Notes under the pieces: generated by a model | Database searches by the model: none | Seen by the model: the letters and a program-made list of their open reading frames with translations, nothing else | What the model was told of the DNA's origin: nothing | Origin: Thermodesulfobacteriota bacterium | Lineage (GTDB): Bacteria; Desulfobacterota_D; UBA1144 | Direction: 5' to 3' | DNA: 49,716 bases | NCBI GenBank assembly: GCA_036340075.1 | Contig: JAYYZJ010000011.1 | Location: 1-49,716 of the forward strand | Position numbers and translations under genes: made by a program | Shown here: positions 1-49,716 of the stretch, one piece after another | How positions within the stretch are numbered: the stretch's first letter is position 1 | How the letters are laid out: each line of letters starts with the position of its first letter

Positions 1-2
1 AT

Positions 3-203
3 GACGAAATCATCCTTGGATTGGATCGCAGCCGCGAATCCATGATGAGAGCTATTGCTGTTGATTCCGAAACTGGAGCAGAGTTGAGACTTGCTGCTGA
101 CGATCAGTATACTGTTCGCCAACAAAAAGTTGGATACTATGGTTCAATCGAGGAAGGACGCATGATTCTCGATAGTCGCGCCTTAACAGGTATCGTTGTG
201 TAA
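3..203 (+). CDS. Major capsid protein, C-terminal fragment (5' truncated by window edge)
   Basis: Frame is open from the window start (DEIILGLDRSRES...KVGYYGSIEEGRMILDSRALTGIVV). The ending resembles HK97-fold capsid C-termini, and a strong terminator and head-tail genes follow. Confidence 0.6.
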   Translation, partial: DEIILGLDRSRESMMRAIAVDSETGAELRLAADDQYTVRQQKVGYYGSIEEGRMILDSRALTGIVV

Positions 204-227
204 GTTATCTTCACATACTAAGAGTTT

Positions 228-257
228 AAAAAAATCCACCTACGGGTGGATTTTTTT
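228..257 (+). terminator. Rho-independent terminator
   Basis: Perfect hairpin AAAAAAATCCACC-TACG-GGTGGATTTTTTT just after the capsid stop. Confidence 0.9.
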
Positions 258-278
258 ATTCCCAAATTTATCATAAAA

Positions 279-283
279 GTGTA
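279..283 (+). promoter_or_regulatory. GTGTA motif, putative phage late promoter
   Basis: AAGTGTAA between the terminator and ATG 299; the same motif recurs upstream of many + strand genes. Confidence 0.5.
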
Positions 284-298
284 ACCTAAAATATTATT

Positions 299-712
299 AT
301 GGCAAGAAAAAAAACTACAACTTCTACTAAAACAAAACCAAAGACCGCTAAAAAAGCGAGTAAAGAGATTATGTATACAGACGGGAAATCCGTTGTAGCA
401 AATGAAAAAGATAACTTAAAAGATTTAGAGAAAATTTTAAATCCATCTTTGTTAACTAATCATTTTAAAGCTCAAACTGAGGAAGAATTTGATTCAAAAA
501 TTGCAGACATGACAATGCCTGACTTACAATCATTAGCTGTAAGGGTTGGAGTTTTTCCTTCTGGAAATAGAACAACATTAAAAAACAAACTCAAAAAAGA
601 ATTTAAAAATGTTGTTTTCGCTGGAAAAGGAAGGGTAATGGCTTCTGAAAAACCAATAATGGATATTAATTCATTATCTGAAGATCAAAAAAAATTATTT
701 AGAGAAATTTAA
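299..712 (+). CDS. Hypothetical protein, Lys-rich N-terminus (head module)
   Basis: 137-aa ORF, first gene after the capsid terminator, closely coupled to the next gene. Confidence 0.75.
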   Translation: MARKKTTTSTKTKPKTAKKASKEIMYTDGKSVVANEKDNLKDLEKILNPSLLTNHFKAQTEEEFDSKIADMTMPDLQSLAVRVGVFPSGNRTTLKNKLKKEFKNVVFAGKGRVMASEKPIMDINSLSEDQKKLFREI

Positions 713-714
713 AT

Positions 715-1266
715 ATGGGTCAAATTGATGATATTGCGAGTAGTATATACGAAACAGAGTTTTATGATGAAGTAGCCACTCCGCAAGAAGTGGACGCTTC
801 AAAAGCTCGCATATCTGCATGGCTTGAAACAAATATAGGACAATTAAATATACTCATAAATCAAAGCTTTAGAATTGATGGGTCAAATAATTCATGCCCA
901 GAATTAAAGGAAGAAGAAATAGCTATTTTTATACAACTATACTTAAAGTATTACTATAAAAGACAAAGCCAATCTATACTCAAAAATTTAGGGTCAATAC
1001 AAAGTCAAACAGTTGGAACCCCAGTTTTGACAATGTCAGATTGGACGGAGCTAAGAGAAGGAGACTCTCAAATAAAAAGAGTGGCTCAAAATTCTTCTCC
1101 ACAACAAAAAATTCAAGTAGCTCAAACATACAGAACTTTTTCCCAAGAAGCTGATATAAAGTTAAGTGAATTAGTTCATTCATATAATATGTATAATTCT
1201 GGGCCTAGACAAATAGTTGAAGAAGGTTCTGCACCAAGTGTAGTAGCCCCGCCTACACCTACTTAA
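715..1266 (+). CDS. Putative head-tail adaptor/connector protein
   Basis: 183 aa, helical; product inferred from position in the head-tail gene order; C-terminus APPTPT. Confidence 0.45.
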   Translation: MGQIDDIASSIYETEFYDEVATPQEVDASKARISAWLETNIGQLNILINQSFRIDGSNNSCPELKEEEIAIFIQLYLKYYYKRQSQSILKNLGSIQSQTVGTPVLTMSDWTELREGDSQIKRVAQNSSPQQKIQVAQTYRTFSQEADIKLSELVHSYNMYNSGPRQIVEEGSAPSVVAPPTPT

Positions 1267-1269
1267 TTC

Positions 1270-1716
1270 ATGTCTAGTCTAATTTCCAATTCAGATAAAG
1301 ATGCTTTTGATGATATATTCGATAGCATACACGATACATTCTCAAGAGAGATCACTATTTTCAAAAAAGAAAAAAAAGTTTTTATATCTACTCAAAGCAC
1401 TTATAATGCTCTCTATTCAAGAATGAAAGATGAAAAGAGTATTGAAAAAACTGTCCAAGCAATCAAGGTAAAAGCTAGAGTAGCATATGCAGGAAATTTT
1501 GAATTTTTAAGAGCTAATACAGAAAATGAAATTATGGGACTTGATATTCCTGCCGATCATGTAAGAATTAAAATTGGAGAAACAGGCTACAACTTAATAA
1601 AGCAAGCTACAGATATAGAAATAGACGGAGAACTTTTCAATATATCTTCTGACGCTGCGAAGTCTGGAATGTTTAAGGTTAAGTATTATAATTTATTGTT
1701 AAAAAGAAGGAGTTGA
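1270..1716 (+). CDS. Putative head closure (stopper) protein
   Basis: 148 aa, beta-rich with an IEIDGELFNI strand typical of SPP1 gp16-like proteins; gene order. Confidence 0.45.
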   Translation: MSSLISNSDKDAFDDIFDSIHDTFSREITIFKKEKKVFISTQSTYNALYSRMKDEKSIEKTVQAIKVKARVAYAGNFEFLRANTENEIMGLDIPADHVRIKIGETGYNLIKQATDIEIDGELFNISSDAAKSGMFKVKYYNLLLKRRS

Positions 1717-1717
1717 T

Positions 1718-2314
1718 ATGAAAATACGAATTAACTCTAGAGCCCTTAAAAAAATAGAAAATTCTGAGGTAGCTCCAATTGTAAATAAGCAAGCAATGGA
1801 TATGGTTTTAAAATTAGCCAGAGAAGCTCACATGGAAATGTTGCAAGCTTTCGAATCACATCCAGTTACAAAAGAAATACAATCTGGACCAGACGGACGG
1901 AATCAAAGCGGAACTTTAGGTGGATATGGTAATCTATATTCGTTTATTGGTTTTGAAGAAGGCATGGACCCTGTAGCTCCTATAAGAAGAATATTAAAAA
2001 AAACATTAAAAGTTAGAGCTGTACCAGCAAATCATAAATCTATGATAATGAATTTTTTAGTTGAAATACCATCCAAAGAAGAGTTAATAGCTGCATCCCC
2101 AATGCCCTGGGGAACAGGCAGAAGTTGGATAGAAGGTATAGAAAAAGGAATATCAGGATTAGGTAAATACTTAAATGAGACTTCTTTTAATAGTAGATCT
2201 GGAGAAGGTATACAAACTAAAAATCAAATAAGAGGAGGAGGTTTTAGAAACACAAAATATCTTTCTGAAATATTAAACCAGCTTAAGACTAACTTAAGGA
2301 GAGGAATAAAATGA
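1718..2314 (+). CDS. Putative neck/tail completion protein (HK97 gp10-like position)
   Basis: 198 aa, basic and Gly-rich, lies between the stopper-like and terminator-like genes. Confidence 0.4.
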   Translation: MKIRINSRALKKIENSEVAPIVNKQAMDMVLKLAREAHMEMLQAFESHPVTKEIQSGPDGRNQSGTLGGYGNLYSFIGFEEGMDPVAPIRRILKKTLKVRAVPANHKSMIMNFLVEIPSKEELIAASPMPWGTGRSWIEGIEKGISGLGKYLNETSFNSRSGEGIQTKNQIRGGGFRNTKYLSEILNQLKTNLRRGIK

Positions 2315-3189
2315 AGGCTGGGTTTGATCACGAATTATTGTCAAGCTTTTATCTTTGGTGTGATGATCGGCTTACTTATTTTGCTGAAGCGTATCAAGAT
2401 CCAATACCTCATACATTTGAGTATGTAGACTCAATAGACGTTCCTTCTGCTTGGAATGCGTTTTATAGTCCATATAGACAATTTGTTTGGGCTTCAGATA
2501 GAGTTACTGTTCCTGATGAAGTAACGATAAATGGAGCTACAGTTAAAGATAAAGACGGAATTTTTATTGATTATAATAACGGAAGGATTTTAGTAGATAC
2601 TACTAGTAGACATGGAAATAGCACAAGTTTATCTATAACTGGAAATTTTGCTTATAAAACAGTTAATACTTACATAACAGATGAAACAGAAGAAAATGTA
2701 ATATTAAATAGTGATTTTATAATAAGTCCGTCAAATCAAACATATATGCAAACAAATGGCGGCTTCAGTGATAAAATGTATACGCTACCAGCTATGTTTC
2801 TAACAATATCTAATTCTAGTAATGAACCGTTTGCTTTTGGAGGAATGGATAATACTGTGGCAAATATAAGATCCGTAATAGTAGCTGACTCAAATTATAC
2901 GCTTGATGGCGTACTATCCGTATTTAGGGATTCAGCTAGAACCGATTTTGCATTAATAGATTTTGGGGATTTCCCATTTGGAGAATTTAATCATATAAAA
3001 AATCACCCATATAAATATGAAGATCTGTCAAAATCAACTTCTCAGTATTGCTTTATAGATGAAGTAGCTGCATCTAAGCTGACAGATAGATCTAGAGAAA
3101 GAATAACTGGGTCAAAAGATTATAAAATAGGCTTTTTAGATTTTCAAGTTTCTAAACCAAGAAATCCAAGACAAATTTTTTCTAGATAA
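2311..3189 (+). CDS. Putative tail terminator/completion protein
   Basis: 292 aa immediately before the tail tube; LPAMFL and PFAFGG segments; ATGA overlap with previous gene. Confidence 0.4.
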   Translation: MKAGFDHELLSSFYLWCDDRLTYFAEAYQDPIPHTFEYVDSIDVPSAWNAFYSPYRQFVWASDRVTVPDEVTINGATVKDKDGIFIDYNNGRILVDTTSRHGNSTSLSITGNFAYKTVNTYITDETEENVILNSDFIISPSNQTYMQTNGGFSDKMYTLPAMFLTISNSSNEPFAFGGMDNTVANIRSVIVADSNYTLDGVLSVFRDSARTDFALIDFGDFPFGEFNHIKNHPYKYEDLSKSTSQYCFIDEVAASKLTDRSRERITGSKDYKIGFLDFQVSKPRNPRQIFSR

Positions 3190-3252
3190 AATTTCACATT
3201 TTAACCTTTTTACTGTAATAAGTATTACCTAAAATTTTAACTATAATATATT

Positions 3253-4560
3253 ATGGCAACAGACAGAATTATTTACCAAAGTGAATCTCTATTCGTTAGT
3301 CCGCACACAAAAGCTAATGACGCTAATATTACTTCTACGGATATCGAAGAGATTAATCGTGTTCAGGACATGAGTTATAACCTTGAGGTTACTCGTACTG
3401 ATATTAATGAGTTTGGTCAACTTGCTGCTCTTTCAAGAGAAGTAACTGAACCACCAACAGTAGCCCTGGATTTTTCATATTTTCTTACAGATGGAACTCA
3501 AGAAAAAAGTCTTGGTTTTGATCTGAATCAATATAGCAAATTACCTTTAGCAAACGCCACCCCAATGACTTCAAGTCTTCTAACAGGGAGTACTGAAGAA
3601 AAAAATTACTATATAGTAACAGCTCCAGAGGGTAAAGATGTTCATGGCGCAAATCTAGAAGATGGCGACCATGGCGTTATTGGAATTGGTAATGGATTTA
3701 TTACAAGTTATGGAATTACAGCTGCTGTAGGAGAACTTGCAAGCGCGAGTGTTTCTGTTGAAGCTTCTAATATCATGTTTAAAAATAATCTAGCTAATGG
3801 ATTCCAGAATCCATCAGTTGATGTAACATCTACAACTGGAGATAGGCTTTCAAATTTTGTAAGATTTAATACAAGTGGACCAACTACTCCAACTCATACA
3901 GATTTGCCTGGAACTCCAATGCAATCTTCTGACGGAGATATTAAGTCTAATTTCACGCAAAACGAAATTTTTGCACTTCGTCCTGGTGATATCGCAATTG
4001 ACTTTGACGCAGTTGGATGGCTAGACGGAACAAAAAGTGTTGGCGACTTAGCAGTTGGAGGAGCAATTCTCGATGGAGCAGGAGGAACTAAACCAACATC
4101 AAAAAGTACAGCTCATATTCAAAATGTTTCTTTGGATATTCCAGTAGGAAGAAGTCCTTTGAATAGACTCGGAAACCACTATGCGTTTGCTCGTAAAGTA
4201 GATTTCCCAGTGAACATGACACTTAGTGCCAGCGCACTGATGACTGACTTTTCTGACGGAAGTCTTGATGGACTAATCTGCGGAGGAGAGCAAAAAAGAG
4301 ATATTGCTATTATTATGAAAAATCGTTGTGGAGCAAGCACTCCATTAGTTTTCGTAATGAGAAATGCTATCCTTGATACACAAGCTTTCTCAGCTTCTAT
4401 TGGAGATAATAAGACGGTTGATCTTACTTTCTCTTCTCAGGTTGGTGGAGCAAACGATTCAGAAAATGGAATTTTCTTGCTTGCTGAACCAGGTAATCCT
4501 GGAGTACCAATGTACCAGGAAACTCCTACTCCGCAACCTATGGCTACTCCTACTCCGTAG
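3253..4560 (+). CDS. Major tail tube protein
   Basis: 435 aa, beta-rich with two similar halves (RTDINEFGQL / RSPLNRLGNH). Followed by a terminator, chaperone-like genes and the TMP. C-terminus ETPTPQPMATPTP. Confidence 0.65.
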   Translation: MATDRIIYQSESLFVSPHTKANDANITSTDIEEINRVQDMSYNLEVTRTDINEFGQLAALSREVTEPPTVALDFSYFLTDGTQEKSLGFDLNQYSKLPLANATPMTSSLLTGSTEEKNYYIVTAPEGKDVHGANLEDGDHGVIGIGNGFITSYGITAAVGELASASVSVEASNIMFKNNLANGFQNPSVDVTSTTGDRLSNFVRFNTSGPTTPTHTDLPGTPMQSSDGDIKSNFTQNEIFALRPGDIAIDFDAVGWLDGTKSVGDLAVGGAILDGAGGTKPTSKSTAHIQNVSLDIPVGRSPLNRLGNHYAFARKVDFPVNMTLSASALMTDFSDGSLDGLICGGEQKRDIAIIMKNRCGASTPLVFVMRNAILDTQAFSASIGDNKTVDLTFSSQVGGANDSENGIFLLAEPGNPGVPMYQETPTPQPMATPTP

Positions 4561-4582
4561 TAAGAGATTTAAGAGTTACAAT

Positions 4583-4615
4583 AAAACCTCAGATTTTCAC
4601 ATCTGGGGTTTTTTT
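4583..4615 (+). terminator. Rho-independent terminator
   Basis: AAAACCTCAGAT-TTTCAC-ATCTGGGGTTTT hairpin (one G:U pair) plus T-tract after the tail tube gene. Confidence 0.85.
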
Positions 4616-4645
4616 GTGTATTTACACATAAGGTAAAAGGAAAAG
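4615..4645 (+). promoter_or_regulatory. GTGTA motif within palindrome TGTGTA-TT-TACACA, followed by twin AAGG
   Basis: Read directly from the sequence; same architecture at 6834-6861. Confidence 0.5.
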
Positions 4646-4651
4646 TTTATT

Positions 4652-4936
4652 ATGAAAAATGAAAGAGAACTCTTAGAGTTTCAAGTTTTGCGTACAATTA
4701 CAAATTTGTATAAAAGCTTCTTGATCACAATAGAAGAATTAAGTGAAGATCATAAGCTTCAGTTTGATAAATTAAAAAAAGCAATGCCTGAGCATGAAAA
4801 AATATTGACTCAAGCAGAATATCTAGACGAAGGACAGCTTAATTATTTAAGAAAAAAAATACTAGACTCTGGAAACGACGCTAGAAGAGAATTATTTTCT
4901 TGTATGGAAAATTTTGATATAAACTTTAAAAAATAA
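4652..4936 (+). CDS. Hypothetical protein (tail module)
   Basis: 94-aa helical ORF with an AAGG-rich leader. Confidence 0.75.
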   Translation: MKNERELLEFQVLRTITNLYKSFLITIEELSEDHKLQFDKLKKAMPEHEKILTQAEYLDEGQLNYLRKKILDSGNDARRELFSCMENFDINFKK

Positions 4937-4973
4937 ATTTATTATTTATAATATATAAAAAGGAATAAGGATT

Positions 4974-5831
4974 ATGATTATTGACGAAAAAAACACGCTA
5001 TACTCTTTCTCTACTAATATTAATAAAACTGTTAAAGAAGAAGTAGAAAAGAAAAGTAAAAGAAAAAATAAAGAAACTGGAAAGATGGAGTATGTAACCT
5101 CAAAAGAAACTATTGAGGTTGAAAAAGAAGTGCCATATACTATATACATTAAAAAACCTAATAGGACAGAATTGGAAGAGGGTGATATGTTTTATAGTCT
5201 TGAGTTAAATAAATTTATAAAAATGGGTTTATTAACAAAAGCAATGCTTGCAAAGCAATATGGAAATCAAGGTGGAGTATGGTCTGAAAAAGAACAAAAA
5301 ATGTATGCAGACTTAATGTACAGGATGCATCAAAAGCAGCTTGAAGTTCAACAATTTTCTTTACTCGGGGGAGATGGTAAATTATCAGAAAGGCAAAAAG
5401 AAAAACTTGATACGGCTGTTAAAGAAATGGCTCAAGTTAAAAGAGAGTTGACTGAATATGAAATGGTTCAAAATTCTTTGTTTGATCATACTGCAGATAT
5501 AAAAGCTAGAAATAGAACGATAATGTGGTATATTTTACATTTGACATATTTTGTAGAAGGCGAGAATGACACAACAATTCACGAAACGTTTTTTGAAGGT
5601 GAAAACTTTGATCAAAAATACGACTCTTACCAAGATAAAGAAGATGATAGAGATGAACTTTACCAAAAAGTAATTGACAAAATATCTTCCGTTATAACAA
5701 TATGGTATATAAGTGGAACTCAAAATCAAGAAGGTCTTCAAAGAGTTATTGATCAAATGAAAAAAGACGAAGAAGATGCTGAAGAAGAAGAAGGCATTGA
5801 TCAAGAAATTGAAGAGAGTGTAGAAGCATAA
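4974..5831 (+). CDS. Putative tail assembly chaperone
   Basis: 285 aa, charged coiled-coil with acidic tail; lies between tail tube and TMP. Confidence 0.5.
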   Translation: MIIDEKNTLYSFSTNINKTVKEEVEKKSKRKNKETGKMEYVTSKETIEVEKEVPYTIYIKKPNRTELEEGDMFYSLELNKFIKMGLLTKAMLAKQYGNQGGVWSEKEQKMYADLMYRMHQKQLEVQQFSLLGGDGKLSERQKEKLDTAVKEMAQVKRELTEYEMVQNSLFDHTADIKARNRTIMWYILHLTYFVEGENDTTIHETFFEGENFDQKYDSYQDKEDDRDELYQKVIDKISSVITIWYISGTQNQEGLQRVIDQMKKDEEDAEEEEGIDQEIEESVEA

Positions 5832-5832
5832 A

Positions 5833-6834
5833 ATGCATGACGAGTTTGACTCGAAATTTCTAGAAAAAATATTTCTAGAAGTGTGCGAAGGGTTCTCTAC
5901 AACAAAAATAAAAGAAAAAACTTGTTACATTAAACACCCTTCAATTCAAGAATTGAATGTTGTTAACTCTTATTACGATCATTACTTTGATAAGGTCGTA
6001 AAGATGGGAATCCCTAAAGAGAAAGATTTAATGAAAACTTTAGAGGAGAATGGAGTGTGGTCAAAAGAAGACGAAGATAAAATAAAAAAACAAGAAATAG
6101 AACTAAAGGGTTTAAGGAAAACTTTAGGTAACTTATTTACAGAAAGAGAAAAAGAGCCAATAGAAAAAAGAATCAAAGAGCTTAAAAAAGAATATGAAGA
6201 TCATGCTAAAAAAAGAAGTTCTGTAGTAACTAATTCTGCGGAAGAATATGCAGACAAAAAGAGTAATGAAAAATTTTTATTTCATTGTCTTTACGAGGAT
6301 AAAGAATTAAAAAATAAAAAATTTCATGAAGATGAATTTGAAGAGATAGATTCTATAGAGTTGATGAATTTATATAAAGAATATAATTCTCATGCAGAAA
6401 AATTTTCAGAAAAGAATTTAAAACAATTATCTATATCTTCTATATTTAAAAGCGTCTTTAATTTGTACTCTAAGGATGTTACTAATTTTTTTAAAAAACA
6501 TCCTCTTGATTTAAGTTTTTATCAAATTAATCTATTAAATTATGGAAAGTTATTTGTTACAATTTTTGAGAATAATAAAATTCCAGAAAACATAATGGAT
6601 AATGCTGAAAAAATACTAAAACACGTAGACGAAGAAAAGGGAAAAAAGAATAAAGCTGAAAAAATTTCACAGAAAGCCAATGAATCAGATGGGTTTTCAT
6701 ATGCAAGAGCAAAGACTTCAGAAATGGAGAAAATGGGCGTTGAAAAATCAGGTGGAAAAGATATTCACAGTATAGCAGAAGATAATGGTGGAGAGCTTTC
6801 CATGGAAGATTTCATGAAAATTCATAAAAAATAG
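5833..6834 (+). CDS. Putative second tail assembly chaperone
   Basis: 333 aa, charged and helical, directly before the TMP. Shares layout with the previous ORF (YIKxP, then GVWS, then coiled coil), suggesting distant paralogy. Confidence 0.5.
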   Translation: MHDEFDSKFLEKIFLEVCEGFSTTKIKEKTCYIKHPSIQELNVVNSYYDHYFDKVVKMGIPKEKDLMKTLEENGVWSKEDEDKIKKQEIELKGLRKTLGNLFTEREKEPIEKRIKELKKEYEDHAKKRSSVVTNSAEEYADKKSNEKFLFHCLYEDKELKNKKFHEDEFEEIDSIELMNLYKEYNSHAEKFSEKNLKQLSISSIFKSVFNLYSKDVTNFFKKHPLDLSFYQINLLNYGKLFVTIFENNKIPENIMDNAEKILKHVDEEKGKKNKAEKISQKANESDGFSYARAKTSEMEKMGVEKSGGKDIHSIAEDNGGELSMEDFMKIHKK

Positions 6835-6861
6835 TGTAACTATATTACACAAGGTTTAAGG
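6834..6861 (+). promoter_or_regulatory. GTGTAA-CTATA-TTACAC palindrome plus twin AAGG upstream of the TMP
   Basis: Perfect 6-bp inverted repeat containing the GTGTA motif, then AAGGTTTAAGG. Confidence 0.5.
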
Positions 6862-6869
6862 ATTTTTTT

Positions 6870-9800
6870 ATGAGTGTTGTCAATATACCAACGTCTGCTT
6901 CGGGCTACCATCAAAGTATTGTTAGCCAAGCTAGATCTGCGCAAAGAACAGTTAATAGGATGCAGATGTCCCCGACGTTGAACCCACAAGGGATGACTCA
7001 ACCTTTAGGGAAAATAACAAATTCAGCAAGTGAATTCCAGAAATCAATGGACGCTTCGGCTGCGCGTGTCTTTGCTTTTGGAGCAGCTGTCGGAGTAATA
7101 AATGGAATATCTGATGCATTCAGGGGGATGGTTGAATCAATGGCAGAAGTTGAAAAATCCTTAAAAGACATTCAGGTTGTAATGGAAGCTAGTGACGCCG
7201 CAATGCGAAGTTTTGGAGACGGGTTATTTGATGTGGCAAGAAATACTGCTACAAGTTTTGATTTAGTTGCGGCTTCAGCGACAGAGTTAGCAAGACAGGG
7301 ATTAAGTTCAGAAGAAACTTTGGCTAGGGTTAACTCGGCATTGATATTAAGTAGGCTTTCTGGGTTAGACACAGTTAAGTCGACAGAAACACTAACCGCT
7401 GCAATTAACTCGTTTAATAAAGAAGGTATAACTCATACCCAAGTAATTAATAGAATGGCTAATGTTGACGCAGCTTTTGCTGTATCTTCTGCAGACTTAG
7501 CTGAAGCGATTTCTAGAGCAGGAGCTGTGGCTCAATCATCTGGGGTGGCATTTAACGAATTAGCAGCGATAGTAACGGCTGTTCAACAAAGAACTGCCAG
7601 GGGTGGTTCAGTGATAGGAAACGGATTTAAAAGTATTTTTACTAGGATTAAAAGGAGTGGGGTTAGAGAAGCTTTAGAAGAAATTGGAGTAGCTACAAAA
7701 AATAATGACGGATCGTTTAGATCTTCAATAGCAATTTTAGAAGATTATGCGAAAGTATACCAAGGCTTAAGTGATACTCAGAAAGCTTATACGTCAGAAC
7801 AAATAGCTGGAGTGTTTCAAATTCAAAATTTACAAGCTTTAATACAAGATTTAAATAGTGGATATTCTGTATACAATAAGGCATTGTCAGTGGCTAATAA
7901 TACAACAAATGAAGCTATACAAAGAAATGATGCTTTAAATACAACTATGTCTGCACTGTTTGCTCAAACAACTTTAAGCGCAAAAGAATTAGCAGCAACT
8001 ATTGGAGAAGTAGGATTTTCAGAAAATTTTAAAGAAATTTTAACATTTTTAAATAACCTGGCTAAAAAATTAAACGAAATATTTTCCGAAGATAAAGGTA
8101 GCGATTTTGCTCAAAACTTAATTAGAGGAATAGGATCATTTTTAACTGGGCCAGGATTGGTTATAATGGGTGCTGCATTTTTGAAAATATTCGGATTAGT
8201 AGCGAAGTTTGCAAAAGAAGCTTTTGCGGATTTATTAGGAGTTAATAAAGAAGCAAAAAGACAACAGAGTTTGCAAGTTGCTATAGGTCAAATACTTTCT
8301 ACTAATGCTGGAGTTTATCAAAAAATATTAGCTGCTGGAACAAGCACTGCAAAACAACAGCAAATAATATTAAATTTAATAAAACAAGAAACAGCTGAAA
8401 GACTAAAACAAGAAGCTTTAATTAAGAGAATAGCTGGGGGTAGAGTGCTAGCTGGTATTGGAGCTGGAGAACAGGGTTTTATTCCAATGGGGAAAAAATC
8501 TGCACAAAGAAAAGGTAGAAAAACCTTAGGAATGGCGTCTGGCTTTTTACCTTCGATTGGAAAAGAAATGAGCGATATAAATTCTGGAATTGGAGGAGCA
8601 AGAAAGGGAGATAAGCCAGTAGTTTTAAAAGGGCATAAAATGAGTGGGGGTAGAAGGGAAAATGTAGTTGCTCATACTGGAGAGTGGGTAGTTTCTAATT
8701 TTGCTGGCACTGGTGGGGATGCTATCTTTAATAGAGATATGATAAAGAAAATGGGGAAACCAAAGGGGGCTAAAAAAATAACAGCTTCTTCTGGTTTCAT
8801 ACCGAATTACGCAAAACCTGTTCAAAAAAAATATATGGCTGTACAGGCTTCAGCGAGAAGATTAGACTGGAGGCAAGGCGGCAGATCTTTAATATCTAAA
8901 TTTTCAGATGGAGTAGATATGTTTAAGGCTATGATAAAAATTAACAGGATGGAGCAAACATCTAAGCAACTTGGGTCTAGAGCTCACGCCTGGGTAACTG
9001 GAAAGCCAATGAGTGGAGATAGTATTATTAAGGGAGAACAAATTCCAGAAAAATCTACAAAAGCATGGTTTATAAGAGATAAAAATAAAGACGGGACTAA
9101 ATATAAATTAAATTTTTCCATGAAAAATGTAGAGTCAGGGTTAAGAAAAGAATTTGGAACATTAATGGACCAGCCTACAGGTAAAAGTTTGTTAACTACA
9201 GTTAATAATTTGACTGATGAAAAAAAGACTCCTAGATTTAAAGACAAAGTACCAAAAAAAGTTCAAGGAAGATTTGCTCATATAACAAACTTATTGAAAG
9301 GGCTACAAGGAGAAAAACTTGCTAGATCTAAACTCAGAAAAGATAGAGGCAGTGGAGATTATATAAGGGGTAATGAATCTTTTGATTTAAAGTACAAAAA
9401 TAAAAAGGGAGAAGAAAGATTTTCTGAGGTAAAAGCTGTAAGCCAGCAAGATTTGTTGCCTATATTAAAAAAAGGTGCAACACAATTTTTGCGGTCAACA
9501 GGAAAAGATTTTAAAAACGAAGAAAAAGATATTATAAACGTAAACAAAGGCTCTTCTCAAATATCTGGATTTTTAGAGTTAATGACAATGGCGGATACTG
9601 AAGTGACTAGACCTTCATTTGCAAGAGGCTACGTGCCTAATTTTGGTAAGTTTAATTTGTTTGAGGGAGTCAGAAAAACAAAAGGAGGGAAAGATTATAT
9701 TTGGGAAAACGAGTTAGCTCAAGCAAAACATCAGCTACCAGAAGGAACAAAATTTACACCCTGGGCAAAAAATCCAAAAATGATTTTTGTATCAGGGCAC

Positions 9801-12800
9801 AAGGCTAAACCTGGAATAAATAAAAATAAAATTTCTTTCAAAAGCTCTAGTGAGCTTGAAGAGTTTGGAAAATTTGCAGCTCAAGAAGGTTACCCTGAAA
9901 TTATGGCTAGTATTGTTAAAAATACTGGCATGGAGGAAGCATCCAAAAAATTAATGGGGAACACTTTTGCTCAAAGAGCTTATGATAGAAAGGCTGGAAA
10001 AAAAACAATTCAAACTTTACCCAACGAAATAGATATTGATAATATTAAAAATATTAAAGTAGGAGATTTTAAAAGCTTTGAGCATGGTCAAACAGGAGCC
10101 AATCTAAGGAGGTTGTATACCCCAGAATCTTTCGATAGAGTTAAAAATGAAAAATTTATTCAAAAACCAATAGGTCAAAGAGAATATATGCCACTTGGTG
10201 GGGCGACTGAACCAAAGATGGCTAATATTTATGATTCTGATGAAAATATTTTTAGGAGCATACAGAAAGCAAGAGGGAAAAATTTAATTGATTCCAGTAC
10301 GATAGAATCTTTATATAAAAAATTCTTAAATCAAAAAAGTAGCAGTCAGTTTTCTTTAGGTTACATACCTAATTTAGCATCATTGTTAAAGGCTAGAAAA
10401 ATGCATGATGGTTTTGGACCTCAAATGGGTGGATCGGGAGTAAGATCTAAGAAGTTTAAAGACTCGGGTTCTTTTCTTGAGTATCAAGGTAATGAGCTTG
10501 AGTTTATACAATCAATGAGAAAGGGTGACGCTAATCTACTTTTCGATAGATTTGTAAGGCAAAAAGGCTCTGTATATAGTCCAGGTATAAAACAAAATAG
10601 AAGTTTTAAACAAGGTTCAAAAACAAATTTTGAAGATTTAATTTATGCTTTTCCTCAACTACAATATAGATTAAAAAAGGGATTTGAGACGACTGGAAGA
10701 TATGTTGGAGCAAATGGAGAAAGTTTTAGATTTCTAAATCTAAAAGATTTAAAAGAACAAATTAATAAAAAATATAGCAGAGAAGAATTTCGTCAGTATT
10801 TAGGCGGAGAAGGTGTTGTAGGAATGGGCAAGATGGATGTACAGGATTTAACGACCAATGTAATCAAAGGTAGGGGAGATGATATATATAAAAATTACGC
10901 AAGAGGTTTTATTCCTAATTTTGCAAGAGTATATGGAAGGCGTTCAAAAAAATGGCAAGAAAGAGAAGGTCGAATAAAAGCTCTTTTAGAATCAGAGAAA
11001 GCATTAGGTCATAATGTTAAATTTAAATTAAAAGAAAAAGAAGTTAGGAAGATAAGATCAAAAAATATGTTTCAACAAATGTGGTTGGAATCATACTTTA
11101 AGAAAGGTAAAAAAAGTGATTACGATATGTTATTAAAAATGGGTTATGATAAAGAAACTTTATTATCTCTAAGAAAGCATGTTGGTAATGGGGGAATAGT
11201 AGATGTTTTAAGTAAAGGTTATTTACCTAACTTCGCAAAAGGAGTGCAGACATCAAAAGGTTTTTTTACCACTCAAAAACTAAGAAGGCTGACAGGCGGA
11301 GATTTTGCAAAATCAGAAACTGGAGAAAAGCTTTTCTTAAATCAATTTTCAAGAAAAGATCAAGATGCTATAAAAAACTTTCAAGCTCCAAATTCAAAAA
11401 TGAATATAGCTAGAGCCAAAGCAGCAAGCAAAGATAATAGAAATAAAATGCCAACTATAGATGCTTCAAGGCAGGCTACAATGCTAGTTGCTACGAATGG
11501 ATTGAGAAGAAAAGTTGATGCTACATATAAACATAAAGATATAAATTATAGATTAAAATATAGAGTTGAGGGTTTAAAACCTTCCAGGTTAAAAAGTACG
11601 GAATCTTCAGTAAGAAACAAAATTGAAAACATTTTAATTTCAGAATCAAATAATCTCGCTAAGAATCTTTCTGGGACTGGACAATTTGGAGCTTCTACTC
11701 CAGCTGTTCAAAAATTATCTAATGCAGGAAGTGTTGGATCGGCTGCAGGAACAGTTTTTGAATCTGCAGTTTCGGCTATAGGAAAAAATAGATTATTTAC
11801 AAGTAATAATGCAAGGTTTGACATTTCTGGAATGCCAGACGATAAGCTTAAAAACTTATTTGGTTATTACACTCCTTTTGCAGATGCGAAAATAGGAATG
11901 ACGCCAGACACAAAAAGAGATTTTCATAGTAAGTTAATGACGCTACCCACTTCAGCAAAAAATATAGCTGGTTCAGAAAGAAAAAAACAAGGGGCAATAG
12001 CTAGGGGTGTTAGAAAAAAATATGGACCACCAACTGTATCAGAGGGGTTTATTCCAAACTTTGCTAGACCTGTATTCGCTGGAAGATCAAGAAGATTAAA
12101 AACTGGAGGTTTATTCTCGCCAAGAGATTTTAAAAGACTAGAAAAAACGAGAGATGATATAAATTTAATGGGTGGAATATATATTAGACCTGGAAAAATA
12201 ACAGACAATAGCATGCCCTTTGGAGCTTTAAGTTCTAGAGATTTATCTTTACTTGAAAACAACCTTAAGAAATATGGAAAAAAACATGGTGTTGATAACG
12301 CATTGACAGAAAAAGTTTTAAGAGCGTATGGTTTAAATCCGCAGTTTAAAGATAAAGTTGGATCTATTAAAGAGAGAGGTGATTATTTGTATAATTGGGG
12401 TAAAAATATTTCTGACATTAAAGGGTACAAAAAGAGAGATGAAGAAAGATTTGATTTTTTAAGAAGTTCTAGGATAAATAGAGCTGCTGCATCTGGGTTT
12501 ACTCCAAATTTTACACATCCATTAAGTGAAGCTATTCAAAGAGAAGCGTCGGCATTAAGAGATAGAAAATTACCTGTATCATCAATAAGGATTGAGAAAT
12601 CAAATAGATTAAGAAATAATAAAAATCCAATAGGATTAGCTGTTACAAATAGATTTGATGAGCCTGGAGGGCTACAACAAGGCATAAACAGGTCTAATAG
12701 AATGGGGATAGACCCTGCGAGCCATGGAGCGCTAGCTGCAGAAGGCTATGTTCCTAATTTCATACTTCCAGCTTTAGCTGTAGCAGGTAGGGGAGCTTTG

Positions 12801-15800
12801 ATGGTTGGGCAAGTAGGTCTCAGAGGAGCTGCTATGGCAGGTAGAATTGGTATGCAGGGAATGGCACATGCGGGTAGATATGGCATGCAGGGAGCTAGAT
12901 ATGGCATGCAGGGAATGGGACATGCCGCTAGATATGGCATGCGGGGAATGGGACATGCGGGTAGATATGGCATGCGGGGACTATCTAGAAGTAGGCAATT
13001 ATTAAGAGATCGAAAAGCATTAAGATTAAGAAACAAAAGAAGAATGAGGGATGCGGGAAAAGAACCAAGATCGATGTTTGGATTTGATAGTCCTATAGGT
13101 CAAGGTGCATCAATGGGGGGAATGTTTTTGGGTCCAATGGTAGCAGAACAAGTTAGAAATGGAGAGCAGGCAATGAGCGGAAGTAAAGGTATGATGCATG
13201 ATACTTTAATGGGAGCTTCTTACGGATCTATGTTTGGTGTACCAGGAATGATTGCTGGGGCAGGGGCAGGACTGCTTCATGGAGAGCTTAAAAGTGAAAG
13301 TAGGGATCAAATTAAAAATATGACCGAGGGAATAGACAAAGCTAAAAGAAAATTAGATAAAATATTATCTGATACATCCGAAATTGAAAGATATGGAGAG
13401 GCATTAGGTGAATTGCAAGTAGCAATGGAAGTTGGAGATGCAGAAGGAATAGTTGAAGCTAATAAAGAAATTAGAGAATCCTTACGAAATATAAAAGATC
13501 CAGAACTGGCTGCAGAAATAAATAGCATAGCAACCTCAAGTATGTCAGCAACAGAAAAACTTCAATTAATGGGCGAAGCTGTCGAAGGTTTAAAAAATAG
13601 AGCGGAATTATTCGAGGCAGCAATCAATGCAGGTCAGGAAATAAGAGATTTTAAAGAACAAAATGATCCATTAGTAAAAGGTGGAGAAGATGGTAGTATG
13701 CTGGGGAACGCAAAAAATTCAGTTTTAGCCTTCTTAGGGTCAGTGGCTGGATACGGCGATTACGAACAAAATAAAAGATTCCTAGATAAGAAAGATAGTG
13801 ATATTTATTCAAACGATCCTGATGCTGCAAAAGACCAAGCAAAAAGATTGATGCCTAATATTGTAAATCAAATAAAAATTGATGCAGAGAAGCAAACCTT
13901 GAAAGAATTGTCTTCTGGCGAAGCTCAGGGTAGACTAAATACAGATATTGAAACCGTAACAAATTTACAAGGTTTATTGAAAGAAATTGATATTTTAACT
14001 GAGCAAGCTAAGACAGATACAACGGGTAAATTTGTTGGTGATGGAGAAGGGAGGAAAGCTCTTGACAAAGCGATGAATGAAGCTAGAGATGCTTTTGCAT
14101 TTGATAATTTTGAAGATAAAGGTTTGGGATTTGCCATGCAAGAAATCGAAAGAAATGGGGGAATAACTACTCAAAGTTTGAAAGAGGTAACTAAAGAATT
14201 AGAAGCTATGAAAAAAGTGGCTGATAGTTTAAAAGGCTTAGAAGGTCAAACAACAGATCAAATAAAAAAGGCTATATCGAAAGATGCAAATCTCGAGACT
14301 GCAGCTTCAACAATAACTGAAGATATACAGTTTAGATCAACAGAAAAAGATTTACAACTTTTACTGGATAATAAATTTGAATCAACAGATTTTGCGAAAG
14401 GGTTAAGAGAAACAGCTGGTGGTAATCAAGTAGCTACAGATATAGGAAATGCAATGGAAGAGAGTGAGATTTTTAAAATGGCATTGATTGGCGAATTAAT
14501 GGATTCACTTAAGTCAACACAAACTGGATTTATTGATATGGGAAAAGCTTTAGAAGTTGCAGCTAAGGTAATGAATGATCATAATAATGCAGGGGAAAAA
14601 GTTAGACTTTCTTATGAAAGAATGATTGCCGCTCAAGAAATGGCAGAAAACGCTCTGGAAAGGTTTTCAAATGGTCTAGATAACTCAAGGGGCGCTCTTG
14701 AAAATATTGTTGGATTTTTATCTGATGGCAATCAATATTTAAGGGATACAAATTCAATAACAAGTCAGGAAGCCAATGACAGACAATTTAAGCTTCAACA
14801 AAAAGCTATGGACATAACTCAAGAGCTAGACTTAAAAGAAGGCTTGATGAATTTAATTGGCAATAGTATTGATATATCAAGTATGTTTAACCCCGATAAA
14901 ACCATTAAAACAGAAATGGGAGTCCCAGACAAAAATCCTACCTCGATAGTTGGGCAAATGAAAAAAGATATTGATGATGAACTCGCTCCTCAACAAGAAG
15001 GTATGGCGAATGAATTTGCAAATTTCATGAATAATAATCAGGATGGAAACATAACCTTAGACGAGATAAAAGGGTTGATGATAAATTTAAATAACTATGG
15101 ATCAGAAGGAAATAAAATAGCTAAGAAGGCGCAAATTTTGATAGACAAACATCAAATGAAAGCTCAAAGACAAAGAGAAGCCATGTTAATGCAAAGAGAA
15201 TTGCAAGAAGCTAGGGAGGCTAGTGATTTTCTGCAAAGAACTGGAGCCTCTATAATGGGAATAAATGAAGAAAGGGCTATAGCTGATCTATCTCCATCTT
15301 TAGATATGTCTGGGGCTAACAGTGTAATTAGATCGGCTGTCGGAGGACTAAATCCAAATGCTGCAGACGCATCTCTGATATCTAATATGGATCAATTTGC
15401 AAGTATCATGAATATTCCAACCGAAGAAATTCTAGGTGTTAATTCAGATGATTTAGCATTAACAAGAAGTTTAGCTAATTTAGAAAAAGCTATAGAAGCT
15501 TTAAGGATTGGAAACGGAGGATCTCTACCCCCAGGAATGAATGAATTTTTTAACGATCTAAGGCAGCGATTGTTTGAAAACCATGACAAAACTGTAGCTG
15601 CTAGAGGAAAGGTTGAGGAATATAATAAGCATTTCCTTGAAGGTGGATTAGATATGGCTCTACTGGGTGGACCAATGGAACAAACAGCTGCTCATTTAGC
15701 TTTTATAAATTCAAATGGAATTAAAATAAGTAATTTTTCAGAACTAACTGGTTTTAGTGCAACTGAGCCTCCTGGGATTAGCCTCAATGGTGAACCTGGA

Positions 15801-16391
15801 TTCGTTTCAAATCCTTTAATGTCTCCACCAGGGGATGGCAGTCAACTATCTAATCCTGGAGGAGTTCCAGATATGCCTGAACTTGGGATGATGATTGAAG
15901 CATTAAAATTAATGCAGTCTGAAGGAGTTATAGTAAAAAATATACAAGAAATAGGAGTTGCAATAGCTGAGAATTTAAAACAAGTAAAAGAAGAATCTTC
16001 TGGAGAATTAATAGAGGTAATGTCTAGTTTAAATGAAAACATCGGAATAACATCAGAATCTTTAAGTTCTTTTGGCGAAAATATTCAAGTTCTTTCTGAA
16101 TCATTAGCTCCTATTTCTGAAAGTGCTAGTTTATTGAGCGAAACTTTTACAACAGTTTCAGATACAATGAATTCGTTCCCAGAATTACTAAGAGGGCAAT
16201 TAGAAGAAGTTACCTTCCAACATGCAGTTACTGGGAATATAGAAATGAATTTTAACAGCTCAGTTGTCCAAGGAGTGTTGGGGCCAGCAATGTATGATCA
16301 ATTAAAGAAAATATTAGTAGAGCCAATGATTTTAGATTATTTATCAAAAGCTATAGGAACAAGAATAGACCCTCAGGGAAGGTTGAACTAA
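6870..16391 (+). CDS. Tail tape measure protein (TP901/PhageMin_Tail-type N-terminus) with internal motif-delimited cargo modules
   Basis: 3173 aa. N-terminal region has ELARQGLS...LTAAINSF...AVSSADLAEAISRAG...IGNGFKSIFTR typical of the TMP core, plus Gly/Ala-rich hydrophobic segments, a long helical C-terminal part, and the canonical gene position. Confidence 0.9.
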   Translation: MSVVNIPTSASGYHQSIVSQARSAQRTVNRMQMSPTLNPQGMTQPLGKITNSASEFQKSMDASAARVFAFGAAVGVINGISDAFRGMVESMAEVEKSLKDIQVVMEASDAAMRSFGDGLFDVARNTATSFDLVAASATELARQGLSSEETLARVNSALILSRLSGLDTVKSTETLTAAINSFNKEGITHTQVINRMANVDAAFAVSSADLAEAISRAGAVAQSSGVAFNELAAIVTAVQQRTARGGSVIGNGFKSIFTRIKRSGVREALEEIGVATKNNDGSFRSSIAILEDYAKVYQGLSDTQKAYTSEQIAGVFQIQNLQALIQDLNSGYSVYNKALSVANNTTNEAIQRNDALNTTMSALFAQTTLSAKELAATIGEVGFSENFKEILTFLNNLAKKLNEIFSEDKGSDFAQNLIRGIGSFLTGPGLVIMGAAFLKIFGLVAKFAKEAFADLLGVNKEAKRQQSLQVAIGQILSTNAGVYQKILAAGTSTAKQQQIILNLIKQETAERLKQEALIKRIAGGRVLAGIGAGEQGFIPMGKKSAQRKGRKTLGMASGFLPSIGKEMSDINSGIGGARKGDKPVVLKGHKMSGGRRENVVAHTGEWVVSNFAGTGGDAIFNRDMIKKMGKPKGAKKITASSGFIPNYAKPVQKKYMAVQASARRLDWRQGGRSLISKFSDGVDMFKAMIKINRMEQTSKQLGSRAHAWVTGKPMSGDSIIKGEQIPEKSTKAWFIRDKNKDGTKYKLNFSMKNVESGLRKEFGTLMDQPTGKSLLTTVNNLTDEKKTPRFKDKVPKKVQGRFAHITNLLKGLQGEKLARSKLRKDRGSGDYIRGNESFDLKYKNKKGEERFSEVKAVSQQDLLPILKKGATQFLRSTGKDFKNEEKDIINVNKGSSQISGFLELMTMADTEVTRPSFARGYVPNFGKFNLFEGVRKTKGGKDYIWENELAQAKHQLPEGTKFTPWAKNPKMIFVSGHKAKPGINKNKISFKSSSELEEFGKFAAQEGYPEIMASIVKNTGMEEASKKLMGNTFAQRAYDRKAGKKTIQTLPNEIDIDNIKNIKVGDFKSFEHGQTGANLRRLYTPESFDRVKNEKFIQKPIGQREYMPLGGATEPKMANIYDSDENIFRSIQKARGKNLIDSSTIESLYKKFLNQKSSSQFSLGYIPNLASLLKARKMHDGFGPQMGGSGVRSKKFKDSGSFLEYQGNELEFIQSMRKGDANLLFDRFVRQKGSVYSPGIKQNRSFKQGSKTNFEDLIYAFPQLQYRLKKGFETTGRYVGANGESFRFLNLKDLKEQINKKYSREEFRQYLGGEGVVGMGKMDVQDLTTNVIKGRGDDIYKNYARGFIPNFARVYGRRSKKWQEREGRIKALLESEKALGHNVKFKLKEKEVRKIRSKNMFQQMWLESYFKKGKKSDYDMLLKMGYDKETLLSLRKHVGNGGIVDVLSKGYLPNFAKGVQTSKGFFTTQKLRRLTGGDFAKSETGEKLFLNQFSRKDQDAIKNFQAPNSKMNIARAKAASKDNRNKMPTIDASRQATMLVATNGLRRKVDATYKHKDINYRLKYRVEGLKPSRLKSTESSVRNKIENILISESNNLAKNLSGTGQFGASTPAVQKLSNAGSVGSAAGTVFESAVSAIGKNRLFTSNNARFDISGMPDDKLKNLFGYYTPFADAKIGMTPDTKRDFHSKLMTLPTSAKNIAGSERKKQGAIARGVRKKYGPPTVSEGFIPNFARPVFAGRSRRLKTGGLFSPRDFKRLEKTRDDINLMGGIYIRPGKITDNSMPFGALSSRDLSLLENNLKKYGKKHGVDNALTEKVLRAYGLNPQFKDKVGSIKERGDYLYNWGKNISDIKGYKKRDEERFDFLRSSRINRAAASGFTPNFTHPLSEAIQREASALRDRKLPVSSIRIEKSNRLRNNKNPIGLAVTNRFDEPGGLQQGINRSNRMGIDPASHGALAAEGYVPNFILPALAVAGRGALMVGQVGLRGAAMAGRIGMQGMAHAGRYGMQGARYGMQGMGHAARYGMRGMGHAGRYGMRGLSRSRQLLRDRKALRLRNKRRMRDAGKEPRSMFGFDSPIGQGASMGGMFLGPMVAEQVRNGEQAMSGSKGMMHDTLMGASYGSMFGVPGMIAGAGAGLLHGELKSESRDQIKNMTEGIDKAKRKLDKILSDTSEIERYGEALGELQVAMEVGDAEGIVEANKEIRESLRNIKDPELAAEINSIATSSMSATEKLQLMGEAVEGLKNRAELFEAAINAGQEIRDFKEQNDPLVKGGEDGSMLGNAKNSVLAFLGSVAGYGDYEQNKRFLDKKDSDIYSNDPDAAKDQAKRLMPNIVNQIKIDAEKQTLKELSSGEAQGRLNTDIETVTNLQGLLKEIDILTEQAKTDTTGKFVGDGEGRKALDKAMNEARDAFAFDNFEDKGLGFAMQEIERNGGITTQSLKEVTKELEAMKKVADSLKGLEGQTTDQIKKAISKDANLETAASTITEDIQFRSTEKDLQLLLDNKFESTDFAKGLRETAGGNQVATDIGNAMEESEIFKMALIGELMDSLKSTQTGFIDMGKALEVAAKVMNDHNNAGEKVRLSYERMIAAQEMAENALERFSNGLDNSRGALENIVGFLSDGNQYLRDTNSITSQEANDRQFKLQQKAMDITQELDLKEGLMNLIGNSIDISSMFNPDKTIKTEMGVPDKNPTSIVGQMKKDIDDELAPQQEGMANEFANFMNNNQDGNITLDEIKGLMINLNNYGSEGNKIAKKAQILIDKHQMKAQRQREAMLMQRELQEAREASDFLQRTGASIMGINEERAIADLSPSLDMSGANSVIRSAVGGLNPNAADASLISNMDQFASIMNIPTEEILGVNSDDLALTRSLANLEKAIEALRIGNGGSLPPGMNEFFNDLRQRLFENHDKTVAARGKVEEYNKHFLEGGLDMALLGGPMEQTAAHLAFINSNGIKISNFSELTGFSATEPPGISLNGEPGFVSNPLMSPPGDGSQLSNPGGVPDMPELGMMIEALKLMQSEGVIVKNIQEIGVAIAENLKQVKEESSGELIEVMSSLNENIGITSESLSSFGENIQVLSESLAPISESASLLSETFTTVSDTMNSFPELLRGQLEEVTFQHAVTGNIEMNFNSSVVQGVLGPAMYDQLKKILVEPMILDYLSKAIGTRIDPQGRLN
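8793..12761 (+). repeat. Eight dispersed copies of peptide motif G[FY][IVLT]PN[FYL] in the TMP
   Basis: GFIPNY 8793, GYVPNF 9627, GYIPNL 10359, GFIPNF 10905, GYLPNF 11217, GFIPNF 12045, GFTPNF 12495, GYVPNF 12744; degenerate copies GFIPM 8475 and GFLPS 8541. Confidence 0.95.
12840..12980 (+). repeat. Tandem 33/21-bp coding repeat (GRYGMQGMGHA-like, 11/7 aa)
   Basis: Five units; four carry TAGATATGGCATGC(A/G)GGGA and the first is a degenerate copy. Confidence 0.9.
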
Positions 16392-16431
16392 CGCTTTAAA
16401 TAATGATTAATTTTTTTATAATAAATATGTT

Positions 16432-19400
16432 ATGGCTATTAATTTTGAAAATGTAAGTTCTTTATCAGTTACTCAAAAGAATTTAAAATTTGAGACTGAT
16501 TTTACATTTAAAAAAATAAAATTAATAGAAGTAACAGGAATTTTATTAGACTTAAATAATGACGAGGGCGTCAAGAATATATTTAATGAAGCTACTGATA
16601 TAATAGAGGTATATGAGAATACTAGGCAAAGTGGTTATGGAACAATTAATAAAGGTGTTCAAGAAATATTAATAAACGGAATAAGTTATGGGGAGGGATA
16701 TATAGACTCCTTCTCAGTATCTGGAGATCAAATAAGAACCGCTGAATATTCTGCTTCTTTAGAAGTTTGTGAGCAGGGTGATTTGTCAGAGATAATATTA
16801 AGTCAAAATGAATCTCAAAAAATTAATTTAGGTCAATCTAGTTTGGTAGATGAAGATTTAAAATATTTAGATTTATTAGATGAAAATTTTAGTTTTAATA
16901 TATCAGAAGAAAATGGAGTAGAATTAAATCATTCAATAAATTGTTCTTTTTCTTATAGAGAATCTTTAATATCAAATAAGAAAAATATATGGACTGGATC
17001 TTCAGTTCAACCATCAAAATTAGTAAATTTAAAAAATAAAGGAAAAGGCTCGATAAAAGTTAGCGCAAATTCTAGCGCCAGTTATCAAATTAGTTTGGAT
17101 CAAGATGATTATGTATTAAAATTTGACTATTTAGGTCAAAACTCTTTATCGCCTGGAAGCGCGAGTGTTCAGTTTGGGTCAAAACAGATAGATCTGGGCG
17201 GTCAGTACGGAAATAAACAGATTGATTTTACCAATCCTTCAAGTTCAAATGTTACAATAACATTAAATGCAAATGCATCAAATGATACTTTTTTTAATAA
17301 TTTTAAGTTATATAAAAAGAGTGAAACGCCCATTGAAAAAAGTAGAGAATTAGCAAACTTTCTTTTAAACAGTTCACCAAATTATTCTATACTCGAAAGT
17401 GATTATCAGAATAAATATAAATCGCAATCAACTTTTGACAACTTCTCTAAAACAGAAACATTTGATGAATTAAATTTAGACTATCAACTTGCGAAATCTA
17501 TTAGCCATAATGAGTTACAAGCAAGTGATGAATACTCGTTAAAACAGCAAAGAAGTATTCAGTATGGTAATGATGGACTGGTGTCCGTCACTGAGAGTTC
17601 TGAAATCAAAATATTAAAAAATAAAACAGATCAAAATTTATTAGATAAAACTAATGATATTCAAGATGGCTCTTATAATAGGTGTTTACAACATTTTGCA
17701 GATTATAAAGATATGTTTGAGTATGGATGCGAAACTAACACTCAAACAAAAACTCCAATAGATGAAAATTCGCTATACAATAAACCAATTAATATATCTA
17801 AGAATTTTAATTTTTATGCAGGCACATCAAATTTAGAAATTTCATTTTCAAATGATGAAACTTATTCTAGTAATAACGGAGAGTATTCAAATCAAAGCAC
17901 TGAAACAGTAGAAAACCTAGATGGTTATTATAAAATAAATACATCTGGTTCTATACAGGGTAATGGAGATACTGTATCTGAAAAAAACCAAAACGCTAAA
18001 ACTGGTTATGATAATGTAATAAGTTCAATACAATCAAAAATAAATCAAACCAAATTAGAATATGCACCTTTAGATGATTTTTATATATCTTCTAAAAATG
18101 TAAATACAGACGAATTTATAGGCGCTATATCATACGCAATAGAGTTTACTAATAAAAAATCTTTTCAAAAATATTCTTCTGGCAATAAAGATATAGTCAA
18201 GAGGTATGAGATAAAAGTTGATACTTCTAATAATGTAGAAATTATAAATCAATTTTATATAAATTGCATTCCTGTAGCTCAAAAAATGAACAACATGTTA
18301 AGCTCTAAAACAATAGCAGTGCAAATAGAGCTGGAAGGCTTTCAGTCTTCTACACAAATAGAATTGTTTGATGCAGCAAAAGAAATTTTAAGACAAAAAA
18401 ATTTATTACTAGGAGAAGATTCAGAAGATGAAAATGCAGAAAACGTAAGAAATTCTACATCAAACGAATATGTTACCGCAGAAAATTTCCAATTTTCAGC
18501 GAGAGATAAAGTATTGTCTTATACCAGAAATATAATTGATTTATCTGTGTGCTCAACTCCAACCAGGACTGAAGGTTACTTTCATTTTGGATGGGATGAT
18601 TTATTTTACCAAACTCCAGTAGCTTATACTCCAACCTATCAGGATTACGTAGCTCCAACATTTGAGTATTTTTATGACCCGAGTGCGACAGAGACGGATG
18701 AATGGAATTATGATGGTATATTATATACGCCAATCCCGCAACAAACCCCAACTTTAACAGAAGCCCCGACTCCCACTCCAACAGTTGAAACTCCCACTCC
18801 AGCAGTTGAAACTCCCACTCAAGCAGAAACAACAACACCCACAGAAACTTTAACTGAAACAAATACTCCTACAATAAATCAATTTTATTTTTACACAGCC
18901 TATATACCTGATAACTGGAATCAAAATATAGATTCATTAGGAATTAATGGAACTATTGTTAGTGGCAAAAGATGTGTTGATGATGGAGGTGGACAAGTAA
19001 ATATAAGTCCTAGTTGGGCAAGCGGATCTGGATCAGATTTTTATGTAAGAGATTGTTTTAGAGGCATAGGGGATCAAGGGACTAGATTTGAAAGTCTTTT
19101 ATTCAAGATTCCAATAAGCGAACCAACACCAACGCCTCTGGTTGAACATTGTGATTTTTATGATATAAGTATTCATGATTTTTGGAGTGGTACAATATCT
19201 GGTATGGTTAACGCTGGTTCGTTTATAGGTGGATATAGAGATTTTGGAAATTTTGAATACAATGATGGAATTAGTGCATCCAGCTCTTTAATAAAGTTCG
19301 GCATGAATAATACTTCTCATCCAAATTTTGGAGTTGGAGAGCAGTATAACTCAATAAGATATCATAGTTGTCAGGAAGTTGAGTTAGTTGATAGTGCTGT

Positions 19401-19716
19401 TTTTGATATCCATGAAGTATTAATTCCAAGCTCTAATAGCAAAACAATTCAACAATTAATAGTAGATGAAATAGGCTGGTCGCCTGGAACATGTTTAGAT
19501 ATAATAGGGTATTTTGACTGTAACGCTTTAAAAAGATTTAATGAAGTAAATGCTTCAGCAACTCCAACATCAACTCTCGAAGCTAGAAATTATAAGGCAA
19601 GCGAAGTTTTGAGTAATTGTTCTGAAGAGGGCTTTACAACAAATAGAGTTTTAGATAGATTGTATATAAGAAAAATGAACTGCGGAGCATCAACAATAGA
19701 AGAGGGTATATATTAA
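16432..19716 (+). CDS. Tail tip/baseplate-region protein with Thr/Pro-rich linker and C-terminal repeats
   Basis: 1094 aa, first gene after the TMP, beta-rich. Possible carbohydrate-binding-like insertion around aa 180-300 and a TP-rich linker around aa 710-820. Confidence 0.55.
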   Translation: MAINFENVSSLSVTQKNLKFETDFTFKKIKLIEVTGILLDLNNDEGVKNIFNEATDIIEVYENTRQSGYGTINKGVQEILINGISYGEGYIDSFSVSGDQIRTAEYSASLEVCEQGDLSEIILSQNESQKINLGQSSLVDEDLKYLDLLDENFSFNISEENGVELNHSINCSFSYRESLISNKKNIWTGSSVQPSKLVNLKNKGKGSIKVSANSSASYQISLDQDDYVLKFDYLGQNSLSPGSASVQFGSKQIDLGGQYGNKQIDFTNPSSSNVTITLNANASNDTFFNNFKLYKKSETPIEKSRELANFLLNSSPNYSILESDYQNKYKSQSTFDNFSKTETFDELNLDYQLAKSISHNELQASDEYSLKQQRSIQYGNDGLVSVTESSEIKILKNKTDQNLLDKTNDIQDGSYNRCLQHFADYKDMFEYGCETNTQTKTPIDENSLYNKPINISKNFNFYAGTSNLEISFSNDETYSSNNGEYSNQSTETVENLDGYYKINTSGSIQGNGDTVSEKNQNAKTGYDNVISSIQSKINQTKLEYAPLDDFYISSKNVNTDEFIGAISYAIEFTNKKSFQKYSSGNKDIVKRYEIKVDTSNNVEIINQFYINCIPVAQKMNNMLSSKTIAVQIELEGFQSSTQIELFDAAKEILRQKNLLLGEDSEDENAENVRNSTSNEYVTAENFQFSARDKVLSYTRNIIDLSVCSTPTRTEGYFHFGWDDLFYQTPVAYTPTYQDYVAPTFEYFYDPSATETDEWNYDGILYTPIPQQTPTLTEAPTPTPTVETPTPAVETPTQAETTTPTETLTETNTPTINQFYFYTAYIPDNWNQNIDSLGINGTIVSGKRCVDDGGGQVNISPSWASGSGSDFYVRDCFRGIGDQGTRFESLLFKIPISEPTPTPLVEHCDFYDISIHDFWSGTISGMVNAGSFIGGYRDFGNFEYNDGISASSSLIKFGMNNTSHPNFGVGEQYNSIRYHSCQEVELVDSAVFDIHEVLIPSSNSKTIQQLIVDEIGWSPGTCLDIIGYFDCNALKRFNEVNASATPTSTLEARNYKASEVLSNCSEEGFTTNRVLDRLYIRKMNCGASTIEEGIY
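18769..18830 (+). repeat. 21-bp tandem repeat encoding TPTPTVE/TPTPAVE/TPTQAET
   Basis: ACTCCCACTCCA(A/G)CAGTTGAA twice plus a degenerate third copy. Confidence 0.9.
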
Positions 19717-19717
19717 T

Positions 19718-21391
19718 ATGAGTGTACAAATATTTTATAATGGCGAAGATTTTTTTGGTGATAATGATTTGCCAACTCCTAATGTTTCTAGATCTACTCA
19801 AAGCATAATGTTTGGAGATCATCAAGGGGTAAAAGAAATATTAAATTTACAAGGGCAAATATATATAGATAACCCACCTCAAGATTGTAGTTATTTATCA
19901 GTTTTAAATTCAAAAAGAGATGCTTTGGCAAATTTCTTTTCAAAAGATTTTAAAAGCGTACAGATTAAAGAAAACAATCAATTGATATTTACAAGAGATT
20001 TTTGCAAAGTAATGTCGATAAACTTTGAGGATAGTAGTTATGCTAAGACGCTTCCATATTCAATAGAAATTGAATGTTATGACGAGTCAATTCATAATGA
20101 TTTTTTTGGAATCAAAGATCCAACAAATGAAACCACCATAACTAAAGGTGAAGATGATACGATAGTTATTGATAGAGTTATTTCTGCTAGAGGTGAAAAT
20201 ACTCAAGATTCACTATTAGACGGAGATAATGTCAGTTCTACTTCATCCTCCCTTCAAAATGCAATAGATTTTGTAGATTCAATGTCTGGAGAATCAAATA
20301 TAAAATTACCACAAGAATATGCAAATGTTAAAGTTCATTTAATATCAAAGTCTGAATCTATTGATAGGTTTAAAAATTTTTACTCAATAAACGAAAAATA
20401 TTTGGCTGATAAAAACGAAACAGATAAAGATAATGGAATACTAAGATATACAATAGATAAAAGAAAAAACTTCGGAGGAATCAAAGAGTATTCAATGTCT
20501 GGAGATTTAAGATTTGGTAAAGACTTTGATTTTTCTAAAATAATAGAAAGATTTAAAGCTATAAATTTTAGAAATGAAATAATAAATAAATTAGGTCAAA
20601 ATGAAAACATAGATACTTATCCATCGTTAATAAATATATCAGAAAATAAAAGTAAAAAAAGTATTAGTTTTTCTATTAATTTTGAGAGTAATGATGCTTA
20701 TGACTCATGTGGTGTGGCAAAAAAAATTACTCATTCAATAACTGAAATCGGAAATAAAGTTGATGTTTCAGTAAGTGGAGAAATACAAGCTAGAGGACCA
20801 AAAGAAAAAAGATGGGATTTGGTTAGCGAAAAATTTAAAAATATTAGTTATGATGATCAGAAATACTCGAGCTGGATAAACCAAGAAGCCCAAGAAAATT
20901 TAGATAAGTATTATCCATTAGAATCGTTATCTTTATATAAATTCCCTGAAAGAGAAAGCGTAAGAGAAGATAGGGATAATGGAATATTATTTTTTGAGTA
21001 TAGTTTTACTAATAGAGAAAAAATAGAAGATTTCAAAAATTTCCAATGCAATGTAAATGTAGATTTACCTTCTCCAAGGTATTCTATTGACATGAATTTC
21101 GGGGGAAGTATGGATGGTTATATAGTAACAAGATCGGGATTTAAAAAAGGAGTGGTTTCGGTAAATGCAAGCGGATCATATAATCATTTTACAGGCAACG
21201 AAGAAAATGATCGAACACAAGCTATATCATTATTAAAATCAAAAATACAAGAAAAATTTTTAGAAGTAGAAACGGATATGTTTTCTAATTATGAATATAG
21301 TGTAACTTCAATAACAGATAACTATTCTAAAAATGAAAATATAGCTTCAATTTCAGAAACAAGAGAATACTTTAAACAAATAATACAATGA
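19718..21391 (+). CDS. Tail tip/baseplate-region protein, probable paralogue of the N-terminal part of 16432..19716
   Basis: 557 aa; shares repeated patterns such as SVSGEIQARG vs NTSGSIQGNG and YSFTN vs IEFTN. Confidence 0.5.
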   Translation: MSVQIFYNGEDFFGDNDLPTPNVSRSTQSIMFGDHQGVKEILNLQGQIYIDNPPQDCSYLSVLNSKRDALANFFSKDFKSVQIKENNQLIFTRDFCKVMSINFEDSSYAKTLPYSIEIECYDESIHNDFFGIKDPTNETTITKGEDDTIVIDRVISARGENTQDSLLDGDNVSSTSSSLQNAIDFVDSMSGESNIKLPQEYANVKVHLISKSESIDRFKNFYSINEKYLADKNETDKDNGILRYTIDKRKNFGGIKEYSMSGDLRFGKDFDFSKIIERFKAINFRNEIINKLGQNENIDTYPSLINISENKSKKSISFSINFESNDAYDSCGVAKKITHSITEIGNKVDVSVSGEIQARGPKEKRWDLVSEKFKNISYDDQKYSSWINQEAQENLDKYYPLESLSLYKFPERESVREDRDNGILFFEYSFTNREKIEDFKNFQCNVNVDLPSPRYSIDMNFGGSMDGYIVTRSGFKKGVVSVNASGSYNHFTGNEENDRTQAISLLKSKIQEKFLEVETDMFSNYEYSVTSITDNYSKNENIASISETREYFKQIIQ

Positions 21392-23901
21392 GCTGCGTAA
21401 CAAAACATATCGATGACTTTTGCAATAATTTTTTATCCTTAAATATTAATTTATCAAACGGTTCTGGACCTACATTAGAAGTAGATATTTTAGGAGAGCC
21501 AGATTATACAAAAAATCATAGAGAGATTGTAGAGGGGGTTTTATCTAGACTAAGACAGTCAAATGTTCCTATATATGGAAATTGGATGTTGCTTTCAGCT
21601 TCAACAACAAAGAGTTCATCTGGAGTTATTACTAAAGTTAGGATGATAGATAGCAGTTGGGTTGAAGCGAACTCAACCACAATAGGAGTAAGAATGGAGT
21701 CTGGGGGAGATATTATACTGGGTAGTGAGTATTTTAATGTTAATGGAGTGGGCGTAAATTCGCCAACTAGAAGTGGTTCTTTATTAATGTCAGCTTCAAA
21801 TTTAAAAGCAAATTATTATTATTTAAATTCAGGAAAGTTTTACATATCGCAATCAGGCTCTGTTTTATCAAAACCAAGTAATCTATCACCAAAAGAATTT
21901 TTAAAAACTTATATGCCTGGCCTTCCGAATCCGCATGTAGAGTTTGGTTCTTTTTATTATACTTTTCAAGAATTAATGAGTGTTTGTAGCGCTGATAATA
22001 GTGATGGCATGTATGGTTTATATAATAATTCTGGAACTAAGTATGAAGTTTTATCTTCTATAGGCTCAACTTTTGGAAGAGGATATGTTAATAATTCTAT
22101 GTGGGGTAGTAAATTTATAGATTACACTGTAGATGATGGAAAAGTAGATGTGTTAACTAATGCAGGGATATCACCTCCCTCAGAAGCTGTATCTTCTTCA
22201 TTTGAGATTGACTACTCTTCTGGTCACACCTGGAATGCAACAAAAATAATTAAATCTCCTGGTAGATATAAGAGCGATGATAATACGGCAGCTACTGATG
22301 ATGATTCTAGGATTGTTGAAGATAGCTATCATACAGTAACTCATAGAACTAACTATAATGGATTTGGAGGAATGATAGATACATCACATATATGGGGAAA
22401 AGATAATGGGGATCAAGGATGGTCAAGAAATGATTTTGCATATACAATAATTAGAGAGACAGAACTGTTTAAAGAGTACTGCCTTGCTTATTATATAGCT
22501 GATAACGCAACTAAAGTAGACACTAATGATTTTGATTGGTATAAAAGAGTTTATAATGTTACACCTGGGAATGGTGACGCAGTACAAGAAGATAATTATG
22601 AATGGTATACTGATGTGCAAAATCTTGTTGATAGTCCTAATGCTGCATTAGAGGCAGGAGCAGAATCTTTATCAAGAACAAGAGATTCTTACCGAGCTGT
22701 ATCTCCAAGTGATGATATCCAAGATTATGGAGAAAGTTGCCTATCTTATTTTACAAATTATAATAGATTTCAAATTGCAACTCATTTTGGCAATGAATTT
22801 TTTGGCGGCGGAGCATTAACTACAACAGGTGCTGGACCAGTAAGTAATTTGGGCGATGCCATTAACTCTGTAGGAGTCTATAATTTTGGATCAACTCATT
22901 ACCCAAAAGGTGGAAAAAATTGGATTTGTTTAGATGGAGATATGGAATTTTATACATTTGATACTGGAATAACTTCAGTAAGAGGATTAGAGAATGTAAA
23001 GAATTTTGGAATTAGTAATTTTGGTGGATTTGCAAAAAAAGTGGAGGGCACAACTTGGGTATATGATGATCCAGATGGAATGCAAGGCGCTTTTCTTGTA
23101 GACTTTGGAGAAAACGCAATTCCAAATTTAGATTTATCGGTTGATTTAGATATATATCAAAATTATTTGGATTTTTCTCCATCTATAAGGGATGGATCTG
23201 CTGGAGATGCTGCTTTAGGTGGTGTAGCAGCAGTAAATGTAAAAGGCTTAAGGCGTGAAGTTGAAAGCTTGTTTGATCAATTGGTGGATATAGCAGAACA
23301 GCTGGAAGAAATAAACCCTGATGAATTAGCTGAAATTACATTTCAAGGAGTTAAAAATAATGATCCTAGTAATTTTGGTAGAGTATCTGATGGGTCGCGA
23401 TTTGGGAAAGATGTACGACAAGCAAATTTAAGCGAAGCAGATCAAAAAGCGAATATAAATGAAGTGCCACAAGTATTTCGGAGGGAATCTATGCATAGTT
23501 GTAAACCAGATGTTCCAGGAGATAAAGTTTATAGTACAGCATACGAAATGAATAAAAAACAGTTTGATCATATAGTAGATTATTCCTGGAGTAATTCATG
23601 GAAAGACGCTAGAGGAAATGAGCAGCCCCCAATAAGTTATATGACTGAGTCTGGAGAAATTAACCACATAGCATATTCCGATATATGCGCAAATGGAAAA
23701 GCAGTTCCTTATATAGAGAAAATATCTTTCTCTTTGGTAAATAGTATGTATGACAATTATGATATAAGATATTTAGAATCTCTTTCTATGAGCCAAGTAG
23801 ATGGAAAATTAATTGCAAATTATACATTTTCACAGAAAAGTATGATGCCTGATTATAAAGGATTAGCAGGCACAAAAGTAAAACTACAAAATATGATGTA
23901 A
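21388..23901 (+). CDS. Putative tail hub/central tip protein
   Basis: 837 aa, Gly/Ser/Asn/Asp-rich; product inferred from position only. Confidence 0.4.
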   Translation: MSCVTKHIDDFCNNFLSLNINLSNGSGPTLEVDILGEPDYTKNHREIVEGVLSRLRQSNVPIYGNWMLLSASTTKSSSGVITKVRMIDSSWVEANSTTIGVRMESGGDIILGSEYFNVNGVGVNSPTRSGSLLMSASNLKANYYYLNSGKFYISQSGSVLSKPSNLSPKEFLKTYMPGLPNPHVEFGSFYYTFQELMSVCSADNSDGMYGLYNNSGTKYEVLSSIGSTFGRGYVNNSMWGSKFIDYTVDDGKVDVLTNAGISPPSEAVSSSFEIDYSSGHTWNATKIIKSPGRYKSDDNTAATDDDSRIVEDSYHTVTHRTNYNGFGGMIDTSHIWGKDNGDQGWSRNDFAYTIIRETELFKEYCLAYYIADNATKVDTNDFDWYKRVYNVTPGNGDAVQEDNYEWYTDVQNLVDSPNAALEAGAESLSRTRDSYRAVSPSDDIQDYGESCLSYFTNYNRFQIATHFGNEFFGGGALTTTGAGPVSNLGDAINSVGVYNFGSTHYPKGGKNWICLDGDMEFYTFDTGITSVRGLENVKNFGISNFGGFAKKVEGTTWVYDDPDGMQGAFLVDFGENAIPNLDLSVDLDIYQNYLDFSPSIRDGSAGDAALGGVAAVNVKGLRREVESLFDQLVDIAEQLEEINPDELAEITFQGVKNNDPSNFGRVSDGSRFGKDVRQANLSEADQKANINEVPQVFRRESMHSCKPDVPGDKVYSTAYEMNKKQFDHIVDYSWSNSWKDARGNEQPPISYMTESGEINHIAYSDICANGKAVPYIEKISFSLVNSMYDNYDIRYLESLSMSQVDGKLIANYTFSQKSMMPDYKGLAGTKVKLQNMM

Positions 23902-23902
23902 T

Positions 23903-24208
23903 ATGACAAGAGAAATAAAACCAATACAAGGATATACATTAGTAGCGCCCGAAGACATAGACGCTCACGGAGAAAATACAGCACCAATATTGCTAGAAGG
24001 ATATTCAAATGCAGATGCGGTATCTGGATCTCCAAATGATCAATTAAATGTTAAAGTCACAATAGACACAAGAGCGATAAAAACTATCAACGATTCAGAC
24101 GCTGGAATATTGGATATAACACTAAGAGAGTTAGAATATTGCGATAAAGATGGTAATGAATTTAAGATTGTTGTATTAGCGTCTCAACCAATAGAAAAGG
24201 ACGACTAA
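23903..24208 (+). CDS. Hypothetical tail-associated protein
   Basis: 101-aa acidic ORF coupled to both neighbours. Confidence 0.7.
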   Translation: MTREIKPIQGYTLVAPEDIDAHGENTAPILLEGYSNADAVSGSPNDQLNVKVTIDTRAIKTINDSDAGILDITLRELEYCDKDGNEFKIVVLASQPIEKDD

Positions 24209-24209
24209 A

Positions 24210-25994
24210 ATGGGGCTAGGCAATTCTTGTTGTCTGGGAGGCTCCTCTACAGATATAAAATTCTACCATGGAATGCCTTCTGCAATCGAACATGAATATC
24301 TATCTACTGAATTATTTTCAACGAGACTTCAAAAATTTTCTCTCGATAGAATCGAAGAAATGCCTAGGTTTATATATGATTTAGATGTTGATATAGATAG
24401 TGAAGATAATCATAGAATATACTTAGCCTGCGGATCAGATGGAGTGTTTTCCTGGGACATAACACCACAAAAAGATTCGGAAGGAAAGGTGTTAAATAGA
24501 GGATTTGTAAATTGGTCTTCTGTTAAAAAATATGTAAAAGGCGGAATGGAAGCTGAAGAATTTAGTAGCGCTTTTGATGGAGATTATGGACCTATGAAAA
24601 CAGGGTCAGGATCATCTATTAGATATGGTTTTGATGGTTTTTCTCAAGCTTATTCAGTAAAAGTGTATAATAATAAATATTTATTTATCGCTTCTGGAAC
24701 TGAAGGTTTAAAAGTTGTAGATTTAGAAAGTGGAACAACTAAGCAATTGTTGAATAACCAAGCTACTTTTGATAATGGAGAAGAAGTTAATACGATTTTT
24801 AATAAAATTAAAATATTTGGAGATTTAATTTATATTGGAACTTGTGGTTATGATTATCCTTTACTTGATTATAATTCTCTTGTTGTTGGGGATTGGTATC
24901 AGGTAGAATATGATATAACTCGTAACGGACATGATGCTTTTTTTGATCACAATGATTTTTACGGAGGTAGCCCGTTAAGACCTATAGGGTTACTTATATA
25001 CGATATAAATAAACTATTCAAACAAGCTGAGATTATAGAGTTAGAAGAAGGGGAAGAAGTTGAAGAGATTAATCCTTTTGTATATCATGCTAGTGCTGAA
25101 ATGCATGTAAATGACATACAACCAGCTGCGCAAAGTATATATTTTGCAGTTGGACAGAGAGAGGAAAAGACTGGAAACGAAGCTTTCTTTCAAGAACAAC
25201 AAGAAGGTGGGGCGTATCATATAAACAGAGAGCAAGACGGTAAAGTTTATAAAGTTAGAAAAAACGATGTTACAGGAGGTTATGAGACGGAAATTTATGA
25301 TGAAGGTTTTCCGTTTACAGCTTTAGCTTATAAAGGGGGAGATTTATATGCAACAACGGGAAGTCATAAATATACTTACGGAGTAAGAAAAAATGCGCAG
25401 AATTTTATAGATACTGAAAACGTAATGATGGGGTTTAGATGCTATGATCCAGCATTGGAGAATAGTTGTTTTTTAATTGACGTGCCAACAGGTAATGTTG
25501 CTACAGTAGATGGTTCCTATGGAGCTCAAATAGATGATTATAAAAACCCTACTTCAAGACCAACTAATCAAATAGTATGCGAAAGATATAATCTTCCCTA
25601 TGGAACACCTGAGACGATAGCTAATATAACAACAGGGATACATGTAAATTCTAACTATATATATGTTAGTTTTTTTAATAATGGATTTGCGGTTTTTGAT
25701 AGAGAAAGTGGTTCGCTGGTAAATCACAGAAGGAGTTTTGTTAATCTTAACTGCGGAACGTTTATAACTTCAGATGAAAACAATTCAGAGTTTGATAAAA
25801 ATGATGAATGCACATTATCATGTGGGAAAATATATTCATCTAGAGGTAGAATATTTATAATAGATAGCATTCAATATGTTGCTAGCGGTTCTGGACCTGG
25901 AGTTTATAACCCTAGTGCTAGGTCAGATGATGTATTTAAATATTCTGGATTAATAAAATCTTTTGAACAGTACAGAGGTATAATAGAATTATAA
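24210..25994 (+). CDS. Beta-propeller (LVIVD-like repeat) protein, candidate receptor-binding/tail appendage
   Basis: Repeats IYLACGSDGVFSWDI, LFIASGTEGLKVVDL and IYVSFFNNGFAVFD resemble LVIVD blades. Confidence 0.55.
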   Translation: MGLGNSCCLGGSSTDIKFYHGMPSAIEHEYLSTELFSTRLQKFSLDRIEEMPRFIYDLDVDIDSEDNHRIYLACGSDGVFSWDITPQKDSEGKVLNRGFVNWSSVKKYVKGGMEAEEFSSAFDGDYGPMKTGSGSSIRYGFDGFSQAYSVKVYNNKYLFIASGTEGLKVVDLESGTTKQLLNNQATFDNGEEVNTIFNKIKIFGDLIYIGTCGYDYPLLDYNSLVVGDWYQVEYDITRNGHDAFFDHNDFYGGSPLRPIGLLIYDINKLFKQAEIIELEEGEEVEEINPFVYHASAEMHVNDIQPAAQSIYFAVGQREEKTGNEAFFQEQQEGGAYHINREQDGKVYKVRKNDVTGGYETEIYDEGFPFTALAYKGGDLYATTGSHKYTYGVRKNAQNFIDTENVMMGFRCYDPALENSCFLIDVPTGNVATVDGSYGAQIDDYKNPTSRPTNQIVCERYNLPYGTPETIANITTGIHVNSNYIYVSFFNNGFAVFDRESGSLVNHRRSFVNLNCGTFITSDENNSEFDKNDECTLSCGKIYSSRGRIFIIDSIQYVASGSGPGVYNPSARSDDVFKYSGLIKSFEQYRGIIEL

Positions 25995-26035
25995 TTAAAT
26001 GTAGAAATTTTTTATAAAAAAAATAATATATTAAT

Positions 26036-26272
26036 ATGCAAAAAGAAAAAATTTCACAAGATTTTTTAGATTTATCAGAAAATAGCTCATTTCAGCAAAA
26101 AATAAATGAACTAAATAATGAAGAATTTAAACAATCATTAATCAATTTAAGAAAACAATATTCTGAAGAGATGGCGGCTCCAGGGTGTAGACCCTGCAAG
26201 CAAGCCGCATTAAAAAGAAAATATTTAACAGCACTAGAATCAACAATTAATAAATATGAAAATAACTCCTGA
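26036..26272 (+). CDS. Hypothetical protein with CxxC
   Basis: 78 aa, GCRPCKQ; overlaps the start of the next gene. Confidence 0.65.
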   Translation: MQKEKISQDFLDLSENSSFQQKINELNNEEFKQSLINLRKQYSEEMAAPGCRPCKQAALKRKYLTALESTINKYENNS

Positions 26273-26612
26273 TATAATAGAGTTTTACATTTGGGGGTTT
26301 CTGGCCTCTTTAAATTGGATATTTGTATGGCAAACAACAACCCTAAAAGTTCACTTTTTGGAAGTATGGTTGTTTATAAGAAGAATAAAGAAAAAAGTTT
26401 ATACTCCATCTGACTTTGATGAGTATGTTTATAATAATTGGGGGTTACTGGGGGAACTATTAAATTGCCCTATATGTTTGAGCCATTGGACAGGAGCAGT
26501 ATTTACTGGTTTGTTATGTTATTTTTTTAATGGTTCTTGGTTTTTGTTACCAATAGCATTTTTTACCTATCCAGTTTTAATATACTTTTTATTAAAAAAA
26601 TATATTAACTAA
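26256..26612 (+). CDS. DUF1360-like membrane protein
   Basis: GELLNCPICLSHW motif flanked by hydrophobic helices. Confidence 0.6.
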   Translation: MKITPDIIEFYIWGFLASLNWIFVWQTTTLKVHFLEVWLFIRRIKKKVYTPSDFDEYVYNNWGLLGELLNCPICLSHWTGAVFTGLLCYFFNGSWFLLPIAFFTYPVLIYFLLKKYIN

Positions 26613-27372
26613 ATTGATCTCTGATTAACTTAAGTAATATTCTACATTCTTTCGAGGGAATATCTTTATAGTCATTCCAGGATTGAACTTCAGAGTTAAT
26701 GTAAGTATTTGAATCTTTTAATTCAAGTAAATACTCTTTAAAGCAATCAAAGTTTAAACAGTTAACATATTCCTTGGCAGATTTTTCTAGTGTCGAGTGA
26801 ATAGAAAAAGAAGCGGAAACTGAGCTTTGTTCTTCTTGAGGTTTGTCAGAGGTATCCATTTCATCTAAACCAACAATATGTACATTTAAGAAGTTTCTGA
26901 CAGCTCTAACAAAAGCTCTATTGCAAGCTATTGTCTCTAAAAATTTAACTGCAAAGCTACTACAATTACTAGTCGTGGCGTTAGCCATATCTTCATAAGA
27001 AACTTCTTCTTTTGTTTCGTAGTTTTTTATAAAATTAATAGAACACTTCACCGCAACATGGTTGTTTTCGCATTTAACCATATCGTAGTAAACTGAATTA
27101 AAACCTCTAAGTCTAGCAAGCTCTTTTATTCCTGATAACTTTATAAGTAGTTGGTGATCTTTTAAACCACTAATTGTTTTTGGTAAGGGTTTGTTAAACC
27201 TTTCAAACCAAGCTTTATTCGGAAATAGATGCTCTTCTTTTACCATTGCCCTCCAGTTGATTGACCCATCTTCATTAAAGTCGTATTGAACATTTTTTAA
27301 TAATCCATGTTCATCTCTTTCGAAGCTGGAAGGTCCGAAACTATTATCTACTTTAGTTTTACTTTCTTTCAT
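26605..27372 (-). CDS. Putative single-strand annealing protein (Rad52/Sak-like)
   Basis: LLIKLSGIKELA...FLETIACNRAFVRAVRNFL resembles the A-x-x-RA-x-x-RA-x-R helix of annealases; clustered with ssDNA-binding genes. Confidence 0.45.
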   Translation of the reverse strand: MKESKTKVDNSFGPSSFERDEHGLLKNVQYDFNEDGSINWRAMVKEEHLFPNKAWFERFNKPLPKTISGLKDHQLLIKLSGIKELARLRGFNSVYYDMVKCENNHVAVKCSINFIKNYETKEEVSYEDMANATTSNCSSFAVKFLETIACNRAFVRAVRNFLNVHIVGLDEMDTSDKPQEEQSSVSASFSIHSTLEKSAKEYVNCLNFDCFKEYLLELKDSNTYINSEVQSWNDYKDIPSKECRILLKLIRDQFS

Positions 27373-27380
27373 AGATAACT

Positions 27381-27409
27381 ATGATACTACAATTACCACT
27401 GAATGTCAA
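27381..27409 (-). promoter_or_regulatory. Sigma70-type promoter
   Basis: Minus strand TTGACA-17 nt-TATCAT, ending 8 nt before ATG 27372. Confidence 0.8.
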
Positions 27410-27948
27410 GAGTTTTTTGAGGAATTAATGTTATCAAGTTGTTTTTTAATTCTGAAGTTTATAATTTTATTTATAATAGACCGTATAAATTCTGAAATAA
27501 CCTCTACCTCGCCAGGCTCTAAAGGAATCTTAAAAGTGTCAGATCCGTTTCTTGTTATTGATATCCCAAATGCAGGAATAGTTTGGGTGTTTTCTTCTAT
27601 TTTTTTTGTTTTGTGATTTAAGGAGCTAACCTTTATTTGCTTATCCCAAGGCGAAAATTTTATTGTAGTTTTATTGTCTTCGTAGTTATGAAAAGTATTG
27701 TAATCATATCTATTTTTTAAGCAACTTATAATAGACCCACACTCAAACTCACTAAATTTTATAGAAAGATTTTTTGATGGATCATCTGAATTAGCTGAAA
27801 AGTTGCCAGTTTTAGTGGAATCGTCCCAGCTATGTTGTTTGATAGAATTTACAAAAAGGCATGGTTCACCTGTTTTTTGAATTCCATACCTAAAGCTGAA
27901 TGCACAGCCTGTATTTTTTGAGTTTGGTTTATATATTGATATGCTCAT
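27406..27948 (-). CDS. Whirly/PC4-like ssDNA-binding protein (putative)
   Basis: SIYK...FSEFECGSIIS...FHN...FKIPLEPGEVEVI parallels plant Whirly motifs as I recall them (SIYKG...LSVTEIGSII...FHD...IPVTKAEFAVL). Confidence 0.5.
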   Translation of the reverse strand: MSISIYKPNSKNTGCAFSFRYGIQKTGEPCLFVNSIKQHSWDDSTKTGNFSANSDDPSKNLSIKFSEFECGSIISCLKNRYDYNTFHNYEDNKTTIKFSPWDKQIKVSSLNHKTKKIEENTQTIPAFGISITRNGSDTFKIPLEPGEVEVISEFIRSIINKIINFRIKKQLDNINSSKNS

Positions 27949-27949
27949 T

Positions 27950-28336
27950 TTAATCGTAGGTTATTTTTGCGTTTTTATTTTCAAAAACTCTTTGTTTCAT
28001 TTCGTTTATATGTTTTGCACCTTTTCTCTTTTTAGAGTATTCTGAAAAATATTTTTGTTCAACAGGGTCAATTCCATGAGTTTTTTTTCTTTGTTCAGAT
28101 AGCTCTTTAGAATAATTTTGTAAATCTCCATATGTACCTTTCATGTTTCCAGTTCGCTCGACAAAAGCTTTGCTGTCAAAAGGATCTATGCTTGATTCTG
28201 TGTTAAGTTGAGGGTTAGTCCATTGCCGTTCCCATTCTAAGCCATCTTCATCAAAATATTCATGTTTATCATTCATCGATTGAATGATTTCGATATATTT
28301 TTCTTTTTTTGGGTGTTTAAAAATATAGGTTGGCAT
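27950..28336 (-). CDS. FmdB-like small regulatory protein lacking the zinc cysteines
   Basis: N-terminus MPTYIFKHP...EIIQSM matches the FmdB MPxYxY start, but the CxxC pairs are absent. Confidence 0.5.
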   Translation of the reverse strand: MPTYIFKHPKKEKYIEIIQSMNDKHEYFDEDGLEWERQWTNPQLNTESSIDPFDSKAFVERTGNMKGTYGDLQNYSKELSEQRKKTHGIDPVEQKYFSEYSKKRKGAKHINEMKQRVFENKNAKITYD

Positions 28337-28388
28337 AAACTATTTTACATATAATAATAACATATTGTTGAAAAAAATCAAGTAAAAT

Positions 28389-28393
28389 GTGTA
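28389..28393 (+). promoter_or_regulatory. GTGTA motif, putative late promoter
   Basis: ATGTGTATA, 9 nt before ATG 28403. Confidence 0.45.
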
Positions 28394-28402
28394 TAAAGTT
28401 TT

Positions 28403-29656
28403 ATGTTTTCATTTATATTCACATTGGTTTCTGCTCTTGCTATATCAGTTACGGGAGCATATTTTAGTATAATAGGTTTAGCTACAATATTTCCAGGCTC
28501 AAAAACGTCAGTTATTGTAATGGGTATTGTTTTAGAAATAGCTAAAATAGTCACAATTTTATGGTTACACAGGAATTGGAAAACAGCAAGTGTTATGCTG
28601 AAGCTTTATTTTAGCTTTGCTGTTTTGGTGTTAATGGGTATAACAAGCTTGGGAATTTTTGGATTTTTAAGTAGAGCTCATATAGAACATCAAAACTCAG
28701 CTAATCAAGAAATAGCTCAAATAGAGAATTTAGATTCAAGAATAGAAAAAGAAAAAGCTTTTATAAAACAATATGAAAGTTATTTAGCTGATATTAATTC
28801 TAAATCAGATGACTCTTCAGATAAATCTTTTGATGAAATTAAAAGGTCTCAAGAAAGGCTGAAGGAAATATCAGACAAATTAGAAAAGCAAGTTGCATTA
28901 GAAACTGAAAGAGTTAAAGATTTTGAATATAAAAAGTCTGAATTAGATAAGGAATTAAATTTATTAGAAAAAAGCTCTGGAGGATTATTCTCAAATAAAA
29001 AGAAAAAAATAGAAGAGTTAAATGCTAAACAAGCTGAAGAGAGAAAAAATATCGCTACAAAAATTGCCTTTCATGAAAATAACATAAAAGAATTTAGAAA
29101 AAAACATGATGCAGAATATGAAAAAATTACAAATTTTATAGATTCTTTAAGGGGCAAAAATGAATTAGCTGACGAAAATATTGAAAGTAAAGTTGAGGAT
29201 TATAATAATAAAATAAAAGACTCTATGATTTCCATACAAACTATGGAAATAGAAAAAACAAAATACGGAGAAAAGATAAGATCTATAGAAGCTGAAATAG
29301 GTCCGTTAAAATATGTAATAGGAGTAATTTCAGATATTACAGGAAGAGAATTAGATCCTGATCAAGCAGTAAGAATAGTAATTATTATTATAATGTTAGT
29401 TTTTGATCCTTTAGCTATATTACTATTGGTTGCAGCTCAAACAACTTACTTTAAGTATAAATCTAAAATAGAATCATCTTTTCTAAACATGAAGGATCAC
29501 ATCTTATATAAGACTGCTAAAGCTTCTCAGCAAGACCCGAATGCTTTACATAAATTAAATAAGGGAGATATAAATGTTAGGCTTGAAGAGTACGAAGTAA
29601 ATGTAAAGAAACAGGAGGATACTCAAAATTCAAACTCTTCTTCGAAGGAAGAGTAA
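28403..29656 (+). CDS. Membrane-anchored coiled-coil protein
   Basis: Three N-terminal TM helices, about 220 aa of coiled coil, then a TM segment IIMLVFDPLAILLLVAA. Confidence 0.8.
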   Translation: MFSFIFTLVSALAISVTGAYFSIIGLATIFPGSKTSVIVMGIVLEIAKIVTILWLHRNWKTASVMLKLYFSFAVLVLMGITSLGIFGFLSRAHIEHQNSANQEIAQIENLDSRIEKEKAFIKQYESYLADINSKSDDSSDKSFDEIKRSQERLKEISDKLEKQVALETERVKDFEYKKSELDKELNLLEKSSGGLFSNKKKKIEELNAKQAEERKNIATKIAFHENNIKEFRKKHDAEYEKITNFIDSLRGKNELADENIESKVEDYNNKIKDSMISIQTMEIEKTKYGEKIRSIEAEIGPLKYVIGVISDITGRELDPDQAVRIVIIIIMLVFDPLAILLLVAAQTTYFKYKSKIESSFLNMKDHILYKTAKASQQDPNALHKLNKGDINVRLEEYEVNVKKQEDTQNSNSSSKEE

Positions 29657-30126
29657 GAATCTTCATCTGTATCGAACTCTCCAGAGTCTACACTTTCAGT
29701 AGGTTCAACCTTAGAATCTTCATTGTTCTCTGATTGCTTTTTTGGTGGCCTACCCCTTTTTTTAGATTTTTCGGATTGACTATTTTCTGAATCAAACTTG
29801 GGTCCAAATTGAACTTTACCACAATACCCATCTACATTTATTGTAACACTATTACAAGAAACTTCTTCGCCATTAGCTAATGTTTTTGTATATTGCTTTG
29901 GCATTACAGATGCATTTGTAAGAAATACTTGAGAACCCTTTTTTAACATCATGCATTTTTCGCCTTCCTTACCCCAAACGTCTACGTAAAAAAACAAAGC
30001 AGTTTCATTATGAGGATTGTTTACTGCAATTCTAAATTTACAAACTTTGTTCTTTCCTGCGTTTTTCAATTCTGGATCAGCAACTAAGTTGCCTATACAA
30101 TCAAATTTATTTAAGTAAAAAGCCAT
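29623..30126 (-). CDS. ssb: Single-stranded DNA-binding protein
   Basis: LNKFDCIGNLVADPEL...KFRIAVN...VDVWG...KKGSQV OB-fold signature; acidic tail ending in F. Confidence 0.85.
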   Translation of the reverse strand: MAFYLNKFDCIGNLVADPELKNAGKNKVCKFRIAVNNPHNETALFFYVDVWGKEGEKCMMLKKGSQVFLTNASVMPKQYTKTLANGEEVSCNSVTINVDGYCGKVQFGPKFDSENSQSEKSKKRGRPPKKQSENNEDSKVEPTESVDSGEFDTDEDSYSSFEEEFEF

Positions 30127-30127
30127 A

Positions 30128-30697
30128 TTATTTTTCCTTTCTTATTTTTTTTAAGTATTTGTTATGTATGTTTATGCATCCTTGTACGCTTAAATTTAAA
30201 TCTTCATCCGTACAAACATCTTTCCAAGGCATTACGTTGTTATTTTTACCTTCGAGATATCTAAGTTTAAATATTTTATAAATTCTTTCATCTTTTTCTT
30301 TTTTTATCATTTCCATAGCTTCAAAAACTGAAGAGTAATCTGTTTTTAATTCATTGTCTGAACAATTATATATTATTTGGTCTGGGCAATTTATCTCGCA
30401 GCAGTTTAAATGTTTGTGGTAACTGTTTATGCACATCCATTTTATTCTATTTCCAAGATATGTACTGAATTTAGTTTTTTTGTTTTCATCAAAATCTAAA
30501 ATAATCTGGTATATATAATAATCTTTATCTTTAAAAAAGTCAAGTCTTTTTTCTTTAAATTTTTTAGAAATATATTTAGAAGCCATTTTAAAAAAAATGC
30601 CTGAATGCCTGTCTGATATTTCTTGATAGTTTTGGGAGAGATTCTTACCTGCCTTAATTTCTTTTATAATTTCGTTATCTGATCTTGAGTCTTTCAT
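30128..30697 (-). CDS. Phage-encoded sigma70-family RNA polymerase sigma factor
   Basis: Region 2 DFDENKKTKFSTYLGNRIKW; region 4-like ERIYKIFKLRY...PWKDV...LNLSVQGCINIHNKYLKKIR. Confidence 0.7.
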   Translation of the reverse strand: MKDSRSDNEIIKEIKAGKNLSQNYQEISDRHSGIFFKMASKYISKKFKEKRLDFFKDKDYYIYQIILDFDENKKTKFSTYLGNRIKWMCINSYHKHLNCCEINCPDQIIYNCSDNELKTDYSSVFEAMEMIKKEKDERIYKIFKLRYLEGKNNNVMPWKDVCTDEDLNLSVQGCINIHNKYLKKIRKEK

Positions 30698-31244
30698 TTA
30701 TAAATCCGTCGATAAAGGGTTTTCCGAGATCAATGTTATTAGCAAAATCACCCCAAGATATTACATAATTTGCATTATTTTTTAATAAAGGGGTGTTTTT
30801 TTCTTCTTCTTCATTTGCAGGTTCGAATCCAAAGCGTTCTATGTGAACATTTATACAATTTTCAAACTTATCTAAAAAGTAATTTTGTTCATTAGGGTAT
30901 CGAGCATCTGTTATAACAGTTATAGTTTTACTATCAAGATTTGCTGATTCAATTTTTTTAAAAAGTTTTTTAATCCATATTTCCTTGTCAAGTCTTCTGG
31001 CAACATGCGTTCCATAAGAAACCATTAATGGTCTAATAATTTCCTTTTGATCATTTGTGCAATTAAATGGATCTATATTAAAATTATCCATAAGTAATGG
31101 TTTTAAGTCTTCTTTAATTTGATCTGCAAAAGCAAATCTATAAGCTTTAAACTCTATAGGTAGGGACTCTTTTAGTAGATTAAAAAAAGTATCTTTACCT
31201 GCCCTTGCTACTCCTGATACTAATATAACTGTTCCTTTATTCAT
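30675..31244 (-). CDS. Deoxynucleoside monophosphate kinase (T4 gp1-like)
   Basis: P-loop SGVARAGKDT, FAFADQIK, VITDARYPNE. Start placed at ATG 31244, just after the upstream stop. Confidence 0.85.
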   Translation of the reverse strand: MNKGTVILVSGVARAGKDTFFNLLKESLPIEFKAYRFAFADQIKEDLKPLLMDNFNIDPFNCTNDQKEIIRPLMVSYGTHVARRLDKEIWIKKLFKKIESANLDSKTITVITDARYPNEQNYFLDKFENCINVHIERFGFEPANEEEEKNTPLLKNNANYVISWGDFANNIDLGKPFIDGFINERLKIR

Positions 31245-31245
31245 A

Positions 31246-31542
31246 TTATTCTGGTAGTATTTTCTTAAATTTTTTGGATAAATCATGCATACCAATATCT
31301 GATAGCACCATTGCTGTAGAATAGACTTTAGAGTGCTCTTCGGAGAAATTTATTGAATAATTAGTCATGTCAATTACAATTATAGCTGGAGATAGTTGAA
31401 GAAATTTTCCATATTCTTTAAACATTTTTTCAAGAGCTTGGGATACAGCTTTATCGAAAGATGAAGAAATTATGACAATTTCCCAATTCGCTGATGTTAT
31501 AAAATAACTATTAGTTATATCGTCTTCTTTAATTCTATTCAT
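31246..31542 (-). CDS. Hypothetical protein
   Basis: ORF heading the minus-strand operon. ATG 31542 preferred because the TTG at 31557 overlaps the -10 box. Confidence 0.7.
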   Translation of the reverse strand: MNRIKEDDITNSYFITSANWEIVIISSSFDKAVSQALEKMFKEYGKFLQLSPAIIVIDMTNYSINFSEEHSKVYSTAMVLSDIGMHDLSKKFKKILPE

Positions 31543-31556
31543 ATAGTTTAAATTCA

Positions 31557-31585
31557 ATCATAACATATTATACAAATTAAGTCAA
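31557..31585 (-). promoter_or_regulatory. Sigma70-type promoter with extended -10
   Basis: Minus strand TTGACT-17 nt-TATGAT with TGn before the -10. Confidence 0.8.
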
Positions 31586-31623
31586 ATAAAAAAAGTAAAA
31601 ACAATATTTTAAGTTAATTTTAT

Positions 31624-31628
31624 GTGTA
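31624..31628 (+). promoter_or_regulatory. GTGTA motif, putative late promoter
   Basis: TATGTGTATT upstream of 31672. Confidence 0.45.
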
Positions 31629-31671
31629 TTTATGTTTAGCAAAGCTTACTAAATAGATTAATATTTTTATA

Positions 31672-32658
31672 ATGACTTTAAAGACTTCAGTAATCACAAC
31701 TATCAATAACTTGGATGATACATTTATTGAAGATTTCATAGATAAGGGATACAACTGCATAGTAGTTGGAGATAAAAAAACAAACTCAGAAACATACAAA
31801 AATAAACAGTCTTTACTTTATGTGGGCGCTAGCTGTGACTTATTCCCACAATTATCAAAATCTCTACCACACAACCATTATTGCAGAAAAAATCTGGGCT
31901 ATCTACATGCAATTAAACAAGGGTTTGAATCTATTGTCGACACAGATGATGATAATTTTCTAAAAGATGATATTTATAATTGGAAGAAACTGAAACATTC
32001 CTTAGTTATAGGACCAAGCCTACCAAACACACTTAAACATTTTTCAGATTCACACATATGGGCAAGAGGATACCCACTAGAGCTTATTCATTCAGAGAAC
32101 GCCCCTATTCTCAAACAAGCCAACGAAGAAAATCTGAATAAAGTTGGAATCATTCAAAGTCTTGTAGATGGTGACCCAGATGTAGATTCTATCTTTCGAC
32201 TAACCTCTAAGGAATATACAAACAACTTTAAATTTCAACCAGGAAAAAGTTGCATCATGAATCAAGGAATATATTCTCAAGGTAACACACAAGCGGCTTT
32301 ATGGATAAACCCGCAATTGTTTCATTTGCTATATATACCTGTTACGGTTCCATTTCGGTTTTGCGACATATTAAAAATGTATGTAGCGCAAAGATGTATG
32401 TGGGAATACGGGTTGACGCTTGCAATAACTTCTCCGTTTTTTCATCAATCAAGAAATGCTCACAATTACATGAAAGATTTTGAGTCAGAGGTGAGTATGT
32501 ATAAATGCTTACATAAATTAGCATCCAACATTCTGCCTTCAATAAAATTAAAAGGAGATGTAGATGATATAGTTAGAGTTTATGAGGTCCTTAAGAAAGA
32601 AAACATCGTACAAGATGATGAACTAATAACATTAAAACTATTTTTAAGTCAATTATAA
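31672..32658 (+). CDS. STELLO-like (DUF288, GT75-related) glycosyltransferase
   Basis: VVGDKKT, RKNLGYLHAI, DTDDDN, WARGYP, DPDVDSIFRL, FRFCDI, DFESEV. Confidence 0.8.
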   Translation: MTLKTSVITTINNLDDTFIEDFIDKGYNCIVVGDKKTNSETYKNKQSLLYVGASCDLFPQLSKSLPHNHYCRKNLGYLHAIKQGFESIVDTDDDNFLKDDIYNWKKLKHSLVIGPSLPNTLKHFSDSHIWARGYPLELIHSENAPILKQANEENLNKVGIIQSLVDGDPDVDSIFRLTSKEYTNNFKFQPGKSCIMNQGIYSQGNTQAALWINPQLFHLLYIPVTVPFRFCDILKMYVAQRCMWEYGLTLAITSPFFHQSRNAHNYMKDFESEVSMYKCLHKLASNILPSIKLKGDVDDIVRVYEVLKKENIVQDDELITLKLFLSQL

Positions 32659-32663
32659 GTGTA
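32659..32663 (+). promoter_or_regulatory. GTGTA motif, putative late promoter
   Basis: AAGTGTATA in the 17-nt gap before ATG 32676. Confidence 0.5.
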
Positions 32664-32675
32664 TATGTATAAGAT

Positions 32676-33527
32676 ATGAATTTAAAAGTAATACTCATGA
32701 CAAAAGACGACAAGGAACTGATTGAGCCTTGGTTATTATATCATGGAGAACGAGTGGGTTATGAAAATCTACATATAGTTGATGATAGCACGGATCTCGA
32801 TATAATTAATTTTTATAAAAATCACGCGCACTTAAATTTCAATTTACATAGAGATTTAAGTGGACATCGAAACTTAAATAACATGGAGGGTTGTTTTGCA
32901 GAAATACAAAAATCTATATCAGAGAACGATGTTTATTTTTTGAAAATGGATACAGATGAATTTCTTGTTCATATTGAAGATGAAAAAATATCATGTGATA
33001 TAAGTCAAGTAAAGAAGGCTATAGATATTGAAAATGAAAATTTTTCTATTCCAAACGATTTTATAAATGCAAAATTAGATTATTTAAAATCAAAAAACAC
33101 TAACTTACTTGAAGGGTTACATTTCTATTGTAATAAACGAGGCAATTACAAAAGGACATTCTCAAAGTCTGAACATATAAATCTTGGAGGTCATGTAAAA
33201 TCTCTTACAAACAAAAGCAAGAATTTAAACGTATTACACTTTAGGTACAAAAGGTTTGAAGATCATTTTGATCTTGCTAAGAAAGTATGTGTATCCCATA
33301 ATTATATAAATGAATACGATGATGATCAAACTATAATAAAAAAATTATCAGTATTTAGCGGTCCTTCTTGCAATTCTAATCATAAATCAAAATTCGTGCA
33401 TGATTCTTTATTACATAAAGATTTTAAAGAAAAATACTATCAAGAACACAATAATAAATCTCAAGTTATATTTTATGATGGTTTGCATAATTGGTATAAA
33501 GAAAAGAGTGATCAATTAGCATTGTAA
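32676..33527 (+). CDS. GT2-like glycosyltransferase (Glyco_tranf_2_4 type)
   Basis: MTKDD...WLLYH...IVDDSTD...MDTDEFL...LHF. Confidence 0.75.
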   Translation: MNLKVILMTKDDKELIEPWLLYHGERVGYENLHIVDDSTDLDIINFYKNHAHLNFNLHRDLSGHRNLNNMEGCFAEIQKSISENDVYFLKMDTDEFLVHIEDEKISCDISQVKKAIDIENENFSIPNDFINAKLDYLKSKNTNLLEGLHFYCNKRGNYKRTFSKSEHINLGGHVKSLTNKSKNLNVLHFRYKRFEDHFDLAKKVCVSHNYINEYDDDQTIIKKLSVFSGPSCNSNHKSKFVHDSLLHKDFKEKYYQEHNNKSQVIFYDGLHNWYKEKSDQLAL

Positions 33528-33697
33528 CATAATTTACGAAAAATTCAAATCAAAAATTTGAAAAATGTTTTTTTCGTTTATAATTCTTATTGATATATAT
33601 AACACTTATGATAACTTTTATATATAAATATTAATAATATTATAATATATATATAATTATGTGTAATTATCAACTTATTAACAAATCAATTTTTTCC

Positions 33698-33726
33698 TTG
33701 AAAATATTCATGAAATTTGTTATGAT
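33698..33726 (+). promoter_or_regulatory. Sigma70-type promoter of nrdA
   Basis: TTGAAA-17 nt-TATGAT with TGn extended -10, 12 nt before the ATG. Confidence 0.75.
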
Positions 33727-33738
33727 ACAATCACAATT

Positions 33739-36171
33739 ATGAAAGTTAAGAAAAGAAATGGAAGATTAGAAAATTTTGAGAGCGACAAGATTAATGCAAG
33801 CGCGCAAAGAGCCTGTGAAAATATAGAAGATGTTTCAGCTAGTGAAATAGTACTAGATGCACAACTCCAACTTTTTGACAAAATAAAAACGAAAGAAATA
33901 GATTCTGCTTTAATACTTTCAGCTAGAGAAAAAATAGAGAAAGAGCCAAATTATTCATTAGCCGCTGCAAGAATTCTCTTAAACTGTCTTTACAAAGAAG
34001 TATTCAAGGAGGGTGTAGACTCAGATACTTTTAAGCTTCAATACAGGAAATCCTTTATACAAAACATAAAAAAATTAGTTAAAGCAAACAGGTTAGACCA
34101 AAGGCTTTTAGAGTTCGATTTAATTAAATTATCCGAAGCTATTAAAATCCGCAGAGATTTAAAATTTAAATACCTAGGAATACAAATTCTTACTGATAGA
34201 TACTTCTTGAGAGTTGACGGAAAATGTATGGAAGCTCCTCAAAGTTTTTGGATGAGAGTAGCTATGGGCTTAGCTATTAACGAAAAAGATAAAAACGAAA
34301 AAGCTATTGAGTTCTACAACTTAATAAGTAATATGCTATACACCCCATCAACCCCCACTCTTTTCAATAGTGGAACTACCCACTCTCAATTAAGCTCTTG
34401 CTACCTTAATACCTTCGACGATAGTATTGACGGCATATTTGATGGAGCTTGGCAAGAAGCTAGAAAATCTAAATTTGCTGGAGGGTTAGGGCTAGATGTT
34501 ACACCTTTCAGATCAACAGGATCTCATATTGTAGGGACTAACGGAATCTCAAGCGGGTTAATACCTTGGCTTAAAATTTACAATGATCTCTTAATTGCAG
34601 TAAATCAAGGAGGAAAAAGACCAGGTGCAGGATGCGCTTATTTAGAACCTTGGCATCTAGACTTCGAAGACTTCCTAAATTTGAGAAGGAATACGGGTGA
34701 CGACAGACTTAGATGTCATGACATGAATACAGCTTCTTGGATTCCAGATGAATTTATGCGCCGCGTACAAAACCAAGAAGATTGGTATTTCTTTGACCCG
34801 AAAGATGCAGAGCTACATGATCTTTTTGGTAAAGAATTTGATTACGCCTACAACGCATTAATTGATCTTGCTGAAAATGGTCACATAGATAATTGGCGAA
34901 AAATGCCAGCTAAAGAACTATGGAAAAAAATGTTAAAAGTTCTTTTTGAAACCTCTCACCCTTGGAACACATTTAAAGACCCTTGTAATATTCGCTATAC
35001 CAATCAACATGAAGGTGTTGTTCATAGCTCAAATCTTTGCACTGAAATTACTCTTCATACCAAAGCGTCAAAATACAAAAGCGGAGAAAAAATAGAAATT
35101 GGAGAAACTGCGGTTTGTAATCTTGGTTCAATTAATTTAGTTAATCACATACATGATGGAGACCTAGATTATAACCTCCTAGAAGCAAGTATTCATACAG
35201 CGATAAGAATGCTTGACAACGTAATTGACATCAATTTTTACCCTACTAAAGAAGCTGAAAACTCTAACCTTAAAAATAGACCTATCGGTTTAGGCATGAT
35301 GGGTATACATGATATCCTCCACATTAAAAATATAAACATTGATAGTGATGAAGCGATAAAATTCAATGATAAACTTTTTGAGTTCTATTCAATGAATGCA
35401 ATTTACGCAAGTTCCAAATTAGCTGAAGAAAGAGGTTCCTACGAAACCTACGAAGGCTCACTTTGGAGCCAAGGAGTTTTTCCAATCGATTCTTACAATA
35501 ACTTAATGGTCTACAAAGGTAAACAAGAAGTTCCCAAAGAATCGGTAACCAATAAACCTTTAACTGGTTCTGGTCAAACTCTCAAAGATTGGGCTGAAGT
35601 AAGAATACATGTAAATGAACATGGAATGAGAAATTCTAATGTTATGGCTATAGCTCCAACTGCTACAATTGGATACATCAATGGAGTAGAGCAAAGCATA
35701 GAACCTAATTTCTCAGTTCTTTTTGTTTATGAAAATAAAAGTGGAAACTTTTATATAACAAACCCTCATTTCGTTAAAGATATGAAAGATAGAAACCTTT
35801 GGAATTCTGAAATTTCATCTTTTATAAAAAGCATAGATGGAGATTTATCTTTAGCTGATGGTAATATTCCAGACGATTTAAAAGAGAAATATAAAACGGC
35901 TTTTGATAGAGATATGTTTAAATTAATTGAATCTACTGCTGTTCGCCAAAAATGGGTAGATCAAGCAATTAGTTTTAATTTGTATAATAAAAGCACTTCT
36001 TTAAAATATTTAAATGATATCTATATGGCTTGCTGGGAATCAGGATTAAAGACAACTTATTATTTAAGAAATAGAGCTGCTAGTAAAATTGAAAAATCAG
36101 ATCAAGAACAACCATCTGCTTGCAGCCTTGAAGCTAGAGCTAATGGAGAAACTTGCGAAAGTTGTCAATAA
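33739..36171 (+). CDS. nrdA: Ribonucleoside-diphosphate reductase class Ia alpha subunit with ATP cone
   Basis: VKKRNG ATP cone, TPTLFNSG, SSCYL, SNLCTEI, VCNLGSINL, APTAT, KTTYYLR, C-terminal CESCQ. Confidence 0.97.
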   Translation: MKVKKRNGRLENFESDKINASAQRACENIEDVSASEIVLDAQLQLFDKIKTKEIDSALILSAREKIEKEPNYSLAAARILLNCLYKEVFKEGVDSDTFKLQYRKSFIQNIKKLVKANRLDQRLLEFDLIKLSEAIKIRRDLKFKYLGIQILTDRYFLRVDGKCMEAPQSFWMRVAMGLAINEKDKNEKAIEFYNLISNMLYTPSTPTLFNSGTTHSQLSSCYLNTFDDSIDGIFDGAWQEARKSKFAGGLGLDVTPFRSTGSHIVGTNGISSGLIPWLKIYNDLLIAVNQGGKRPGAGCAYLEPWHLDFEDFLNLRRNTGDDRLRCHDMNTASWIPDEFMRRVQNQEDWYFFDPKDAELHDLFGKEFDYAYNALIDLAENGHIDNWRKMPAKELWKKMLKVLFETSHPWNTFKDPCNIRYTNQHEGVVHSSNLCTEITLHTKASKYKSGEKIEIGETAVCNLGSINLVNHIHDGDLDYNLLEASIHTAIRMLDNVIDINFYPTKEAENSNLKNRPIGLGMMGIHDILHIKNINIDSDEAIKFNDKLFEFYSMNAIYASSKLAEERGSYETYEGSLWSQGVFPIDSYNNLMVYKGKQEVPKESVTNKPLTGSGQTLKDWAEVRIHVNEHGMRNSNVMAIAPTATIGYINGVEQSIEPNFSVLFVYENKSGNFYITNPHFVKDMKDRNLWNSEISSFIKSIDGDLSLADGNIPDDLKEKYKTAFDRDMFKLIESTAVRQKWVDQAISFNLYNKSTSLKYLNDIYMACWESGLKTTYYLRNRAASKIEKSDQEQPSACSLEARANGETCESCQ

Positions 36172-36194
36172 ACCTAGATTTTTCATTGTTTTAT

Positions 36195-36199
36195 GTGTA
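36195..36199 (+). promoter_or_regulatory. GTGTA motif, putative late promoter
   Basis: TATGTGTAA, 12 nt before ATG 36212. Confidence 0.5.
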
Positions 36200-36211
36200 A
36201 ATTAGCTCTAG

Positions 36212-38008
36212 ATGAAGTACACACAAAAAATTGCAGTATTCTATCCCTGCACCTATACCGAGTATAAAAAAGGAGACTTACACACTGCTACAGAAAAATT
36301 AATATCTAGCAAACCCTCCTTAGAATATTCTTTTGATTTATTTTTTATATTCAATAAACCTAGCGCAGATAACTACAACTCTCTGCTTAAGTTTGAATCT
36401 AGAAGTGTTATAAATTCGGTTTACATTCATTCTCTAAATCTTTCGGAAGAAGAAGATTTATATGTTCAAACTTGGAAATCAAAAAAAGACCTACCCTCAC
36501 CAATACCCCCTCACGGTTTAAGTTCTGGTCCAAATTTATCTTTTTACAATAGTTTATACTATTTACTTTCACACTCAAATGAATACGACAACTTTTTACT
36601 AATAGAATCTGACGTTCAATTTACTAAAACTCATTGGTTTGATAAATTATTAGAATTTTGCAATGAAGATTTTTTAATTGCTGGTTCCAAATACAAGGGG
36701 TTAAATGAATGGCATAATCAACTAGATTATAAAGATCATTTAAATGGAATAGCTATTTACAAAAACTCAATGCATCTTTACTTTCTTTTAAAAGAATCTG
36801 AAGAATATCTTATTCAATCTGTAAATAATGGAACTTTATTTATCAACTTCGATATTGCTATAGACGAGTGGAGGAGATCAGAACAAGGTAAAAAGTTTTT
36901 TAAAAAAAGCCCCCCACTAATTGACACCCATTTTATCACAAATGCTAGCGATCCAGTTGACGCAAACTTAACGCTACCAGAAATACTTCACCTACATCCA
37001 GAAACATGCATACTTCACCATAAAACAGGTAGAGATAACACATCTTTTGCTTTTGAATCTCAAGGAGCTGAATCCAAAGATGATTTACAATTTTCAGCTC
37101 AATCAAAAATAAACTCTATAAAGTTTGAAAACCCAAATAACTTAGAACATTCAAACTTTCAAAAATTACCTATTTTTTTCAATGTCCCTCAGAATGCTGG
37201 TTCTTATATCACTAGTAAAATATTTTTATACTTAAGAGCTTATAGGGATAAATTCAATCTCAAACATTTATTTGGATTAAACAAAGAGTCTATATTCAAT
37301 CTTACAATTCACAAAGACTCAATACCTATTTTTACAATTATAGGTTCTGATAGTAAAAGCGTTTTAGATGCAAATGAAAATATCATTCATAATAGATCTA
37401 TAGAATACCAAATGGAATTTAATGATTTTTCCCAAGACTTATTGAAAGATATTTTTACTTTTTGTTTAATTGTAAATCCAAATGGTTTTAATATTTTTGA
37501 TGAAATAGTATCTCCAGACTTTGATTCTTACAAAAAATATCCCTTCTTAGTATTAAGAGATCCCTTTGAAAGAGTAAAATCAAAATATTCTTACAAAAAC
37601 GAAAGGCCAGATTTTTCAGATTACTTGCAAAGCTGCAAATATGAAGACTCTTGGTTAATAAGAAATTTATTGAATGTTCGTTTAAATGTTGATTTAGATA
37701 AAATACACTTTGATTTAACATCTTCCATTTTAGAATATTTTAAAGTTTTTAGTTTACCTCAAAATAGATGCTCTAAAATTTCTCAAGAACTTGATTATTT
37801 TTTAGATAAATGTTTTACAGAGTGTTGGAGTGTAAGCTCTACAGATATCCACCCTGATTGGCTATTAGAAGAAAATGTTTTAGTATATAAATCAAATGAA
37901 AACTCTTTAAACATTAATTTAAGTGAACTCCCACAAAATACTCAAGAAAAATTTTTAATTCACACTAATTTTTCAAATAAATTGTACAAAAAATTTTTAA
38001 CAGTGTAA
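36212..38008 (+). CDS. Two-domain protein: glycosyltransferase-like N-terminus plus sulfotransferase-like C-terminus
   Basis: N-terminal SGPN...LIESD...HLNGIAIY; C-terminal FFNVPQNAGS (5'-PSB-like, Lys replaced by Gln) and LRDPFERVKSKY (3'-PB). Confidence 0.55.
   Translation: MKYTQKIAVFYPCTYTEYKKGDLHTATEKLISSKPSLEYSFDLFFIFNKPSADNYNSLLKFESRSVINSVYIHSLNLSEEEDLYVQTWKSKKDLPSPIPPHGLSSGPNLSFYNSLYYLLSHSNEYDNFLLIESDVQFTKTHWFDKLLEFCNEDFLIAGSKYKGLNEWHNQLDYKDHLNGIAIYKNSMHLYFLLKESEEYLIQSVNNGTLFINFDIAIDEWRRSEQGKKFFKKSPPLIDTHFITNASDPVDANLTLPEILHLHPETCILHHKTGRDNTSFAFESQGAESKDDLQFSAQSKINSIKFENPNNLEHSNFQKLPIFFNVPQNAGSYITSKIFLYLRAYRDKFNLKHLFGLNKESIFNLTIHKDSIPIFTIIGSDSKSVLDANENIIHNRSIEYQMEFNDFSQDLLKDIFTFCLIVNPNGFNIFDEIVSPDFDSYKKYPFLVLRDPFERVKSKYSYKNERPDFSDYLQSCKYEDSWLIRNLLNVRLNVDLDKIHFDLTSSILEYFKVFSLPQNRCSKISQELDYFLDKCFTECWSVSSTDIHPDWLLEENVLVYKSNENSLNINLSELPQNTQEKFLIHTNFSNKLYKKFLTV
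38003..38007 (+). promoter_or_regulatory. GTGTA motif overlapping a stop codon, putative late promoter
   Basis: CAGTGTAATA, 14 nt before ATG 38022. Confidence 0.4.
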
Positions 38009-38021
38009 TAAAAAATAGATT

Positions 38022-38738
38022 ATGAAGATATATACTTACTACGAAGACATTAATTTTAAAGTTCAAAATCCGCTGGTCAACATATGGAAGAAAAGCTGGG
38101 AAAACCAAGGTTTTGAAGCTATAGTTTTAGGTCGGGCTGACGCAGAGGAGCATGATTTTTATGGAGAATTTGTATCGAGACTTGAAAAACTACACCTCGA
38201 TATTATAGAAAAACCTATACAACCTTATGGCATGAGTTGTTATTTAAGATGGTTAGCCTACGCAAATACATTAGACTCAAATTCATTTGTTAGCGATTAT
38301 GATGTTATTAACGTTAAACTTCCATCAAACCAAAGCTTACCAAATAGATTGATGTTTTATGATAATTGCTGTCCATGCTTTGCTTCTGGCACTAGTAAAC
38401 TTTTTATGCAATTTTGTTTTGATATTTTAAATATTAGCGAGCGAAACTTAATTGATTTAAAAAATAAAAAAATTGAACCTTGGTATCACGATCAAGAATT
38501 TATAGTTAATAACGAAAATGAATTTAAAAACTTAGATTATGTAACAATGGATAACAGAGATCCGATGCAAAGATTAATTCAACAATACGAGCATAAAAAT
38601 CCTTTTATTGAAAACAACTCTAAGGTTCTTCATTTTTCCCACGGTTCAATAGGACATGCTAAAGAAAATTTTCCAGAGCTTAAAGATGAGAACTCAGATG
38701 AACTTAGAGTAAGTTTGATAAATGATGCCTTAAAGTGA
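38022..38738 (+). CDS. Putative glycosyltransferase (DxD type)
   Basis: WKKSW...CYLRWLAY...SDYDVIN...HDQE...HFSH. Confidence 0.55.
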   Translation: MKIYTYYEDINFKVQNPLVNIWKKSWENQGFEAIVLGRADAEEHDFYGEFVSRLEKLHLDIIEKPIQPYGMSCYLRWLAYANTLDSNSFVSDYDVINVKLPSNQSLPNRLMFYDNCCPCFASGTSKLFMQFCFDILNISERNLIDLKNKKIEPWYHDQEFIVNNENEFKNLDYVTMDNRDPMQRLIQQYEHKNPFIENNSKVLHFSHGSIGHAKENFPELKDENSDELRVSLINDALK

Positions 38739-39400
38739 AAGTTTTAGTTTCTATATTAACTAGTAGCTACACTCAAGCTCAAGCAGATTCTTGTATAGAT
38801 ACTTGGGTTAAAGATATTAAAGATCCTCATGAATATATTTTCTACGGAGATAAACTTCAATCTCTAAATTTAATTAATACTATAAATTGTTCTCCAGATT
38901 CAGGAGAAAGTAGATCTAGATTACCAGAAAAAACTTTAAAAATGCTTAGATCATCACTCAGATATGATTGGGATTTTTTATTTAAATGTGATGACGATAC
39001 ATATCTTCATTTTGATAAACTTGTAAAATATCTTAAGAATTTTGATAGCTCACATTCACTATACATTGGTAATAAAATATTTAACCACGGCATTAAATAC
39101 GCTCAAGGCGGGGCTGGATATATACTAACAAGAAGCTCGGTAATAAAATGCATAAACTCTTTAGAAAAGTTTTTCTCAAACCCTAAAGAAACTAAAATAG
39201 CTGAAGATTATTCTGTGGGTAAAGCTCTTCATGTTGAGGGTGTAGAACTACAAGCATGCAATGAACTTGTATGCCCATCGCCCAAAAATGTAAAAATAGA
39301 CAGTACAATTCCAGCGAAACATATTATTGAATCAGGTAAAATATCAAGTCATTATGTTACCCCTGAAACAATGAGATTTATTTACAACACAATGCAATGA
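38735..39400 (+). CDS. GT31 (Fringe/beta-1,3-galactosyltransferase-like) glycosyltransferase
   Basis: DTW, FLFKCDDDTY, LYIG, YAQGGAGYIL, AEDYSVG, SSHY; GTG start overlapping the previous stop. Confidence 0.8.
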   Translation: MKVLVSILTSSYTQAQADSCIDTWVKDIKDPHEYIFYGDKLQSLNLINTINCSPDSGESRSRLPEKTLKMLRSSLRYDWDFLFKCDDDTYLHFDKLVKYLKNFDSSHSLYIGNKIFNHGIKYAQGGAGYILTRSSVIKCINSLEKFFSNPKETKIAEDYSVGKALHVEGVELQACNELVCPSPKNVKIDSTIPAKHIIESGKISSHYVTPETMRFIYNTMQ

Positions 39401-39990
39401 TTTCCTTAAAACATAAGTATATATTTATTCATATTCCTAAGTGCGCTGGTTCAACTATTGAAGATACACTACAAGAAGATAGTTGCATTTTAAGAAAAAA
39501 TACTTGGCCTAATAACTTAAAAGTTCCTTATCCCTTAAACCACTTAACGCTAGATGACATTAAAAACTCAAAAATAATTTTTCCTAATTTTAGTGCGTTT
39601 TATTCATTCACTTTTACTAGAAACCCTTTTGATAGATTAGTTTCAGAATATTTTTACCTCAAAAAAAGACTAAAAAAATTACCTAATAATACCAAAGAAG
39701 GTTTAATATTTTTATCTAATAAAAGTGAAAATGGAATAATGGGCAACCACTGCATGCATCAACATAAATTTATTAATGACAATATTAATTATGTTGGAAA
39801 GTTTGAAAATCTCCAAGAAGACTTCAACATTATTTGTGACAAAATTGGAATCCCAAAACAACAACTTCCACACTCAAACAAAAGCAAACACAAACACTAC
39901 ACCGAGTACTACGATGATGAAACAAAACAAATTGTTGCAGAAAAATACGCACGAGACATTGAGTGTTTCGGTTATGAATTCGGAGAATAA
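39397..39990 (+). CDS. Sulfotransferase (Sulfotransfer_2 family)
   Basis: FIHIPKCAGSTI and RNPFDRLVSEY PAPS-binding motifs. Confidence 0.9.
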   Translation: MISLKHKYIFIHIPKCAGSTIEDTLQEDSCILRKNTWPNNLKVPYPLNHLTLDDIKNSKIIFPNFSAFYSFTFTRNPFDRLVSEYFYLKKRLKKLPNNTKEGLIFLSNKSENGIMGNHCMHQHKFINDNINYVGKFENLQEDFNIICDKIGIPKQQLPHSNKSKHKHYTEYYDDETKQIVAEKYARDIECFGYEFGE

Positions 39991-40557
39991 ATTATGAAAT
40001 TAATTCGTACACAATATAGAGTTTCTACAGAATATGGTCATCCCTACAAGTTTGTATATTTTGTAATTCATAAAAATGGAACTCGGTCTATTTTTAATTT
40101 GTTTAATTTTAAACAAGAGTCTTTCAAGTTTTACGATCCTAATATGTACAAAGATTATTTTACTTGGACAATGGTAAGGAACCCGTGGGATAGACTGGTT
40201 TCTGCATACATAAATAAAGCTTCAAAAAAATATGGTCCTTGGAGTAAATTTGAAAACCTAACATTCTCAGATTTTATTTATAATAAAGAAGGGATAGAAA
40301 ATAGTCATACTTGTATTCAGAATACTCAAATACCACCTGATATAGACTTCATAGGAAAATATGAAAACTTCCAAGAAGACTTTGATATAATCTGCGATAA
40401 AATTGGAATTCCACGACACGAACTTCCACACAAAAATGCTTCAAAACACAAACACTACACCGAATACTACGATGATGAAACTCGTCAAATCGTTGCGGAA
40501 AAATACGCAAAAGACATTGAGTATTTCGGATACAAATTCGGAGAATAAATTATGAAA
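39796..40557 (+). repeat. Two 204-bp direct repeats (39796-39999 and 40354-40557)
   Basis: Colinear, closely similar 3' ends of both sulfotransferases, including identical TTCGGAGAATAAATTATGAAA across the stop and the next start. Confidence 0.85.
39994..40548 (+). CDS. Sulfotransferase (Sulfotransfer_2 family), paralogue
   Basis: YFVIHKNGTRSI, VRNPWDRLVSAY, shared C-terminus. Confidence 0.88.
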   Translation: MKLIRTQYRVSTEYGHPYKFVYFVIHKNGTRSIFNLFNFKQESFKFYDPNMYKDYFTWTMVRNPWDRLVSAYINKASKKYGPWSKFENLTFSDFIYNKEGIENSHTCIQNTQIPPDIDFIGKYENFQEDFDIICDKIGIPRHELPHKNASKHKHYTEYYDDETRQIVAEKYAKDIEYFGYKFGE

Positions 40558-41286
40558 ATTATAGAACAAAATGGAGTTTTCTTTCCTGACGACGTAAAAA
40601 CCGATCATCAAAAGTTTATACCAGGATCGGAAATATATAAAAAATACATGAAACACATACTGCAAACCCTTGCAGATTTTCATGAATTTGCAGAGAATAA
40701 CAACATAATTTATTCACTCAGTGGTGGTTCACTAATGGGTTATTTCTGGAATAAAGATATAATACCATGGGATGACGATATAGATATAATGCTTGGTGAA
40801 AAAGATTATTTTTTGGTAAAAGAAAAGTTGTGGGAAGCAGGATCGCATATGGGTAAGCCAAAATTCAATTGGGGGTGGAACTCAAAATTCTGGAGAAAAA
40901 CTCCTATTTGTGGAAAAGATTATATATTCTCGCCTAACCATATAAGCTATACAAAACCAACTGAAGAAGGGGGCAGGCATTTACTTAAACTCATACCTAT
41001 AACTAACTTAGAAAAAAATTGCGCAGGCGGACTAGATATTGGTTTGTGTAAACGACTTAAAAACGGAAAACATAAAGAGTATTGGACACCAGGCAGAACT
41101 TGTTGTGGCCCAACTGATAATTTTAACAGGGACTTGTGTCCACTTGTTTCTTTTGCGGGAATCACAACAAGAGCAATAGTAAAAAGCTTTGCAACACCTC
41201 ATCTGGATGAAGTTTACGGTAAAAAATGGGTAATTCCAAGCCATCCAAGAATTAAACGCTTTTATAATGTAGAAGATTATAGATAA
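40552..41286 (+). CDS. LicD-family phosphotransferase
   Basis: GGSLMG...IIPWDDDIDI...LDI...LDEVYG. Confidence 0.85.
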   Translation: MKIIEQNGVFFPDDVKTDHQKFIPGSEIYKKYMKHILQTLADFHEFAENNNIIYSLSGGSLMGYFWNKDIIPWDDDIDIMLGEKDYFLVKEKLWEAGSHMGKPKFNWGWNSKFWRKTPICGKDYIFSPNHISYTKPTEEGGRHLLKLIPITNLEKNCAGGLDIGLCKRLKNGKHKEYWTPGRTCCGPTDNFNRDLCPLVSFAGITTRAIVKSFATPHLDEVYGKKWVIPSHPRIKRFYNVEDYR

Positions 41287-41310
41287 ATAACAAAATAACT
41301 AATAACAATC

Positions 41311-42027
41311 ATGAACAAAATAATATGGATGTGCTGGTTTCAAGGCTCTAATCATTGGTTAATGGGTAATTTCATGCGCCTTTGTATTTATAGGTGGAAA
41401 ACATTAAACCCAGATTGGAAAGTAATTGTTTTATGCGATGAAACAATTTCAAATTACGTTCCTGAGTATTTTCGCATTATAAATAATTCTCCTGATAGAA
41501 GAATTCAGCATAAGTCTGACTTATTACGATTACTATTATTATCAAAGTATGGAGGAGTATGGGCTGATGGAAGTCTATTTCCGATGAAACCACTATCTTC
41601 TTTCTACAACAAGATAGTCAATAAAACTGGTTTTTTCTCATACCGCTTTTTACCTAGACATAGAAGGCGAGAAACAGTCGTGTGGTTTTTATGTTCAAAA
41701 TTTCCAAACAACTATCTAATTAAGAAATGGAAAAATAAATTCGTAAAAAAGTTTAAAGAAAAAGCTAAATTCGGATACTACGAAATGGCATTTACCCTGT
41801 CTGAACTATATGACACAGATAAAAAAGTAAAATCCATCATAGATAATATGGTACAAATTAGTGAGAAATTACCTCACTCAGCTATGAAGAGTTGGAAAAA
41901 AAGAAAAAAAACATATATGTATAAGAGACCAAATAGAGATGAACTGGTCAAAGATCTATATTCAAAAAAAGAATTTAAAAAAATTATTAAAAAATACAAA
42001 GAATTTTATCAAGATAAAGATAAATGA
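41311..42027 (+). CDS. Capsular polysaccharide synthesis protein (Caps_synth/GT32-like)
   Basis: KIIWMCWFQG, NPDW, SDLLRLLLLSKYGGVWAD. Confidence 0.85.
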   Translation: MNKIIWMCWFQGSNHWLMGNFMRLCIYRWKTLNPDWKVIVLCDETISNYVPEYFRIINNSPDRRIQHKSDLLRLLLLSKYGGVWADGSLFPMKPLSSFYNKIVNKTGFFSYRFLPRHRRRETVVWFLCSKFPNNYLIKKWKNKFVKKFKEKAKFGYYEMAFTLSELYDTDKKVKSIIDNMVQISEKLPHSAMKSWKKRKKTYMYKRPNRDELVKDLYSKKEFKKIIKKYKEFYQDKDK

Positions 42028-42461
42028 AAACGGGAATAACATTCTCAACTTTTGATCTTCTTCATGCGGGTCATATAGCAATGCTAAAAGAAGCTAAGCA
42101 ACATTGCGACTATTTAATTTGCGGTTTGCATGTTGACCCTCAAGTTGAACGTCCAGAAAAAAACAGTCCAATTCAAAGCGTAGTGGAAAGATACCTCCAA
42201 CTATCTGCCGTAAAATATGTAGATGAAATAGTACCCTATAATTTAGAAAAAGACCTTGCAGATATATTATTAACATTCCCAATTAATATTAGAATAATTG
42301 GCGCAGACTATAAAGACACAGATTTTTCAGGCAAACAACTTTGTATTGATAATAATATAGAAATCTATTATAATAGTAGAAGCCACAACTTTTCTAGTAG
42401 CGGATTAAGAAAAAGAGTTTTTAATGAAGAAGAAAAAAATAATAAGCAAAAAAGAACTTAA
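42024..42461 (+). CDS. Glycerol-3-phosphate cytidylyltransferase-like (TagD family)
   Basis: STFDLLHAGH, VKYVDEI, RSHNFSSS. Confidence 0.85.
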   Translation: MKTGITFSTFDLLHAGHIAMLKEAKQHCDYLICGLHVDPQVERPEKNSPIQSVVERYLQLSAVKYVDEIVPYNLEKDLADILLTFPINIRIIGADYKDTDFSGKQLCIDNNIEIYYNSRSHNFSSSGLRKRVFNEEEKNNKQKRT

Positions 42462-42684
42462 ACAAGCTTTAGAGTTAAACAATAAAATACTAAAGCTTTT
42501 TCCAGACAGTGATTCAATGCACTCAACCTACAATCATTTATCTAATTTTATTTCAGAAAGAATTAGAACTTTTGAACAATTTAAGGATAATCCTTATAAG
42601 ATGCATACTTCTGCAGCAAAATTTAATTCAGATAAAGAACTTGACTTAGGTGAATACATACAAGCCTTTAGACATGATCCTTAG
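42424..42684 (+). CDS. Hypothetical protein
   Basis: 86-aa ORF filling the gap before rmlB. Confidence 0.55.
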   Translation: MKKKKIISKKELKQALELNNKILKLFPDSDSMHSTYNHLSNFISERIRTFEQFKDNPYKMHTSAAKFNSDKELDLGEYIQAFRHDP

Positions 42685-42689
42685 TATAC

Positions 42690-43619
42690 ATGAACCTATT
42701 AGTTACAGGAGGCTTAGGTTTCATTGGCAGTAATTTTATTGAATATATATTCAATAAATATAATTACAATATTCACAACCTTGATTTAAAAACATATGCG
42801 GCAAACTACGATAATATAAGTGAAGAAATTAAAAAATCAGGAAGGTATACTTTATCGATTTGCGATATTAATGACTCTAATCGCGTCAAAAATTTAATTA
42901 ACAAACAAAACATTAATTATATTGTTAATTTTGCAGCTGAAAGTCATGTAGATAATAGCATAAATAACTCTGCCCCTTTTATAAAAACCAATATAAACGG
43001 AACGCACTCCTTATTGAGCTTACTTCACGATTGCCCAAGTATTGAGAGATACCTTCAAGTATCTACAGACGAGGTTTATGGCAGTTTACATGAGGGCGAT
43101 AATGCCTTTACTGAAAATAATCCACTACAAGCTAATAGCCCTTATTCTGCAAGTAAAGCTAGTGCAGATTTATTATGCCGCAGTTTTTATGAAACTTTTA
43201 ATTATCCTATTTTAATTACTCGCTGCTCAAATAATTACGGACCTAATCAACATGAAGAGAAATTAATTCCATTAATGATTAAAAACGCTAAGGAAGGTAA
43301 AAAACTTCCTGTTTATGGAGATGGTAGAAATATTCGCGACTGGATTCATGTGTCAGATCATTGTTCAGGAATTGATGCAGTTCTACATAGAGGTAAAATA
43401 GGAGAAGTTTACAATATTGGCGGCAACAATGAACTGCGCAATATTGATATAGTAAAAACTATTCTTAAATTACTCGATAAAAATGAAGATCAAATAGAAT
43501 TTGTAAAAGATCGATTAGGTCACGATTGGCGCTATGCAATTGATAATACTAAAATAAAAAACGAATTAAATTGGTTTCCTAGTGTAAATTTTGAAGAAGC
43601 ACTAAAACAATTACTATGA
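42690..43619 (+). CDS. rfbB: dTDP-glucose 4,6-dehydratase
   Basis: TGGLGFIGSN, FAAESHVD, VSTDEVYG, YSASKA, RCSNNYGP, DRLGHDWRY. Confidence 0.95.
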   Translation: MNLLVTGGLGFIGSNFIEYIFNKYNYNIHNLDLKTYAANYDNISEEIKKSGRYTLSICDINDSNRVKNLINKQNINYIVNFAAESHVDNSINNSAPFIKTNINGTHSLLSLLHDCPSIERYLQVSTDEVYGSLHEGDNAFTENNPLQANSPYSASKASADLLCRSFYETFNYPILITRCSNNYGPNQHEEKLIPLMIKNAKEGKKLPVYGDGRNIRDWIHVSDHCSGIDAVLHRGKIGEVYNIGGNNELRNIDIVKTILKLLDKNEDQIEFVKDRLGHDWRYAIDNTKIKNELNWFPSVNFEEALKQLL

Positions 43620-44170
43620 ATAAAAGGAAACAAGTTGTTATCACGGGGACAGGAAGAGCAGGTACAACTTTGCTTGTAAGTATTTTTACAAAACTAGGTA
43701 TGGAGACAGGTTTTTGTAAAGAGCATGTTGATTCTGTTCTGAATACTAAATCAAAAGGCGGTTTAGAGAAGAGACCCGAGGATCATACACCCCATATAAT
43801 TAAATCTCCATTTTTTTATAATAAAACGGCTATGTTAAAAAACGCCGAACATGTAATAATTCCAATTAGAGATTTGAAAGATTCAGCAAAAAGTCGAGCT
43901 AGAATTGGACAGGGTAACGGTGGATTTTGGGGAAAAGCAAAAGATGTGGAATCTCAAATGAAGTTTAATTCTGAAGTAATATACTCACTAATGTATATTT
44001 TGAGTGAATTGGATGTTCCATTTACATTGATACAATTCCCTAGGCTAGCAAAAGATGCAGATTATTTATGGAAAAAATTAAATTGGCTTTTTGAGGATTA
44101 CAATATCACTCCCGATAGATTTAAAAAAATTTATGGTGAAGCTATTAATAAAAGCTACATTCATTTTTAA
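43616..44170 (+). CDS. Sulfotransferase-like P-loop protein
   Basis: ITGTGRAGTTLL, IKSP, IPIRDL..SA.SR. Confidence 0.6.
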   Translation: MNKRKQVVITGTGRAGTTLLVSIFTKLGMETGFCKEHVDSVLNTKSKGGLEKRPEDHTPHIIKSPFFYNKTAMLKNAEHVIIPIRDLKDSAKSRARIGQGNGGFWGKAKDVESQMKFNSEVIYSLMYILSELDVPFTLIQFPRLAKDADYLWKKLNWLFEDYNITPDRFKKIYGEAINKSYIHF

Positions 44171-44181
44171 ACTAATTAAAT

Positions 44182-44619
44182 ATGAACAAAGAAATAGTAG
44201 GATTCACTGCAGGTAACTTCGATCTCTTACATCCTGGTTACATTTACACATTTGAAGAGGCTAAACGTCATTGTGACCGTTTTTTAGTTTTTCTTCAAAG
44301 AGATCCAAGCGCCACAAGGTTTACAAAATACAAACCTGTCATACCATATTATGAACGTTACAAAGCATTAATGGCTATAAAGTATGTGGACGAGGTGTAT
44401 ATGTATCAAACTGAGGAGGAACTGGTGGAATTAATAAAATTCTGGAAACCTGATATTCGTATACTTGGAGAAGATTACATTGGTAAAAGTTTTACTGGGG
44501 ATGATTTACCTCCCCGTGTAATATATACTACTCGTTCGCATGAATGGTCAACTACTCGACTCAAAGATCTAATAACTAAACAAACAATAAAGCAAAACCC
44601 TGATATTTTAAACAAATAA
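44182..44619 (+). CDS. Second TagD-like cytidylyltransferase (HPGY variant)
   Basis: GNFDLLHPGY, IKYVDEV, RSHEWSTT. Confidence 0.8.
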   Translation: MNKEIVGFTAGNFDLLHPGYIYTFEEAKRHCDRFLVFLQRDPSATRFTKYKPVIPYYERYKALMAIKYVDEVYMYQTEEELVELIKFWKPDIRILGEDYIGKSFTGDDLPPRVIYTTRSHEWSTTRLKDLITKQTIKQNPDILNK

Positions 44620-44651
44620 ACTAACACTTTAACATTATATGAATAAACATT

Positions 44652-45236
44652 ATGATTAGAACTAATATTATTAATAAATTAGCCAGCGAAATAAACGCGC
44701 AAACTTACCTAGAAATTGGTGTTAGAGATCACCATTTAAATTTTGATAAAATCAACATTGCAAATAAAATTAGCGTTGATCCGCATGTTCATGATAGAGA
44801 GCCTAGCTACAAAATGACATCTGACGATTTCTTTAAACAGAACAAAGACACTTTTGATATCATTTTCATTGATGGGTTACACGAATCAGAATACGTAGAA
44901 AGAGATATTAATAATTCCCTCAAGGTGTTAAACGATAACGGTTTTATAATTTGTCACGATATGAATCCTACATCAAAAGAAATGCAAATTGTCCCCCCAA
45001 TACAAAATACATGGACTGGTGATTGCTGGAAAGCTTGGGTTAGAACAAGATCATTAAATCCAAACGTTAAAATGTTTGTCGTAAATACGGATTGTGGCTG
45101 TGGAGTTATACAAAAAGGTGCTCAACAACTACTAGACACAAAAGGTCTAGAATTAACATATGAAAATCTAAACTCAAATAGAGAAGAGTGGCTAAATTTA
45201 ATCTCTGTAGATGATTTCCTAAAAGCACAATTATGA
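44652..45236 (+). CDS. Class I SAM-dependent methyltransferase (Methyltransf_24-like)
   Basis: YLEIGV, SVDP, TSDDFF, FDIIFIDGLH, HD. Confidence 0.85.
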   Translation: MIRTNIINKLASEINAQTYLEIGVRDHHLNFDKINIANKISVDPHVHDREPSYKMTSDDFFKQNKDTFDIIFIDGLHESEYVERDINNSLKVLNDNGFIICHDMNPTSKEMQIVPPIQNTWTGDCWKAWVRTRSLNPNVKMFVVNTDCGCGVIQKGAQQLLDTKGLELTYENLNSNREEWLNLISVDDFLKAQL

Positions 45237-45838
45237 TAATAACAAGTGATAATTGGAACGTGTTTATTGAAGATAATTTATCTCATTATAACAAGGCAAT
45301 AATAAATGGTAAAGGTCCAAGTTTCAAACCTATTGATAACCCAATTGACAACACATTAATTACTTGTGTAAATGATTGCTTTCACGCTAGCAATTATACT
45401 GACCTTCTTGTTTGTAATGACATAGAATTTATAGAAAGAATTGATCATTCAAAACTTAAAGCTTTAAAATATTTAGCTGTACCCAATAAAATTCACAAAG
45501 GAGGAATTGCACAAGATGACGTTTCATACTTAAATGTTATTGAAATTGTCAAAAAATCTTTCTTTGGAGATTTAATTGTCTACAATTTAAAAGATCAACC
45601 CAAAAATAATAATTTTATATCCTTACCAACATATCTTTCTAGCTGTCATACTGCTGCAGATATAATTTCATTAATCCCAAATATACAAACTGTAGATATT
45701 TATGGGGTTGGCGGAGAAGGTTATTCAAAATTAATACCAACACCGAAAGTTAAAACATTGTGGTGTCCAAAAATGATAAGAGGCGGCTTAGATTTAATAA
45801 AAAACTCCTTGCAGGGCAAAACCGTTACAACACATTAA
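45233..45838 (+). CDS. Maf/DUF115-like or sialyltransferase-like (GT29/GT42-type start) ulosonate transferase candidate
   Basis: AIINGKGPS, TCVN, ND, SS..TA, VDIYGV pattern. Confidence 0.5.
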   Translation: MIITSDNWNVFIEDNLSHYNKAIINGKGPSFKPIDNPIDNTLITCVNDCFHASNYTDLLVCNDIEFIERIDHSKLKALKYLAVPNKIHKGGIAQDDVSYLNVIEIVKKSFFGDLIVYNLKDQPKNNNFISLPTYLSSCHTAADIISLIPNIQTVDIYGVGGEGYSKLIPTPKVKTLWCPKMIRGGLDLIKNSLQGKTVTTH

Positions 45839-45856
45839 TTATATTAAAATTTAATT

Positions 45857-47227
45857 ATGAATTTTTTAAAAAAAGTAAACGAACAGCAAAGTTGTTGTAT
45901 AGCTATTGATTTTGACGGGGTAATCCATAAAAACTCAAAAGGCTATCACGATGGCACAGTTTACGATAAGCCTGTTTATGGCACTCTTAAATCTTTAAAA
46001 TTAATTTCTGAGCATTACAAAATTATTATTTATTCCTGCAAAGCTTTACCTGACAGACCTCTTTTAAATGGTAAAACAGGTATCGAATTAATTTGGGATT
46101 GGCTAAAAAGTCACAACCTTGATAGCTACATCCATGAAGTGACAAGTTCAAAACCTCGGGCAGCTTTTTACATTGATGACAAAAACATTGAATTTAAAAA
46201 TTGGAATCAAACTTTAAATAAACTTTTTAATAATGATATTAAAATATCAGCTTCAGTCATTGAAAACCAAAACTTATTAAAAGATTTATTTACTTATAAT
46301 TTGTTTGATATAGATTATTTACACATAGATTGGTTTTCAGAAACTGACATAACGGAAGAGCTAAATTTAATTTCTAACTTCTCTTGCATTCCAATGGATT
46401 TTCATGTCATAGGATACAATGACATAGTTGAAGAAACAGTACTTAAATATAAGCCTGACAGTTTTTGCTACCAATACAATAAAAATGACCTAAGCAAAAT
46501 TATAACATCAACAAAAAAAATTAAATCCAAGGGCATTAATGTTGGTATATCTCTCTGTATAGATGATGATTTCAGCTTTTTGAAAAAATATGATTTTTTT
46601 GATTTTATCATGATCATGAACACAACCCCTGGAGTATCTGGTCAAAAACTTGACATCAATAAGTCAAAAAATTACCTTAATCAAATTTTATCTAAGCATG
46701 AAAAATTTAAAATTAGAATTGACGGAGGAATTGATAAAGACTCTATCTTGGATTATAAAGATTATAAAGTAGATGTATTTGTTAGTGGTTCTTATATTAG
46801 TGGCAAAAATCAATTTTTAAATATTCTCAATCTACATGGAAAGCAAAAATATTTGTCTCGAAAAATTAATAAATATGTCAAAAAAAGTCAATTTGTCATT
46901 TTAGATTATAATGATCTCTCTCTTGACATTGTTGTTAATGCTTTAAATAAATATCAAACAGGATTTGTTGTAGTTAAAAAAAATGAATTCCTCTACGGGG
47001 TAATTACAGATGGAGATATTAGGAGAAAAATTAATCAAACTTTCACTTTGGATGATTTAATCAATAAAAATCCAGTATATTGTTTTTTTAATTCCACAGT
47101 TGAAGATTTTCTTAACACAATACAAGAAAAAAACTGCCTAATTAATTTTGTTCCAGTTGTCAATAAAAACAAAATTTTAGTAGGTTTAATCGACACAAAA
47201 CAAGTTATTAATAACTATGCAAAATAA
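45857..47227 (+). CDS. Fusion: HAD phosphatase + ribulose-phosphate 3-epimerase-like barrel + CBS pair
   Basis: IDFDGV...YIDD (HAD); HID, DFHV, MNTTPGVSGQK, IDGGI, FVSGSYI (Rpe); GVITDGDIRR and PVVN...LVGLI (CBS). Confidence 0.8.
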   Translation: MNFLKKVNEQQSCCIAIDFDGVIHKNSKGYHDGTVYDKPVYGTLKSLKLISEHYKIIIYSCKALPDRPLLNGKTGIELIWDWLKSHNLDSYIHEVTSSKPRAAFYIDDKNIEFKNWNQTLNKLFNNDIKISASVIENQNLLKDLFTYNLFDIDYLHIDWFSETDITEELNLISNFSCIPMDFHVIGYNDIVEETVLKYKPDSFCYQYNKNDLSKIITSTKKIKSKGINVGISLCIDDDFSFLKKYDFFDFIMIMNTTPGVSGQKLDINKSKNYLNQILSKHEKFKIRIDGGIDKDSILDYKDYKVDVFVSGSYISGKNQFLNILNLHGKQKYLSRKINKYVKKSQFVILDYNDLSLDIVVNALNKYQTGFVVVKKNEFLYGVITDGDIRRKINQTFTLDDLINKNPVYCFFNSTVEDFLNTIQEKNCLINFVPVVNKNKILVGLIDTKQVINNYAK

Positions 47228-48038
47228 ATATCAAAAAGACCACCCAAACCACAAATCCTCTATTTCTATATCAAATGATATAACAATAGGCAACCCCGAC
47301 CAAACAATTTTTATATCTGGGCCTTGTTCGGTTGAAAGCATTGATCAATTAGAAGTTACAGCAGAAAATTTAATTAAAAATAATATAAAAATAATCCGCG
47401 CTGGATGTTTTAAGCCGCGCACAAACCCTTATTCTTTCTTTGGGTTAGGGTCTGAAGGCTTAGATCTGCTTTGCGATATAAGGTCTAAATATGGGTTAAA
47501 AATTATTACAGAAGTTAGAGATTCTTCTCATGTTGACGAAGTTATTGAAAAGTCTGATATTGTGCAAATTGGCGCCAAAGCAATGTGGGACTATGGAATC
47601 ATGGAAGCTTGCGGCAAAAGCAATAAACCAGTTTTACTCAAGAGGCATTTTGGAGCTACTGTTACTGAATTCTGCAAAATGGCTGAATTCATTTTAAATT
47701 ATGGAAATGAAAATGTAGTTTTATGTGAAAGAGGCATAAGATCATTTGGCACTGAAACTAGATTCACACTGGATGTTTGTGGCATAGAGTGGCTAAAAGC
47801 TAATACACATTTACCTATTATCGTTGACCCTTCTCATGCTATGGGTTACAGGTATGCAATCAAAAATTTAGTACTAGCCAGTTTAGCATTAAATGTGGAC
47901 GGTATTATGATAGAATCGCACCCAAGTCCAGAAAATGCAAAATCAGATGCAGATCAACAAATACCTTTATGCGAACTAGAAAGTATTATTCAATCTTCTA
48001 AAACTGTTCTATCCTCAATTAATAAAGAATTAATATAA
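47217..48038 (+). CDS. Class I-beta DAHP synthase (KdsA superfamily), no regulatory domain
   Basis: GPCSVES, FKPRT, QIGA, KPVLLKR, LCERG, VDPSH, ESHP...SDA. Confidence 0.88.
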   Translation: MQNKYQKDHPNHKSSISISNDITIGNPDQTIFISGPCSVESIDQLEVTAENLIKNNIKIIRAGCFKPRTNPYSFFGLGSEGLDLLCDIRSKYGLKIITEVRDSSHVDEVIEKSDIVQIGAKAMWDYGIMEACGKSNKPVLLKRHFGATVTEFCKMAEFILNYGNENVVLCERGIRSFGTETRFTLDVCGIEWLKANTHLPIIVDPSHAMGYRYAIKNLVLASLALNVDGIMIESHPSPENAKSDADQQIPLCELESIIQSSKTVLSSINKELI

Positions 48039-48683
48039 ATGAAAATCCTAGGATTTGTACCTGCTAAGAGCAATAGCTCTAGGTTAAAAGATAAAAACAT
48101 GTTACCAATTAACGGTAAACCTCTTTTTATCAATGCAGCTGAAAATTTAGCTAAAGTTATTCCAAGAGAAAATATTTACATTGACACCAATGATGATAAA
48201 TATATATCTTTAGCACAAAATAATGGTTTTAATTTTATTAAAAGATCATTAAATCAAACCAGTAATTCATTTACTGGTAATGATTTATTAGGATGGGAGC
48301 TATCCCAAGTAGAATGTGATATAGCCATTCAACATCTACCTACAATGCCCTTCCTTAAACAGTCAACCCTTCAAAAAGGTTTAGATTCTGTAATAAGTCG
48401 TTATGATTCAGTTTTATGTCACTATTTCGACTCATTTTACACTTGGACCGATGAAACTCCAAATTATAATATCAAAAGCTTACCGAACAGTTTTGAGTTG
48501 CTTCCCACTAAAATTGAAGGAATGGGCTTATATATAGTTAAGTCTAAATCTTTTAACGAACATAAAACTAGAGTATGTGGTCGCATATTTAATTTAAAAT
48601 TAGACCATTTTGAAAGAGTGGATATTAACTATGAACAAGATTATCTATTTGCCAAATCAATTTCTAAATCCTTCGTCTCATGA
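48039..48683 (+). CDS. Acylneuraminate/Kdo-type cytidylyltransferase (NeuA/KdsB family)
   Basis: PAKSNSSRLKDKN...GKPL, PTMPF, G.YI, VDINYEQD. Confidence 0.85.
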   Translation: MKILGFVPAKSNSSRLKDKNMLPINGKPLFINAAENLAKVIPRENIYIDTNDDKYISLAQNNGFNFIKRSLNQTSNSFTGNDLLGWELSQVECDIAIQHLPTMPFLKQSTLQKGLDSVISRYDSVLCHYFDSFYTWTDETPNYNIKSLPNSFELLPTKIEGMGLYIVKSKSFNEHKTRVCGRIFNLKLDHFERVDINYEQDYLFAKSISKSFVS

Positions 48684-49336
48684 ACAACTATTGGTTTAAA
48701 AAATTTTTTATCGAAGAACTCTCAGAATCTTACTCAAGTGGAGTTTTTTCCGATGAGCTAGATAAGTTAGGCTATAACAAACAAGTTATTAATAACTGGA
48801 AAATTAATAATTCTAAAAATCGACTTTTTGGTAGAGCTAGAACCATGACTCTCGAAACCGTGAAAACTAGTAATGAAGAGATTCAAAAAGGTTTAGGTTT
48901 TTTATCTAACCTCGACTCAGGAGATATACTCGTTGTAAGTGGTAGTAATGATTATGCTTATTTTGGGGAGCTCATGACACGTATATCGATTCAAAATAAC
49001 CTTGGTGGAACAATTATCGATGGTCTTACTCGAGACACATATTACACACAGGATTCACAATACCCTGTATTTGCCAAAAATTACTCACCAGTTGATATAA
49101 AAGGTAGAGGTAGAGTAAACGAGCTAGATGTAACCATAGAAATTGACGGAGTTTCTATTTGTTGTGGTGATTATGTTTACGGGGATAGTGATGCAGTTGT
49201 AGTTATTCCTCAGGAAATTTTACATAAAGAGCATAGCAAGTTCAACGAAGTTGTCAAGCAAGAGGAAGATATTAAACGTATGATAAATGATAATAAATCT
49301 ATCACTGAAATATTACAAATAACAAAAGAATTTTAA
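48680..49336 (+). CDS. RraA-like/HMG aldolase family protein
   Basis: SDELD, GRART, GDILV, AYFGELM, IDGLTRD, GDYVYGDSDAVVVIP. Confidence 0.85.
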   Translation: MNNYWFKKFFIEELSESYSSGVFSDELDKLGYNKQVINNWKINNSKNRLFGRARTMTLETVKTSNEEIQKGLGFLSNLDSGDILVVSGSNDYAYFGELMTRISIQNNLGGTIIDGLTRDTYYTQDSQYPVFAKNYSPVDIKGRGRVNELDVTIEIDGVSICCGDYVYGDSDAVVVIPQEILHKEHSKFNEVVKQEEDIKRMINDNKSITEILQITKEF

Positions 49337-49353
49337 TAAACTATTTAAAGCTT

Positions 49354-49716
49354 ATGTACATTATACTAGGTAAAAACGGATATATAGCAGAAGCTATAAT
49401 TAAAGAATTAAAGTCACGCGATTTACCTCATATTGCTTGGAGCAGGAATGACGTAAACTACTTGGATTATTTCACTTTGAAAAGTGAAATAATTAATATT
49501 AAAATCAATAATCATTTATCAGATGTAATTTCATCTCAAAGCATAAAAGTTATTAATTGCGCTGGTTTTATAGGAAAGCCCAACGTTGATGCATGTGAGC
49601 TCGCTAAATCTGACTGCATAGAAGGTAATGTTTTACTCCCTCAAATGCTATCTCTATTATCTCTTGAAATGAGTTTTACTTTTGTCCAAATATCTTCAGG
49701 TTGCATCTACGGAGGT
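49354..49716 (+). CDS. RmlD-like NDP-4-keto-6-deoxy-sugar reductase (NRS/ER type), 3' truncated
   Basis: Not in the ORF track. Translates as MYIILGKNGYIA...INCAGFIGKPNVDACE...GNV...QISSGCIYG and is open to the window end. Confidence 0.8.
   Translation, partial: MYIILGKNGYIAEAIIKELKSRDLPHIAWSRNDVNYLDYFTLKSEIINIKINNHLSDVISSQSIKVINCAGFIGKPNVDACELAKSDCIEGNVLLPQMLSLLSLEMSFTFVQISSGCIYGG

What the first reader, a model, noticed from the sequence alone, without database searches (positions are those of the whole stretch)
8475..12761. Tape measure protein built as a cassette array: eight G[FY]xPN[FYL] motifs delimit unrelated cargo modules
Seen: within the TMP, the motif [AS]xG[FY][IVLT]PN[FYL] recurs at aa 642, 920, 1164, 1346, 1450, 1726, 1876 and 1959 (spacings 278, 244, 182, 104, 276, 150, 83 aa). 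The segments between copies do not resemble each other by eye, are Lys/Arg-rich and look globular, unlike the helical, more acidic flanks. The motif uses different synonymous codons in different copies, so it is conserved at the protein level. Established: TMPs fill the tail lumen, are ejected into the cell, are proteolytically processed in several phages (e.g. lambda gpH), and can carry enzymatic domains. Inference: this is a polyprotein that delivers a variable set of effectors with the DNA, the motif acting as a protease site, chaperone-binding site or module-exchange junction. That would make it a polymorphic effector system housed in the TMP.
Basis: partly seen in the sequence, partly recalled or inferred. 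Interest (0 to 1): 0.9.

Follow-up and report, generated by a model that had tools for sequence, protein, structure and literature searches.

The report
Cassette array inside phage tape measure
A giant phage tail "ruler" protein carries a string of swappable, basic, enzyme-like domains that each end in the same ten-residue tag, so the ruler probably also delivers proteins into the host ahead of the DNA.

Summary
ORF 6870-16391 is a 3173-aa TP901-type tape measure protein (TMP). It has exactly eight G[FY][IVLT]PN[FYL] copies at the stated positions; shuffles give 0.0012. The motif is found only in the TMP. All 120 giant TMP relatives examined carry it, 1-15 copies each. Homology blocks end at the motif, and the segments between copies are gained, lost, duplicated and sometimes reordered, giving 100 architectures among 120 proteins.

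The window's seven segment families share only the tag, apart from a weak core match between segments 1 and 5. All seven are strongly basic. Segment 1 (aa 648-925) folds with confidence as a globular alpha/beta domain. Its invariant E-D-ExK-K residues sit on a nuclease-like core, and the tag lies in low-confidence linkers. Segment 5 (aa 1456-1731) has the same signature. Two relatives carry a GNAT acetyltransferase cassette.

The cassette reading is supported. Effector delivery and cleavage at the tag remain inference. No protease was detected, there is no significant enzyme match, the three segments tested are not found outside TMPs, and five segments were not folded. This is a new variant of known kinds (TMP-embedded enzyme motifs, polyvalent proteins). 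Interest 0.72.

The parts
6870..16391 (+). Tape measure protein gene, 3173 aa (P0001)
   Evidence: It is the longest ORF of the window. Pfam PF10145 PhageMin_Tail matches aa 123-314 at E 8e-28. NCBIfam TIGR01760 tape_meas_TP901 matches aa 79-407 at E 4e-32. Eleven PHROG TMP families match the N-terminal part only.
7104..8090 (+). Conserved TP901-type N-terminal TMP domain (aa 79-407), followed by a hydrophobic segment near aa 420
   Evidence: The N-terminal segment matches 116 of the other 119 proteins over more than 60% of both lengths.
8475..8558 (+). Two degenerate motif copies (GFIPMG at aa 536, GFLPSI at aa 558)
   Evidence: G536 and G558 are invariant columns in the 24-protein alignment A1.
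8559..8810 (+). Bracket unit A (aa 564-647), ending in motif copy 1 (GFIPNY, nt 8793-8810)
   Evidence: It matches the family-3 HMM at E 3.9e-43 over aa 564-647. Family 3 is related to family 2 (unit B) at HH probability 95% over 70 columns.
8811..9644 (+). Segment m1 (aa 648-925, family 6), a folded alpha/beta domain with a PD-(D/E)xK-like signature, ending in motif copy 2 (GYVPNF, nt 9627-9644)
   Evidence: AlphaFold2 gave mean pLDDT 81.4 and pTM 0.77. D680, D683, G811, E815, D839, E853, K855 and K868 are invariant in 15 and in 23 sequences. The top Foldseek rows are nucleases, but none is significant.
9645..10376 (+). Segment m2 (aa 926-1169, family 28, rare), ending in motif copy 3 (GYIPNL, nt 10359-10376)
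   Evidence: The family has 4 members in all. A search of proteins of similar length found 2 short proteins only. Not folded.
10377..10922 (+). Segment m3 (aa 1170-1351, family 4), ending in motif copy 4 (GFIPNF, nt 10905-10922)
   Evidence: The family has 22 members at differing positions in their proteins. Conserved polar residues are listed. Not folded.
10923..11234 (+). Segment m4 (aa 1352-1455, family 7), ending in motif copy 5 (GYLPNF, nt 11217-11234)
   Evidence: The family has 18 members. Not folded, because the job failed.
11235..12062 (+). Segment m5 (aa 1456-1731, family 1), the core segment of the whole TMP family with an E-D-(D/E)xK-K signature, ending in motif copy 6 (GFIPNF, nt 12045-12062)
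   Evidence: The family has 72 members in 69 proteins, and m5 is the only internal segment of the minimal ~1800-2000-aa TMPs. G1627, D1651 and K1674 are invariant; E1631 and K1688 are nearly so. The core aligns with that of m1 at probability 70%. No free-standing relatives were found.
12063..12512 (+). Segment m6 (aa 1732-1881, family 35, rare), ending in motif copy 7 (GFTPNF, nt 12495-12512)
   Evidence: The family has 3 members. Not folded.
12513..12761 (+). Bracket unit B, also called m7 (aa 1882-1964, family 2), ending in motif copy 8 (GYVPNF, nt 12744-12761)
   Evidence: The family has 61 members and is usually the last segment of the array. R1891, E1892, N1919, P1920, G1922, N1927, D1930, E1931 and P1932 are invariant. 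The HMM match has E 1.2e-33.
12762..13379 (+). Gly/Met-rich basic region (aa 1965-2170) with an 11-aa tandem repeat (nt 12894-12980)
   Evidence: G fraction 0.19 and pI 11.2. A 33-nt repeat is present in 2.6 copies with 94% matches. Relatives show a GxxxG-type consensus here, and P0083 has a Pfam Gly-zipper hit.
13380..16391 (+). Acidic C-terminal part (aa 2171-3173)
   Evidence: pI 4.55 and net charge -65. It is poorly conserved in the family: 13 proteins match it, at 21-31% identity apart from P0002 at 86%.
4974..6834 (+). Two ORFs at the position of tail assembly chaperones (285 aa, acidic; 333 aa, in the +1 frame)
   Evidence: Position is. The first has pI 4.81 and an acidic tail. They are conserved upstream of the TMP in 17 and 19 of 26 related loci, including the two loci that lack the motif. 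No family hit was found. Calling them chaperones rests on position only.

Best explanation
The gene is the tape measure protein of an uncultured lineage of large aquatic long-tailed phages. Its central third (aa ~531-1964) is a cassette array. Six cargo segments (m1-m6) are flanked by two paralogous ~80-aa bracket units. Every unit ends in the junction peptide [AF]-[AS]-x-G-[FY]-[IV]-P-N-[FY]-A, which sits in a flexible linker.

Shown here:
- The junction peptide is conserved at protein level.
- It is confined to TMPs.
- It marks the points at which segments have been inserted, lost, duplicated and permuted across the family.
- The segments are strongly basic and, apart from the tag, largely unrelated to each other.
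- At least m1 is an independently folded domain with a complete, invariant PD-(D/E)xK-type set of residues on the matching helix and strands. m5 carries the same signature.
- Two relatives carry a GNAT acetyltransferase as a cassette.

Inferred:
- TMPs leave the tail first and enter the envelope or cytoplasm (established for lambda, HK97 and T5). The array would therefore be delivered ahead of the DNA and act as a polyvalent injected protein. Its basic nucleic-acid-directed or host-modifying domains would work at the entry site.
- While still in the tail the array lies extended and also counts as ruler.
- The tag is a common handle that one partner reads at every junction. I rank proteolytic release after ejection first (about 0.35 of the total), because the conserved residues lie on the upstream side and are followed by a small residue. 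Docking to an assembly chaperone or the tube lumen comes second (about 0.3).
For: TMP identity.

Motif statistics:
- 8 copies against 0.0012 expected.
- 621 relaxed copies in 120 proteins against 0.55 per shuffle replicate.
- Zero other copies in the six frames of the window.
- In 26 related loci, 79 copies in the main TMP frame and 4 in split TMP pieces, against 1 elsewhere in 202 kb.
- None in the longest plus-strand frames of the 10 more distant loci L027-L036, recovered through 25-31% matches to the N-terminal TMP domain; the four checked with the looser pattern (L027, L028, L029, L035) also had none.

Logo from 493 distinct contexts: conservation is confined to positions -3 to +6, with A 59% and S 10% directly after the aromatic residue, and G/K/S/P-rich flanks.

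Junction role: of 166 unsplit BLASTP HSPs from 113 proteins, 64% end within 10 aa of a motif end and 67% start within 15 aa of a motif. Random positions give 11% and 17%. Without the m7-only HSPs (n=95), 1 and 9 of 2000 random sets reach the observed values.

Variability: 219 segment families, 100 architectures among 120 proteins, 23 of 173 family pairs in both orders, and 14 proteins with a duplicated family.

Segments unrelated.

Basic charge: the window; 93% of 542 internal segments are net positive, against 50% of C-terminal parts.

Folded domain: pLDDT 81.4, pTM 0.77. E815 lies on helix 796-826, D839 is at the start of strand 840-843, E853 and K855 are on strand 849-855, and K868 is on helix 862-877. 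Both tags have pLDDT below 50.

Same signature in m5. The m1 and m5 cores align at probability 70%.

Foldseek: by title, 9 of the top 10 PDB rows are nucleases (Cas4-family ACE1, HindIII, FAN1, Card1, AvaII). Nine of the 14 described rows among the top 30 BFVD rows are nuclease-type.

GNAT cassette lying between two motifs in P0064 and P0069.

Precedents: enzyme motifs inside TMPs (PMC1796659, abstract) and injected polyvalent proteins with GNAT domains (PMC7824862 and PMC5512222, passages).
Against: - No enzyme assignment is statistically significant. Pfam's best hit for m1 is NOV_C at E 0.15. Among 15 relatives only 2 weak hits were to nuclease-type families (NOV_C, RE_TaqI), each in a single member, and no Pfam family was matched by more than one member. 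PDB profile searches found nothing. All Foldseek matches have E >= 0.11 and TM <= 0.23.
- The ESM Atlas gave nothing for m5 and only a rank-7 lead at score 0.80 (Tox-REase-7) for m1.
- The three segments tested are not found outside TMPs. This fits TMP-specific structural elements as well as it fits cargo.
- No peptidase domain was seen in the TMP or in the window's ORFs.
- Cleavage before or during assembly would break the ruler.
- Unit A of relatives holds internal [IV]PNF pseudo-copies. Some relatives have tandem 34-aa mini-segments that are little more than the tag. Both fit a docking or structural role better than release of cargo.
- Two related TMPs (L017, L021) have lost the motif, yet L017 keeps the family-1 segment.
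- Five of the seven segments were not folded.
- Delivery, activity and cleavage are all untested.
Confidence: 0.55

Rival explanations
1. Ruler and assembly only. The segments are lineage-specific TMP filling, and their number sets the tail length. The tag is a structural or assembly element. It could be a repeated docking site for the tail assembly chaperones or the tube lumen, or a node that keeps the three TMP chains in register where there is no coiled coil. The segments would have no role inside the host.
For: - The segments are confined to TMPs.
- In TM4, removing a 114-aa enzymatic motif shortened the tail by about 20 nm, so embedded domains do count as ruler (PMC1796659, passages).
- TMP lengths in the family run from 1784 to 4887 aa among the proteins, and to 5940 aa stop-to-stop in L001.
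- There are pseudo-copies of [IV]PNF inside unit A and tandem 34-aa mini-segments.
- The tag occurs in no other protein.
- Basic segments would suit an acidic partner, and the first chaperone-position ORF has pI 4.81 with an acidic tail.
Against: - m1 is a compact folded domain, not a helix, with an invariant catalytic-type residue set kept down to 22-34% identity.
- There is a GNAT cassette with an intact acetyl-CoA-type motif (the motif label is recalled).
- Ruler filling would not need 219 unrelated families.
- The chaperone-position ORFs are just as conserved next to the two motif-less TMPs.
- This rival is not exclusive of the main reading, because a segment can be ruler in the virion and enzyme in the cell.
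Confidence: 0.3
2. The tag is a self-cleaving site. The invariant Asn would cyclise and cut the chain, as in asparagine peptide lyases, once the TMP leaves or refolds outside the tube. No protease gene would then be needed.
For: - N is 100% and P is 100% conserved within the strict pattern by definition. N stays at 93-100% in the family alignments, where it was free to vary.
- No peptidase domain was found.
- The tag lies in flexible linkers.
- That Asn-Phe and Asn-Ala bonds self-cleave in some virus capsid proteins is recalled, not tested.
Against: - Known Asn lyases need a folded catalytic environment. Here the flanking segments are unrelated, so each could not supply one.
- Nothing here measures cleavage.
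- The conserved aromatic and aliphatic residues look more like a binding epitope.
Confidence: 0.08
3. The tag is only a scar of the recombination mechanism. A DNA-level site would be used for cassette exchange, with no function as a peptide.
For: Homology blocks end at the tag, and segment order changes.
Against: - The copies use different synonymous codons and are only 68-80% identical over 25 nt.
- The peptide is kept across relatives whose segments have diverged to 14-30% identity.
- Conservation is asymmetric at residue level.
Confidence: 0.04

Closest known systems
Enzymatic motifs embedded in mycobacteriophage tape measure proteins (TM4 gp17 motif 3, Rpf-like motif 1; Piuri & Hatfull 2006, PMC1796659; abstract and passages read)
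   Same: Extra, non-ruler functions sit inside a TMP. They are dispensable for assembly and act at infection. The embedded piece still counts towards tail length.
   Different: In TM4 there are one to three small motifs with clear host homologues (cell-wall hydrolases) and no common delimiter. Here there are up to 14 internal segments per protein, mostly without any homologue outside TMPs. Each ends in the same decapeptide, and they are shuffled between relatives.
Polyvalent proteins of phages and conjugative elements (Iyer et al. 2017, PMC5512222; passages read; also PMC7824862)
   Same: These are giant polypeptides that string together unrelated domains (including GNAT and nucleases). They are thought to be injected with the DNA and to be separated into units after delivery.
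   Different: Those proteins are head- or conjugation-delivered, they draw on a catalogued domain repertoire, and they usually carry a zincin-like peptidase for processing. The text of that paper contains 'tape measure' 0 times. Here the carrier is the TMP, no peptidase domain was detected, the domains are nearly all uncatalogued, and a fixed junction peptide is present.
Sle1-type effectors of actinobacterial contractile injection systems, related to TMPs (Nagakubo et al. 2026, PMC13277306; abstract read)
   Same: A TMP-like scaffold is packed in a tail-like tube and ejected. It carries an exchangeable functional domain that differs between species.
   Different: Sle1 has one C-terminal functional domain per protein and belongs to a bacterial nanomachine. 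No repeated junction motif or multi-cassette array is described in the abstract. I did not read the body of the paper.
MARTX toxins (search listing and start of abstract only, PMC6315884; the rest recalled)
   Same: This is a 'works like' comparison. Conserved flanking regions carry an internal, strain-variable string of effector domains, which are released at inter-domain sites after translocation (recalled).
   Different: MARTX is a secreted bacterial toxin with its own cysteine protease domain and with Leu-containing sites. There is no sequence relation and no membership claim. Release at the tag is not shown here.
T4 internal proteins and their cleaved targeting sequence (recalled, no call)
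   Same: They are small basic proteins, variable between relatives, injected with the DNA and cut at a short consensus site by a phage protease.
   Different: They are packed in the head as separate genes and cut by the prohead protease. Here a single tail protein carries the string, and no protease is known.

Membership tests
TP901-type phage tail tape measure proteins (PF10145 / TIGR01760) | N-terminal PhageMin_Tail / tape_meas_TP901 domain above the curated cut-off | tested here: met
   PF10145 scored 98.1 bits against a cut-off of 33.2. TIGR01760 scored 111.5 bits against 28.8.
TP901-type phage tail tape measure proteins (PF10145 / TIGR01760) | Largest gene of the tail module, placed after two chaperone-position ORFs and before the distal tail genes | tested here: inconclusive
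   Size and order fit, and the order is conserved in related loci. None of the neighbouring ORFs matches any named family, so their roles rest on position alone.
TP901-type phage tail tape measure proteins (PF10145 / TIGR01760) | Protein length sets tail length (about 0.15 nm per residue) | not testable with these tools
   No virion is available. The prediction is about 476 nm if all 3173 aa count.
Polyvalent proteins (Iyer et al. 2017) | Several unrelated catalytic or binding domains in one virion-delivered giant polypeptide | tested here: inconclusive
   Unrelated segments: met. Folded domain with a catalytic-type residue set: m1 only, with the same signature in m5. GNAT is present in 2 of the 120 relatives, not in the window. 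Delivery was not tested.
Polyvalent proteins (Iyer et al. 2017) | A processing peptidase domain (zincin-like MPTase or other) in the same protein | tested here: not met
   There is no peptidase family in Pfam scans of the window TMP, of its segments, or of 24 different relatives. A divergent, uncatalogued peptidase cannot be excluded.
PD-(D/E)xK nuclease superfamily (for segments m1 and m5) | Acidic and Lys residues (E ... D ... (D/E)xK) placed on the first helix and on the second and third strands of an alpha-beta-beta-beta-alpha core | tested here: met
   For m1, the invariant E815, D839, E853, K855 and K868 lie on helix 796-826, strands 840-843 and 849-855, and helix 862-877 of a confident model. 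For m5 the same residue pattern is invariant or nearly so, but there is no model. The definition of the core is recalled.
PD-(D/E)xK nuclease superfamily (for segments m1 and m5) | Significant sequence or structure match to an established member | tested here: not met
   Pfam gave NOV_C at E 0.15 and RE_TaqI at E 0.12, each in a single member. PDB profile searches found nothing. The best Foldseek values are E 0.27 (PDB) and 0.11 (BFVD), with TM <= 0.23. I therefore call it PD-(D/E)xK-like, not a member.
Polymorphic toxin / effector systems | Variable modules drawn from a pool shared with other carriers or free-standing genes | tested here: not met
   m5 and m2 against 5.8 billion proteins of similar length gave 2 short proteins each. 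P0121 and P0122 were read and are TMP pieces. P0126 and P0127 were not read. m1 against 1.84 billion representatives gave 4 hits: the TMP P0017, the 1970-aa P0123 (not read), and the TMP pieces P0124 and P0125. The other four segments were not tested.
Viral polyproteins with protease sites | One conserved site at every junction, with conserved residues on the upstream side and a small residue after the cut | tested here: met
   Logo of 493 contexts. A is 59% and S 11% after the tag in 621 copies. The placement of the cut is an assumption.
Viral polyproteins with protease sites | A cognate protease and observed cleavage products | not testable with these tools
   No protease domain was detected in the 49.7-kb window. 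The rest of the genome lies outside the window, and no proteomics exist.

The most novel reading that the evidence does not exclude
A widespread lineage of large aquatic phages has turned its tape measure protein into a MARTX-like delivery string. The TMP threads an exchangeable series of basic enzymes (PD-(D/E)xK-type nucleases, acetyltransferases and many unknown folds) into the host ahead of the genome. These are freed at a new, TMP-specific junction peptide, either by an unknown protease or by self-cleavage at the invariant Asn. The cassettes would then be a large, uncharted reservoir of host-takeover or counter-defence activities, sorted by a simple sequence tag.
Probability: 0.25. Interest if true: 0.9.

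Novelty: new variant of a known kind. Interest (0 to 1): 0.72.

Why it matters
TMPs are usually treated as rulers and channel formers. Their sequence mosaicism has been noted but could not be confirmed as genuine domain exchange (PMC10684548, passages).

Here a short invariant tag makes the exchange units explicit and countable: 621 junctions and 219 segment families in only 120 proteins. If the segments act in the host, the tag gives a one-line rule for harvesting hundreds of unknown injected activities from metagenomes. It would also give a defined site, for cleavage or docking, to test experimentally.

It also bears on two other questions. One is how globular domains are stored in a tail lumen. 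The other is why TMPs are contact points for host factors and defences (PMC13190303, passages).

Tried and rejected
Searches that found nothing:
- megablast and tblastn of the TMP, the array, unit A, unit B and the putative tube protein against 50,697 deposited phage genomes gave no match. Only the N-terminal domain matched, at 22-27% identity among the 30 rows listed, in 252 records.
- PDB sequence searches with the whole TMP and with two family profiles gave nothing meaningful.
- Pfam on each segment, on 24 different relatives and on the 15 members of A4 gave no shared family beyond PF10145.
- PADLOC gave none.
- ESM Atlas gave no usable hit for m5 and only a 0.80 lead for m1.
- dN/dS between L004 and L012 was uninformative, because the two are 98.4% identical.
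- Presence of the chaperone-position ORFs does not track the motif.

A planned homotrimer test of unit B (alignment A5) was not run.
- The job for aa 1346-1970 (A2) was accepted but failed, so m4-m7 are unfolded. m2 and m3 were never submitted.

Readings considered and rejected:
- Chance.
- A DNA repeat or recombination site.
- A general virion-protein processing site, because the tag is found only in TMPs.
- Cargo borrowed from free-standing genes.

Literature:
- Six spelled-out variants of the tag gave 2 unrelated papers.
- 'tape measure protein' with polyprotein and modules gave 1 unrelated listing.
- 'tape measure protein' with polyvalent protein gave 6 papers, none describing such an array in the listings or passages read.
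- Searches with restriction endonuclease-like, with effector domains, and with tail lumen or globular domain also gave nothing equivalent.
- Subscription journals and supplementary files were not searched.

Full report
WHAT IS THERE

The window is a phage genome piece with about 31-34% G+C. ORF 6870-16391 on the plus strand is by far its longest, at 3173 aa. Its N-terminal part matches Pfam PhageMin_Tail (aa 123-314, E 8e-28), NCBIfam tape_meas_TP901 (aa 79-407, E 4e-32) and eleven PHROG tape-measure families. Nothing beyond aa ~520 matches any library.

The gene follows two ORFs at the position of tail assembly chaperones and precedes five large acidic ORFs. None of these 13 structural neighbours matches a PHROG. 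Neither the TMP DNA nor the array matches any of 50,697 deposited phage genomes. This is therefore the tape measure protein (TMP) of a lineage with no cultured relative in that collection.

OBSERVATION CHECK

In 20000 shuffles the mean count was 0.0012 and the maximum 1. Two degenerate copies lie upstream (aa 536 and 558), and the first of them explains the finding's start coordinate.

Codons differ between copies, and the DNA copies are only 68-80% alike over 25 nt. The tag occurs nowhere else in the six frames of the 49.7-kb window, not even as the four-residue core [IVL]PNF in any open frame of 100 aa or more.

The segments are basic (pI 9.6-10.4, net charge +4 to +27 each), while the C-terminal 1003 aa are acidic (pI 4.55, net -65).

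ANATOMY OF THE TAG

From 493 distinct contexts in relatives, information is confined to about ten residues: [AF]-[AS]-x-G-[FY]-[IV]-P-N-[FY]-A. The flanks on both sides are unconserved and rich in G, K, S and P. The residue after the aromatic is A in 59% and S in 11% of 621 copies. In the one model obtained, both tags lie in stretches with pLDDT below 50, outside the folded domain.

THE FAMILY

A search with aa 530-1990 found 259 proteins, of which the best 120 (all 1784-4887 aa) were examined.
- All 120 carry the strict tag, 1 to 12 times.
- A slightly relaxed pattern gives 621 copies (1-15 per protein, median 5), against 0.55 per shuffle replicate.
- A scan of one genome per prokaryotic species returned 26 related loci. 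All are contigs filed under MAGs of many different phyla, which I read as phage contigs swept into bins. It also returned 10 more distant loci, matched only through the N-terminal TMP domain at 25-31% identity.
- In the 26 related loci, 79 tags lie in the main TMP frame and 4 in split TMP pieces, against 1 elsewhere in 202 kb.
- The longest plus-strand frames of the 10 distant loci (542-2509 aa) have none. The four of them checked with the looser pattern also have none.
- Two related TMPs (L017, L021) have lost the tag and show decayed remnants.

CASSETTE BEHAVIOUR

Cutting the 120 proteins after each tag gave 782 pieces of 30 aa or more. These fall into 219 families, of which 142 are singletons.

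The window reads 0-6-28-4-7-1-35-2-5. Close relatives read, for example, 0-3-6-1-28-4-7-29-48-49 and 0-6-4-1-.-.-35-.-2-.. The smallest TMPs (~1800-2000 aa) read 0-1-C. There are 100 distinct architectures. Internal segments number 0-14 (median 4). Fourteen proteins repeat a family. Of 173 family pairs that co-occur in three or more architectures, 23 occur in both orders and 150 in only one. Order is therefore mostly kept, with real exceptions.

The cut points were checked without assuming them. Of 166 BLASTP HSPs of the uncut window protein against 113 relatives, 64% end within 10 aa of a tag end and 67% start within 15 aa of a tag. Random positions give 11% and 17%. After leaving out HSPs that cover only the last segment (n=95 remaining), 1 and 9 of 2000 random position sets reach the observed values.

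Two results count against a simple picture. First, 50 of the 166 HSPs cross a tag by more than 30 aa on both sides, because neighbouring segments often travel together. Second, HSP ends pile up at only four of the eight tags (aa 1346, 1450, 1726 and 1959). The other junctions appear as HSP starts or are covered by few relatives.

The N-terminal ~630 aa are recognisable in 116 of the other 119 proteins. The window's C-terminal part is recognisable in only 13, so only one flank is conserved.

WHAT THE SEGMENTS ARE

Profile-profile comparison of the window's seven families gave 18 of 21 pairs that align over only the last 8-17 columns, which are the tag. The other three pairs align 30-55 columns at probability 70% or less. 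Wider links do exist: family 6 with 14; family 1 with 25, 27, 32 and 33; and family 2 with 3.

Of 542 internal segments in the family, 93% are net positive, against 50% of C-terminal parts. Their lengths are below 60 aa in 10, 60-119 aa in 170, 120-399 aa in 316, and 400 aa or more in 46.

Segment m1 (aa 648-925):
- It keeps D680, D683, G811, E815, D839, E853, K855 and K868 invariant in alignments of 15 and 23 sequences, down to 22-34% identity.
- AlphaFold2 on aa 636-937 with 23 sequences gave mean pLDDT 81.4 and pTM 0.77. The model is a compact alpha/beta domain. E815 lies on a long helix, D839 is at the start of a strand, E853-x-K855 are on the next strand, and K868 is on the following helix. 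That is the layout I recall for PD-(D/E)xK nucleases.
- Foldseek found no significant match: 0 with E <= 0.001, best E 0.27 in PDB and 0.11 in BFVD, and TM <= 0.23.
- By title, 9 of the top 10 PDB rows are nucleases (Cas4-family ACE1 twice, HindIII, FAN1 three times, Card1, AvaII twice). Nine of the 14 described rows among the top 30 BFVD rows are restriction, Mrr, RecB, VRR-NUC or PD-(D/E)XK proteins.

Segment m5 (aa 1456-1731):
- It is the core segment of the whole family, with 72 members.
- G1627, D1651 and K1674 are invariant, E1631 and K1688 are nearly so, and [DE]-x-K precedes in almost every row.
- Its core aligns with that of m1 at probability 70% over 39 columns that do not include the tag. 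A cruder run gave the same register at probability 0.5%.

In two relatives, Pfam places a GNAT acetyltransferase between two tags: P0064 at aa 1359-1419 with tags at 1339 and 1523, and P0069 at aa 1266-1320 with tags at 1243 and 1426. Lysozyme and chitinase-type domains in other relatives lie in the C-terminal part, outside the array.

Evidence against a pool of borrowed cargo:
- m5 and m2 against 5.8 billion proteins of similar length gave two short proteins each. P0121 and P0122 were read and are TMP pieces. P0126 and P0127 were not read.
- An exhaustive HMMER search of m1 against 1.84 billion representatives gave four hits: the TMP P0017, the 1970-aa P0123 (not read), and the TMP pieces P0124 and P0125.

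BRACKETS AND ODDITIES

The cargo string is bracketed by two distantly related ~80-aa units:
- aa 564-647 matches family 3 at E 4e-43.
- aa 1883-1964 matches family 2 at E 1e-33.
- Families 2 and 3 are related at HH probability 95%.

Unit B has nine invariant residues. It is followed by a Gly/Met-rich region with an 11-aa tandem repeat. In relatives, unit A contains two inner [IV]PNF pseudo-copies. P0050 and P0061 have tandem 34-aa mini-segments that are little more than a short helix-like stretch plus the tag.

HOW IT MOST LIKELY WORKS

Shown: a TMP-specific junction peptide, selected at protein level, marks the exchange points of a variable string of basic segments. At least one of these segments is a folded domain with an enzyme-type centre.

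Inferred from established TMP biology (TMPs exit first and reach the membrane or cytoplasm; recalled, and see PMC13190303, passages): the string is delivered ahead of the DNA and acts there. The TM4 experiment shows that the string also counts as ruler while in the tail (PMC1796659).

What reads the tag is open.
- Cleavage fits the one-sided conservation, the small following residue and the linker position.
- Docking to a chaperone or the tube lumen fits the pseudo-copies, the mini-segments and the absence of any detected protease.

I put the polyvalent-delivery reading at 0.55 overall, with cleavage slightly ahead of docking. I put a ruler and assembly-only reading at 0.3.

COMPARISON WITH WHAT IS KNOWN

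The nearest precedents are as follows:
- Enzyme motifs inside mycobacteriophage TMPs (PMC1796659).
- Polyvalent injected proteins (PMC5512222). That text never mentions tape measure proteins.
- TMP-related CIS effectors with one swappable domain (PMC13277306, abstract).
- By analogy only, MARTX toxins and T4 internal proteins (recalled).

A study of phage protein mosaicism reported a mosaic signal in TMPs but could not confirm genuine cases (PMC10684548, passages). Searches for the tag strings and for several combinations of terms found no description of such an array. Subscription journals and supplements were not covered.

LIMITS

- Only one of the seven segments was folded. The second job failed and could not be resent.
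- The rest of this phage's genome, including any protease, lies outside the window.
- All functional statements are predictions.

VERDICT

The cassette-array reading is supported. The effector and cleavage reading is plausible but unproven. This is a new variant of known kinds, with interest 0.72.

Noticed in passing
window 38735-49336 (+): There is a contiguous glycan and nucleotide-sugar island. It holds a Fringe-like glycosyltransferase, two Sulfotransfer_2 genes, LicD, a Caps_synth glycosyltransferase, three cytidylyltransferases, a GDP-mannose-dehydratase-type epimerase, a methyltransferase, a sugar-phosphate isomerase/epimerase with a CBS domain, a DAHP_synth_1 (KdsA-like) gene, a CTP_transf_3 (KdsB-like) gene and an RraA-like gene. 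It looks like a phage-borne Kdo-type sugar pathway with sulfation. Its target (host surface, virion or DNA) is unknown.
   Followed up: partly
window 299-6834 and 16432-25994 (+): None of the 13 ORFs around the TMP (head-tail joining, putative tube, chaperone-position and distal tail ORFs) matches any PHROG at E <= 1e-5. The gene order is nevertheless conserved in up to 19 of 26 related loci. This is a structurally uncharted tail module.
   Followed up: partly
window 4974-6834 (+): The two chaperone-position ORFs abut. The second starts 2 nt after the first one's stop and is in the +1 frame, not the -1 frame of the classical G/GT pair. The first ends in an acidic run (EEDAEEEEGIDQEIEESVEA), which could suit the very basic array. 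No slippery site was looked for.
   Followed up: no
window 4560-4974: A G+C-rich hairpin followed by a T run, resembling a terminator, lies directly after ORF 3253-4560. That ORF is the putative major tail protein: acidic, with a Pro/Thr-rich end. A small unannotated ORF lies before 4974. Both were seen in the sequence printed.
   Followed up: no
window 12866-12980 (+), TMP aa ~2000-2037: There is a 33-nt (11-aa) tandem repeat, ARYGM[QR]GMGHA, with 2.6 copies at 94% matches. It lies in a Gly/Met-rich basic stretch right after the last tag. It may be the membrane-active glycine-zipper part of the TMP.
   Followed up: partly
L001:12775-30594 (and the split N-terminal piece from about 10001): A related TMP reads 5940 aa stop-to-stop, with 11 relaxed tags and two family-1 and three family-2 units. 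The N-terminal domain lies in another frame upstream, so the gene is either frameshifted or mis-assembled. If all residues counted as ruler, the tail would be close to 0.9 um.
   Followed up: partly
P0050 aa 1097-1532; P0061 aa 1115-1397: There are tandem 33-35-aa mini-segments (consensus like AEELENKQREKEIFESHQDGSKNRKYFGGLIPNF). Their last ~20 residues also end a neighbouring large segment, so in this sub-lineage the tag has a longer conserved lead-in.
   Followed up: partly
L017:9923-14269; L021:9971-15136: Two related TMPs have no tag, only decayed remnants (such as ...EMEPNL......QIPRFNKG......ASGFTPDVD...). L017 still has the family-1 segment. These are natural loss-of-tag variants and would be useful for comparison.
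   Followed up: partly
loci L001-L026: Contigs carrying this phage-type tail module are filed in MAGs labelled as many unrelated phyla, including Flavobacteriales, Neomarinimicrobiota, Verrucomicrobiales, Saccharibacteria, Nitrospinales, Cellvibrionales and Halobacteriovorax. This is most simply phage contigs mis-binned into genomes. The labels should not be read as hosts.
   Followed up: no
proteins P0121 and P0126 (both listed with a longest contig of 111,524 bases): One relative's TMP appears as several short ORFs (230 aa and 180 aa) that are 87-88% identical to adjacent parts of the window's array. It may be a frameshift-ridden assembly or a decaying gene.
   Followed up: no

Follow-up and report, generated by a model that had tools for sequence, protein, structure and literature searches.

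The canonical CMP-Kdo pathway runs from KdsD, a SIS domain with a CBS pair, through KdsA and KdsC, a HAD phosphatase of the YrbI type, to KdsB, so that an aldose phosphate is condensed with PEP, dephosphorylated and activated with CTP. The class I-beta DAH7PS of P. furiosus, an enzyme of the lineage discussed below, has been reported to use five-carbon sugar phosphates as substrates. In phages, the part of the literature on cyanophage S-SCSM2R available to us describes a canonical kdsA-kdsB pair, with no isomerase or phosphatase reported there and a host that has LPS (PMC12801897). Virion O-glycosylation has been described in mycobacteriophages (Freeman et al. 2023, as cited in PMC12619734, in the section of that article available to us).

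Here we analyse a stretch of 49,716 nucleotides (the window) from contig JAYYZJ010000011.1, whose five-gene run (Table 1) has in common with the canonical pathway four proposed steps in the same logical order, a first enzyme that carries a CBS pair, a PF00793 synthase, a HAD phosphatase and a CTP_transf_3 enzyme. In contrast to that pathway, the window has an Rpe-fold barrel in place of the SIS domain, a synthase of the DAH7PS I-beta lineage with KPRT and without KANRS, a small BT0820-like phosphatase fused to the first enzyme instead of a YrbI-type one, a cytidylyltransferase far under the KdsB cut-off, and attached RraA-like and Maf-fold genes. On balance, we favour the reading that the phage encodes in these genes its own, self-sufficient version of the CMP-Kdo pathway together with a transferase, and that the likeliest product is C8 Kdo, not C7 DAH.

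Table 1. Features of the window and the evidence by which each was assigned
Feature	Position	Strand	Evidence
Phage glycan-gene block (context)	31672..49716	+	ORF and domain scan
Maf / MptE-like / sialyltransferase-fold protein, 201 aa; proposed CMP-ulosonate transferase	45233..45838	+	predicted fold
HAD-Rpe-CBS fusion, whole ORF	45857..47227	+	
Small HAD phosphatase domain at the N-terminus, with DFDGV ... YIDD; would act on an ulosonate phosphate (proposed)	45857..46240	+	NF046079, PHROG 1238
Rpe-fold domain (ribulose-phosphate-binding barrel); proposed arabinose-5-P-forming enzyme	46238..46828	+	PF00834
C-terminal CBS pair of the kind carried by KdsD/KpsF/GutQ	46874..47227	+	PF00571
Class I-beta DAH7PS-lineage synthase, 273 aa, 'module' clade; proposed KDO8P(-like) synthase	47217..48038	+	profile and tree
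KPRT motif, K66-T69, codons AAG CCG CGC ACA	47412..47423	+	read directly
QIGAKAMWDYG, Q117-G127, clade signature	47565..47597	+	alignments
CTP_transf_3 cytidylyltransferase, 214 aa, KdsB/NeuA/PseF superfamily; proposed CMP-ulosonate synthetase	48039..48683	+	PF02348
RraA-like / HMG-CHA-aldolase-family protein, 218 aa	48680..49336	+	PF03737, 93.7 bits (cut-off 24.5)

Results

The original prediction had described a coupled run of a Maf/sialyltransferase-like gene, a HAD-Rpe-CBS fusion, a class I-beta synthase, a NeuA/KdsB-like CMP-transferase and an RraA/HMG aldolase, and gene layout, domain content and the finding of the same set in other contigs confirm that this run is real. The five ORFs (45233-49336) overlap or abut one another apart from a gap of 18 nt between the first two: the second and third overlap by 11 nt, the third and fourth abut, and the fourth and fifth overlap by 4 nt. 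The first gene in turn shares 4 nt with a methyltransferase ORF upstream (44652-45236, plus strand). The run is hosted by the large glycan block of a novel marine tailed phage. The block encodes STELLO-like, GT2, Fringe-like, Caps_synth and LicD enzymes, two sulfotransferases, two TagD-like cytidylyltransferases, an RmlB-like dehydratase and a methyltransferase; an RmlD-like gene is interrupted by the contig end, and the RNR large subunit gene lies inside the block. Structural proteins bear Ser/Thr/Pro-rich C-termini (ORFs 715-1266, 3253-4560 and 16432-19716), and these, along with phage-encoded glycosylation enzymes, resemble what the available section on mycobacteriophages describes, although the sugars and enzymes differ (PMC12619734). 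S-SCSM2R, as far as its report was available, is likewise a marine phage with genes for Kdo synthesis and activation amid many cell-surface glycan genes, but it has canonical KdsA and KdsB (PMC12801897), whereas the window phage has a non-canonical set apparently covering all four steps; the S-SCSM2R KdsA is 26.5% identical to the window synthase (tblastn, hit H15).

The HAD, Rpe-CBS, synthase, cytidylyltransferase and RraA genes recur in identical order in the IMG/VR viral contig L003 and in L004, whose synthases are 46% and 66% identical to the window's, and in part or in different orders in L005, L009, L014 and L019. A match to Rpe-CBS occurs in 62 of 80 metagenome loci. Among the 72 of 80 GTDB loci with enough upstream DNA, Rpe-CBS lies directly upstream of the synthase in 63, and in 42 of these a HAD gene of the KdsC/YrbI family (144-145 bits; cut-off 106.95) lies directly downstream. 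The usual Bacteroidota arrangement is a trio of Rpe-CBS gene, module-clade synthase and KdsC-family phosphatase. The original prediction had turned on co-occurrence of these genes elsewhere, which is what we found in viral, metagenome and GTDB loci; such recurrence places the run in the window beyond chance.

All three parts of the fusion were found by profile search, the HAD part weakly (NF046079 BT0820-type, E 2e-4, residues 14-132; PHROG 1238, E 3.8e-13, residues 5-131), with the DFDGV motif read directly. This HAD domain is of another type than KdsC/YrbI. Free-standing homologues (53-59% identity) adjoin Rpe-CBS in L003, L010, L014 and L019, and in L005 a 58% match lies directly downstream of the synthase. 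The CBS pair scores 44 bits on PF00571 (cut-off 24), and the kpsF (TIGR00393, E 2e-5) and GutQ (E 1.2e-4) models match over their CBS part only; a Bacteroidota Rpe-CBS orthologue matches KdsD model NF008141 (E 1.3e-8) at positions 205-324 of 328. The Rpe-fold domain, proposed here as a functional substitute for the SIS domain of KdsD, matches Ribul_P_3_epim (PF00834) with 52.4 bits (cut-off 21.1) and falls far short on TIGR01163 (55 bits; cut-off 212.6). Aligned to the host's canonical Rpe, it keeps H-x-D, D-x-H and DGG and lacks the MDGhFVPN loop. Across the Rpe-CBS family (n=119), H156, D158 and H183 are each conserved in 118 members, D181 in 117, and Q206 and D289 in all 119. Because both epimerase acid/base aspartates are kept, a 1,1-proton transfer fits better than a KdsD-type isomerisation.

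The synthase was confirmed as class I-beta by its scores on DAHP_synth_1 (216.6 bits) and TIGR01361 (288.4 bits; cut-off 267.75), with just 110-116 bits on KDO8PS models (KdsA model 110; cut-off 314). Its top PDB matches and closest solved structures are the P. furiosus and T. maritima type DAH7PS (1zco, 4c1k, 1rzm; E 1e-62 to 5e-68), at more than twice the bits of KDO8PS, and it shares with them KPRT, the Cys/His/Glu/Asp positions and the PEP-site Lys/Arg positions. KPRT stands exactly where it had been predicted; K66, P67, R68 and T69 do not vary in alignment A1, and KP..RT is present in all module-clade rows of the signature alignment. Taken by itself, the sequence of this enzyme is that of a DAH7PS, which speaks against a Kdo product.

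A tree places the synthase in a module clade (39 rows, support 98/88) apart from both aroB-linked DAH7PS and KdsA. The clade signature is QIGAKAM[WY]D, TRF and SDAxQQ; QIGAKAMWDYG stands where bona fide DAH7PS has QIGARNxQN and KdsA has QIPAFLCRQTD, and, relative to the solved DAH7PS, KRG(M/I)S is replaced by KRxFG, TRN by TRF and SDGxQ by SDAxQQ. The short-form synthases, including the window's, form a separate subclade (18 rows, support 100/99) nested within Bacteroidota forms, and their active-site signature is identical to that of the long forms. The Bacteroidota trio has the same synthase clade and Rpe-CBS family as the window. Its synthase is 51-58% identical to the window's and, at 332 aa, has an additional N-terminal domain of about 60 residues that the window's lacks; its phosphatase is YrbI-type and downstream, and its operon has no cytidylyltransferase, RraA or transferase because KdsB and WaaA sit elsewhere in the genome.

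In 46 genomes with a module-clade synthase, mutually related and many of them MAGs, KdsB exceeds its cut-off in 44 and canonical KdsA in 3, all three without an adjacent Rpe-CBS; because of these three the replacement is not a clean one. KdsD exceeds its cut-off in none of 5, and 5 of 5 have WaaA. In a background sample of 121 genomes, KdsA is found in 87 of 89 KdsB-positive genomes without the module-clade synthase (leaving out G001 and G103), and Rpe-CBS in 0 of 88 KdsA-positive ones. G002 and G005 each have just two PF00793 members, the module-clade synthase and a fusion of DAH7PS with chorismate mutase (DAH7PS-CM_2). This phyletic pattern suggests that the Rpe-CBS/synthase/phosphatase module most likely replaces KdsD-KdsA-KdsC and would make Kdo (C8).

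The database name of the whole clade is 3-deoxy-7-phosphoheptulonate synthase, and PHROG 5045 classes such genes as auxiliary metabolic genes, as if the synthase simply boosted aromatic amino acids among unrelated glycan genes. We give this reading, which the original prediction had also set aside, hardly any credence: viral and cellular contigs alike keep the synthase in a fixed order with a phosphatase and a cytidylyltransferase, the attached phosphatase would destroy the DAH7P needed for the shikimate route, and, as had been noted, the window ORFs covered by the domain search gave no match to any other shikimate-pathway family. The host, moreover, has an FL-domain DAH7PS of its own 1.4 kb from aroB. 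In this genome (G000, taken as host by binning only), KdsA, KdsB and LpxC were not found at 92.9% completeness.

The cytidylyltransferase belongs to the predicted family (PF02348 44.2 bits, cut-off 22.6), with 42 bits on PseF and 20.8 on kdsB TIGR00466 (cut-off 155.2); its PDB matches are PpNeuA (E 8.8e-6) and a KpsU-type CKS (E 4.3e-4). It is 42-49% identical to those adjoining the synthase in L003, L004 and L009. The L009 enzyme (42%) forms one protein with a KdsC-family phosphatase (TIGR01670 131.8 bits; cut-off 106.95), encoded next to a long-form synthase. The RraA/HMG aldolase assignment also holds by profile (Table 1); among its NCBIfam matches is a model for an archaeal fusion of hexulose-6-P synthase and RraA, and the top PDB match is the uncharacterised 3k4i (E 5.2e-17). 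As a recurrent accessory, the RraA-like gene adjoins the module in L003, L004 and L005 as in the window, always with short-form, glycan-island versions; none of the 80 GTDB loci was found to have it.

The first gene product matched no Pfam, NCBIfam or PHROG family, and just 1 of its 78 relatives has an MptE-like Pfam match (E 0.0078). The Maf/sialyltransferase-like label is nevertheless confirmed by fold. An AF2 model made with these relatives (pLDDT 94.3) gives as its top VIA-align match the Maf flagellin nonulosonic-acid glycosyltransferase 5mu5_A (Z 12.8, 169 aligned, rmsd 4.0), with Cst-I 2p56_A at Z 8.5 and GT29 sialyltransferases at 7.5-8.5. The MptE HPPK 8sd5_A scores nearly the same (Z 12.7), and since MptE is a pterin pyrophosphokinase the fold alone is no proof of transferase activity. 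With the Maf, GT42 and GT29 enzymes the protein shares the core fold, a GxGPS-like loop (GKGPS, residues 26-30) and a neighbouring CMP-sugar synthetase; in contrast to them it consists of the central domain alone, has no PF01973 match, and would use an octulosonate donor, not a nonulosonate. Relatives encoded in four IMG/VR contigs are separated from a CTP_transf_3 gene by about 4.5 kb.

Discussion

A model based on these data is that the Rpe-fold barrel, joined to a CBS tail like that of KdsD, would convert a pentose-phosphate-pathway sugar to arabinose 5-phosphate, either by Ru5P isomerisation or by R5P 2-epimerisation. The DAH7PS-lineage synthase would condense this with PEP to KDO8P, as the replacement of KdsA suggests, and the HAD domain N-terminal to Rpe-CBS would remove the phosphate. 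The CTP_transf_3 enzyme would then form the CMP-sugar, to judge from its family and the KdsC-type phosphatase fusion in the related locus, and the minimal Maf/sialyltransferase-fold protein may, from its predicted fold, move the sugar onto an acceptor. The general idea of the original prediction, a Kdo-type pathway with swapped parts that delivers a CMP-activated 3-deoxy-ulosonic acid to a glycan, is supported, and its gene set recurs elsewhere.

Its further step, from KPRT to a C7 product, is not supported, because the whole clade has KPRT yet pairs with Kdo genes in Bacteroidota that lack canonical KdsA and KdsD. A route from PEP and erythrose 4-phosphate to CMP-3-deoxy-D-arabino-heptulosonate for a glycan would agree with the motif, the TIGR01361 score and the PDB ranking. 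It would also agree with G148, where KdsA and an adjoining module-clade synthase are the only members, so that the synthase there may serve as the sole DAH7PS and the clade may be promiscuous or mixed. We nonetheless consider this route improbable. Erythrose 4-phosphate is a central metabolite, which makes a dedicated sugar-phosphate-converting enzyme superfluous, yet no partner accompanies the synthase more constantly than Rpe-CBS. Where genomes have KdsB and WaaA, the clade takes the place of KdsA, its cellular partner phosphatase is in a family named for KDO8P/KDN9P, five conserved motifs set it apart from aroB-linked DAH7PS, and the genomic partners of the window synthase are Kdo-type, not shikimate. 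To our knowledge, no DAH-containing glycan has been described.

The same pathway logic could instead yield a Kdo-like acid other than Kdo, such as a stereoisomer of the octulosonate or an ulosonate with further modifications; the original prediction had likewise allowed for an otherwise unusual acid. The Rpe-like domain would then be a genuine epimerase and provide an unusual aldose or ketose phosphate, and the cytidylyltransferase and RraA-like protein would be tuned to that sugar. The low KdsB score and the RraA-like gene, for which a plain Kdo route has no use, allow for such a product, as do the full epimerase catalytic set, a cytidylyltransferase equally close to PseF/NeuA, the restriction of RraA to short-form versions and the separateness of their subclade. 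That subclade, however, is nested in Bacteroidota forms that pair with canonical KdsB and WaaA, both synthase forms carry one active-site signature, and the L009 fusion, next to a long-form synthase, links this type of cytidylyltransferase with a KdsC-family phosphatase. It also speaks against a different sugar that second copies of Kdo enzymes (KpsF, KpsU) serving one and the same sugar are known from capsule loci, and we regard a non-Kdo acid as rather unlikely.

We therefore keep Kdo as the preferred product. The apparent lack of Kdo genes in the host would explain why the phage carries the full route. A literature search found no published description of either the Bacteroidota trio or the phage pathway version. 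What the window adds is a phage version of the module with its own putative activating and transferring enzymes.

A glycan gene block on an apparently undescribed phage

The window is the entire contig C11 of a 12-contig, 0.96-Mb bacterial bin of about 31% GC (the binned host, G000), and genes of a tailed phage occupy its bases 1–31 kb, including those for an SSB, a dNMP kinase and a 3173-aa tape measure protein in which a PhageMin_Tail domain is recognised. A single long block of glycan genes begins at 31.6 kb and extends to the end of the contig. Its last five complete genes are the module, all on the + strand: the first two are 18 nt apart, the second and third overlap by 11 nt, the third and fourth abut, and the last two overlap by 4 nt. 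None of the 16 structural or unknown ORFs in 299–29656 has a family in PHROGs, the tape measure protein is the only structural ORF with a Pfam phage domain, and tblastn with the capsid-like protein against 50,697 phage records gave no match. Because the structural ORFs are without match in PHROGs or the phage collection, the phage lineage appears to be undescribed. The module region has no blastn match in that collection, where the tblastn matches of the synthase are confined to canonical kdsA of two phages and AroA of bacterial type on short 'phage' records; a scan of viral contigs gave no match with a single protein query and one matching contig with an alignment query.

The glycan block also holds Fringe-like and STELLO-like glycosyltransferases, families better known from eukaryotes, and two adjacent Sulfotransfer_2 genes whose C-terminal ~70 residues are nearly identical (a tandem duplicate). 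Two paralogous TagD-like (CTP_transf_like) cytidylyltransferases, together with LicD, suggest an additional decoration of the polyol-phosphate or phosphocholine type. In the structural region, the tape measure protein contains eight or more copies of a G(F/Y)(I/V/L/T)PN(F/Y/L) motif spread over its length (for example GFIPNYAKP, GYVPNFGKF, GFIPNFARV and GYLPNFAKG). Putative virion proteins contain Thr/Pro-rich stretches, including C-termini reading ...APPTPT and ...ETPTPQPMATPTP and, in a 1094-aa protein, a long internal TPTPT-type linker. These stretches could be O-glycosylation sites for the phage glycan block and, by likeness to mycobacteriophage virion glycosylation (as cited in PMC12619734), we hypothesize that the virion tails are candidate acceptors.

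Coordinates of the module genes and of other features of the phage contig
Feature	Position	Strand	Detail
Putative virion ORF	715–1266		Thr/Pro-rich stretch
Putative virion ORF	3253–4560		Thr/Pro-rich stretch
Tape measure protein	6870–16391		repeated motif
Putative virion ORF	16432–19716		Thr/Pro-rich stretch
STELLO-like glycosyltransferase	31672–32658		glycan block
RNR large subunit	33739–36171		within glycan block
Fringe-like glycosyltransferase	38735–39400		glycan block
Sulfotransfer_2	39397–39990		glycan block
Sulfotransfer_2	39994–40548		glycan block
LicD	40552–41286		glycan block
TagD-like cytidylyltransferase	42024–42461		glycan block
TagD-like cytidylyltransferase	44182–44619		glycan block
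Maf-fold gene	45233–45838	+	module
HAD-Rpe-CBS fusion	45857–47227	+	module
Asn in QYE motif	46472–46480		fusion residues 206–208
Synthase	47217–48038	+	module
KPRT	47412–47423	+	synthase residues 66–69
CTP_transf_3 cytidylyltransferase	48039–48683	+	module
RraA-like gene	48680–49336	+	module

The gene set recurs in other loci

The five module genes belong together. The original prediction had described them as one coupled run, and the layout, the domains and the position of KPRT were all confirmed in the window. The search for the same neighbourhood that it proposed found the gene set elsewhere: an IMG/VR contig (L003) has the window's order of HAD, Rpe-CBS, synthase (46% identity), cytidylyltransferase (46%) and RraA-like gene (41%), and a second locus (L004) keeps the order with a synthase 66% identical. 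Other orders or subsets occur in L014 and L019 (cytidylyltransferase, HAD, Rpe-CBS, synthase), in L005 (RraA, Rpe, synthase) and in L009, where Rpe-CBS and synthase accompany a fusion of a KdsC-family phosphatase with a cytidylyltransferase 42% identical to that of the phage. Four other viral contigs each have a relative of the Maf-fold gene at a distance of about 4.5 kb from a CTP_transf_3 gene. Contigs of 67–199 kb also carry relatives of the Maf-fold gene.

The cytidylyltransferase matches PF02348 (CTP_transf_3) at 44.2 bits (cut-off 22.6) and falls below the KdsB equivalog TIGR00466 (20.8 bits, cut-off 155.2). The RraA-like protein matches PF03737 (RraA-like/HMG-CHA aldolase) at 93.7 bits (cut-off 24.5), and its gene accompanies short-form versions of the synthase only. 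A role for it as a regulator of host RNase E was considered and rejected as the main reading, since L003, L004 and L005 all have the gene beside the module.

The label of Maf/sialyltransferase-like given earlier to the first gene holds for its fold and finds no counterpart among sequence families. The ORF matches no Pfam family and nothing usable in NCBIfam or PHROGs; only one of 78 relatives matches the Maf/MptE-like PF01973 (E 0.0078), a profile search of PDB sequences gave chance matches only (E ≥ 0.49), and the protein atlas groups it with viral hypotheticals, MptE-like appearing only as a lead of 0.89. An AF2 model built with 78 distant relatives (pLDDT 94.3) was used, a poor one built with 12 close relatives (pLDDT 53.1) being set aside. 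Foldseek returned no match to the model at E ≤ 0.001, and structural comparison of residues 1–201 gave Z 12.8 for a Maf glycosyltransferase, 12.7 for MptE, 9.5 for SteA, 8.5 for Cst-I and 7.5–8.5 for GT29 sialyltransferases.

A DAH7PS-type synthase in a clade of its own

The synthase matches the class I-beta DAH7P synthase profiles PF00793 (DAHP_synth_1; 216.6 bits, cut-off 25.5) and TIGR01361 (288.4 bits, cut-off 267.75), and its nearest relatives (55–73% identity) are all named DAH7PS. KDO8PS models give only 110–116 bits, the KdsA model TIGR01362 110.3 bits against a cut-off of 314, and both KANRS and QIPAFLCRQTD are absent. Residues C37, H207, E233 and D244, at the metal-site positions of DAH7PS, are invariant in alignment A1. 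The shikimate-linked motifs QIGARNxQN, KRG(M/I/L)(S/A), TRN and SDGxQ are missing, and the protein carries QIGAKAMWD, KRHFG, TRF and SDADQQ instead; all nearest relatives have QIGAKAM[WY]D, versus QIGARNxQN in the P. furiosus and T. maritima DAH7PS. The DAH7PS forms are kept by the aroB-linked host enzyme, by five Bacteroidota paralogues (L175, L186–L189) and in L176 and L177.

A motif table and tree split these enzymes into three groups: canonical KdsA, with KANR(T/S) and QIPAFLCRQTD; bona fide DAH7PS, including the binned host's enzyme, with GARNxQN, KRG(M/I/L)(S/A), TRN and SDGxQ; and the module clade (39 rows, support 98/88), with KPRT, GAKAM[WY]D, KRxFG, TRF, HAMG and SDAxQQ. Within the module clade, Bacteroidota forms of 332 aa surround a subclade of short forms (18 rows, 100/99), to which the window synthase belongs. 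By profile score and motifs it stands outside the KdsA family, though we predict that it probably works like KdsA. Class Iβ genes lying 5–7 kb from kdsA in many Bacteroidota were considered as module-type, and the four examined were bona fide DAH7PS types.

That the synthase is an aromatic auxiliary gene is a reading that we consider very improbable and that the original prediction had also rejected. A phosphatase adjoins the synthase, which counts against a shikimate role; there are no shikimate-pathway genes in the window, as first noted, and the synthase is instead accompanied there by a cytidylyltransferase and a phosphatase; and the host has its own DAH7PS, with a ferredoxin-like domain, 1.4 kb from aroB (L174).

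An Rpe-like domain in place of the SIS domain

The SIS catalytic domain is not matched in the fusion, TIGR00393 covering the CBS part only (model 178–267, E 2e-5). The C-terminal CBS pair is present (PF00571, 44 bits) and matches the CBS regions of kpsF, GutQ and KdsD. The Rpe domain scores 52.4 bits on PF00834 (cut-off 21.1) and stays below the Rpe equivalog TIGR01163 (55.2 bits, cut-off 212.6). In alignment with the host's canonical Rpe, the domain keeps PGxSG and GS, which bind phosphate, and has a different, shorter sequence at the place of the MDGhFVPN loop. The His of the vH.E motif has become an invariant Gln (119/119). Enediolate chemistry is likely to be kept, because the Rpe-like metal and acid-base residues (H-x-D, D-x-H, DGG) are conserved in 117–119 of 119 family members. 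We infer that the domain could yield A5P by isomerisation of Ru5P or by C2-epimerisation of R5P; since both aspartates are kept, an epimerase fits better than an isomerase. The window protein is alone in having Asn where 116/119 members have the Glu of a QYE motif.

The HAD domain has its nucleophile motif DFDGV at fusion residues 18–22 and a distal YIDD at 105–108, with weak HAD profile matches. Neither it nor its free-standing homologues (L004:976–1365 and L014:886–1272) match the KdsC/YrbI model TIGR01670; the phosphatase of the phage is of another HAD type than KdsC and forms one protein with the first enzyme. The window fusion is longer than all 118 other Rpe-CBS proteins that were collected.

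Cellular relatives appear to replace KdsA and KdsD

In cellular genomes, an Rpe-CBS match accompanies the synthase in 62/80 metagenome loci and lies directly upstream of it in 63 of the 72 GTDB species loci whose upstream sequence is long enough; in 42 of those 63, a HAD gene also follows directly downstream. This HAD belongs to the KdsC/YrbI family (TIGR01670, 144–145 bits, cut-off 106.95). Among non-Rpe models, KdsD is the one best matched by the CBS tail of Rpe-CBS, and housekeeping genes flank the trio.

The five module-bearing genomes G001–G005 all have KdsB over its cut-off and the WaaA N-terminal domain. None of the five has a canonical KdsA (the top matches to its model being the module synthases, at 121–126 bits), a KdsD/KpsF (CBS parts only being matched) or a class II DAH7PS. 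In two of them, G002 and G005, a DAH7PS-chorismate mutase fusion is the sole PF00793 member besides the module synthase, so that by elimination the module synthase would be the KDO8P synthase there. Among 40 further genomes with a clade synthase, KdsA was found in 3 and KdsB in 38, and the totals of 3/46 for KdsA and 44/46 for KdsB are not counts of independent events, since the genomes are mutually related and many are MAGs. In a comparison sample of 121 genomes drawn around G001, KdsA was present in 88 and KdsB in 91, about 29 having neither. Rpe-CBS occurred in a single genome of this sample (G103), with KdsB and without KdsA, and in none of the 88 KdsA-positive genomes. Leaving aside G001 and G103, 87/89 KdsB-positive genomes have KdsA, the remaining two being G074 (split gene) and G082.

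Some results run against the replacement of KdsA. Three genomes have both KdsA and a clade synthase (G130, G148 and G159), and all three lack an adjacent Rpe-CBS. In G148, the only PF00793 members are KdsA and the clade synthase, as neighbours, and the latter may, judging from this gene content, serve as DAH7PS; the clade is therefore possibly promiscuous or mixed in function. The G148 locus, from a Bacteroidales MAG (L131; G148:C14:277690–280464), has its module-type synthase (VGAKAMYDHG, TRF, SDAPQQ) about 1 kb from canonical kdsA, with no Rpe-CBS, HAD or other PF00793 member. Marinoscillum luteum (G001, L113) has a module synthase and a KdsC-type HAD, yet neither an Rpe-CBS (at E ≤ 1e-20) nor a KdsD above cut-off was found in the genome, a gap in its A5P supply that likewise counts against the reading. 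A MAG labelled Thioalkalispiraceae (Pseudomonadota; G165, L143) carries a Bacteroidota-type trio and KdsB (306.7 bits) without canonical KdsA; the trio was acquired by transfer or the MAG is wrongly binned.

Discussion

Kdo synthesis is viewed as a universal KdsD-KdsA-KdsC-KdsB route and as a drug target. Our data support the idea of a Kdo-like pathway through the recurrent gene set, the phosphatase and cytidylyltransferase partners of the synthase, and the clade-level replacement of KdsA, and we consider it somewhat better than an even prospect that the module is a CMP-Kdo route. Another Kdo-like acid as the product is an unlikely but serious alternative. The original prediction had favored a C7 sugar acid on the strength of KPRT, following the KANRS/KPRT rule by which substrate chain length is read from the motif. 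However, KPRT is kept throughout the module clade, alongside Kdo-type partners, and so is uninformative on C7 versus C8 here. No dedicated enzyme is needed to supply E4P, a central metabolite, yet the partner most constantly found with the synthase is Rpe-CBS; the clade appears to take the place of KdsA and KdsD in genomes with KdsB and WaaA; and the cellular phosphatase belongs to the KDO8P/KDN9P family. A C7 product is thus improbable, and we retain CMP-Kdo as the preferred reading.

No KdsA, KdsB or LpxC was found in the binned host at 92.9% completeness. A host without Kdo genes would account for the presence of all four steps and a putative transferase on the phage, binning being the sole basis of the phage–host assignment. 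A unifying model would have an uncultured marine phage of an LPS-less host encode a complete non-canonical CMP-Kdo route, in which an Rpe-fold enzyme forms arabinose-5-phosphate (possibly as a new ribose-5-P 2-epimerase), the KPRT-bearing synthase is a true KDO8P synthase, and a 201-aa minimal Maf-type enzyme O-glycosylates the Thr/Pro-rich virion tails of the phage, thousands of Bacteroidota 'DAHP synthase' annotations being the missing KdsA. That all of these parts hold together is doubtful.

Several elements have precedents: the Kdo enzymes KpsF and KpsU, Kdo genes in giant viruses, and the P. furiosus DAH7PS, which is reported to be ambiguous in its substrate. A cyanophage carries canonical kdsA and kdsB (PMC12801897). 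The literature that we searched held no account of an Rpe-CBS/DAH7PS-type Kdo route. The present analysis adds the counts for replacement of KdsA and KdsD, exceptions of the G148 type, and a phage version equipped with a cytidylyltransferase, an RraA-like gene and a putative Maf-fold transferase of its own.

If the module works as proposed, two enzymes are misnamed in every database, as a pentose epimerase and as the first shikimate enzyme, and Kdo synthesis is wrongly missing from the genome-scale models of many Bacteroidota. Reading chain length by the KANRS/KPRT rule would break down for the module clade, and the Rpe fold would gain an additional enzyme activity. Before a 'DAHP synthase' match in a virome is taken for an auxiliary gene of aromatic amino acid synthesis, its neighbours should be checked. 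Finally, a virus would supply a whole activated acidic-sugar pathway and a minimal transferase to a host apparently having none, and this would point to glycosylation of the virion or of the host surface as what the large glycan block is for.
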